Source of the DNA: Thermoproteus tenax Kra 1
GTDB lineage: Archaea > Thermoproteota > Thermoprotei > Thermoproteales > Thermoproteaceae
NCBI RefSeq assembly: GCF_000253055.1
Contig: NC_016070.1
Location: forward strand, 720,001-752,000
DNA: 32,000 bases
Direction of reading: 5' to 3'
Under the pieces are notes generated by a model. It searched no databases. It saw only the letters and a program-made list of their open reading frames with translations, and was not told the DNA's origin. Of this stretch, positions 1 to 32,000 are shown piece by piece. The position numbers and the translations under genes were made by a program. Within the stretch, counting starts at the first letter, position 1. Each line of letters begins with the position of its first letter.

Positions 1-564
1 TACCATAGAGTAGTGGAGGTCTCCCACAGACATAATTACAGGCGCATTGGCCGGTTTGTAGTTGGGCAACTCGCCGAGTATCCAGGACAGCCCTTTCAGC
101 GGACGTTCATCGTTCCACTCCCGCTCGGTGCTCCCTATTTCGATGAACGTAGCGCTGACGATCTCAGTGTTGGGCTCATGATGCGTGGCCTCAAGCGCAC
201 ACTCAAACTCGGGGGGCCGCTCCAGACACAGCTCTCTGAAGAGCCAAGTCTTAAGCTCGGCGTAAGCCACAGAGAGCGAGGGAGGAACGCCGGGTGTATG
301 TGCAGTCAGCATGGGCCGAGGTCTGGCCATCTCGTGCCTGGAGGGGACGACTATATGGCCTATCCCCAAGCTCCTCAACTTCTCTTCGGGCGGCAGCTCG
401 AGGGAGTCTCCATCGTATACTAATATCAATAGCTCTCCTCGTCTCACCACGGAGCAACACGAGCCCAACGGCCTATCCTCAACGCCGAGTATCCTAGCCA
501 CGCCTCTCGCGACGGGATCTCGCGACAACGCTATGGCAATCTCGCCCTCTGGGCCTAAATACAT
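1..564 (-). CDS. dtdA: D-aminoacyl-tRNA deacylase, archaeal DTD2 type; the 3' end runs off the left window edge
   Basis: This gene is absent from the supplied ORF track because the window edge truncates it. Hand translation of the minus strand from the ATG at 564-562 stays open to position 1 (188 codons). It reads MYLGPEGEIAIALSRDPVARG...PSRHEMARPRPMLTAHTPGV...CALEATHHEPNTEIVSATFIEIGSTEREWND. The SRH..LT.H..G, EATHH.P and FIEIGS.E.EW blocks match archaeal DTD2 as I remember it. An in-frame TGA lies about 10 codons upstream of the ATG. Confidence 0.8.
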   Translation of the reverse strand, partial: MYLGPEGEIAIALSRDPVARGVARILGVEDRPLGSCCSVVRRGELLILVYDGDSLELPPEEKLRSLGIGHIVVPSRHEMARPRPMLTAHTPGVPPSLSVAYAELKTWLFRELCLERPPEFECALEATHHEPNTEIVSATFIEIGSTEREWNDERPLKGLSWILGELPNYKPANAPVIMSVGDLHYSMV

Positions 565-660
565 AAGCTCAAGCGCCCGGCTTGTAATACAAGCTCAAAC
601 ATCGGCGCAGTGTAATATCTATGGCTAGGCTCGCCGTCGGAGCACGGCTTACTGCGCCCG

Positions 661-1632
661 TCATGGGACGAGAACTGCCCTGCCTATAACTGAGCCTCGC
701 TCCATGTCTTTATGCGCTCTAATGGCCTCTGTTAGTTTGTACTCCGTATATACAGGCTTTATAAGTTTACGTTTAAGGAGGTCAAGTGCCTCGTATACGT
801 CCCATGGCTTGTACGCCATATGGCCCAGCACGGATATCTGTCTCAAGATTATGAGGGCGGGGCTCAAGCTGGCCCGCTCGCCTGTGACATTGCCAATCAC
901 CACTACAGATCCGCCTCTTTTCGTGAGCCTTATAGAGCTCTCCAAAGTTGGAGAGCCCACTGTGTCGAAGACTACGTCAAAATCCCTCATACCCTCTTGG
1001 AAGATGCCTATGCCCAAGGCGCTGTAAACTCTGGACTTCTCGGGCGATCTGGTAGATATATACACGTCGGCCCCCCTGAGCTTGGCCACCTGTGCCAGAT
1101 ATAGGCCTGTGCCCCCTCCGCCGACTACCAGGACCCTCTTATTCTCAACGTCCACCCTTCTAACGGCGGCTATGGCTGTCGGTATTACGTCGGTAGCCAA
1201 CACGGCCTCGCGCGGGTCCACTCCATGGAACGGAAAGACAAAGTTGGCCGGCATCAGAACATACTCGGCATACGTGCCGTCCCTATGTTCGCCCAGATAC
1301 TGCGCGTTTCTGCAGAGGTTCTCCATACCTCTTCTGCAGTACTCACAAACTCCATCGTAAAGGGCCGGCGCAAGGAATACCCGCTGGCCCACGAGGTCTT
1401 CGTGCTCGTTGGAGCCAGCCTCGACTATTTTTCCCACGCCCTCGTGCCCCAACGTGACAGGCGGTTTAACGTGTGGAAACGCGCCCTTTCTGACCACAAT
1501 ATCCCTCCCGCAGACGCCCGCCGCCTCTATCTTCACTAAGACCTCCCCAGGGCTTGGCCTTGGATCCTCTATATCCAAAACGGCGAGAGATCCGTCGGCC
1601 TCTCCAAACTTTAGCAATCTAACGGCCTTCAC
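661..1632 (-). CDS. Zinc-dependent alcohol/threonine dehydrogenase-like oxidoreductase (MDR superfamily)
   Basis: 323-aa ORF with a GTG start at 1632 and a CTTTAAATT box about 27 nt upstream. MDR signatures are present: GVCGRD, GHEGVGKIVEAG, the Cys cluster CEYCRRGMENLC and the Rossmann motif VVGGGGTGLY. Confidence 0.85.
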   Translation of the reverse strand: MKAVRLLKFGEADGSLAVLDIEDPRPSPGEVLVKIEAAGVCGRDIVVRKGAFPHVKPPVTLGHEGVGKIVEAGSNEHEDLVGQRVFLAPALYDGVCEYCRRGMENLCRNAQYLGEHRDGTYAEYVLMPANFVFPFHGVDPREAVLATDVIPTAIAAVRRVDVENKRVLVVGGGGTGLYLAQVAKLRGADVYISTRSPEKSRVYSALGIGIFQEGMRDFDVVFDTVGSPTLESSIRLTKRGGSVVVIGNVTGERASLSPALIILRQISVLGHMAYKPWDVYEALDLLKRKLIKPVYTEYKLTEAIRAHKDMERGSVIGRAVLVP

Positions 1633-1659
1633 AGTTCTGGCAATAAATGTAATTTAAAG

Positions 1660-2592
1660 TTAACAGACACATGCGCGTTCGGCCTTTATCTTTGCCAACG
1701 CATCTGAGAGTTTGATTCCTTTAGAGAGGAGTATCTCCAGATCGTACTCGGTGGTAAACCCAAGCTCCCTCAGCCCTTTGGAGGCTGTGAATAGATCCCA
1801 ATTGTTTGCGTAGATCAAACGTGCCATCTTGTTAAGTCTGAGCAACGCCTCGGGCTTAAATCTGAGGGCTACCGGCGTGAACATGTCTATATAGGCCAGC
1901 GCGGCGCCGCCTCTCATTTCAACTGTGCCGTAAAAGCCCTTAAGAGCTCTAAGTACGTTCTTGGAGGCCTCCGTTATACAGCTCTCCGTCAGTTTTTCCA
2001 ACAACGGGATATCCGATGGATCTAGCGCGTAGTAGCCGAGGAAGCCCCCCTCCTGGGCCACGCGCGCTGCCCGCTCCAGAAGATAGCCCCTGTCAAGCTC
2101 ACCGTCGGCGCCCAGCCCTATTACGGCCACATCAACCTCCGCGCCCAGATCCTCGGCCATCTTCAAGACGGCGAGAGAGAACGAGTCTGCTAGCGGTGAT
2201 CTGAGATCCCTCTCGCAGCCGCAGGCCAGTATGTCGCCACCGACATCCACCCCCGTTATTTTCTTGAACCTGGACGTCAGAGCCCTGGCTATTTCGTCGG
2301 GCCTTGCGTCGGGCGAAACAGCGTATACTTCTCTATTCAATACTGCGGAGACGCAGGCCCCTTGGGGTACTGTCTCACGGCCGCCCCTTAAGGCGCGCGA
2401 GCCGGCCTTTATTATAAACAGTGCTCCATCGCCTTCAACGCCAATGAAGTCGGACCTAGTCAAAGGTCCCGGGACAGGGTCTACCACGAAGCGCTCCCAT
2501 GGGAGGAGGCCCACCGAGCCTCCAAGCTTCTGCGCCAGGACAGACGCCGTTATTACATCGCCACCGCCCCCGGCTGCGAAGACGAGCCTCAT
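1660..2592 (-). CDS. Conserved archaeal hypothetical protein, DUF1152-like
   Basis: 310-aa ORF. Its ATG overlaps the stop of the upstream M20 gene (ATGA at 2589-2592), which suggests co-translation. It has an N-terminal AAGGGGDVITA and an internal VDVGGD. The family assignment is from memory only and no function can be assigned. Confidence 0.6.
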   Translation of the reverse strand: MRLVFAAGGGGDVITASVLAQKLGGSVGLLPWERFVVDPVPGPLTRSDFIGVEGDGALFIIKAGSRALRGGRETVPQGACVSAVLNREVYAVSPDARPDEIARALTSRFKKITGVDVGGDILACGCERDLRSPLADSFSLAVLKMAEDLGAEVDVAVIGLGADGELDRGYLLERAARVAQEGGFLGYYALDPSDIPLLEKLTESCITEASKNVLRALKGFYGTVEMRGGAALAYIDMFTPVALRFKPEALLRLNKMARLIYANNWDLFTASKGLRELGFTTEYDLEILLSKGIKLSDALAKIKAERACVC

Positions 2593-3782
2593 TTGAGATT
2601 CCTCAAAAGCTCGACATAGGCCCTCGCCACGTCTATTATCTGTGACACCTCTACATATTCGTCGGGCGCATGTGCCACATACTCGGGGCCCGGCCCGTAG
2701 GTCACAGTGGGTATCCCTCGCCTAATGAAGAACCTTGCATCAAGTCCCCCTATACACACGGTCTTGCGCGGGGCCGCACCGCGCACTTTAGACACAGCCG
2801 ACTCTAGGCTCCTCACTAGGGGATGATCGGGAGCTATCACCGCGGCCTCCGACTTATTGATCACTTTGACCTCCACTCTGTGTTCTAACCCCTCGGCGGC
2901 TCTTCTTATAAACTCCTCCATCTCCCTTCTGACCTCCTCCACGTCCTCCTCAGGTATTATACGCCTATCGAGAGTGAAGGCGAAATATCCGGGTACTACG
3001 TTGGCCTTGACGGAGCCTTTGACCTCGCCGCCCATCGTCAAGGTGGGGCTGGCTCCGCGGGGATCCTCGAACTCATACCGGCTCCTCTTTGTCGCAAGAG
3101 TCGGCATATATTCGGTTAAGATCTTGTTGGCGATCTTGACAGCGCCCTCAAAGGCGTTCAAGCCTAACCAAGGCGTGGATCCATGTACTTGCTTACCGTA
3201 GACCTCGACTAAGAACCATATGAGTCCTCTGTGGCCTATCCATATGTTGTCAACGCCAGAGCCCTCGGCTATGATGGCCCAGGGGGCCTTGACCTTCCCG
3301 CTGTCGGCCAAGTAGCCTGCGCCGGATTCTCCCCCTATCTCCTCATCAGGGACTAGCGACACCTCAAAGTTCTTAAGGCCCTCTCGTACTGCCAGCTCGG
3401 CGGCAAGGAAGATCGAGGTGAGCCCGCCCTTCATATCCACTGCGCCGCGGCCGTAAACTCTTCCATTGATGTAACGCGGCTCGAAGGGCCTCGTGACTAG
3501 CCACGAGCCCTCGGGCCCTGGAGGAACCACGTCGTAGTGTCCGTTGAAGTGCACTCTGGGCTCCCCAATCCTCGCCAGAAGTATATAGCGCGGATGATCG
3601 GAACACTCTGGACAGACCTTTGACACAAGGCTCTTGGGAACTTCGACAACCTCCGTGTCTAGGCCCAGCCTTTTGAAGAAGTCCTCTGCGTAGTCCACAA
3701 AGTCCCGGTAGTGTTCGCCGGGAGGATTGATAGTTGGGATTCTTATCATCTGGGACAGGATCTCGACGGCCCTCGACTCCAT
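2589..3782 (-). CDS. M20 family metallopeptidase/deacylase (ArgE/DapE/carboxypeptidase-like), host-composition copy
   Basis: 397 aa. M20 motifs are present: HFNGHYDVVPPG, GRGAVDMKGG, PDEEIGG and a C-terminal YGPGPEYVAHAPDEYV. An AAATATAT box lies about 20-25 nt upstream of the ATG. Confidence 0.85.
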   Translation of the reverse strand: MESRAVEILSQMIRIPTINPPGEHYRDFVDYAEDFFKRLGLDTEVVEVPKSLVSKVCPECSDHPRYILLARIGEPRVHFNGHYDVVPPGPEGSWLVTRPFEPRYINGRVYGRGAVDMKGGLTSIFLAAELAVREGLKNFEVSLVPDEEIGGESGAGYLADSGKVKAPWAIIAEGSGVDNIWIGHRGLIWFLVEVYGKQVHGSTPWLGLNAFEGAVKIANKILTEYMPTLATKRSRYEFEDPRGASPTLTMGGEVKGSVKANVVPGYFAFTLDRRIIPEEDVEEVRREMEEFIRRAAEGLEHRVEVKVINKSEAAVIAPDHPLVRSLESAVSKVRGAAPRKTVCIGGLDARFFIRRGIPTVTYGPGPEYVAHAPDEYVEVSQIIDVARAYVELLRNLK

Positions 3783-3864
3783 GATACCGATGATTCTCAG
3801 AAATATATGTTGCTCCCCTTACGGCGTCTGCCCTGGGGCTTACCTGAAGCCGGCTCGAGAGCGG

Positions 3865-5013
3865 TCAGGGAGCGCGCGGCTGAGGCGGACGGCAATACGG
3901 CTTTATGTACTTGAACACATCGCTGAGCCTCGGCCTCTCCTTATACAGCACCACATAATGCGGCAGCGAGCGCCACGTTGACAGCGCTAGCCTCTCGTCG
4001 ACTAATACCAAGAACGGAACTTTCGCCGAAGATAGCTTCTCGTATTTGCGCGCCAGATACTCGGGGGTCCAGAAGCCGACAATCTCCACGTACAAGTCGC
4101 CTATCTTGAAGTCTGGTATAAAGAGTCTCCCCTCTATCACTAAGGCCTCCGGCTCTCTCTCGATGCGGCACATAGGGGATATTCTCGCATAGAACTCTTG
4201 CTCCGCTGAGCTGTCAAAGGAGACGGGCTCTATATCTCTCCTCGATAAAGGCGGCGCAGTTGATTTAGAGTCAACGAATTTATACGTCCGACCTCTGAGC
4301 GCTATCTCCGCCTCAATACGCCAGTCATCCGCCGAGATTACATAGGGCACGAGCTTGGCGAACCTAGTCCCGTATCTCTCCGTCTGTCTGAGCACTGTGG
4401 CGGGCCCCTCGGCATCTATCCAGATGCCCTCTCCGGCTCGCCTGGCTATGTACATCAAGCCCAATCTTTTAACGCCTCTCGCAAGCTCTTTAACCGTAGA
4501 TCCCGACGCTTTGACGTAAAAACTGGCGCGTATTGATCGGAAGAGCAACGTCTGGATCAACGACGTGTTGTACAATGCGACCAGCTCCTGCGGCGCTATT
4601 GAGGGAGCACTCACTATGGCTAGCTCATCTTCGTGTATTTTCCTCAAGGCGCCCTCAACTTCAGCCTCGCTCAACCTCAGCCTCTCTGCGACAGCCCTTA
4701 TGATCCTCTGTCGTAACGCCTCATCGACCACAGGGTGCGCCTTGGCGGCCTCTCTGAAGGTCTCAAGTCTGACTCTGGTCAACAGCCTCTTGTTTACTTC
4801 CTCGACCGCTATGAACTTCTCGGCTAGATGAGCCAAGCCTCTGGCCAGTTTGGGAGGCAGCCCGCTCTTCTCGACGTTGGCCCTGGCATCACCAAGCTTG
4901 ACGCCGGGTTTGTAGGCCTCTATAATGCGGCTGGCAGGCCATATGTCTAACAAATAGTCTGGCTTTATCTGATCGCCGCGCCTCTTTACGCGCAATAGAT
5001 CGAGAGGTAGCAC
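3865..5013 (-). CDS. bax1: Bax1-type endonuclease (DUF790, normally the XPB helicase partner)
   Basis: 382 aa with a GTG start. The N-terminus reads MLPLDLLRVKRRGDQIKPDYL. The C-terminal nuclease-like block IPDFKIGDLYVEIVGFWTPEYLARKYEKL is characteristic of DUF790/Bax1 as I recall the family. Confidence 0.75.
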   Translation of the reverse strand: MLPLDLLRVKRRGDQIKPDYLLDIWPASRIIEAYKPGVKLGDARANVEKSGLPPKLARGLAHLAEKFIAVEEVNKRLLTRVRLETFREAAKAHPVVDEALRQRIIRAVAERLRLSEAEVEGALRKIHEDELAIVSAPSIAPQELVALYNTSLIQTLLFRSIRASFYVKASGSTVKELARGVKRLGLMYIARRAGEGIWIDAEGPATVLRQTERYGTRFAKLVPYVISADDWRIEAEIALRGRTYKFVDSKSTAPPLSRRDIEPVSFDSSAEQEFYARISPMCRIEREPEALVIEGRLFIPDFKIGDLYVEIVGFWTPEYLARKYEKLSSAKVPFLVLVDERLALSTWRSLPHYVVLYKERPRLSDVFKYIKPYCRPPQPRAP

Positions 5014-5181
5014 TATATTTCAGGGGTGTCATCTTATATATTGGGCGCCCTTCCAGCTATCGGCTCTGCCGCATCCCACGGCCGCGCATGACCACTTTGG
5101 GCGATCCGGCCCAACCGGCGATTTGCCAACGGAGATGTGCCGCTCGTCGGTCGGGCCGGCTCGTCGAAAACTAGGGGCCAG

Positions 5182-5282
5182 TGGGCCCGCCGGGATTCGA
5201 ACCCGGGATCTCCCGCGCACCTAGGCGTTGTCGGCGCGGGCGCCATGTAAGGCGGGCATCCTAGCCGCTAGACTACGGGCCC
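5182..5282 (-). tRNA. tRNA-Val (anticodon TAC) with an approximately 28-nt intron at the canonical 37/38 position
   Basis: The reverse complement reads GGGCCCG TA GTCT AGCGGCTA GGAT G CCCGC CTTACA [TGGCGCCCGCGCCGACAACGCCTAGGTG] C GCGGG AGATC CCGGG TTCGAAT CCCGG CGGGCCC A. All four stems pair. No CCA is encoded. A TTTT run follows about 12 nt downstream, and a TTAAAAAC box lies about 25-30 nt upstream. Confidence 0.85.
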
Positions 5283-5386
5283 GGCGCTATTTTGGTTAAT
5301 GTTTTTAATCGTTTTCCCCGTACCTGCCCGAGGCCCTTACGCGGCGCTGCCTTTAGTGCTTAAATATCGTCATTGATGAGGACTGC

Positions 5387-6541
5387 GTGGATATATTCCA
5401 GAGATATCGCTCAGAGGTAGCCAGGGCGAGGGATATAATAGCTAGAGGCAAGTTTCTCGCTGTAGTACACGACGGGACGGCTCATGCAGACGACACAATA
5501 GCCGCAGCCTTGTTATATAGTGCGGGAGCCGAGGAGGTCTACAGAGTGAGCCAACAAGATGAAATGCTCGAAATAGTGAGGGGGAGGCGTGCCGTAATCG
5601 CTGATGTGGGCTATAAGTACTACGAAGCCCTCAAGTCGGCCGGCGAGGTGGCCATATTAGACCATCATGCTCCCAATGGAGAGCCCGAGTACGTGGAGTT
5701 GCCCTCTTCCCTAATGCAGACTGTCGAGGCGCTCGGCTTGAGACTTAGGCCTAGGATGCAGATGTTATTTACGGCGGCAGACCTAGTGGATAGATTCGGC
5801 GCACTTTCGGCGAAGAGATGGCTCGGCATCTATGGAGCCTCGCTTAACTTGGCCCTCTCCTCATATTTCGGAGCAGTGACGAAGGGCAAGTATGCCGACT
5901 ATAACTTTCTCTCCCTAGTGGCGGAGGCCGCGTCGTCCGATTTCGACGTCCAAGACATAGCTGAATATTCAAAGTCCTACTCAGCAACTGTCGGCGCGAT
6001 CGATGTAGACCCTGAGAAATACCCTAGAGCTCTGGCTCTTCTCAGACTCATGAAGGAGGCATCGCGGGGGGATACATCGATCTATCTGAGCCCGGAGGCC
6101 TATAAGACAGGCTTCGGGATAGATTTTTCGGCGCACGCCGCGCTGGCAGTGCCTCAACTGAGCGAGTACCTAGCCAAGGGGCTCTCGAGATATTTCAACG
6201 AGAACATAAGGGCCATCAAGACAGCTGAGGAGAGACGGTTTGTTATAATAGAGAAGTCCATTAAGGCGATAGCTGTGGAGGACTCCGTATCGCCCACAGC
6301 TCTATGGAATGCACTATTGGACTTAGGCGTGTTGAGGGAGGAGGAGCCGGCTATAGTCGCCGTCAGAGATCTGAGGAACCCAGGCGCATATTCCCTCTGG
6401 AGACCCGATCGCCACAAGCAGATAGACTTCAGAAAGTTGGCCGGCGATAGGGTCATCTTCAGACACCAGTCTGGTTTCATGGCCGTCGTCAGAGCCGACA
6501 GCGCGGAGGACGCAGTCAAATACGCCCTTATGTATCTGTGA
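5387..6541 (+). CDS. MYG1/UPF0160-like (DHH-type) metal-dependent hydrolase, divergent
   Basis: 384 aa with a GTG start. The N-terminal VVHDGTAHADDTIAAALL resembles the MYG1 H.G.FH.DE..A.ALL motif. ADVGYKYY...ILDHH resembles the DVGG.YD...DHH motif. The rest of the protein is not recognisable. Confidence 0.55.
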   Translation: MDIFQRYRSEVARARDIIARGKFLAVVHDGTAHADDTIAAALLYSAGAEEVYRVSQQDEMLEIVRGRRAVIADVGYKYYEALKSAGEVAILDHHAPNGEPEYVELPSSLMQTVEALGLRLRPRMQMLFTAADLVDRFGALSAKRWLGIYGASLNLALSSYFGAVTKGKYADYNFLSLVAEAASSDFDVQDIAEYSKSYSATVGAIDVDPEKYPRALALLRLMKEASRGDTSIYLSPEAYKTGFGIDFSAHAALAVPQLSEYLAKGLSRYFNENIRAIKTAEERRFVIIEKSIKAIAVEDSVSPTALWNALLDLGVLREEEPAIVAVRDLRNPGAYSLWRPDRHKQIDFRKLAGDRVIFRHQSGFMAVVRADSAEDAVKYALMYL

Positions 6542-6933
6542 CCTTCAAGCCAACTCAAGATTGGGCCGAGAAGCTATGCCGAGAGATAACCGGAAATAAG
6601 AGGGCTCCTCAAGAGCTATCCATAGTGGCCGTCGAGGTGCCAGACGAGTTGGGATACGGCCCCACTATGACTCTGTATTTTAAGTTCGATGAGAGGGGGC
6701 GGTGCATATCGTCGCAAATTATTAGGGGGGAGAGGCCAGCTAAGTATATGCTGTCAGGTAGATACGAGGACCTTATACAGATCTTGGAAGGTCGCCTTTC
6801 CCCATTCGCGGCAGTTCCATTGGGGAAGCTCCATGTGATGAGGGGAAGTTTGGGGGAGCTAGCCGAGTATATGCCTCTGGCCCTGGAGATCGTCGAGGCG
6901 GCCCGACGTATTAGCTCACGACAGCACCAATAG
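6538..6933 (+). CDS. SCP2 (sterol-carrier-protein-2-like) domain protein
   Basis: 131 aa. The GTG start overlaps the stop of the upstream gene by 4 nt. The C-terminal half, MLSGRYEDLIQILEGRLSPFAAVPLGKLHVMRGSLGEL, looks like the SCP2 fold signature (..G.l.p..A...Gkl...G). The last about 8 codons lie inside the left direct repeat of the AT-rich island. Confidence 0.6.
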   Translation: MTFKPTQDWAEKLCREITGNKRAPQELSIVAVEVPDELGYGPTMTLYFKFDERGRCISSQIIRGERPAKYMLSGRYEDLIQILEGRLSPFAAVPLGKLHVMRGSLGELAEYMPLALEIVEAARRISSRQHQ

Positions 6934-6955
6934 AGACCACTAAGTTGCCCTGGAC
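6911..6955 (-). pseudogene. Orphan 3'-terminal fragment (14 codons plus stop) of a pilin-like gene; left direct repeat of the AT-rich island
   Basis: The minus strand reads GTC CAG GGC AAC TTA GTG GTC TCT ATT GGT GCT GTC GTG AGC TAA, which is VQGNLVVSIGAVVS*. The intact gene end at 10266-10328 encodes VQGSLVVSTGAAYPFTAVVS*. One 20-nt block is identical (6907-6926 = 10262-10281). A second block matches 23/25 (6931-6955 vs 10304-10328). They are separated by an in-frame 18-nt length difference. Confidence 0.55.
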
Positions 6956-7149
6956 TATAAAGCTCGTTCGTCAGTTTAAGGTGCGACGGCTAAGGCCAAC
7001 TCTCTGGCCACAGTTATTCGCTGATTTGCTCAACAATCTCTAAATATCTCCACGGACTATACCGAGAAATTAGATAAACACGAAGTCCTTAAGGACTAAG
7101 AGGTTCTCATTACTACATTTAATAGTACTTGGATTCTTTAATTATAAAA

Positions 7150-8394
7150 TTAATCAATCCTAAGCCCCAAATATTTTTCAGAAACATATTTTATAACATT
7201 ATAGGTCTTAACCAGGTCATCAATAGCGACATATTCATTGTACGAGTGGGCCAACGTCAAATCACCAGGCCCATAAACCACCGTAGGTATTCCCCTAAGC
7301 CTTAGGTACCTTCCATCAGTCGCTCCAGTTATTATTATTGGCTTAGGCTCGGCCCCTTGCTTAGCTATACCATCTCTAATTAACTGGACAATCATCTCAC
7401 CGGAGCTTGTGTAGTTTGGCTCACTTAGATCAATAACTTCAACTTCAGCTAAGCCACTCAACTCACCCCTTAACTTATCTACCACATTACTCGGCGAGAC
7501 ACCTGGTGGAACTCTCATATCTAATTCAAGCTCAGCATAATCGGGAACCATATTTATTTTCGAGCCACCTTTAATTACGCCTGGGTTAAAGGATACTAGT
7601 CCTACGGTAGCTCTCAAGTCATCTTTGCTGAGCCTTAAACCGGATTTAAGGGCGCCCTCTAGGTAGACCTCAGTAGCATTATCTATCGCTTCAATTAAAT
7701 CTTGAGGATGTTTAATACCTCTGTTAAATTCATCAATGCAAATCCGAGCCCTTTCAATGGCCTTTATGAGCTTGACTATGGCGTTATCCCCAAGTATAGG
7801 CAAGCTACCGTGCGCAGGTTTACCCCTAGTAACAAGCCTAACCTGGCAGAGGCCCTTCTCGCCAATACAGTATTTATCAAAACCAGTTGGCTCAGCTATT
7901 ATGGCTGCATCCCCGATCAGTATGTTATCCTTAACCAAAGCCTCTACACCTGCGTGTCCGCCGACCTCCTCATCGGCTGTGGCTGAGAAAATCAATGTAC
8001 CGGTGCCCTTCTTCTCAACCAGAGGGGCCAACTCGGCGAAGACCATCATTATGACCGCCAATCCGCCTTTCATGTCTGTTGAACCTCTACCGTAGATCTT
8101 GCCTTCCACTATTTTGCCCGAGAAGGGCGGATAGGCCCACTTACTGATATCACCGGGCGGCACCACGTCAGTATGACCGTTTAATATTAGGGTGGGTTTG
8201 CCTGAACCAACCTTAGCAATTAAATTAGGCTTACCCTTAACATACTCATAAATACTGCTTGAGAAACCTTTTGCATTTAACCAATCTTTGATAAAATCTG
8301 TAACATTAGTAACATCCCCGGGAGGGTTAACACTGTTTATCTGAACTAAACGTGAAGTCAATTCGGCTAATTGGTTCTTTAAGTCACTAGACAT
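7150..8394 (-). CDS. M20 family metallopeptidase/deacylase, AT-rich island copy
   Basis: The ORF is open from 8439 (429 aa), but I prefer the internal ATG at 8394 (MSSDLKNQLAELTSRLVQINS), which gives a typical M20 N-terminus. Motifs present are LNGHTDVVPPGD, GRGSTDMKGG, ADEEVGG and YGPGDLTLAHSYNEYV. It is a clear paralog of the 2589-3782 gene but uses AT-rich codons. Confidence 0.85.
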   Translation of the reverse strand: MSSDLKNQLAELTSRLVQINSVNPPGDVTNVTDFIKDWLNAKGFSSSIYEYVKGKPNLIAKVGSGKPTLILNGHTDVVPPGDISKWAYPPFSGKIVEGKIYGRGSTDMKGGLAVIMMVFAELAPLVEKKGTGTLIFSATADEEVGGHAGVEALVKDNILIGDAAIIAEPTGFDKYCIGEKGLCQVRLVTRGKPAHGSLPILGDNAIVKLIKAIERARICIDEFNRGIKHPQDLIEAIDNATEVYLEGALKSGLRLSKDDLRATVGLVSFNPGVIKGGSKINMVPDYAELELDMRVPPGVSPSNVVDKLRGELSGLAEVEVIDLSEPNYTSSGEMIVQLIRDGIAKQGAEPKPIIITGATDGRYLRLRGIPTVVYGPGDLTLAHSYNEYVAIDDLVKTYNVIKYVSEKYLGLRID

Positions 8395-8467
8395 GTTATA
8401 TCCTATTAGATCAAAGATATAAGCATTATGGGATAACACTTAAAAAGCCTTCAATATTGATATTTGT

Positions 8468-8674
8468 ATGGATATCAAGAACCTATTGAAAATAATATTG
8501 CTGATAATAGTGCCGTGGATCTTTATAGTCTTCCTGGCACCGCTCTACAATAGGACTTACCCTGAGATTGGCGGGTGGCCGTTTCTATGGTGGTACTTGT
8601 TTGCATGGATTTTCATACAACCAATATTAACATATATAGTATATAAACTCATTGATAAAGACAGCAAATTATGA
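8468..8674 (+). CDS. Small two-TM membrane protein, DUF3311-like (typical companion of SSS transporters)
   Basis: 68 aa and very hydrophobic, with a GGWPFLWWYLFAWIF segment. The stop overlaps the start of the downstream symporter (ATGA at 8671-8674). This pairing is typical of DUF3311-SSS gene pairs. Confidence 0.6.
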   Translation: MDIKNLLKIILLIIVPWIFIVFLAPLYNRTYPEIGGWPFLWWYLFAWIFIQPILTYIVYKLIDKDSKL

Positions 8675-10137
8675 ATTTTACCATAGCTGATTATTCGATA
8701 TTTTTTACAATAGTTGGATTGACAGTAGTGGCCGCGTTCTTAGGCAGTAGGTGGAGAGCTCCTGACTTCTCCAAAATAGCCGAGTGGAGTATAGGTGGCA
8801 TGAAGTTTGGAGCACTTATAGTCTGGTTTCTCATGGGAGCTGATATATACACAGCCTACTCACTAATAGCAATTCCAGGCGCCGCGTATTCACTGGGTGG
8901 GTTCATCCTATATTCTGTTGTTTACGGCTCAATATCTTATCCGTTTCTCTACATAGTTGCTACTAAGTTCTACAGAATAGCTAAGCGTAAAGGCTACATA
9001 ACCGCTGGCGACTACGTTAGGGATAGGTTTGATAGCGATGTGTTGGCGTTGCTTATATCGCTCACGGGCATCGTTTCAATGCTTCCTTACATTGCCCTCC
9101 AGATAGTTGGTATTAGGTACGTACTGGATGCTATGGGCTTTCCAACTATTCCAAGCTTCGTGATAGCTTATATAATAGTTGCTGCGTTCGTATCGCTAAG
9201 CGGCCTAAGGGGACCAGCCTTGAGCTCATTAATAAAGGATGTTGTATTGTGGGGCGTTATACTCACAGTGATCATCACATTGGGCATACGCTTTGAGGGG
9301 TTTGGCCCCATATTTGCTCAAGTCGGGCCATCCCACTACCTAATACCTAGTAAATTAATCGTGGGTTATATAACGTTGGCTCTCGCCAGCGGAATATCAT
9401 GGTTGCTCTTCCCCAACCTTCTTGTTGGATTGCTCGGCTCTAAGAGCGAGGATGTAATTAAGAAAAATTCTGTGTTTCTACCTTTTTACCAAGTGTGGTT
9501 GCTTTTCCTAGCTATAATGGGGTTGATAGCCTTAGCCAATAACCTTGTACCAAATAATATATCCAGTTTAGCATTTCCTTACGTTCTTAGTGCATACTTT
9601 CCAACTACGTTTGTTGCGATAGCCTTCGCCGGCATAGTCATAGGTAGCATGGTTCCGGCTGGTTTGCAAAGTCTCGGCGCAGCCAATCTAATCACAAGGA
9701 ATATCTATCTGGGAATCATCAATAAGAGGGCCACTGAGAAACAACAAGTATTTTGGGGTAGAGTGGCTGTGTTTATAATGATAATTGCATCGTTAATATT
9801 TGCATTGGTTCCAGCAGCTAGCGGATTAATATTCTTCTTATTGACCTTTTCATATGCCTGGCTTCTACAAACCTTACCGGCAATAATAATGTCAATGTAT
9901 TGGTATAGCTTGGACAAGTACAGCGTAACTGCTGGATGGGTCGTCGGCACCGGATTGGTTACCTATGGCTTAATAACGGTAGGATTCGCATCATCGCTAC
10001 TACCCTGGTTCTACTATATATATGTTGGCTTTCTAGGATTAGTTGTTAATTTAACGACAGTGTTAGTGGTGCATTTAATAGTAAAGATTCTTAAAGTTAA
10101 AGTAACTAGTAAATTAACACCACAAGAACTTCAATAA
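8671..10137 (+). CDS. Sodium:solute symporter (SSS) family transporter
   Basis: 488 aa, polytopic with about 12-13 hydrophobic segments. The N-terminal region, GGMKFGALIVWFLMGADIYTAYSLIAIPGAAY, matches the SSS family pattern. Substrate unknown. Confidence 0.85.
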   Translation: MNFTIADYSIFFTIVGLTVVAAFLGSRWRAPDFSKIAEWSIGGMKFGALIVWFLMGADIYTAYSLIAIPGAAYSLGGFILYSVVYGSISYPFLYIVATKFYRIAKRKGYITAGDYVRDRFDSDVLALLISLTGIVSMLPYIALQIVGIRYVLDAMGFPTIPSFVIAYIIVAAFVSLSGLRGPALSSLIKDVVLWGVILTVIITLGIRFEGFGPIFAQVGPSHYLIPSKLIVGYITLALASGISWLLFPNLLVGLLGSKSEDVIKKNSVFLPFYQVWLLFLAIMGLIALANNLVPNNISSLAFPYVLSAYFPTTFVAIAFAGIVIGSMVPAGLQSLGAANLITRNIYLGIINKRATEKQQVFWGRVAVFIMIIASLIFALVPAASGLIFFLLTFSYAWLLQTLPAIIMSMYWYSLDKYSVTAGWVVGTGLVTYGLITVGFASSLLPWFYYIYVGFLGLVVNLTTVLVVHLIVKILKVKVTSKLTPQELQ

Positions 10138-10261
10138 ATCAATTTATCTATATTTTAAATTATAAATTAAATAACTTTTATTGATCAGATTATAATTAAA
10201 ATAACAAGAATTCAAATACCCTATCTCGTGACTTTAACGCTACCTGAGAGAAGCTGTCTGC

Positions 10262-10328
10262 CGTATTAGCTCACGACAGCAGTGAAGGGATAGGCGGCTC
10301 CAGTAGAGACCACTAAGCTGCCTTGGAC
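10262..10328. repeat. Right direct repeat of the AT-rich island (the intact 3' end of the pilin-like gene)
   Basis: See feature 6911-6955. It contains the same 20-mer CGTATTAGCTCACGACAGCA and the 25-mer TAGAGACCACTAAG(C/T)TGCC(T/C)TGGAC in the same orientation, 3.3 kb from the left copy. Confidence 0.7.
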
Positions 10329-10685
10329 CGTAGTGCCCGGCGCTCCGACGACACCAGGACATCTATAGACCAGGACGGCCATAGCCCCCATTTTGACAAT
10401 GACTCTATTGCCGTTTATCGACGCTTGGCCTGACGACGAATAGGGGAAACACGGCACGTTATCGATATATACACTTATTATCTCCGCCGTAGGAGAGGGG
10501 CCCAAGTTTGAGACTATCAAGGTCAGATAACCCGAGGCGTTTAGCCTAGCCTCAGAGACAGCAACTCTGGTTCCTGACTGTGTGTATGATAGAAACGTCG
10601 TATACATGTACCAACTGAAGGCAACGGCTATAATTATCACAATTGCCAATAAAATCGCTTGTTCTATTGAGATTTGGCCATACAC
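10266..10685 (-). CDS. Type IV pilin-like protein with a class III (prepilin-type) signal peptide
   Basis: 139 aa with a GTG start. A TTAAAAATATAAATT box lies about 21-35 nt upstream. The N-terminus MYG|QISIEQAILLAIVIIIAVAFSWYMY is a short charged leader ending in Gly followed by an about 20-residue hydrophobic helix. The remainder is Ser/Thr/Gly/Val-rich and looks beta-rich. Confidence 0.55.
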   Translation of the reverse strand: MYGQISIEQAILLAIVIIIAVAFSWYMYTTFLSYTQSGTRVAVSEARLNASGYLTLIVSNLGPSPTAEIISVYIDNVPCFPYSSSGQASINGNRVIVKMGAMAVLVYRCPGVVGAPGTTVQGSLVVSTGAAYPFTAVVS

Positions 10686-10767
10686 AATTTAGTTATTATG
10701 TGAATTTATATTTTTAACTTCTTGATTTTATACTCTTGGCCTCTCTCGTTATTAGGGCTTCAGAGAG

Positions 10768-10779
10768 AAATTTTTAAAG
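10768..10779 (+). promoter_or_regulatory. BRE/TATA box (AAATTTTTAAAG) for tRNA-Trp
   Basis: The box is centred about 26 nt upstream of the first tRNA nucleotide (10801). The identical 12-mer recurs at 31826-31837. Confidence 0.55.
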
Positions 10780-10800
10780 TGGCTAGGTATAATCGATAGA

Positions 10801-10877
10801 GGGCCCGTAGCTCAGCAAGGGAGAGCGGCGGGCTCCAGACCCGTAGGTCGGGGGTTCAAATCCCTCCGGGCCCACCA
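10801..10877 (+). tRNA. tRNA-Trp (anticodon CCA), intronless, with 3' CCA encoded
   Basis: GGGCCCG TA GCTC AGCAAGGGA GAGC G GCGGG CTCCAGA CCCGT AGGTC GGGGG TTCAAAT CCCTC CGGGCCC A CCA. This is a clean cloverleaf. Confidence 0.95.
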
Positions 10878-10921
10878 GATTTTACGGCCTCTACCTCTTA
10901 ATTAACTACGAGAGTTCAGAC

Positions 10922-11818
10922 GTGGAGATAGTCCCAATAGCCGAGGAAAGCCTCGGAGTTAGGTCTATGGCGTTGTTCGTAAGGACAAGCGATGTGGGCA
11001 TACTGTTCGACGCAGGCATATCCCTAGCCCCTCGTAGAGACGGCCTTCCGCCGCATCCTCTGGAGCTAGGCCGAGTCGCTGAGCTGAGGAGGGCTATGTT
11101 AGATCTGGCTCCACAGGCAGACGTGATCACAGTATCCCACTATCACCGCGATCACTTTACGCCGTGGTACGCCAGCGCGTACATGGGGACAGACGAGGGG
11201 ACCTTCAGAGCAATATATAGCGGAAAGCTCATCTTGGCAAAATCGCCGCAAGGTCTCAACTGGAGCCAGAGGAGGCGCCACTACGGTTTCGCGAAGGCTG
11301 TGGGAGACATTGCTAGAGTAGAATATGCCGATGGAAAGGCGTATGAGTTCGGGGGGACGAAGATATATGTGTCGACGCCTTTACCGCATGGACCGGAGGG
11401 CTCTGCCGCCGGCTTCGTTATAGCGTTCTCTGTTGAGGTCGCCGACGAAAAGCTTTTGTTTATGCCCGATGTACAAGGGCCGGCCAACGAGAAGGCGCTG
11501 AGCTTTGCCAGAGAGGTTAGGCCAGACATTGTAATAGTGGGGGGTCCTCCGCTATATCTCAAAAGCGTCGACTCCACAATTGGCCTGAGAGGCCTCAAGA
11601 AGCTCTCACAAACGCCGGGACTTCAGCTATTGGTGGTCGCCCATCACACGCTAAGAGAATTGAACTGGAAACGCATCCTATCGCCCATCCTCGAGTTGGC
11701 GGCCAAGCGAGGGATCGAGGTAAAGACTTATGCAGAGCTGTTGGGGCGCGAGGTAGATCTACTTGAGGCTCGGCGGAGGGAGCTATATCGGGAGACTCCA
11801 GTAGGCGAGAGAAAATGA
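10922..11818 (+). CDS. UPF0282 family protein (metallo-beta-lactamase fold)
   Basis: 298 aa with a GTG start. The N-terminus IVPIAEESLGVRSMALFVRTSDVGILFDAGISLAPRRDGLPPHPLE matches the conserved UPF0282 start as I remember it. SHYHRDH is an MBL-like His motif. Confidence 0.75.
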   Translation: MEIVPIAEESLGVRSMALFVRTSDVGILFDAGISLAPRRDGLPPHPLELGRVAELRRAMLDLAPQADVITVSHYHRDHFTPWYASAYMGTDEGTFRAIYSGKLILAKSPQGLNWSQRRRHYGFAKAVGDIARVEYADGKAYEFGGTKIYVSTPLPHGPEGSAAGFVIAFSVEVADEKLLFMPDVQGPANEKALSFAREVRPDIVIVGGPPLYLKSVDSTIGLRGLKKLSQTPGLQLLVVAHHTLRELNWKRILSPILELAAKRGIEVKTYAELLGREVDLLEARRRELYRETPVGERK

Positions 11819-12771
11819 GGAGGCAGACGCTGAACCTCGTCAAAGTAATCACAGAGCTGCTGACTATTGGCGCCCTCGGAGCTCTATTGTACGTCTCAGT
11901 GGATCTAACGGCGGAGAAAATCGCATCAGTGCCCTCCTATGTTTTCGTCCTAATCAAGGCGATTATATTAATAGGCGGAGGAATCGCCGGCGTTAAGGCG
12001 TTAGGCGACTATCTAATAAGAGCGTTGGAGCCCAAGATAGGCGATAGAGCCTATGCGGTAGGCAATACATTCAAGATACTGGGCTATATAGTCGCAATAG
12101 TGGTCGGCTTCTACAAGATCGGAGCAACAAGTCAGATCGCATTGCTCGGCGGCACTATCGCCGGGATTGTCTTGGGCTTGGCCCTACAGCCGGTTCTGAG
12201 CAATCTGTTCGCAGGTCTCCTAATAATTGCGACGAACTTCGTAAGAGTCGGCGACATTGTGCGAGTCATAAACTGGCAAGTGCCCTATCAGTGGGCCTTT
12301 AGTCCCTCCTATAAGTTCTTCTCACCGGACTACGTAGTCCCCGCCTTTAAAGGGAAGGTAGTCGAGGTCAACCTCTTTTATACGGTGTTAGTCACCGACG
12401 TAGGTAGAGAGCTGAAGGTGCCCAACTCCATAATGTTAGGAGGGGCCATAATCGACGAGTCCTCGCCTCAGTGGTCGCAGAGCCTCACGGTCAACGTCCG
12501 AGTGGAGCTCCCCCTCTCGGTAGTCGATTTAAGCTCCCTTGAGGACGTCATTAAGGCGAGACTCGAAGGGCTCAACGTTGTGGGGATATATCTGAACGAA
12601 CAGAGCGATAAAGACTATGTAATTATCCTGGTCAGACTGAATATTCCGCGCGACCAAGACTGGCGCAAGGTTAAGTCGGAGGCGCTCAGAAGGCTCCTCC
12701 AACTACGCAACGAGCTGATAAGCTCCAACGAGGCGAGGTATTTGTGTCTAACTAAGGGCGTGTGCAAGTAG
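11815..12771 (+). CDS. Small-conductance mechanosensitive channel (MscS family)
   Basis: 318 aa. The ATG overlaps the previous stop (ATGA). There are three N-terminal TM helices, then the pore-helix/beta-domain signature LQPVLSNLFAGLLIIATNFVRVGDIVRV. Confidence 0.8.
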   Translation: MRRQTLNLVKVITELLTIGALGALLYVSVDLTAEKIASVPSYVFVLIKAIILIGGGIAGVKALGDYLIRALEPKIGDRAYAVGNTFKILGYIVAIVVGFYKIGATSQIALLGGTIAGIVLGLALQPVLSNLFAGLLIIATNFVRVGDIVRVINWQVPYQWAFSPSYKFFSPDYVVPAFKGKVVEVNLFYTVLVTDVGRELKVPNSIMLGGAIIDESSPQWSQSLTVNVRVELPLSVVDLSSLEDVIKARLEGLNVVGIYLNEQSDKDYVIILVRLNIPRDQDWRKVKSEALRRLLQLRNELISSNEARYLCLTKGVCK

Positions 12772-12910
12772 CGTTTGTCTCTGGGCCATCGACAACACTC
12801 ACTCGCCGACGTCATGCCCAGGGACTTTATTCCTGCCTTCCTCAACAGTCAGGCTGCCTAAGGCTGAGGGTCGTTGGGCGACAACGCGCACGTATAAGCT
12901 TTTCCGAACG

Positions 12911-13169
12911 GCTCTTACAATCGAAAGTCTCGCCCTATAGGGCGGGGAGATTTGAGCATATAACTTTCATGGCAGAGCAGTGAAGAGGGCGGAGGAAGGC
13001 CTAAATAGCAGTACGCGCCATAAGACGGGGCGGGCCAACCTACTCGTAAGATGGCTTCGGCGGGAGGACGCCACAATGCCCGCCCCAGTTAACCCCGAGG
13101 AGGGGCAGCGGGCGAGGCCCCAACGGTGGAGGCCCAGCATGAGTGGGGAGGAGGTCATATAATCTCCAC
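12911..13169 (+). repeat. GC-rich non-coding paralogous element, copy A (putative structured ncRNA or non-autonomous repeat)
   Basis: It aligns with copies B (reverse-complemented) and C. Its parts in order are the palindrome CGCCCTATAGGGCG (12931-12944), CATATAA (12956-12962), TTTCATGGCAGAG..GTGAAGAGGGCGGAG, a GC-rich body, and the end CATGAGTGGGGAGGAGGTCAT followed by the hairpin GTGGGGAG...CTCCAC. Indels relative to B/C break every reading frame. Confidence 0.5.
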
Positions 13170-13311
13170 AAAATATCACTAAACGATAAAATTTCCAACG
13201 ATAAAAGGAAACAGCCTCTCCGCGGCCCTTTTCGCGGGCTATAGCGCGAGCTTTCAAATGGGCCGAACTGAGGTCCACCTCAGCTACGTCCCCTCGTCCC
13301 AGAGGAGACCC

Positions 13312-14496
13312 CTATCTATAGGCAACCAGTGCTTCCCCAATCCTTCTTATACCCTCAATCAGTCTCTCGGTCTTTTCAGCGACGAAGGAGATGCGCACGG
13401 CAGCTTTATAAACTTCACTGAAATAATTGCCCGGCACTAAGGCGACGCTGTATTCCTGCAACAGCTTCTGCGCAAACGCCTCGCCGTCATCAATATAGCT
13501 AGATAAATCTACAAATATAAACATGGAACCTTGCGGTACTTTGAACTTTCCCTCGGGGACGTAGCGCTTCAACGCATCTACGGCTGCATCTCTACGGGCC
13601 CTATATGCGGCTATAAAATCTTTTACATATTTCATTCTAATATCTGAACGTAAATATATTGCAACCATCTTTTGGGCAAACGACGGCGGGCAATACACCA
13701 TCTCCTCATTGACCAACTTTATTCTTGATACGGCCTCCTTTGGGCCATATACATAGCCTAGCCGCCATCCAGGTATCGCAGGATCTTTTGAAAAAGTATT
13801 AATAGAAATTACATTTTCTGGAGCGAGCTTATATAAGTATACATGTTCACCTTCATATATCATTGTCTTATATGCTTCGTCTGTGATCAGCCAGATATCG
13901 TTGTCAATGGCTAAGTCCGCTATAGCCTTCGCCGAGTCTGGAGATATCAGTCTGCCGGTGGGGTTATCAGGAGACACTATTATCACGGCCTTAGTCTTGG
14001 GGGACACAAGCTCTTTCAACCTCTCTACGCTTGGCTGATAACCTTCCTCTAAGGAGGTCCTCAATCTAACTACGCGCGCTCCGAAGTATTCCAACAGAGG
14101 TTTATAGCCAAAGTATGTCGGATCAAAGAGTATTACCTCATCGCCAGGCTCCAAGATGGATGCAAGAGTTGAGAACATCGCGGCTTGTCCGCCGGCGGTG
14201 ACCACTATATGGTCTGGGCTCACGTCCAGCCCGCCCAGCCGCCTCAGATCCTCTGAGATGGCCTCCCTTAGCTCGTAGATCCCCTGGCTTGGAGTATACC
14301 CGTATAGCTCCATGCTCTCCTCTTGGAGCAACTCGGCCATCTTTTGTCTTACCTCTAGCGGTGGAGGTATACTCGGTTGGCCCGCCGACAATATTATTAC
14401 GTCTTTCCCCTCCCTTTTCAGTCTCTCCCTCAATGCGTCAATCTTTCTCGTAGGACTCTCCCTCAGATAGGCGAGTCTCTTCGAGAAGTCTCGCAC
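13312..14496 (-). CDS. Class I/II pyridoxal-phosphate aminotransferase (aspartate aminotransferase-like)
   Basis: 394 aa with a GTG start. A TTTATAATATT box lies about 20-30 nt upstream. It has the PLP-lysine motif FSKDPAIPGWRLGY plus the SPDNPTG and TDEAY blocks. Confidence 0.9.
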   Translation of the reverse strand: MRDFSKRLAYLRESPTRKIDALRERLKREGKDVIILSAGQPSIPPPLEVRQKMAELLQEESMELYGYTPSQGIYELREAISEDLRRLGGLDVSPDHIVVTAGGQAAMFSTLASILEPGDEVILFDPTYFGYKPLLEYFGARVVRLRTSLEEGYQPSVERLKELVSPKTKAVIIVSPDNPTGRLISPDSAKAIADLAIDNDIWLITDEAYKTMIYEGEHVYLYKLAPENVISINTFSKDPAIPGWRLGYVYGPKEAVSRIKLVNEEMVYCPPSFAQKMVAIYLRSDIRMKYVKDFIAAYRARRDAAVDALKRYVPEGKFKVPQGSMFIFVDLSSYIDDGEAFAQKLLQEYSVALVPGNYFSEVYKAAVRISFVAEKTERLIEGIRRIGEALVAYR

Positions 14497-14575
14497 AGCG
14501 TTAGGACTTTGTAATATTATAAATAATTATATGTATATTCTACAATTGTGGGGGAAGAAGTTGGGCAATTCTTAC

Positions 14576-16048
14576 CTAGCCTCCCTCGGCCTTTCTAAAT
14601 ATCGGTACGCCGGCCTCTGAATAGCTTATCTCCCACTCCTCCAGAGTTCTTTTGTCCACTATGTGGATTCGAGCTCCGTTGAGGTCTATATGGTACGGCC
14701 CAATCTCCTCGACGGTCTGACCTATTATATGTAGCGCCAGTGCCGTAGACGCAGCTACTATGGCGCCGCGAAGGGGCGGCACCAACTTGGAGGCATCGCC
14801 GGCGGGCTCGCCTCTTATGTTCTTCAACATATTTATAAATTCGGCTAACGCCTCGGCCGACCCGAGGAGCTCCAGCGCTCTCACGGCCCACTTAATCGCT
14901 ATGCCCGCCTCAAGACCGAGCCGTGCGAAAAACCACGCATCGCTTATGTTGGCCGCCAGCTTTGCCCTCTCCATCTCCAATATCTTCAGTAGCTCGTTGG
15001 GCGAAACGCTTGGGGCCGTCTCTTCTGCGAACACCTCAGGCCTCTTTCCGAGGAGAACCTCAATGTACCTCTTCAATATCTGCCACACGTCAAGACCCCT
15101 ATTCGAGCCCCAAGCATCGAAAGATCTATCGATTATCTCATTAAGCCAACTTATGGCGTTGCGCAGAGGCTCCCTCCAAGGCGCCGGGCCGTCGCATCCA
15201 CAATCCCTTGTCCAACGTCCCAACCCGTGGGGGCAGCTCCAAGACGTGCCAGGGATTACCTCGACATCTCCCAGAGGCGGTTTTTCGGCCATTAAACCCA
15301 GATTGACAAACTTAGAGCCATATTTAGCCACAACCTCGGCTAAGACGCGCTCCTCGCCGCGTTTGTGGTGGCCGAAAGTCTCGCCGTCTAACGCTATTAA
15401 GGTCAACGAATCTTGTGGCGCCGACTCAACGGCTCTCTGGAGTTCCCCCTTCTCTCCAAAGGCCACTCTGTCCGACAGCGCCTCATCTCTTACGAATACC
15501 TTTATCTCTCTGCCCGAGGGTAGAACCACTCTATAGGGGCCTCCAGCTCTCCTGCCCTTGATCTGTCTCTGAGTTAATATAGTGAATTTTATGTCGTACT
15601 CGGCCAGCACCTCCAGCGTCTCTATGTCGACGGCCATCTCGGGCAGCCACATCCCCTCCGGATATCTACCGAAATGTCTTTCGAAGTGTTTTATCCCCCA
15701 CCACACTAAGACCTCTTTGTTGCGGCGATCCAACAACGGGAGGATCACGTGGTAGTAGGGATGAGCCACCGCGTTGCCGTGACCCCACCTCTCCCGCCCC
15801 ACCTCGTCTGCCTCAATTATAGCGCTATAGACGTGGGGCCTCCTCCGTCTAAGCCAGTCGAGTAGGGTTGGGCCGAAATCGAAGCTGATCCAAGTGTAGT
15901 TGCCCAACAGCGCGTTGGGCTCATAGCACTCATGTGTTATCCTCTCGTTCCAATGTCTGAAGGGCGCCGCGGAGGGCTCAGGTAATATATCCTCAAACCA
16001 AGGATCCTCCCTGGGAGGCTGATAAAAGTGGCCATGTATGACGATCAC
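14576..16048 (-). CDS. Glycoside hydrolase family 57 protein (alpha-glucan-active enzyme)
   Basis: 490 aa with a GTG start. GH57 signatures are present: HGHFYQPPRE at the N-terminus, GMWLPEMAV (nucleophile Glu region) and LDGETFGHH (acid/base Asp region). Confidence 0.85.
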   Translation of the reverse strand: MIVIHGHFYQPPREDPWFEDILPEPSAAPFRHWNERITHECYEPNALLGNYTWISFDFGPTLLDWLRRRRPHVYSAIIEADEVGRERWGHGNAVAHPYYHVILPLLDRRNKEVLVWWGIKHFERHFGRYPEGMWLPEMAVDIETLEVLAEYDIKFTILTQRQIKGRRAGGPYRVVLPSGREIKVFVRDEALSDRVAFGEKGELQRAVESAPQDSLTLIALDGETFGHHKRGEERVLAEVVAKYGSKFVNLGLMAEKPPLGDVEVIPGTSWSCPHGLGRWTRDCGCDGPAPWREPLRNAISWLNEIIDRSFDAWGSNRGLDVWQILKRYIEVLLGKRPEVFAEETAPSVSPNELLKILEMERAKLAANISDAWFFARLGLEAGIAIKWAVRALELLGSAEALAEFINMLKNIRGEPAGDASKLVPPLRGAIVAASTALALHIIGQTVEEIGPYHIDLNGARIHIVDKRTLEEWEISYSEAGVPIFRKAEGG

Positions 16049-16077
16049 GCACTCGTGCGATAGCTAATAATAAAAAG

Positions 16078-16356
<279 letters not shown>

Positions 16357-16374
16357 ATCCTTCTCACTGAGAAG

Positions 16375-16387
16375 AAAAATTTTAAAT
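16375..16387 (+). promoter_or_regulatory. BRE/TATA box (AAAAATTTTAAAT) for tRNA-Glu
   Basis: The box is centred about 27 nt upstream of tRNA nucleotide 1 (16409). It is preceded by the inverted repeat TTCTCAcTGAGAA. Confidence 0.5.
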
Positions 16388-16408
16388 CGAGCGACCCATA
16401 CGGCTCAA

Positions 16409-16500
16409 GCCCCGGTCGTCTAGCCAGGTCAAAGGGTGCGCCCGGCTAGGGATATGGGCCTTTCGAGCCCAGGACCCGGGTTCAAATCCCGGCCGGGGCA
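16409..16500 (+). tRNA. tRNA-Glu (anticodon TTC) with an approximately 17-19-nt non-canonical intron between the D-loop and the anticodon stem
   Basis: GCCCCGG TC GTCT AGCCAGGTCA... [about AAGGGTGCGCCCGGCTA] ...GGGATA TGGGC CTTTCGA GCCCA GGAC CCGGG TTCAAAT CCCGG CCGGGGC A. The acceptor, anticodon and T arms are perfect. The gene is 92 nt, against about 74 nt for a canonical tRNA. The intron segment CCGGCTA can pair with the D-loop TAGCC(A)GG. Exact splice sites are not determined. Confidence 0.8.
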
Positions 16501-16523
16501 CGTTCTAAAGCATTGTCCAATGG

Positions 16524-19316
16524 ATGGTGCCCGCTAGAGAAGACAAAAATATAGGAGCAAAAACCGCCGTGGCCTTCGGCTTGTTACACCCCAAGCTTAG
16601 GGAAGTTTTGGACGAGTTGGGCTACAGAGAGCCCACCGCGATCCAGAGCGCCGCCATACCCGCCGTGCTGTCTGGCGATCACGTCTTAATCGTCGCGCCG
16701 ACAGGCTCCGGCAAGACTGAGACAGCGATACTGCCCCTCTTCTCTAGAATGTTAGACGAGAGGATAAAGCAGTGTACACAGCTTCTATATATCACTCCGT
16801 TGAGGGCCCTCAATAGAGATCTTCTCAGGAGGATCTCGGCAATAGCTGAGAGGATTGGGCTTTCTGTTGGAGTCAGACACAGCGACACTACCGAGGCCGC
16901 TAGAAAGCAGTTGTACAAGTCGCCTCCCCACGTATTGATAACTACGCCCGAATCGCTCCAGATTCTATTGCTCAACAGATCTTTGAGGAGCTCTCTGAGG
17001 TGTATCCGCGCCGTCGTTGTGGACGAGGTTCACGAGCTTGTTGAGAACAAAAGAGGCGTTCAACTGGCCTTGGGCCTAGAGAGGTTAGTCGAACTAGCGG
17101 GCGAGTTCCAACGGATCGGGCTCTCGGCCACCGTGGGAAACCCAGAGCTAGTGGCAAGCTTTCTCGGCGGATCTAACAGGCGCGTGCGCGTGATCAATGC
17201 GACGTCTTTCAAGGCATACGAAATCGATGTAGTAGCGCCCTCGCCCTCAGAGGACGACTACGCTGACGCAGATAAGTACGACGTAACTCCCGAGACTCTA
17301 GCGCGTATTAGATATATCGCCGATGTAATCAAGAGAACAAAGGGCAGCGTCCTCATTTTTACAAACACTAGGGATGGGGCTGAGTTCTTGGCGGCGAAGC
17401 TCAGAGCCTTGATAGGAGATACAGTGGAGGTTCACCACTCGTCTCTTTCAAGAGACCACAGGCTCTCAGTTGAGGAGAGACTAAAGTCGGGCGCTCTGAG
17501 GGCCGTAATAGCTACGTCGAGCTTAGAGCTCGGCATAGATATTGGCCACATAGATCTAGTGATCCAGTATAATTCCCCTAGACAAGTAATCAGGATAGTC
17601 CAACGCGTCGGCCGAAGCGGGCACAAGCTCGGCGCCGTCTCGCGGGGGCTTATAGTAGCCTCAGATTTAGAGGACCTCTTAGAGTCGGAGGTGATAGCTG
17701 AGCGGGCGACCAAAGGCGAGCTCGAGAGAGATCTCGAGTATCACAGAGCCGCCTTAGACGTGCTCTTGCACCAGATAGTGGGAATGGCTCTGGAGGCCAA
17801 GCTCGACGGCAGATCCTTGGCGCTCGAGGACGTGATGCGCATCATCAAAAGGGCTCATCCATACTCCGATGTAACGCCCGAGGACCTAGGGCTCGTGTTA
17901 AACTTCGCGGCTCGGCACAAGCTCTTGGATGGGCTGAGACCCAGAAGGGGGGCTCTCAAGTATTACTTCGACAATGTGTCGACCATACCTGACGAGAAAA
18001 GCTACAAAGCCGTAGATCAGACCACTGGAAAGATAGTGGGAGAGCTTGACAGAGAGTTCGTCTATACAACTGAGCCGGGCACCAAGATTATCTTGTCGGG
18101 GAGAGCTTGGATAATATCCAAGGTGGAGGGCGGCTCAGTCCTTCTTTATCCGGTCTCAGACTCATCTGGCGCGTTGCCAGGCTGGCTCGGCGAAGAGATA
18201 CCAGTCCCCAGGGAGGTGGCCGATGAAGTATGCAGAAGGAGGGCGGAGGCCTTGAGGGCAGCGCTAAGGGGGGAATATTCTGGGGAGTTCGTGGACACGG
18301 AGGGTCTGTCTGAATCAAATATACCTGGCCCAGGGACTATCAGAGTCCACCTCTTTGGCCGCTACGCAGTGGTGCATGCGTGTATTGGAACTAAGGGCAA
18401 CGAGGCGCTCGGCATGTATCTGTCCCGCCATCTGTCCGCCTATTTGGGGCCCATCGGCTATAGGTCTGACGCCTACCGAGTGCTGTTGATACACAGAGAA
18501 CCGATCCAACAGAAGTACATAGCAGAGGCATTCACAAAGGATCAAGCCTATATATACAAGACATTGATAAACGCCGTCAAGGCCTCTCGTATGTTCAGAT
18601 ATAGGTTCCTGCAAGTCTCACAGAGGGTCGGCCTACTGTCCAGAGATGCCGAGGAGGTGCCCTCAAAGTTAGTCGATGTATACTCCGAGGACCTCCCCGG
18701 CGTTGAGGCATTGAACGAAATATTCACTGAGAAGCTTGACGTCAAATCGTTGTTGGAGCTAATAGAGGGCATTAGATCGGGCAAATATAGGCTTGAAATG
18801 GAGCGGCTGCCGGGGCCCACTTCATTGGACAAGCCGTTGCTTGAGGAGGCGCTACGGGTAGACTTCACTTACAAGGGGCTCTCCCAAGAGGCCGTGAAAG
18901 ACATAGTCCGCCGACGCATATTGAGCAGAGAAACTACCCTCCTTTGCCTCAACTGTGGCTGGATCTTCAGAGGGCGCGCCTCGCTTCTGCCCGAGAGACC
19001 TACGTGTGCCAAGTGCGGAATGCCCACGTTGGCCGTAATTAAGGGCAATTTGGAGCGCGCACTGGAGGTATGGAAGAAGTTTAAAGCCAGGCGCAGATTG
19101 AGCAAAGACGAGGCGAAGCTTATGGACGAGCTGAGGCAGAGCGCTTCTATAGTCATAGAGCATGGAAGACTTGGTATATTGGTGCAACTGGCCCATGGAG
19201 TTGGGCCGAAGACTGCTATAAGAGTCTTGAACAAAGTCTTGGCAGGCGACGATATCTGGGGCGCAATAATTGAGGCAGAGAGACAATATGCGGCCACTAG
19301 GGCCTTTTGGGATTAA
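16524..19316 (+). CDS. Lhr-type large superfamily-2 DNA helicase (DEVH box) with C-terminal Zn-ribbon and HhH module
   Basis: 930 aa. Helicase motifs are present: Q-motif TAIQ, Walker A APTGSGKT, DEVH (VVDEVHELVE), SAT and QRVGRSGH. The C-terminal region has CLNCG...C.KCG (four Cys) and a helix-hairpin-helix-like LAHGVGPKTAIRVLNKV. Confidence 0.85.
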   Translation: MVPAREDKNIGAKTAVAFGLLHPKLREVLDELGYREPTAIQSAAIPAVLSGDHVLIVAPTGSGKTETAILPLFSRMLDERIKQCTQLLYITPLRALNRDLLRRISAIAERIGLSVGVRHSDTTEAARKQLYKSPPHVLITTPESLQILLLNRSLRSSLRCIRAVVVDEVHELVENKRGVQLALGLERLVELAGEFQRIGLSATVGNPELVASFLGGSNRRVRVINATSFKAYEIDVVAPSPSEDDYADADKYDVTPETLARIRYIADVIKRTKGSVLIFTNTRDGAEFLAAKLRALIGDTVEVHHSSLSRDHRLSVEERLKSGALRAVIATSSLELGIDIGHIDLVIQYNSPRQVIRIVQRVGRSGHKLGAVSRGLIVASDLEDLLESEVIAERATKGELERDLEYHRAALDVLLHQIVGMALEAKLDGRSLALEDVMRIIKRAHPYSDVTPEDLGLVLNFAARHKLLDGLRPRRGALKYYFDNVSTIPDEKSYKAVDQTTGKIVGELDREFVYTTEPGTKIILSGRAWIISKVEGGSVLLYPVSDSSGALPGWLGEEIPVPREVADEVCRRRAEALRAALRGEYSGEFVDTEGLSESNIPGPGTIRVHLFGRYAVVHACIGTKGNEALGMYLSRHLSAYLGPIGYRSDAYRVLLIHREPIQQKYIAEAFTKDQAYIYKTLINAVKASRMFRYRFLQVSQRVGLLSRDAEEVPSKLVDVYSEDLPGVEALNEIFTEKLDVKSLLELIEGIRSGKYRLEMERLPGPTSLDKPLLEEALRVDFTYKGLSQEAVKDIVRRRILSRETTLLCLNCGWIFRGRASLLPERPTCAKCGMPTLAVIKGNLERALEVWKKFKARRRLSKDEAKLMDELRQSASIVIEHGRLGILVQLAHGVGPKTAIRVLNKVLAGDDIWGAIIEAERQYAATRAFWD

Positions 19317-19330
19317 TAAGGGGCGTAGTT

Positions 19331-19669
19331 ATGCTCATGATCTCGATACACACAGACGAGGCGGGGGAGAATACGGCTAGAATAATCGAGGTAGACGGAG
19401 AGGTCGTAGTATCGATGGACACATTCATAGAGGGCGTCGTAGTTCCGCCGGACGCCGAGGTCGTCGAAATAGGGGGTCGATATAAGCTCTATGTCGTGAG
19501 GAGAGACCGGCCCGAGGGCCGCATTGAGTTTCTAGTATATGACAATGGAACAAAAAGACAGCTTATATCAGCTAGATATATTGGGTCTATCAGGGGCGAA
19601 GACGCCGTCAAGCTGTTGAAAGGCCTTCTGGACGCAATAGCCAAGACGTACGATTTATCCAAGATCTGA
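19331..19669 (+). CDS. Hypothetical protein
   Basis: The track ORF starts at a TTG (19307). I prefer the ATG at 19331 (MLMISIHTDEAGE...). It lies 15 nt after the helicase stop on the same strand. There are no recognisable motifs. Confidence 0.5.
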   Translation: MLMISIHTDEAGENTARIIEVDGEVVVSMDTFIEGVVVPPDAEVVEIGGRYKLYVVRRDRPEGRIEFLVYDNGTKRQLISARYIGSIRGEDAVKLLKGLLDAIAKTYDLSKI

Positions 19670-19705
19670 TAATTAACATTTAAAAATAACGAGGGACTCT
19701 CCTCC

Positions 19706-20836
19706 ATGGACGCAAAAATATTGGCCGTCGGTCTGATAGTGGGCCTTCTGATAGGCATCGGCATAGGCTATCTATTACATCAACCTTCGCCGACGGCTGT
19801 TACTACTCCGATCACCACTACGGCCGCGCCAAGCACGCCTGCAACGTTCTCTGTGGGGGCCGCAGGCACTCTCAAGTTTTCATTCAACGATCTATTAAAG
19901 CTCTACTCTCGACTGTACCCAAATATACCGACAGGCCAGCCGCTCTATGAGGGCAGTGGAAAACTGGCACAAGACGAGGCGACGAGCAAACAGTTCAGCT
20001 TTGTGGCGTCGGCTGACACAACCACTATACCTGCGGTTCTCTTCAAAGACAATCTGACGGACTACGAAGTCGCGTTTGGCGTCACTCAGGTGGTTATAAT
20101 CGTCAACTTGAACACGACTGCGGGCAGAGAGGTATACGAGCTCTGGAGACAAGCCCAGAGCTTGCAGCCCTTGTCCGCCCAGTGGAACTCGACGTGGAGA
20201 CAGATCTTTGCCATAATAGCTCTCAACTCCAGCACGGCCGTCGGCGTGTCCGACCCCTTCACCGACCCATCCGGCTATCAGGCCATGTGCATGCTTAAGT
20301 TGGCTGGTCTAACCTTCTTCGGGAACTCGGACCTCCTGTTTGATGCAATATATAGGAATCCTTCGAAGTATTTCATGAGGACTACCGAGGTGGATCTATT
20401 GTCCTTAATGCCAGGGGGCCAGATCCAGTTTATTTTATCCGCGTATCAGTCTAACGCCATTCCTCAAGTCAAGGAGTACCGCGGGCTTACATATATCACG
20501 CTTCCGCCTCAGATAAACTTAGGGTCTCTAAATTATACAGACTACTACCACAGCGTGAGCGTAACTTGGACCGAGGCCGGTAAGACGAAGACCTTCGCGT
20601 GCAATCCCGTGATATACACGTTCACAATACCGAGGACAGCGCCTAATCCGGAGGCGGCTGTTTACTTTGCCTTGCTCATCTTCAGCCCACAGGGACAGAA
20701 AGTGCTTAGAAGCTACGGAATAGACCCCATAAGCCCTGGGATCGTCTACGGCAATATTTCAGATGTGCCAACTCCGTTGAGACCCTTTGTGGTTTCTCTG
20801 TCGCAAGTGCCTCAATACTCCTCGGCATTTCCCTAA
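19706..20836 (+). CDS. wtpA: ABC transporter substrate-binding protein, WtpA/ModA-like (tungstate/molybdate class)
   Basis: 376 aa. It has an N-terminal membrane anchor and a Thr/Pro-rich linker. The blocks AAGTLKFSF, GSGKLAQ, ASADTTTIP and DPFTDPSGYQA parallel the AGSL..PF, SGS, ASAD..IP and DP.CGYR blocks of Pyrococcus WtpA as I recall them. Confidence 0.6.
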   Translation: MDAKILAVGLIVGLLIGIGIGYLLHQPSPTAVTTPITTTAAPSTPATFSVGAAGTLKFSFNDLLKLYSRLYPNIPTGQPLYEGSGKLAQDEATSKQFSFVASADTTTIPAVLFKDNLTDYEVAFGVTQVVIIVNLNTTAGREVYELWRQAQSLQPLSAQWNSTWRQIFAIIALNSSTAVGVSDPFTDPSGYQAMCMLKLAGLTFFGNSDLLFDAIYRNPSKYFMRTTEVDLLSLMPGGQIQFILSAYQSNAIPQVKEYRGLTYITLPPQINLGSLNYTDYYHSVSVTWTEAGKTKTFACNPVIYTFTIPRTAPNPEAAVYFALLIFSPQGQKVLRSYGIDPISPGIVYGNISDVPTPLRPFVVSLSQVPQYSSAFP

Positions 20837-21630
20837 TGTTTAAAATTTTTTTAGTAATTTTATTTCTTATATTGTTTTTCTTTTTCATCTATCCTATAAT
20901 TCTCCTTATATATATTGCCCTCCCTGGACTTGAGGGTGCATTGCTCACTAAGTCTTTCCTAGAGTCCTTTGGCTTAACCGTACTTATATCCAGTGCAGCC
21001 TCGCTCGTGGCCGTGGTACTAGGGGTTCCCACAGCCTATATACTCACTAGATATAACTTTCCGCTTAAACAAATAGTTGATGCCCTTATGGACATACCAA
21101 TCGTTATCCCCCACACCGTGGTTGGCATAATGGTCATCCTGGCGTTCGCAGACTATGGGCTGGGGCCCTACCTTAACTCGCTCGGCCTCAAGATAATAGA
21201 TGCCATCCCGGGCGCCATTATAGCAGTGTCTTATCTATCGGCGACATATGCCCTTAGGAGTATACAGAGTGCGCTCAGGCTGTTGGACCCAGAGTTAGAA
21301 AACGTGGCGCGAACTTTAGGCGCAAGCCCGCTCAGATCGTTCCTCTATGTGGTTCTGCCGAATATAAGTGGCGCGATCGCCGACGGTGCGCTCCTTTCTT
21401 GGGCCAGGTCAGTCTCAGAGTCGGGGGCTCTGTTGGTGGTGGCCTACTATGTGATCCTGGGTACTCGCTCGATTTATCCGGCCTCGATATACATATATCA
21501 GTCCTACATCGGCGTCGGTCTCGCAGATGCGGTGAAGTTCTCGGCCGCGCTTGTCCTCATAGTCATCTCTATATTTTTGGCATATAGGGCTCTCTTGGGC
21601 CATGTTAGAGCTAAGGGGGCTAAGGGCTAA
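20836..21630 (+). CDS. wtpB: ABC transporter permease (WtpB/ModB-like)
   Basis: 264 aa. The start overlaps the wtpA stop (TAATG). The EAA-loop-like segment is LENVARTLGASPLRSFLYVVLPNISGAI. The first about 30 codons are extremely AT-rich. Confidence 0.75.
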   Translation: MFKIFLVILFLILFFFFIYPIILLIYIALPGLEGALLTKSFLESFGLTVLISSAASLVAVVLGVPTAYILTRYNFPLKQIVDALMDIPIVIPHTVVGIMVILAFADYGLGPYLNSLGLKIIDAIPGAIIAVSYLSATYALRSIQSALRLLDPELENVARTLGASPLRSFLYVVLPNISGAIADGALLSWARSVSESGALLVVAYYVILGTRSIYPASIYIYQSYIGVGLADAVKFSAALVLIVISIFLAYRALLGHVRAKGAKG

Positions 21631-22516
21631 GGTCGGCGACTTCTCGCTGGGTCCTATCGATCTAAGCGTTGAGAGCAAGTACTTAGTCGTGATGGGCCCC
21701 AACGGCTCGGGCAAGACTACATTGCTGAAGTCAATAGCTGGACTCATCAGAAGCGAGGGCTCGGTGTTGTTGGACGGAGAGGACATCTCTAAGCTTCCGC
21801 CCGAGAGGAGGGGGATAGCATACGTTCCGCAATCTTACAGTCTCTTCAACAACATGACGGTTTACGCCAATATAGAGTTCGGCTTGAAGATGCGTGGAGT
21901 GCCGCGTCGCGAGAGGCGGAGGCTAGTTGTCGATATAGCGGAGCGTTTGGGCATAGACGATTTCTTAGATAAAAAGCCGACTGAGCTTTCCGGTGGACAA
22001 AAACAGCGAGTGGCTCTGGCGAGGGCCCTCGTCGTAAGGCCCCGCTTGTTGTTGTTGGATGAGCCTATGTCAAATCTCGATGTAGGCGTTCGAGAGGATG
22101 CGTTGTTAATTCTGAGAACCATACAGAGGGAGTACGGAACGCCCGTGCTACACGTGACGCATGATCGAGAGGAGGCCTACGCTCTAGCTGAACAACTAGC
22201 AGTCATGTACGGAGGCAGGATAGTCGAAGTCGGAAGGCCCGAAGATCTGTACTCAAGGCCCCGGCACGCGATAACAGCCCAACTAGTTGGGTTTTACGTG
22301 CTCAGGTCTGGCGATAAGTGTATCGGCGTTAGGCCCAACGGCGTTATTGTTGGCTCTGGCTCGCTGAGGGGGCGGGTGCTCGACGTAATAAGGGGGAATG
22401 ATAGGATGAGGGCTATAATCGAGGTGGACGGCCAACGCATTTCCGCATACATCCACAGCGATATAAGAGGTGAGATAACTCTAGATATAATTGATCCATT
22501 AATATTAAATTGTTAA
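21602..22516 (+). CDS. wtpC: ABC transporter ATP-binding protein (WtpC/ModC-like) with a C-terminal TOBE-like domain
   Basis: 304 aa. It has Walker A GPNGSGKTT, the signature LSGGQKQRV, Walker B LLLLDEP and the H-loop VTHD. It overlaps the permease by 29 nt. Confidence 0.8.
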   Translation: MLELRGLRAKVGDFSLGPIDLSVESKYLVVMGPNGSGKTTLLKSIAGLIRSEGSVLLDGEDISKLPPERRGIAYVPQSYSLFNNMTVYANIEFGLKMRGVPRRERRRLVVDIAERLGIDDFLDKKPTELSGGQKQRVALARALVVRPRLLLLDEPMSNLDVGVREDALLILRTIQREYGTPVLHVTHDREEAYALAEQLAVMYGGRIVEVGRPEDLYSRPRHAITAQLVGFYVLRSGDKCIGVRPNGVIVGSGSLRGRVLDVIRGNDRMRAIIEVDGQRISAYIHSDIRGEITLDIIDPLILNC

Positions 22517-22725
22517 CTAATAAATAATAAAGAAAATAATATTAGCGCTTGAATTAATATTAAGATTAGTATTACTACTATTTCATCTTTTTTAATACAT
22601 TGTAGTATACGCTTTCCACACCCCGGAGTTTTTGCGACAAATATAATATATGTGACAAAGACGATCAGAGAGTACGCGGCCAATGCGCCCACGAGCGCAA
22701 GCATGAGCCACTCGCGCATGGCCAA
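22513..22725 (-). CDS. Small hypothetical two-TM membrane protein
   Basis: 70 aa. An ATTTAAAAT box lies about 20-27 nt upstream of the ATG, which fits leaderless spacing. There are two hydrophobic helices. The 3' half is very AT-rich, and the stop overlaps the wtpC stop convergently. It could be spurious. Confidence 0.4.
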   Translation of the reverse strand: MAMREWLMLALVGALAAYSLIVFVTYIIFVAKTPGCGKRILQCIKKDEIVVILILILIQALILFSLLFIS

Positions 22726-22745
22726 CCTATAGGATCATTTTAAAT

Positions 22746-22925
22746 CTGGGGTTTGCCCATTCGCCCCCTTTCAAAGAGCGGCGCCCCGGCCCTCCCCCGG
22801 GGTCAGATTTTTGGCCCGCCCCCGCCAGACGCCGCGAGGGCGGGGCGGAGGCGAGAGGGGCACGGCCGTGCCCCGGCGCACGGGCGCGGCTGATCGGCCG
22901 TACCCCCAGGGCCGGGGATGTGGCT
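22746..22925. other. GC-rich, hairpin-dense non-coding tract (function unknown; possible structured RNA)
   Basis: It contains a perfect 18-nt palindrome GGGGCACGGCCGTGCCCC (22857-22874) and the hairpin CCCCGG-ccctcc-CCCGGGG. CCGCCCC...GGGGCGG pairing is possible, as is a closing helix CTGGGGT (22746-22752) with ACCCCCAG (22902-22909). The only ORF (22727-22942, minus) has junk R/G/P/A composition. Confidence 0.3.
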
Positions 22926-22929
22926 GACA

Positions 22930-23190
22930 GTACGAACAGCAAGCCCCGCCCTTTAGGATGGGGTAGGTCTTAAGCCATCTATTTTCATGGCAGAGTGGTG
23001 AAGAGGGCAGAGAAGGGCTTAAACAGCAGTGCGCGCCATACGGCGGGTCGGCCTGCGTGTAAGACGGCCCAGGCGGGGGACGCCGCAGTGCCCGCCCCAG
23101 CCGCGGCCCATCAACCCCGAGGAGGGACAGCGGGCGAGGCCCCCACAGTGCGGCCCCCGCATGAGCAGGAAGGGAGCCGTAGAGATAGCA
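22930..23190 (+). repeat. GC-rich non-coding paralogous element, copy C
   Basis: Its parts in order are GTACGAAC, the palindrome-like CCCCGCCCTTTAGGATGGGG (22944-22963), TTTCATGGCAGAGTGGTGAAGAGGGCAGAG, a 5' half similar to A, and the core 23061-23166, which is identical to the reverse complement of B. It diverges from A and B after CATGAGC. Confidence 0.5.
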
Positions 23191-23254
23191 TTATTAAATA
23201 GCTTTAATAAAGTAAAATAATTTTTGAAAAATTTTTAATTAATATTATATATTT

Positions 23255-24607
23255 TTAGCTAGATACTATTCTAATTATAGTTCTGATTACATCCTCAGGG
23301 TCTTTTCCAAGCACAGTGATCATGGGCTCTTTGCCCCAATCTCCTAAGTCGACAATGATATCGGGGACTCCGCCCACTTGTCTCACTGACTCCTCAACTA
23401 TCCACTGCATAGTGCCGCCTTCTTTCTCCTTTACCTCCTTCGGCTCATTTCTTCTGTCGATGATCGCCACCTTATATCCAGCCCTCTTGGCGCGCTCTAT
23501 GAAGCCCTCGTCGAACCTTATGTTCATGGCGGCACGCTTCTGCGGATCGTGTCTCACAGCTGCAAGGATCTTCCTCGCCACGTGATCGCTTGCGCCAAAT
23601 GTGGGCGGACCTGAGGGCCTCGCCCTATTCATATATCGCACTATTCTGCCTGGCACGGCCGCCACATCTTCCCGACTCTCGGCGTATCTGGGATCTATCG
23701 CGTAGCCTAGGTTGCTCTGGACCTCGGGTATCAACGGTCCGAAAAGTTCGGCGTATCTATCCAATAAGGACAACGCCTGAGACATGACCTCGTAGACCCT
23801 CCAACGCTCTGCTGGTATCTCGACCCAAGCCGTAGGGTTCACCGGCCAATGCCCCTTGCCTTTAGGAACTCCGTACTTTATCGCCGTATATATGAGCTCC
23901 TTGGCCGTCTTTATGGCCTCAAGGGGCTCTCTGCCTCTGGCCAGTCCGGCCGCTATGGCGGCCGAAAAGGAACAACCGGTGCCGTGAGTCGCTCTATCGT
24001 TCAGTCTGGGAGTTCTGAGCTCGTGGAATGTCCCGCCAATGTACACCACATCTACAGCGTCTTGGACATTCAGATGACCGCCCTTTACTATTACTATATC
24101 GCTCCCAAGCTCTCTGTGGATCTTTTCAGCGGCTCTCTTGGCATCCTCAAGGCTCGATATCTTCATCCCGGTCAGCCTCTCAGCTTCGAATCTATTCGGC
24201 GTGACTATCTTGGCTATGGGCAAGAGCTCTCTGCTCAGAGCGTCCATGGCATCTTCTGAGATCAACGGTGCGCCTGACTTAGCTATCATAACGGGGTCCA
24301 CAACTAGGGGGAAGCCCAGTTTAGAGACCACATCGGCCACCTCCTCAATTATTTCTTTAGTGCCCAACATGCCAGTTTTGGCGGCGTCGATCCCCATGTC
24401 GTCCCACACAGCCATTATCTGCGATCTCACCATCTCGCGCGGCATGCACTGGACAGCTCTGACCTCATATGTGTTCTGAGCTGTGACGCACGTCAGAGCG
24501 GTTGTGCCGTGGACGCCAAGCGCAGCGAACGTCTTTATATCGGCGTGAATTCCAGCGCCACCGCCAGAATCTAGACCGGCTATAGTCATCGCAACTCTCC
24601 AGCTCAT
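23255..24607 (-). CDS. thiDN: Bifunctional ThiD-ThiN: hydroxymethylpyrimidine/phosphomethylpyrimidine kinase fused to archaeal thiamine-phosphate synthase
   Basis: 450 aa. The N-terminal half is ThiD-like (IAGLDSGGGAGIHADIKT, GTGCSFSAAIAAGLA). The C-terminal roughly 180 aa match the ThiN domain architecture known from archaeal ThiDN fusions. Confidence 0.85.
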   Translation of the reverse strand: MSWRVAMTIAGLDSGGGAGIHADIKTFAALGVHGTTALTCVTAQNTYEVRAVQCMPREMVRSQIMAVWDDMGIDAAKTGMLGTKEIIEEVADVVSKLGFPLVVDPVMIAKSGAPLISEDAMDALSRELLPIAKIVTPNRFEAERLTGMKISSLEDAKRAAEKIHRELGSDIVIVKGGHLNVQDAVDVVYIGGTFHELRTPRLNDRATHGTGCSFSAAIAAGLARGREPLEAIKTAKELIYTAIKYGVPKGKGHWPVNPTAWVEIPAERWRVYEVMSQALSLLDRYAELFGPLIPEVQSNLGYAIDPRYAESREDVAAVPGRIVRYMNRARPSGPPTFGASDHVARKILAAVRHDPQKRAAMNIRFDEGFIERAKRAGYKVAIIDRRNEPKEVKEKEGGTMQWIVEESVRQVGGVPDIIVDLGDWGKEPMITVLGKDPEDVIRTIIRIVSS

Positions 24608-24700
24608 AAATTGTCGATTGTTATTCCATAAAAAATATATTACGACGCGAGAACGCTTAAAATCAACAAAATTTTATATTAGGCTCATGCAGGGGATCGC

Positions 24701-27646
24701 ATGACGCCCTCAGCATATGATCCTTTAAAGATAGAGGAGGAGGTAAGGGCGTTCTGGGACGAGAGGGAGATACCTAAAAAGTGGCGCGCGTTTGATCAGA
24801 AAGCTGAGAGGAGGTTCACATTTCTAGAGGGCCCGCCGACTACGAACGGCTTCCCTCACGTGGGACACATCAGGGGTAGAACCTACAAGGATGTAGTATT
24901 AAGGTTCTGGAGATCTCGTGGCTTCTCGGTCTGGGCCCAGGGAGGTTGGGACATGCAAGGGCTTCCCGTAGAGCTCGAAGTAGAGCAGAGGCAAGGGCTA
25001 AAGAGCAAGAAGGATATAGAGAAGTTCGGCGTAGATAAATTCGTCCAAGAATGTAATAAATTGGACGACTACTACTTACAATTCTGGGAGGAATGGGGCA
25101 CTAAACGGCTCGGCCTCTGGTTAGACCTAGAAAACGCCTATCAGACCAGAAAACCTCAGTACATAGAGTATGCCTGGCGTCTACTTAAGAGGGCTCACGA
25201 GAAGGGGCTCCTGGCCGAGGACTATAGGGTGCTCTGGTTCTGTCCCAGGTGTGAGACCTCGTTGAGCGACCACGAGGTCGATCTAGGCTACGCCGAGAGG
25301 GAGGATCCATCTATATATGTAAAGTTTAGAGTTGAAGGCGAGGAGGATGAGTACTTGGTGATCTGGACTACTACGCCTTGGACTATAGTAGATAATGAGG
25401 CCGTGGCGGTGGCTCCCGACGTGGCCTATGCCAAAGTAGAGGTTTCCTGGGAGGGAAGAAGGGAGAGGTGGTGGATGGCCGAGAAGCTTGTGCCCCAGCT
25501 AATGCAGATGTTCGGCATTAGGGAGTGGAGGGTTCTGGAGATCAAGAATGGAAAAGAGTTGGCAGGCTTGCGCTACATCCATCCTCTCGCCGAGGAGGTG
25601 CCTGAGAGGGCGACCAGACAGCACCAAGTCTATCCAGCAGATTTCGTAACGTTGGAGCAAGGGACGGGTCTCGTGCATGTGGCTCCCGGCCATGGTCCCG
25701 AGGACTTTGAGCTGGCTCTGAAGTACGGCATAAGAGTAACTAACAGCGTTGAGATAAACGGCATTTACAACCAGCTCGGCGGGAAGTACGCAGGGATGTA
25801 TGTATTCGATGTAGATAAAAAGGTTATCGAGGACCTTAAGGCCAAAGGCCTGTTGGTCTATAAGTCGTCAATAAGGCACGAGTATCCGCATTGTTGGAGG
25901 TGCGGCACCAAGCTCATTTTGAGGGCCGATAGACAGTGGTTCATCAGAATATCTGTGTTAAGGGAAAGGATGTACGACGAGCTGAAAAAGGTCAAAATAT
26001 ATCCGGAGAAGCTCAGATACAGATTCGACGACTTCGTTAGGAATGCGCGAGATTGGAACATTAGCAGGAGCAGATTCTGGGGTACCCCGCTACCTATATG
26101 GCGTTGTAAGAAGGACGGGAGGATACTAGTGATTGGAAGTATAGAGGAGCTAAAGAGATTGGCCAAGGAGCTTCCTCCAGTCGATGACTTCTGGCTAGTA
26201 CATCGTCCTTGGATAGATCAAGTGAAGCTCTCGACGCCCGACTGCGATGAGTGGATCAGAGAGCCCTACGTGGCCGACGTCTGGATGGACTCAGGAATAG
26301 CGTGGATCGCGGCCGTGGACGGCGAGAGGAACCCAGAGCTCTGGAGCGCGCTCTATCCGTTTAGTTGGGTCACAGAAGCGATAGATCAGACTAGAGGGTG
26401 GTTCTATAGCCTTTTGGCAACGTCCATGGTATACCTCGGCAGAGCGCCCTATAAGTCTATACTTATCAGCGGCCACATACTGGACAAACAAGGCCAGAAG
26501 ATGTCTAAGAGCAAGGGGAACGTAGTGTGGGCCAAGGACTTATTGAGTAAATATGGCGCCGATCCAACTAGGCTTTACCTGCTTACCAAGGCAGCCCCAT
26601 GGGAGGCGCTGAACTTTGACCCAGACGAGATAAAATATGCGCTGAGCCAGTTGAACATATTATGGAATGTTGTTAAATTCGCCGATACATACATGCAGCT
26701 CGACGGCTTCAATGCACAGAAACATACTCTGCCCACAATGATCCACAAGGCGCTGGACGAGGACAGATGGCTATTGTCGGAGACCAATTTGCTGATACAA
26801 AGAGTAGCCAAACACATGGAGAACTTCGAGATACACGAGGCCGCGAAGGCCTGGGTCGATTTCATAGTGGAGACGCTCAGCCACCGCTACATAAGGTTGC
26901 TCAGAAGGAGGGTATGGACCGAGGAGCCGCGCGAGGACAAATACGCTGCATACGCGGTTCTGTTTCATGCGCTGAGATCGGCGTTAATAATAGGGGGGAT
27001 CTTTGTGCCTCATGTGGCCGAGTATTTGTGGCAACACTTCATTAGGAAGTACGATCAAAATGCCGCCGAGTCAGTCCATTTGGCACAGTATCCGGAGCCG
27101 GGCGAGGTGGACGAGGAGTTAGTCAAGTCGTTCGACGAGCTCTTCACGGTATTCTCGATAGCAGCCGAGGCCAGAAACAAGGCTGGAATAAAGCTGAGGT
27201 GGCCCATCTCAAGGCTCATAGTCAAAGGCGCTCAGATGGCTCTGAAACACGCAGATCTGTTGGCCTATCTGGCCAACGCGAAGGTCGTCGAGGAGGGCGA
27301 GTGCTCTGCCGACTGGATCGTCCATGAAGAGAGAGGCATAACTGTATGTATACCCAGAAAGTTGGACAGCGAGTTGTTCTACGAGGCACTGGCGAGGGAA
27401 TTAGTGAGACGAGTCCAAGTGATGAGGAAGGAGGCAGGGCTATCTATTGAGGACTTTATAGAACTATATATAGAGACTGAGGCCCAAGATCTCAGGGATG
27501 CAGTCAAACACTTCGGCCAATATATTGCCAACGAGGTGAGGGCAACAAGACTAGAGCTAGGCGTGGGCCCCTCTGGTCTCTATAGCAGGGAGTGGACTAT
27601 CGAGGATATGAGAGTCAAGATATATCTGAAGAAGGCGACTAGATAG
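24701..27646 (+). CDS. ileS: Isoleucyl-tRNA synthetase
   Basis: 981 aa class I aaRS. It has a HIGH-type motif in GPPTTNGFPHVGHIRGR, GWDMQGLPVE, an editing-domain insertion, and KMSKS (QKMSKSKGN). The N-terminal pattern is the IleRS type rather than LeuRS or ValRS. A TATA box, AAATTTTATATTA, lies about 27 nt upstream. Confidence 0.95.
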   Translation: MTPSAYDPLKIEEEVRAFWDEREIPKKWRAFDQKAERRFTFLEGPPTTNGFPHVGHIRGRTYKDVVLRFWRSRGFSVWAQGGWDMQGLPVELEVEQRQGLKSKKDIEKFGVDKFVQECNKLDDYYLQFWEEWGTKRLGLWLDLENAYQTRKPQYIEYAWRLLKRAHEKGLLAEDYRVLWFCPRCETSLSDHEVDLGYAEREDPSIYVKFRVEGEEDEYLVIWTTTPWTIVDNEAVAVAPDVAYAKVEVSWEGRRERWWMAEKLVPQLMQMFGIREWRVLEIKNGKELAGLRYIHPLAEEVPERATRQHQVYPADFVTLEQGTGLVHVAPGHGPEDFELALKYGIRVTNSVEINGIYNQLGGKYAGMYVFDVDKKVIEDLKAKGLLVYKSSIRHEYPHCWRCGTKLILRADRQWFIRISVLRERMYDELKKVKIYPEKLRYRFDDFVRNARDWNISRSRFWGTPLPIWRCKKDGRILVIGSIEELKRLAKELPPVDDFWLVHRPWIDQVKLSTPDCDEWIREPYVADVWMDSGIAWIAAVDGERNPELWSALYPFSWVTEAIDQTRGWFYSLLATSMVYLGRAPYKSILISGHILDKQGQKMSKSKGNVVWAKDLLSKYGADPTRLYLLTKAAPWEALNFDPDEIKYALSQLNILWNVVKFADTYMQLDGFNAQKHTLPTMIHKALDEDRWLLSETNLLIQRVAKHMENFEIHEAAKAWVDFIVETLSHRYIRLLRRRVWTEEPREDKYAAYAVLFHALRSALIIGGIFVPHVAEYLWQHFIRKYDQNAAESVHLAQYPEPGEVDEELVKSFDELFTVFSIAAEARNKAGIKLRWPISRLIVKGAQMALKHADLLAYLANAKVVEEGECSADWIVHEERGITVCIPRKLDSELFYEALARELVRRVQVMRKEAGLSIEDFIELYIETEAQDLRDAVKHFGQYIANEVRATRLELGVGPSGLYSREWTIEDMRVKIYLKKATR

Positions 27647-28003
27647 CTATTTATAGAGTCTTAGGTATCCAGTTACGGAGTCTATCAATTGATCCGGCCC
27701 AGGCCCTATACATAGGGCCGTCGCAGTGCCGGGCTCCAGTTCTGTGAGACCGGCATCCCGTATAAGCTCAACGGGCAGGCCCAGTGCTTGGGCCTTGCCC
27801 CTTAATTTCTCCAGCTCCTCTAAGCTCTGAGCCGCCAAGACCACCTTCTTCTGTCCCTCTTGTAGCCACTGATCTAGCCAATCTCTCCACTTCGATGAGT
27901 TCAGTGCCTTGAGCGTGCACTCGACCGCCGCATGGCCCGCTTGTGCTGCTGCCTTCCCACAAGACATAGATATGTCATTTCTCAGCACTATCACCATCTT
28001 CAT
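27647..28003 (-). CDS. pth: Peptidyl-tRNA hydrolase, archaeal Pth2 type
   Basis: 118 aa. MVIVLRNDISMSCGKAAAQAGHAAV and the C-terminal LIRDAGLTELEPGTATALCIGP are classic Pth2 blocks. The start overlaps the Nudix gene stop (28000-28003). Confidence 0.9.
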   Translation of the reverse strand: MKMVIVLRNDISMSCGKAAAQAGHAAVECTLKALNSSKWRDWLDQWLQEGQKKVVLAAQSLEELEKLRGKAQALGLPVELIRDAGLTELEPGTATALCIGPGPDQLIDSVTGYLRLYK

Positions 28004-28425
28004 CTCGCCCTGATTAATAGCCTTTCGATAAAAGAGTTGGCCTTAATGAGGACCCGCCTCATCTCATCGCGGGAGAGGCGGAGAAGCGCATCGGCGTAAT
28101 CCAGCCAAGCGTAATCGTCGTGCTCGCTCGAGAGAATTACCTCTCCGCCGGCCGCCTTAGCCAAATACATAACGATCTCCTTGTATATCGTTCTACCGCC
28201 CCTGGAGAAGCGCAGGAAGACGTTCTCGCGGAACCCTGGCACAAACTCTACCTTTAGATGAGTCTCCTCGTAGATCTCCCTCAGAGCGGCCGCCTCCTCT
28301 GTCTCGTTCTGTCTAATGAGGCCGTGGGGGAAATCCCAACCCAACCTGTTGTGGAGAACCAAATACAGAGGCCTCTCCTCAATTAAATATATGACAGCTC
28401 CGGCAGCTCTCTGAGCAGAGCTCAC
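28000..28425 (-). CDS. Nudix hydrolase
   Basis: 141 aa with a GTG start. The Nudix box is GLIRQNETEEAAALREIYEETHL (G.5E.7REU.EE.GU pattern). A GTTTTAAAAAAAGG box lies 20-33 nt upstream. Confidence 0.85.
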   Translation of the reverse strand: MSSAQRAAGAVIYLIEERPLYLVLHNRLGWDFPHGLIRQNETEEAAALREIYEETHLKVEFVPGFRENVFLRFSRGGRTIYKEIVMYLAKAAGGEVILSSEHDDYAWLDYADALLRLSRDEMRRVLIKANSFIERLLIRAR

Positions 28426-28471
28426 AAGAACGTTCTATTTCCTTTTTTTAAAACTTATATCTTGCGGGAGA

Positions 28472-28822
28472 CTACAAGGTCATTATAGCATAGATAACCA
28501 ACGGAACGATTATTATAATCAGAGCCGCCGTCATCCAGTTCACGTACCTCATGCCTCTATTGCTCTTAACAAGGTCGGAGAGAAACCTTCTGAGGCCCAA
28601 AACGCCGTGCGTGCTCCACGCAGCAGCTATAGTGGCCTCCAATATCTTCAGCGTCGGGTTAACCATGGCAACGCCCTCTGGATATACTGTGATGGGGTTC
28701 GAGGTGAGGACTTCCTTGAGCGGTACATACATAGGCAGTAGAACTAGGAACACAACCCCTATCATTATAACAACATAGAGGGCGAGGGCCAAGAATATCA
28801 GCCTGATTAATCCCTCGCTCAT
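28472..28822 (-). CDS. sdhD: Succinate dehydrogenase membrane anchor subunit (SdhD-like)
   Basis: 116 aa with three hydrophobic helices. The start overlaps the sdhC stop and this is the last gene of the sdh cluster. The assignment rests on position and topology, not on motifs. Confidence 0.6.
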   Translation of the reverse strand: MSEGLIRLIFLALALYVVIMIGVVFLVLLPMYVPLKEVLTSNPITVYPEGVAMVNPTLKILEATIAAAWSTHGVLGLRRFLSDLVKSNRGMRYVNWMTAALIIIIVPLVIYAIMTL

Positions 28823-29301
28823 GGCCTAAACACGCCTCCGAATGCCACAAGATATGGCAGATATATCAAAGCTATTACCGCCGCTGCTATCATCAGTGCG
28901 TTATAAATAAGGTGGCTCCTAGACCTCCTCAGCGCGGGCACGTTTCTTATGGGATGTCTCAGAGGCCATCCTCTGATGATGCCGAACTCTATGAATATTA
29001 TACGGATCCCGTTGAGCCCGTGGAAGGCTAGGAAGACCAGAAACAGGGCAGCCAAAATCTTACCTGGGACAGTCATATCGAACTGAGATACCAGCGCTGG
29101 GCTTACAAAGGCATCAAATAATACTCTATATAAAATCAAATAGAAGAACATATAAAGTCCACTAATCCTCTGGATAGTAAAATACAACCTTTCATAGTTT
29201 ATTACTCTGAACCATTCCCCAACGCCCATGCCGGATCTCATATTAGCAACATTCTCCAACGAATATACGTGTGGATTTCGCCTACTGTTGTGATCGCTCA
29301 T
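28819..29301 (-). CDS. sdhC: Succinate dehydrogenase cytochrome b-type membrane subunit (SdhC-like)
   Basis: 160 aa. It has QRISGLYMFFYL (the R.SG motif) and FHGLNGIRII (the H...G.R haem-ligand region). The start overlaps the sdhB stop. Confidence 0.7.
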   Translation of the reverse strand: MSDHNSRRNPHVYSLENVANMRSGMGVGEWFRVINYERLYFTIQRISGLYMFFYLILYRVLFDAFVSPALVSQFDMTVPGKILAALFLVFLAFHGLNGIRIIFIEFGIIRGWPLRHPIRNVPALRRSRSHLIYNALMIAAAVIALIYLPYLVAFGGVFRP

Positions 29302-30011
29302 AGCCTTTTAGCTCTCCTGAGTATTGCAGACTTCACCAGTTGTATAGCGAAGCCGGGATCAACGCCGCGGGGACACACTGCCGAACATGTGTACGCCAGG
29401 TGGCAGGACCACACGCCATCGTTCGTGTCAACAATCTTGGCGCGTTCAGCCCAGCCCCTATCCCTACTATCGGCGCTCCACCTATAGGTTGCCGCCAAAG
29501 CCATGGGCCCCAAAAATCTGGGATTCGTAGCGACTACAGGACAGGCCGACATACAAAGGCCACACTCTATACAATAGGCGAAGTTGTAATATTTGTCCAG
29601 CTCCTCCGGCCTCTGGCCGAACTCTTTGTCAGACTCGAAGAGCTCCTTTGTGTCGCGGACTATATACGGCTTTATCTGTCTCAGCTTCTCGAAGTTAGGC
29701 TCGGTGTCGACGACTAGATCCTTTATAACTCTATGGTTCCACATGGGCTCCACTGTGATTACATCGTCCTTTATTTCCGTCAACAGAGTCTGACAAGCCA
29801 GCCTGGGCACTCCGTTTATCACCATGCCACAAGATCCACATATAGCCATACGACATGAGTATCTTACAGCGAGGGTAGGATCAACTTCCTCCTTTATTTT
29901 CAACAACACGTCTAACACAGAGATCTTCCTCGACTTTATATCGACCTTATATTCCTGCCACCAACTCCTCTCGCCGTTGAAGCGTTTAACTTTGACGGTG
30001 AGCGTGGGCAT
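29298..30011 (-). CDS. sdhB: Succinate dehydrogenase iron-sulfur subunit
   Basis: 237 aa with three Cys clusters: CRMAICGSCG...C (2Fe-2S), CIECGLCMSACP (4Fe-4S) and CHLAYTCSAVCPRGV (3Fe-4S). Confidence 0.9.
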   Translation of the reverse strand: MPTLTVKVKRFNGERSWWQEYKVDIKSRKISVLDVLLKIKEEVDPTLAVRYSCRMAICGSCGMVINGVPRLACQTLLTEIKDDVITVEPMWNHRVIKDLVVDTEPNFEKLRQIKPYIVRDTKELFESDKEFGQRPEELDKYYNFAYCIECGLCMSACPVVATNPRFLGPMALAATYRWSADSRDRGWAERAKIVDTNDGVWSCHLAYTCSAVCPRGVDPGFAIQLVKSAILRRAKRL

Positions 30012-30013
30012 GG

Positions 30014-31762
30014 TTAATACTTCCTTTCCTCCAACTTAGTCCATTTGGTTATTCTCACAGGCGCATACGTCAGCCTTATCTGGCCGCCATCTAGATATGC
30101 GATGGTGTGCTTAAGCCAGTTGGCATCATCGCGTTTAGGATAGTCCAAACGATAATGGGCCCCCCTTGACTCTTGTCTTGACAACGCTCCATAGGCTATG
30201 GCCAACGCTACCTCGATCATACCATCGAGCTCCAACGCATCTTTAAGGTTCTGGTTATAGACTCTGCTTCTGTCCTCAATCCTGACTTTGGCTATATCCT
30301 CTTTGATCTTAAGCAACTTCGGGATACCCTCCTTCATGACCGATTCGTGTCTGAAGGGCCCGAAGTGCTGCTCCATGGTGTCTTGGAGACGCCCTTTCAA
30401 CTCATAGACCGATATGCCCCCTGTCTCCGTATGGAGCAGCCTGTCGAATATTCTGGACTCCTCAGATTGAGCCACCTCCTTGTAATGTCCGTCAAGAGCA
30501 GGCGAGGGCTTCTCCAGGGCGTACTTAGCCGCGGCCTCGCCGGTCAGTCTTCCCCAGACCGAGCATTCGCTGAGCGAGTTGGAGCCGAGTCTGTTCGCGC
30601 CGTGGACGCTTATAGCCGCGGCCTCGCCCGCTACCCAGAGGCCTCTAACCCACTGGCCGTCCGCCGTCAGCGCACGCCCATATGTATCAGCGTTTATGCC
30701 TCCCATAGTATAGTGGACGGCCGGTCTAACGGGTATAAGCTCAGTAAGGGGATCTATTCCAACGTACTTGTGGGCCAGCTCTCTTATGAACGGTATCTTT
30801 TGATTTAACACGTCCTCGCCCAAATGTCTTAGATCAAGCCCGACGTAGCCCATGCCGCTCTCTTCGTGCACAAAGCCGCGTCCCTCGGCTATCTCTGTCA
30901 ATATAGCTCTCGACACTATATCCCGGGGCGCCAGCTCCATCTTCTGCGGCGCGTACCGCTTCATGAACCTCTCGCCCTCCTTGTTGACGAGGTAGCCCCC
31001 CTCGCCTCTGGCTGCCTCGCTCACGAGTATACCGCTGGGAACTAGAGCGGTCGGATGCCACTGGACGAACTCCATGTCTTTTAGCGCCAGGCCCGCTCTT
31101 AGGGCATACCCCAACATCTCCCCAGTAGTCGAGTGGGCCGTCGTAGTGAACCTATACAGTCTGCCCGCCCCCCCAGTTGCTATTATGGCGGCCTTTGCCA
31201 AAAAGAGCCTGAGCTCCCCGGTCTTCAGATCTATAGCTGTAGCGCCCTTAAATTCATTATTTTCAATTATTAATTTTGTTACAAAATGCTCATGATATTG
31301 TTTAATATTACTAAATCTTAATATATTTTGATATAAGGTTGACATGATAAAAAATCCAGTTTTGTCGGCCGCAAATGTAGTTCGGGGTATCGACATCCCT
31401 CCGAAGGCTCTTTGGTACATCCGTCCATCGGGCAGACGGCTCCAAGGCACTCCGATCCGCTCAAGGAATCTGACCTCAGAGGGGGCCGATTGAACTAACA
31501 GCTCAACGGCATCCTGGTCTGCTAGAAAGTCGGCGCCCTTTATGGTATCGTAGGCGTGAAGCTCTAGGCTGTCCCCAGTCTTATCGGGATACAGGACGGC
31601 CGACATACCGCCCTCGGCAGAGACGGAGTGGGACCTCATCACTTGGACCTTGCTTATGATCGCTATATCGAGATTGCCTCCGACATACGCCGCCTGTAGA
31701 GCAGCTCTGAGGCCCGCAATACCTGAGCCTATGATCAGCAGATCGTGCCTTAAAATCTCCAT
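30014..31762 (-). CDS. sdhA: Succinate dehydrogenase flavoprotein subunit
   Basis: 582 aa. It has the FAD dinucleotide fold [15 protein letters not shown], the covalent-FAD His region [28 protein letters not shown] and [16 protein letters not shown] box, AATTATATATAAT, lies about 20-35 nt upstream. Confidence 0.95.
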
Positions 31763-31825
31763 GACAGATAATCGATGTCATTATATATAATTATTCTACG
31801 GCGAGCGCTACAAGCAATCTTCTGT

Positions 31826-31837
31826 AAATTTTTAAAG
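31826..31837 (+). promoter_or_regulatory. BRE/TATA box (AAATTTTTAAAG), divergent from the sdhA promoter
   Basis: This is the same 12-mer as the tRNA-Trp promoter. It is centred about 25 nt upstream of a GTG (31856) that opens a frame running to the window end. Confidence 0.4.
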
Positions 31838-31855
31838 AAATATCACGACTAATCC

Positions 31856-32000
31856 GTGAGCCCGGAGGTTCTAAAGGTCTCAGTCTCAGAGAGGAGCGGC
31901 GCAGATACATGTACGGGCCAAAAGATAGCGCGATGCTGTCTTGGAAACATATGTATAGATGCGCCCGTGGACTCGAACGTAAAATCCGGCGCATATAGCG
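31856..32000 (+). CDS. Possible 5' end of an unidentified gene (runs off the right window edge)
   Basis: The hand-translated frame from GTG 31856 is open for 48 codons to the edge: VSPEVLKVSVSERSGADTCTGQKIARCCLGNICIDAPVDSNVKSGAYS. The TATA spacing fits a leaderless start. A competing minus-strand frame (31791-32000) is also open but has poor R/S/L-rich composition. No family was recognised. Confidence 0.25.
   Translation, partial: MSPEVLKVSVSERSGADTCTGQKIARCCLGNICIDAPVDSNVKSGAYS

Follow-up and report, generated by a model that had tools for sequence, protein, structure and literature searches.

We identified in the chromosome of Thermoproteus tenax Kra1 a foreign three-gene cassette of Vulcanisaeta/Caldivirga-like origin, inserted at the 20-nt overlap of two convergent genes of the T. 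tenax lineage, which encode a sterol-carrier-like and a pilin-like protein. The overlap is spanned by a 67-nt segment with sharp limits, herewith called R, which is present in one copy in strains with an empty site and in two copies in Kra1. The DNA analysed (the window) was a 32,000-nt stretch at genome positions 720,001-752,000; all other coordinates are counted from its first nucleotide. An earlier reading of this DNA from the sequence alone (the sequence-only reading) had pointed out an AT-rich island of 3.3 kb between direct repeats, and this was borne out. The inserted DNA (6956-10261, unstranded; 3306 nt), missing in the empty-site strains, has a GC content of 41.3% against 52.9% for the remainder of the window, is the 3.3-kb stretch of lowest GC anywhere in the 32 kb, and lies between repeats at 6907-6955 and 10262-10328. 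Codon usage deviates as well: in GC3 the three island genes stand at 0.42-0.48 and most host genes at 0.60-0.66 (host minimum 0.50), and the relative synonymous codon usage of the island genes correlates at 0.38-0.45 with host genes versus 0.71 with non-module genes of V. distributa.

The insert consists of the three genes and two short non-coding ends. TTX_0843 (7150-8394, minus strand) encodes an M20 (ArgE/DapE-type) metallo-deacylase of 414 aa, which matched Pfam Peptidase_M20 and M20_dimer and scored 504 bits against NCBIfam NF006399 (cutoff 381). TTX_0844 (8468-8674, plus strand) encodes a small membrane protein of 68 aa (Pfam DUF3311), and its end overlaps by 4 nt the start of TTX_0845 (8671-10137, plus strand), which encodes an MctP-like permease of the sodium:solute symporter family (Pfam SSF, 488 aa; 364 bits against NCBIfam MctP, under its cutoff of 625). 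The left non-coding end (6956-7149, unstranded; 194 nt) has, behind the M20 gene, a hairpin resembling a terminator (7084-7097) and showed no homology to the donor-like loci; the right one (10138-10261, unstranded; 124 nt) is very AT-rich (16% GC at 10100-10199). The genes are intact and under purifying selection, with dN/dS between two island-bearing strains of about 0.17 for the M20 gene and 0.10 for the symporter gene. Judged from the protein families, the cassette likely serves to import an N-acylated amino acid, a small peptide or a carboxylate-type substrate, which would then be hydrolysed.

The proteins of the island are 68-86% identical to the module proteins of Vulcanisaeta and Caldivirga (70-77% for TTX_0843 and 68-81% for TTX_0844 against the Vulcanisaeta copies, 83-86% for TTX_0845 against Vulcanisaeta/Caldivirga proteins), while the flanking genes (a 384-aa protein and the sterol-carrier-like and pilin-like proteins) reach just 55-68% identity to the nearest other Thermoproteus species. 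The prediction that the best matches would come from low-GC lineages was thus fulfilled by Vulcanisaeta and Caldivirga. In a neighbor-joining tree the symporter nests within the Vulcanisaeta/Caldivirga clade, and the symporter search gave a single Thermoproteus-labelled protein (partial, 80% identical) and no Pyrobaculum-labelled one, most matches carrying no organism label. The best-hit table of the T. tenax genome paper had already listed Caldivirga maquilingensis as the top match of TTX_0843 in 2011 and Vdis_0296 as the best hit of TTX_0844. The same three genes in the same order and orientation form the M20/DUF3311/SSS module of V. distributa (Vdis_0296 region) and C. maquilingensis, and the gene order was found in V. 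distributa and three other contigs; unlike in Kra1, the modules of V. distributa and C. maquilingensis stand in other chromosomal neighbourhoods without a flanking duplication.

Segment R could be defined from the two copies in Kra1 together with the empty site. The 20-mer CGTATTAGCTCACGACAGCA is present in exactly two places, 6907-6926 and 10262-10281, and the next 29-mer is found at 6927-6955 and 10300-10328 with 3 mismatches, the two blocks being separated by an 18-nt indel; neither repeat pattern recurred in 100 dinucleotide-preserving shuffles (0/100). The right, attR-like copy (10262-10328, unstranded) has the full 67 nt with one substitution relative to the empty site, and is the true 3′ end of the pilin-like gene TTX_0846 (10266-10685, minus strand; 139 aa, class III signal peptide, weak Pfam Class_IIIsignal match). 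The left, attL-like copy (6907-6955, unstranded) is just 49 nt long because 18 nt are missing, and differs from the empty site by two further substitutions. It includes the stop codon and, in all, the final 27 nt of TTX_0842 (6538-6933, plus strand; 131 aa, weak Pfam SCP2 match), annotated as 'putative sterol carrier protein' at genome positions 726538-726933, so that the repeat spans the 3′ ends of both convergent genes. Its earlier description as the duplicated 3′ end of the pilin gene was therefore right as to the tail, and too narrow as to the unit, which is 67 nt long and covers the end of the sterol-carrier-like gene as well; the translations given for the two copies proved correct on re-translation. 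Since R spans the overlap and flanks the insert on both sides, both host genes remain complete: the pilin-like protein is identical in the empty-site strains, and the sterol-carrier-like protein ends in RQHQ (131 aa) in Kra1 and in RQQ (130 aa) in those strains. A tRNA-Trp gene is located at 10801-10877, 473 nt to the right of the right repeat, and is not the target since the repeat leaves it untouched; the remark that no tRNA target is present holds for the repeat itself, not for its neighbourhood.

The empty site was found on contigs from two independent samples (L016 and L017), 97-98% identical to Kra1 at the nucleotide level, in which R is single-copy and the two genes are directly convergent with the 20-nt overlap. 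L016 1-1721 aligns with window 5253-6955, and L016 1655-4389 with 10262-12991. As a separate observation, the Logan contigs give at their ends some hint of an assembly graph that is mixed or in which repeats have collapsed. The convergent arrangement without insert, expected for some relatives, was seen also in two outgroup genomes, L021 and L028 (67-69% protein identity). Among strains of 97-99% nucleotide identity, some carry the island and others do not, and these empty sites support the view that foreign DNA entered at the pilin-like gene's 3′ end, flanked by a duplicate of that end. Because the site of close relatives is empty, the island is a clean and fairly ordinary case of horizontal gene transfer. 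Like other horizontally transferred genomic islets, it shows deviant composition and codon usage, incongruent phylogeny with the nearest homologues in another lineage, and presence/absence polymorphism in which close relatives keep the empty site intact; most islets have no exact borders, whereas the Kra1 island is bordered by an exact 67-bp duplication across a convergent-gene overlap. It represents an inter-family gene transfer in a hyperthermophilic crenarchaeon that is unusually well resolved, since the cargo, the insertion point, the 67-bp duplication, the empty allele of natural populations and the likely donor clade are defined to the base, and it shows that an overlap of convergent genes can accept an insertion without harm to either gene. 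The T. tenax genome paper lists three low-GC regions, this island not being among them, and TTX_0843-0845 are thus best regarded as strain-variable accessory genes.

For genes of mobility, a Pfam scan was made of 28 window ORFs, i.e., all non-overlapping ORFs of at least 100 aa except for 30014-31762 (582 aa), which lies 20 kb from the island. None of the 28 matched a family of integrases or transposases, and the three island ORFs, examined with Pfam and NCBIfam, gave only M20, DUF3311 and SSF, with no integrase, replication, conjugation or virion gene. The absence of an integrase or transposase, claimed from the sequence alone, thus holds for the island and the 28 scanned ORFs. The non-coding ends (194 plus 124 nt) are too short for integrase fragments, no backbone-gene remnant was detected in the island ends by tblastx and blastn, and a circular form of the island would have only 386 nt of non-coding DNA. 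Comparison with phage, plasmid and viral contigs gave no similarity to the island, and searches for an attP form, for another element using R, and for a virus or plasmid with R or the cassette found none. The examined part of the Kra1 annotation table contains a single small 'integrase-resolvase' (TTX_1601), and the genome paper reports no extrachromosomal element.

By these features the island can be set apart from several known classes of element. A transposon, insertion sequence or casposon does not fit, with no inverted repeat joining the island ends, no transposase, and a duplication of 67 bp rather than a short one (casposon target duplications are about 14-15 bp). An element exploiting Xer/dif (IMEX-like) does not seem to fit either, as R is 67 nt long without inverted repeat, compared with about 28 bp with inverted arms for dif-like sites. 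The direct repeats and the single attB are those of an integrase-encoding archaeal element of SSV or pNOB8 type, while the integrase and the backbone genes of such elements are missing. SSV-type integrases reportedly bring about 'gene capture' in Sulfolobus chromosomes, in which foreign genes that lie between att repeats become fixed after the integrase has ceased to be available, and the Kra1 island is alike in this respect. In SSV-type integration, one half of the split integrase gene stays at each border and the usual target is a tRNA gene; in contrast, the Kra1 island has no integrase halves (its non-coding ends total 318 nt) and its repeat lies off the tRNA-Trp gene. On gene capture of this type, the reference list of PMC8371274 includes She et al. 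2001 (Nature 409:478). A further resemblance is to the CIMEs of Streptococcus and other bacteria, a known class of elements that retain attL and attR after loss of the integration and transfer genes (PMC5704250); Kra1 has kept both sites, attL minus 18 nt. CIMEs are, however, bacterial and by definition decay products of ICEs or IMEs, whereas the Kra1 island is crenarchaeal, shows no backbone remnant, a lack that is neutral as to such decay, and its mobilisation is putative.

Taken together, we favour, with about even confidence, the explanation that the foreign cassette entered the gene overlap by an att-type single crossover through R, the recombinase not being encoded by the island. One reciprocal (Campbell-type) crossover between the chromosomal R and an R on circular DNA (attB x attP) would yield attL and attR. 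The recombinase might have come from a larger integrative element whose backbone was deleted afterwards, or in trans from another element, or the crossover might have been carried out by host homologous recombination on the 67 bp. The single-copy R of the empty strains looks like attB, and at 67 bp R falls within the range of 29-69 bp given for crenarchaeal att sites (PMC6563490, quoting She et al. 2002); its location, 3′-distal in a protein-coding gene, is one that archaeal integration is known to use (PMC6563490). With the archaeal elements integrated at such ends, e.g., the thaumarchaeal iMGEs (PMC6563490), the island has in common the length of the att-like repeat, the intact target gene, the re-supplied stop codon of the neighbour gene and an empty site verifiable in relatives; those and the crenarchaeal integrated elements possess an integrase gene, as a rule together with genes for replication, conjugation or virions, whereas the Kra1 island has none of these and carries 3.3 kb of metabolic cargo. 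Counted against the att-type explanation are the lack of integrase, backbone genes and attP, and the lack in R of the inverted-repeat core typical of tyrosine-recombinase sites. In addition, the sequence of R is peculiar to the T. tenax lineage (the orthologous site of L028 shares 78% of its nucleotides), so that a circle with R must have arisen in such a host, and the first event is left unexplained. With attL, attR and attB known, the island offers a test case for how integrase-less DNA enters the chromosomes of Thermoproteales, be it by a helper recombinase, host recombination on 67 bp, or break repair.

Break repair would correspond to a one-step illegitimate capture, which we hold possible though rather doubtful: linear foreign chromosomal DNA, for instance taken up from the environment, would have entered a staggered break, or been joined by replication template switching, and the fill-in would have duplicated 67 bp with no att site, circle or site-specific recombinase. 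This agrees with an island made of cargo and short non-coding ends with no mobility gene, and with the host-lineage specificity of R. Apart from one strain SNP, the right copy has the empty-site sequence, and the left copy of a second island-bearing strain (L011) resembles the empty site more closely than that of Kra1 does, which would follow if both repeats had started out as duplicates of the resident target. Next to the module, Vulcanisaeta-like contigs show intergenic gaps of 360-410 nt, which would allow a contiguous piece of the donor to end outside any coding sequence, and T. tenax uniquely encodes the competence genes DprA/ComF (PMC3189178). Selection would filter for such a capture, since only an event duplicating the overlap spares both host genes. 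However, known transposition and fill-in systems produce duplications far shorter than 67 bp, the two junctions show no evident microhomology, and a random landing at a gene 3′ end with an att-sized duplication would be a coincidence, which an att site explains directly.

An extension of the att-type explanation, which we consider unlikely, is that the island is a minimal, still mobile cassette without integrase: a 3.37-kb circle, composed of the uptake module and one 67-bp att site, would be excised and re-inserted at the overlap by a recombinase from a helper element or the host, shuttling metabolic genes between Thermoproteales of hot springs. If true, it would give the archaea a counterpart of the CIMEs or satellite cassettes of bacteria; for Thermoproteales, no such example is mentioned in a review of archaeal tyrosine recombinases (PMC8371274).

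The sequence-only reading had seen in the left copy a pilin-gene tail, allelic or orthologous, of donor DNA that entered by homologous recombination through this tail. A Thermoproteales pilin gene naturally ending in VQGNLVVSIGAVVS next to the cassette would then be expected. In favour of this, the left copy departs from the empty site only on the right-hand side of the exact 20-nt core, the pattern expected of a crossover within the core; the 18-nt gap preserves the reading frame; and matches continue beyond the repeats (the 12 nt to the left of the right copy agree with the host flank at 7/12 positions, P = 0.014, and the 11 nt to the right of the left copy at 6/11, P = 0.034). The gap, however, deletes precisely the residues kept in all seven pilin homologues compared (GA[AT][YFL]PF in 7/7, P133 and F134 invariant), and the two substitutions that distinguish the left copy from the empty site each change an amino acid when read in the pilin frame. 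At 6945, L011 retains the empty-site base, which marks this change as recent and Kra1-specific; the homology ends abruptly at the limits of the 67-nt unit, similarity at the protein level likewise stopping at both edges; and no SCP2/pilin-like sequence adjoins the module in the Vulcanisaeta-like loci. The synonymous divergence between strains (0.04-0.07) is enough for decay of a redundant duplicate. A donor-derived tail is thus very improbable and largely refuted: the left copy is a duplicate of the resident target, in which decay has begun.

Least credible of all is that the lineage had the island from the start and the 'empty' strains lost it by deletion between the repeats, without recent transfer: recombination between the copies of R would restore the exact empty-site sequence, and dS between the two island-bearing strains is similar for island (0.047-0.069) and flank (0.037-0.070), but both outgroups have the empty arrangement, composition and codon usage are foreign, and the symporter search gave, among its labelled matches, one partial protein from Thermoproteus and none from Pyrobaculum. 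Since the dS of the island is as large as that of the flank, the island was not acquired very recently by Kra1, and some strains may well have lost it, after its horizontal gain only.

The target site of the 3306-nt insertion at 6956-10261 was found unoccupied in two Logan contigs from different samples, L016 (SRR24079460) and L017 (SRR31758307), in which the gene for the 384-aa protein, identical to that of the window, is directly followed by the SCP2-like (130 aa) and pilin-like genes. The latter pair is convergent, with an overlap of 20 nt (L016 1659-1678); in L016 the MBL and MscS genes come next, and L017 ends just beyond the pilin-like gene. L016 1-1721 matched window 5253-6955 at 97.4% and L016 1655-4389 matched window 10262-12991 at 98.3%, and therefore L016 1655-1721 is common to the two alignments and has a match on either side of the island. 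The 67-nt stretch, hereafter R, is present as one copy in the empty site and as two in Kra 1, the right copy (10262-10328) differing from the empty-site R by one synonymous strain SNP, and the left copy (6907-6955) by a missing 18 nt and two substitutions. R takes in the 3' ends of both ORFs, 24 nt of the SCP2-like and 63 nt of the pilin-like one, and its duplication is therefore the reason why an insertion between the two leaves each of them complete. The insert is also absent from two more distant relatives, L021 (a Thermoproteus MAG) and L028 (a MAG labelled Pyrobaculum), in which the 384-aa protein is 67-69% identical; the SCP2-like and pilin-like ORFs overlap again by 20 nt in L028 (7881-7900) and lie 5 nt apart in L021 (11543/11549). 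The directly convergent SCP2 and pilin-like genes that the sequence-only reading had predicted for relatives were thus observed in L016 and L017, and also in L028 and L021. The trio of 384-aa, SCP2-like and pilin-like genes is kept across L016, L028 and L021, and the genes to the right of the pilin-like gene differ. Because these distant relatives are also without the insert, the empty site is the ancestral state. Scanning of the genome collection with the MBL protein gave only Thermoproteus MAGs (66-68% identity), which retain the MBL-MscS synteny and do not keep the left side and hence say nothing about the empty site, and a metagenome scan with the 384-aa flank protein recovered no relatives.

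The GC content was 41.3% in 6956-10261 vs 52.9% in the remaining window, the former being the 3.3-kb stretch of lowest GC within the 32 kb. The window contains the 20-mer CGTATTAGCTCACGACAGCA exactly twice, at 6907-6926 and 10262-10281, and the adjoining 29-mer at 6927-6955 (3 mismatches) and 10300-10328, with an 18-nt indel between the two repeat blocks after gapped alignment of the copies; a second match for the 20-mer or the 29-mer was found in none of 100 shuffles. The AT-rich island with flanking direct repeats, as originally noticed, was thereby confirmed, and the repeat translations then quoted are correct. GC3 was 0.42-0.48 for the island genes and 0.60-0.66 for most host genes. The RSCU correlation of the island genes was 0.38-0.45 with host genes vs 0.71 with V. 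distributa genes outside the module, while that of the host genes was 0.50-0.91 with host genes vs 0.13-0.49 with the same V. distributa genes. The promoter and terminator scan stayed at background level. Other short low-GC patches (0.44-0.45) at 20501-21250, 22251-22750 and 28751-29250 correspond to an ABC-transporter permease, an intergenic region and a succinate-dehydrogenase membrane subunit, respectively. The genome paper names three low-G+C regions, and the island is not among them (PMC3189178); its identity with 'low G+C region 2' was rejected, that region being TTX_0583-0588.

In genome coordinates (window coordinate plus 720,000), the published annotation table (PMC3189178) places TTX_0841 at 725387-726541, TTX_0842 at 726538-726933, TTX_0843 at 727150-728394, TTX_0844 at 728468-728674, TTX_0845 at 728671-730137, TTX_0846 at 730266-730685 and TTX_0847 at 730922-731818; TTX_0842-0846 are not mentioned in the literature searched. 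The island carries an M20 ArgE/DapE-type deacylase gene (7150-8394, minus strand; Pfam E = 1.5e-35, NCBIfam NF006399 above cutoff), a gene for a DUF3311 small membrane protein (8468-8674) and one for a sodium:solute symporter family permease (8671-10137), MctP-like with a score below the MctP model cutoff. To its left lie the gene for the conserved 384-aa protein and the SCP2/sterol-carrier-like gene (6538-6933, plus strand; weak match), the 131-aa product of which gave no record on exact look-up, and to its right the pilin-like gene with a class III signal peptide (10266-10685, minus strand), a tRNA-Trp gene (10801-10877) and, beyond it, the MBL-fold hydrolase and MscS channel genes. The host's own M20 ArgE/DapE-type gene, TTX_0839, is located at 2589-3782 (minus strand), only 3.4 kb from the imported M20 gene. 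A tblastn search of L021 with the island M20 gave a single match, of 31% identity, located in an M20 gene at 5759-6952; this gene is probably the orthologue of TTX_0839 because it lies in the same syntenic block.

The best matches of the symporter are Vulcanisaeta and Caldivirga proteins (83-86% identity), in agreement with the expectation of nearest homologues in low-GC lineages, followed at about 65% identity by Fervidicoccus, Thermoplasmata and Conexivisphaerales; in the NJ tree the window symporter falls inside the Vulcanisaeta/Caldivirga clade. Identity to the Vulcanisaeta copies was 70-77% for M20 and 68-81% for DUF3311, and no more than 55-68% identity to the nearest other Thermoproteus species was seen for the three flank genes on the empty-site side (384-aa, SCP2-like and pilin-like). 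V. distributa (L012) and three other Vulcanisaeta-like contigs share the three-gene module with unchanged gene order and orientation, in at least three different neighbourhoods, none with an adjacent integrase. It adjoins a CbiA/T2SSE ATPase/KaiC-RecA-like cluster in L015 (4657-9035) and L026 (11876-15258), is flanked by an AlaX-like gene and an aminotransferase gene in V. distributa, and adjoins a pterin-binding gene and a PIN/MazE pair in L024, and from these different neighbours it follows that the module moves between neighbourhoods as a unit. The best match alone would not prove transfer, because V. distributa is the best match of many T. tenax genes (at least 116 mentions in the 2011 table, PMC3189178); best match, composition and empty site, taken together, do so. 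Since identity of the island coding DNA to sampled Vulcanisaeta/Caldivirga reaches only about 72%, the donor would be an unsampled member of this group. Neither R-like sequence nor homology to the non-coding ends of the island was detected in the Vulcanisaeta-like loci by blastn-short and tblastx, direct repeats beside the module in V. distributa and Vulcanisaeta sp. were limited to short chance-level matches, and no pilin-like gene was recognisable beside the module in L015 and L026. The aminotransferase at 13312-14496 (minus strand; GC 0.48, GC3 0.52, RSCU correlation 0.50 with other host genes) was considered as a co-import with the island, because the V. distributa module has an aminotransferase behind it; this was rejected, and the gene is judged to be native and outside the island because Thermoproteus relatives have it in a syntenic position with 76-81% identity.

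The earlier interpretation of the left repeat as an orthologous pilin-gene tail did not hold. A C-terminal GA[AT][YFL]PF motif is kept in all 7 pilin homologues recovered, with P133 and F134 invariant, and the 18-nt gap of the left copy removes exactly these residues. The two bases substituted in the left copy compared with the empty site each change an amino acid when read in the pilin frame, and the change at 6945 is specific to Kra 1 because L011, a second island-bearing strain, carries the empty-site base there. Similarity ends abruptly at both edges of R, with no continuation at the protein level; the matches just outside (7/12 and 6/11 positions) were judged too weak for extended homology. 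Neutral divergence of 4-7% between strains can explain two substitutions and one deletion in a redundant copy of 49-67 nt. All these features identify the left copy as a decaying duplicate of the resident target. As the repeats share no more than 20 + 29 nt of homology after the deletion, loss of the island through recombination between them may be less likely in Kra 1.

L011 (SRR28178317) matched window 6946-10291 at 97.5%. Between the two island copies dS was 0.047-0.069, and dN/dS was about 0.17 for M20 and about 0.10 for the symporter; flank-gene dS between Kra 1 and the empty-site strains was 0.037-0.070. Because dN/dS of the island is low and its dS is like that of the flanks, the cassette is functional in the host and its age in the lineage is about the divergence time of these strains; the island is a population-level presence/absence polymorphism, not a last-minute arrival in Kra 1. 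Three contigs from one short-read run series (SRR28178316, SRR28178317 and SRR28178319) are broken at R: the left-flank contig L019 and the island contig L011 each run into R for exactly 30 nt before they end, and L018 ends exactly at the right edge of full-length R (in window terms, 6945 and 10291 for L011, 10291 for L019 and 6955/10328 for L018). If Logan contigs are derived from a de Bruijn graph with k = 31, 30 nt equals k-1, and such ends would come from either co-occurring empty and occupied alleles in those samples or a strain in which both copies of R are perfect. The left end of L011 departs from this simple k-1 pattern, and the point is therefore no more than suggestive.

The event to be explained is thus an insertion of 3306 nt that carries no mobility gene and has duplicated a 67-bp target with sharp boundaries, for which two families of mechanism would fit. 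An att-type event, in which a single crossover would join the chromosomal R with an R on circular DNA, stands in our estimate at about an even chance. It agrees with the 29-69 bp of crenarchaeal att sites and with the 3'-distal parts of protein-coding genes as established archaeal targets (PMC6563490), and elements that keep their att sites after recombinase loss are known (PMC5704250). Against it, neither an intact nor a split integrase was found in the island or the scanned ORFs, no backbone remnant is visible in the island, no element carrying R was found in the collections searched, and R is host-lineage-specific, so that an R-bearing circle would itself have to come from such a host. The 20-mer core gave no match in the metagenome and IMG/VR scans, nor did a 23-mer of R in the IMG/VR scan, IMG/VR contained no relatives of the symporter, blastn of the island with both repeats against phage and plasmid collections gave no match, and R contains no inverted repeats. 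The second mechanism, in which linear foreign DNA would be captured in one step, either at a staggered break or through template switching, and selection would keep only those events preserving both overlapping genes, seems rather unlikely to us: DNA uptake is plausible because T. tenax uniquely encodes the DprA/ComF competence genes (PMC3189178), but a 67-bp fill-in duplication at the 3' end of a gene would be an unusual coincidence. The tRNA-Trp gene, 115 nt upstream of the pilin-like gene start and 473 nt from the right repeat, was ruled out as integration target because the repeat does not overlap it. An earlier statement that no tRNA target is present therefore stands as far as the repeat overlaps no tRNA, but a tRNA gene does lie nearby; Rfam gave nothing beyond it in 6500-11000. 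The reported absence of integrase and transposase was upheld, no such family being matched by Pfam among 28 ORFs (all non-overlapping ORFs of at least 100 aa except 30014-31762, 582 aa, 20 kb from the island). The locus behaves like an integrated element at the 3' end of a gene, but differs from integrase-encoding archaeal elements in lacking integrase and backbone, and from transposons and casposons in its 67-bp duplication and the lack of transposase and of inverted repeats at its ends. It fits the descriptive definitions of a CIME-like scar and of a horizontally transferred islet, and as a well-resolved case, if not a very surprising one, it should be useful as a test case.

Elsewhere in the window, a GC-rich element of about 300 nt is repeated in three copies, at about 12905-13227 (plus), 16090-16350 (minus) and 22935-23250 (plus), each starting with a hairpin CTCGCCCTATAGGGCGGGG, then an A/T box and then TTTCATGGCAGAG..GTGAAGAGGGC; two of the copies are 98% complementary across 113 nt. 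L016 4308-4389 keeps the first approximately 85 nt of the first copy and lacks window 12992-13223 (232 nt), a second strain polymorphism. The element matched no Rfam family, its consensus fold has 49 pairs of which only 4 are compensatory (3 sequences), and it may be a small RNA gene family or a miniature mobile element. Two tRNA genes detected by Rfam and not reported by ARAGORN, at 5182-5282 (minus, 101 nt) and 16409-16500 (plus, 92 nt), are probably intron-containing.

Follow-up and report, generated by a model that had tools for sequence, protein, structure and literature searches.

Repeats at the locus

In this work we have examined a 32,000-nt stretch of the Thermoproteus tenax genome (the window), which contains three repeats of about 245 bp each, A (12919-13158, +), B (16341-16094, -) and C (22934-23180, +). 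A tRNA, an Lhr helicase, an ABC transporter operon and a 70-aa ORF lie between B and C. That the three segments are paralogous and can be aligned once B is reverse-complemented was confirmed by sequence comparison, and a 31-nt core pattern occurs exactly three times, against 0 expected by chance. Each unit lies 3' of a TTAC-like tetranucleotide (TTAC in A and B, GTAC in C). Its left end (LE) comprises AAC-GAAAG followed by a subterminal hairpin; next come an AT-rich TATA-like box, the invariant block and about 150 nt of GC-rich core, and in the right end (RE) a second subterminal hairpin precedes a 10-nt tail with TCAT at its terminus. The similarity between copies starts and stops exactly at these boundaries, which are of the insertion sequence (IS) type, and the flanking DNA is unrelated. 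The following parts named in the original prediction were found again: the GTAYRAA (TTAC-AAC) motif, the short palindrome (CGCCC-NNNN-GGGCG), the AT-rich box, the order of TTTCATGGCAGAG, 2-3 nt and GTGAAGAGGGC, a body rich in G+C (64-74%, compared with 51.7% over the whole window; 48/60 G+C in 23101-23160), the terminus CATGAG(T/C)GGGGAGG(A/C)GGTCAT of A and B, and the 10-nt and 1-nt indels of copy A. Pyrobaculum islandicum holds three further copies (P1, P2 and P3), and these copy numbers are lower bounds, because the genome-wide scans relied on a motif which is not conserved in Pyrobaculum. Apart from its 2-3-nt spacer, the invariant block shows no differences among A, B, C, P1 and P3. The features are as follows.

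12915..12918, +: TTAC of copy A, putative left cleavage/target site; copy similarity begins directly 3' of it
12919..12948, +: LE of copy A, AATCGAAAG; 92-95% identity to the HAV2 left end (blastn)
12924-12927, +: candidate guide tetranucleotide AAAG of copy A, within the LE, 5' of the hairpin
12929-12946, +: LE hairpin of copy A, CTCGCCC-TATA-GGGCGGG; ssDNA fold -5.6 kcal/mol
12949..12964, +: AT-rich TATA-like box of copy A, GATTTGAGCATATAAC; positional counterpart in 5/6 copies
12965..12990, +: invariant block of copy A, TTTCATGGCAGAG-CA-GTGAAGAGGGC; predicted hairpin UUUCAU/GUGAAG
12991..13132, +: GC-rich core of copy A with conserved blocks; candidate decayed tnpB 3' part
13133..13158, +: RE of copy A, impaired hairpin CCCAGC-ATGA-GTGGGG and 10-nt tail AGGAGGTCAT; copy similarity stops here
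16094..16341, -: copy B, the best preserved copy
16345-16342, -: TTAC of copy B
16341-16311, -: LE of copy B, hairpin at 16329-16316
16293-16267, -: invariant block of copy B
16266-16121, -: core of copy B
16119-16104, -: RE hairpin of copy B, CCCCGC-ATGA-GCGGGG; -11.7 kcal/mol, z = -3.1
16103-16094, -: tail of copy B, AGGCGGTCAT
16108..16213, -: 106-nt tract of copy B, identical to 23061-23166
16357..22929, no strand: inverted segment (tRNA, Lhr helicase, ABC transporter operon, 70-aa ORF), from gene order
22934..23180, +: copy C, with decay at both ends
22930-22933, +: GTAC of copy C
22944-22963, +: degenerate LE hairpin of copy C; fold z ~0
22983-23008, +: invariant block of copy C
23009-23154, +: core of copy C
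23155-23180, +: degenerate RE of copy C
23061..23166, +: 106-nt tract of copy C, identical to 16213-16108

The ends of copies A and C are decayed. The RE hairpin of A contains one A.G mismatch and is absent from the ssDNA fold prediction, and the degenerate RE of C has an intact counterpart, GCGGGGAGGGAGTCAT, in a 99% strain (L012).

Homology of the ends to an insertion sequence

The ends of the repeats match those of ISDka2, a genuine IS200/IS605 element encoding a Y1 TnpA and a TnpB in Hyperthermophilic Archaeal Virus 2 (HAV2, NC_014321; tnpA 7306-7674, tnpB 7671-8933). The left end, TTAC followed by AACAGAAAG with the hairpin CGCCCTTTAGGGCG, corresponds to the ISDka2 left end (TTAC|AACNGAAAGCCTCGCCCTTNAGGGCG, 94-97% identity); copy B aligns there, at 7156-7190, over 31/31 nt with 97% identity. 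This match lies 116 nt upstream of the Y1_Tnp gene, which is followed by the OrfB_IS605/TNB tnpB gene. The right end, hairpin plus AGGMGGTCAT, matches likewise: the tail GCGGGGAGGAGGTCA is common to both, the GGGGAGGAGGTCA of copy A is identical to the tail of the ISDka2 right end (8921-8949), and in HAV2 as in the window the stop codon of the tnpB frame (in the window, a former one) falls within the right-end hairpin. HAV2 also carries two fused LE-RE mini-PATEs of 43 nt each, and TTAC precedes both the ISDka2 left end and a mini-PATE there. Unlike ISDka2, the window copies lack tnpA and tnpB, neither of which occurs anywhere in the window; compared with the canonical right-end hairpin, that of A, B and C is a variant with a 4-nt deletion. 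No parent IS with a core of the window type was found. We conclude, with a probability of about 80%, that the three repeats are diverged, non-autonomous IS200/IS605-family elements of the type known as palindrome-associated transposable elements (PATEs). The original prediction had offered such a derivative, with a hairpin at each end, as its alternative, and had named a known IS terminus as an observation against a noncoding RNA; the ends of ISDka2 are such a terminus.

The geometry of the ends can be compared with IS608 of Helicobacter pylori, the mechanistic model, which inserts 3' of TTAC (PMC3201880). As in IS608, TTAC would be the left cleavage/target site, the foot of the left hairpin has AAAG on its 5' side, cleavage at the right would take place 10 nt beyond the 3' foot of the right hairpin, and insertion would occur without duplication (PMC3201880). 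Subterminal hairpins such as those of the LE of A and the RE of B fold as ssDNA, in line with this geometry. In contrast to IS608, the window TTAC is about 10 nt from the hairpin foot instead of 19 nt, and the right cleavage tetranucleotide, as read from sequence alone, is TCAT or TCAG instead of TCAA. By analogy with the mechanism established for IS608, a Y1 (HUH) TnpA encoded elsewhere would bind both top-strand hairpins and cleave after TTAC and after TCAT; the excised single-stranded circle would then be pasted 3' of another TTAC without target duplication. The window elements would thus depend on TnpA.

The repeats also resemble the PATEs of Haloquadratum walsbyi and other haloarchaea, such as HqIRS71 (PMC3119063). 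Neither group has room for a transposase gene; both lack terminal inverted repeats, have near-terminal palindromes related to those of IS605-type transposons, retain (here, probably) disrupted coding sequence from the C-terminal part of tnpB, and occur with core deletions and in terminal-only mini forms, represented here by the 43-nt HAV2 elements (PMC3119063). Unlike them, the present family resides in Thermoproteaceae (Crenarchaeota), has no sequence similarity to the haloarchaeal families, and possesses a TATA-like box and an invariant 26-27-nt core block.

Mobility

P3 of P. islandicum interrupts a nucleotidyltransferase (NTP_transf_2) gene. When its flanks are joined, the Pfam NTP_transf_2 match covers profile positions 5-85 instead of 5-41, and its score rises from 44.9 to 55.2 bits. 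In relatives at about 75% protein identity the syntenic loci are without any of the three window copies, and in the 99% strains short-read contigs break within the repeats. The nearest relatives without copies are too diverged to have yielded a clean empty site at the nucleotide level. P3 is bordered on both sides by CAACGC, which could be a 6-bp target duplication, atypical for IS200/IS605, or a matter of chance; no duplication was found at the other five copies.

Could the repeats be genes or control regions?

The leading suggestion of the original prediction, a novel family of structured RNA, found no support. Free-standing, non-mobile RNA genes with their own promoters would agree with GC-rich intergenic islands in a hyperthermophile, with the TATA-like box and with sequence conservation between Thermoproteus-like and Pyrobaculum genomes. 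However, the termini of the repeats are IS ends, one copy lies within a coding gene, copies are missing from syntenic relatives, and the copies are mosaic and strain-variable. No Rfam family reached its gathering score for the window copies, and stability was no better than composition predicts (MFE against shuffled sequence, z = -1.2, +0.2 and +0.5). Covariation was absent from alignments of four and of six copies, in which the RNAalifold covariation terms were penalties (+1.88 and +2.7). Nor did the compensatory pair proposed for a long-range helix withstand comparison: among the six copies there are 0 two-sided pair changes, only 61% of cells show pairing in the central 9 bp, and the CCAC/GTGG pairing of copy A requires a register shift. 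We therefore consider such RNA genes very improbable. It is still less probable that the repeat is a portable promoter or regulatory cassette, in which a transcription factor would bind the palindrome, with a TATA box downstream of it, and so control the neighbouring genes. The palindrome does precede the AT-rich box, and copy B lies 45 nt upstream of a GH57 gene in the same orientation, but A, C and P1 face the 3' ends of convergent genes, P3 is located within a gene, the neighbouring genes have no common functional theme, and the palindrome is an IS left-end hairpin.

A family of small protein genes, either the forward ORFs of 59-68 codons or a reverse ATGACC...CCATGA ORF, is hardly credible. 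Both strands carry open ORFs, the reverse ORF of A and B runs exactly from GGTCAT (ATGACC) to TTTCATGG (CCATGA), and the annotation of P. islandicum gives copies there as the hypothetical proteins Pisl_1408 and Pisl_1486. However, about 70% GC makes open frames expected by chance, and homologous nucleotides fall in differing frames among copies. Substitutions are evenly distributed across codon positions, Pfam and NCBIfam give no matches for the ORFs, the reverse ORF has no homologue, and among 1.84 billion representative proteins the forward ORFs match only other copies of the repeat. The view that the predicted peptides are junk was thus correct.

The core of the element

The core of these PATEs is probably, to judge from its sequence, the decayed 3' part of tnpB (the omega-RNA region). 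In A, B, C and P1 one frame has its stop codon inside the loop of the right-end hairpin, and P1 encodes a peptide, ITPARGNG, similar to the C-terminus ITPSPGRDRGNG of HAV2 TnpB. Unlike the ends, the core can be aligned with the HAV2 tnpB 3' end over no more than about 10 nt, besides a short motif in the peptide. Could the core still produce an RNA? The AT-rich box, the invariant 26-27-nt block and the apparent decayed tnpB 3' end suggest a possible omega-RNA-like guide transcript. The box may act as a promoter, driving a transcript through the core and the right end into the flank, and we tentatively hypothesize that a TnpB nuclease uses this putative transcript in trans as an omega-RNA/sotRNA-like guide, which would favour retention of the element. 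The HAV2 right-end region scores 47 bits with Rfam sot0042 and 44 bits with HgcC, families of tnpB 3'-end transcripts (PMC4615843; PMC4247193). PATEs have been reported as frequent encoders of omega-RNAs (PMC10055086), and Halobacterium (VNG_R0052) and Geobacillus provide known examples of RNAs derived from PATEs (PMC4615843, PMC4247193, PMC10055086). Transcripts of this kind (RF02656, RF00062) cover the tnpB 3' end and the right-end hairpin (PMC4615843, PMC4247193, PMC10055086); likewise, the window copies combine a hairpin of the right-end type with what is probably a remnant of the tnpB 3' end and with a possible promoter inside the element. In contrast to these families, the window copies score far below the gathering thresholds (15.7-28.8 against 50 bits, and 14.7 against 88). 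The weak HgcC matches occur at the LE-hairpin region of 3/3 copies (19.6 bits in A, 28.8 in B) and reflect the hairpin alone, with no recognisable scaffold structure.

It may also be, at somewhat less than even odds, that the core of the same PATE is functionless filler, the fossil of an internally deleted IS whose ends alone were ever important and from which no RNA is produced or used. This accords with the absence of any covariation or thermodynamic signal, the decayed ends of A and C, the 5' core of copy B, which is only about 50-55% identical to the remaining copies, and the loss of about 98 nt of core in a 99% strain; Haloquadratum PATEs with disrupted C-terminal coding remnants have been called non-coding relics (PMC3119063). 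On the other hand, the AT-rich box is kept upstream, and the invariant block and several core blocks outside the ends are kept across two genera while adjoining segments vary freely. Since IS200/IS605 transposition needs only the ends, this internal conservation suggests an additional function.

Recombination between copies

The exact identity of B and C over 106 nt, noted originally and confirmed here as their longest common substring, is the trace of a recombination or gene-conversion event linking the two copies: their 3' cores are 100% identical and their 5' cores only 54%. The 5' core of C is instead 93-94% identical to P2 and P3 across genera, where the neighbouring GH57 protein has only 55% identity in the genus of P2/P3. 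At the sequence level, this mosaicism and the cross-genus identity of the core point to horizontal transfer. The segment of about 6.6 kb between the oppositely oriented B and C is inverted relative to related genomes: the order in relatives L002 and L004 (Lhr..ABC, 70aa(-), GH57(+), AT(+), MscS(-)) differs from that of the window, and in a 99% strain the copy adjoining GH57 has C-type promoter-proximal sequence. Dispersed copies would serve as substrates for homologous recombination, and B and C have probably in this way exchanged sequence and inverted the DNA between them. As PATEs, the window repeats belong to a type of selfish DNA that is already known; they do not represent a new structural RNA gene.

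Results

The original prediction held three GC-rich intergenic segments of the window to be paralogous, and A and C (forward strand) and B (reverse-complemented) did align with one another, with a pairwise identity of 73-77% across ~250 nt. The window contains a 31-nt core pattern exactly three times, and 100 shuffles contain it not at all. The parts that had been described were likewise recovered from the sequence: the GTAYRAA/TTAC-AAC motif, the short palindrome, the AT-rich box, the TTTCATGGCAGAG-(2-3 nt)-GTGAAGAGGGC element, the terminal CATGAG(Y)GGGGAGG(M)GGTCAT and a body of 64-74% GC, compared with 51.7% for the window (48 of the 60 nucleotides in 23101-23160 are G or C). Over the stretch that had been called the 106-nt core, B (16213-16108) and C (23061-23166) agree at every nucleotide. 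The refined units are 240-248 bp long, too small for a transposase gene, and a search of the window for tnpA found none. Three copies lie within 10 kb of the window; three more (P1, P2 and P3), reached through an ORF match, Pisl_1408, and a profile match, Pisl_1486, lie within 40 kb of Pyrobaculum islandicum DSM 4184, spread over two 20-kb loci.

Copies of the repeat (LE and RE, left and right end)
12919-13158, forward strand: refined unit A
16341-16094, reverse strand: refined unit B
22934-23180, forward strand: refined unit C
P. islandicum: P1, full length
P. islandicum: P2, LE degenerate, RE canonical
P. islandicum, locus L014, 18494-18752, reverse strand: P3, LE and RE canonical

The similarity among the six copies begins directly after (T/A/G)TAC or AAAC and ends at TCAT, and the flanks are unrelated. 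When B was compared with phage records by blastn, it matched Hyperthermophilic Archaeal Virus 2 (HAV2) at an insertion annotated as ISDka2. Gene 1 of ISDka2 encodes a transposase, Y1_Tnp (126.9 bits); gene 2, having OrfB_IS605 and TNB domains, is therefore a TnpB. The sequence TTTAC followed by AACTGAAAGCCTCGCCCTTCAGGGCGGGGA lies 116 nt upstream of its tnpA, and CCTCGCCCTTTAGGGCGGGGAGGAGGTCAG lies at the stop codon of its tnpB. The LE of the repeats is 94-97% identical to that of ISDka2, the 5' end of B matching at 30 of 31 nt, and the RE of ISDka2, the tail of which is identical, is matched by the 3' tails of A and B, GGGGAGG(A/C)GGTCA. What had been offered as an alternative, a derivative of IS200/IS605 resembling a palindrome-associated transposable element (PATE), thus gained support, the ends sharing homology with those of an element coding for a Y1 (HUH) TnpA. 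HAV2 also carries two 43-nt single-hairpin fusions of LE and RE, at 6692-6734 (reverse strand) and 3011-3053 (forward strand); these are terminal-only mini-PATEs of ISDka2 and are unannotated in the 17.7-kb viral genome record. HAV2 was the sole match to the left-end pattern in IMG/VR, blastn against plasmids gave no match, and nothing was found with the 5' motif in the JGI metagenomes and IMG/VR.

A, B, P1 and P3 each have an LE hairpin, CGCCC-NNNN-GGGCG (the pattern was observed three times against 0.11 expected), and B, P2 and P3 an RE hairpin; on inspection, AACAGAAAG... at one terminus and ...GGTCAT at the other do not form an inverted repeat. In folds of single-stranded DNA, the LE hairpin forms well in A and in B, as does the RE hairpin in B, and the RE hairpin of A and both hairpins of C are decayed; the RE of C is still intact in a 99% strain. 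The 5'-flanking tetranucleotide is TTAC in A, B, the HAV2 insertion sequence and an HAV2 mini-PATE, GTAC in C, ATAC in P1 and AAAC in P3. In A, B, P1 and HAV2 the hairpin foot has AAAG, a candidate guide tetranucleotide, on its 5' side, and the hairpin is followed by a 10-nt tail, AGGMGGTCAT (ending in TCAG in HAV2), at which the similarity between copies stops. In IS608 the left boundary is marked by TTAC, the guide tetranucleotide AAAG precedes the hairpin foot, and cleavage on the right falls 10 nt past the foot of the right hairpin (PMC3201880); the repeats match this geometry in the left-boundary TTAC, in the AAAG just 5' of the foot and in a right boundary 10 nt 3' of the RE hairpin foot. 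No flanking direct repeat was found at A, B, C, P1 or P2. P3 has CAACGC on either side, and the two occurrences share one codon phase of the gene that P3 interrupts; the hexanucleotide is possibly a 6-bp target duplication, which would be unexpected for IS200/IS605, or else a coincidence.

P3 interrupts a nucleotidyltransferase gene (MNT, NTP_transf_2) that adjoins a HEPN gene, forming a HEPN-MNT pair. The N-terminal 57 codons lie upstream of P3 and the rest downstream, and the Pfam NTP_transf_2 match widens from profile positions 5-41 to 5-85 once the flanks are joined. The same gene is also frameshifted in a run of C. The copies are mosaics: the 5' core of C is 93-94% identical to P2 and P3, whereas the GH57 proteins of the two hosts are only 55% identical; the 5' core segment of B is ~50-55% identical to every other copy; and B and C have identical 3' cores. 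Such a pattern fits a recombining, horizontally moving mobile family and not a vertically inherited RNA gene. Exact scans of genome and metagenome contigs for the core motif CCCCGAGGAGGGNCAGCGGGCGAGG returned zero matches, which is no proof of absence because the motif is not conserved in Pyrobaculum. A genome scan anchored on the Lhr helicase protein yielded only a distant Thermoplasma locus, and exact look-ups of several window proteins found no match, probably owing to differing start-codon calls.

In the nearest relatives with long contigs (Thermoproteus-like, ~75% identical at GH57 and compared at the level of genes) the neighbouring genes are kept and A, B and C are all absent. Their gene order runs from Lhr to the ABC transporter, a 70-aa ORF (-), GH57 (+), an aminotransferase (+) and MscS (-). 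Compared with these relatives (L002 and L004), the block ~16357-22929 of the window, which holds a tRNA gene, the Lhr helicase gene, the ABC transporter operon and the 70-aa ORF, is inverted, and it is bounded by B and C in opposite orientations. In a 99% strain (L008 1-120, Logan SRR28178316) the GH57-adjacent copy joins a C-type TATA/promoter-proximal sequence to a B-like body and has lost ~98 nt of the core, with GAGG microhomology at the junction. Given the 106-nt identity and this hybrid copy, recombination between B and C is the simplest reading. Short-read contigs of the 99% strains (SRR28178316, SRR31758307) end within the repeats.

Several further observations concern the same neighbourhood. 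The repeats differ markedly among strains whose neighbouring proteins are 99% identical. An integration site at the adjacent tRNA gene found no support; the LE of B merely lies ~65 nt from that gene. Directly 5' of C, 180 nt of 76% GC (22750-22929) are missing in the relatives, in which no more than ~50 nt separate the 70-aa ORF from GH57. This stretch is weakly similar (73% over 67 nt) to a GC-rich tnpB 3' flank in P. islandicum (L013 4890-4961), its folding z-scores are only -1.2 and -1.4, and it may be a remnant of a second insertion sequence or omega-RNA. An aldo/keto reductase gene that lies between the Lhr and solute-binding protein genes in relatives (L002 5477-6508) is missing at window 19307-19669. 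A 384-codon ORF at 5387-6541 (forward strand) matches no Pfam family at E <= 0.001.

The repeats had been put forward chiefly as a novel structured RNA, and this reading found no support. At gathering thresholds Rfam found three tRNAs in the window, none inside the repeats, which gave no match at that score to tRNA, RNase P RNA, SRP RNA or C/D and H/ACA sRNAs. Minimum free energies of the three copies equalled those of dinucleotide shuffles (z = -1.24, +0.23 and +0.52). The RNAalifold covariation terms were penalties, +1.88 kcal/mol with four copies and +2.7 kcal/mol with six, and the consensus fold changed between the two runs. Not one pair of the proposed long-range helix has both of its bases changed, and only 61% of cells, essentially those of B and C, show pairing in the central 9 bp. 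A protein-coding reading fares no better: as had been argued when the ORFs were called junk, homologous nucleotides fall in different frames among copies, substitutions are even across the three codon phases and no frame matches Pfam or NCBIfam, and coding is ruled out on these grounds. When the 60-codon ORF of A was run with phmmer against 1.84 billion representative proteins, it found only itself and one ORF called over another repeat copy, and the reverse-strand ORF had no homologue.

ARAGORN reported one tRNA in the window. The tRNA genes at 16409-16500 (forward strand) and 5182-5282 (reverse strand), detected by Rfam, were missed by it; they contain insertions of 25-29 nt (introns), of which one falls in the D-arm region. 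Introns of this sort are typical of the Thermoproteales.

Discussion

We conclude from their sequence that the repeats are PATEs, a dispersed family bounded by ends of the IS200/IS605 type. By definition, PATEs lack terminal inverted repeats, have near-terminal palindromes related to IS605-type transposons and are too short for a transposase (PMC3119063). The repeats agree with this definition, and five of the six show no flanking direct repeat that would point to a target duplication. The family is multi-copy, mobile and lineage-specific: one copy has inserted into a gene, the syntenic relatives have none, copies have exchanged sequence, and an inversion lies between two of them. How might such an element move? 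By analogy with IS608, we infer mobilisation in trans by a Y1 TnpA, which would cleave the top strand after TTAC and after TCAT, pass through a single-stranded circle as intermediate and insert the element 3' of TTAC.

In the core, the AT-rich box is followed by a 26-27-nt block, invariant in five of the six copies and predicted to form a UUUCAU/GUGAAG hairpin, and downstream of it lies GC-rich sequence with several conserved blocks. Could this core once have been part of a tnpB gene? One frame has a stop codon in the loop of the RE hairpin (TGA in A, B and C, TAA in P1), equivalent in position to the stop codon of the HAV2 tnpB. In this frame P1 reads ...ITPARGNGRDPHSGNPA*, and the HAV2 TnpB ends in ...NILITPSPGRDRGNGLK; the RGNG codons common to both differ at third positions only, and ITPARGNG of P1 differs from HAV2 ITPSPGRDRGNG by synonymous-type changes. 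Since Rfam gives the HAV2 region from the C-terminal motif of tnpB to the RE 47 bits for sot0042 and 44 bits for HgcC, we read the core, from these short motifs, as the decayed remains of the 3' end of tnpB, which in intact elements is where the omega-RNA is specified. Neither tblastn nor nucleotide alignment of the core with the HAV2 tnpB 3' end was significant, so that direct homology between these two is rejected at that level, and no parent insertion sequence was found for the core. Genes for tnpB with related hairpins occur near the P. islandicum copies; the core matches them at the hairpin level only. Ahead of one such tnpB element (L014 13900-15460) lie a hairpin (CCCCGCCCTTAATGGCGGGG), ~220 nt of GC-rich sequence and an ORF of 57 codons that belongs to no Pfam family; the element has an RE hairpin, CCCCGCCCTAAAGGGCG, directly after the RuvC-III motif.

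With Rfam thresholds relaxed, HgcC (RF00062) gave weak hits at the 5' hairpin of the three copies, at 19.6, 28.8 and 15.7 bits (threshold 50). The score for sot0042 (RF02656) was 14.7 bits (threshold 88), and P3 scored 16 bits. These matches cover the hairpin alone, and as the scores are below threshold we do not file the repeats under either family. HgcC and the sotRNAs are transcribed from the 3' ends of tnpB genes of the IS1341 type (PMC4615843, PMC4247193), PATEs are reported often to encode omega-RNAs (PMC10055086), and a PATE-derived RNA has been demonstrated in Halobacterium (PMC4615843). No description of the repeat family was found in a survey of Pyrobaculum small RNAs, which covered uniquely mapping reads from RNA size-selected at 15-70 nt (PMC3388794). 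Perhaps the AT-rich box drives a transcript through the core and the RE into the flank; it would start ~25 nt downstream of the box, near GAAGAGGGC, end 15-25 nt past TCAT, and serve as an omega-RNA-like guide for a TnpB encoded elsewhere. Such internal transcription and guiding in trans are inferred more weakly than the mobilisation, and we hold them to be somewhat less than an even bet. The fullest reading, to which we would give a probability of roughly 0.3, is that of a mobile guide-RNA cassette: a TnpA-mobilisable PATE with its own promoter and a diverged, uncatalogued omega-RNA scaffold that would include the invariant hairpin block, taking a TnpB guide from its right flank.

One false lead towards a new structural RNA of archaea is thereby removed, and annotated 'hypothetical proteins' such as Pisl_1408 and Pisl_1486 become repeat annotations. 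A PATE family is documented in the Thermoproteaceae, with ends that match a virus-borne insertion sequence and so hint at a route of intergeneric transfer, and it offers a concrete example in which dispersed copies of a PATE drive chromosomal inversion and strain differences. If the core encodes an omega-RNA, the repeats would be useful as natural trans-acting TnpB guides from organisms growing near 90-100 °C. If the cassette reading is true, they would be gene-less passengers of TnpB homing in hyperthermophilic Crenarchaeota and would spread from host to host among Thermoproteus-like and Pyrobaculum species.
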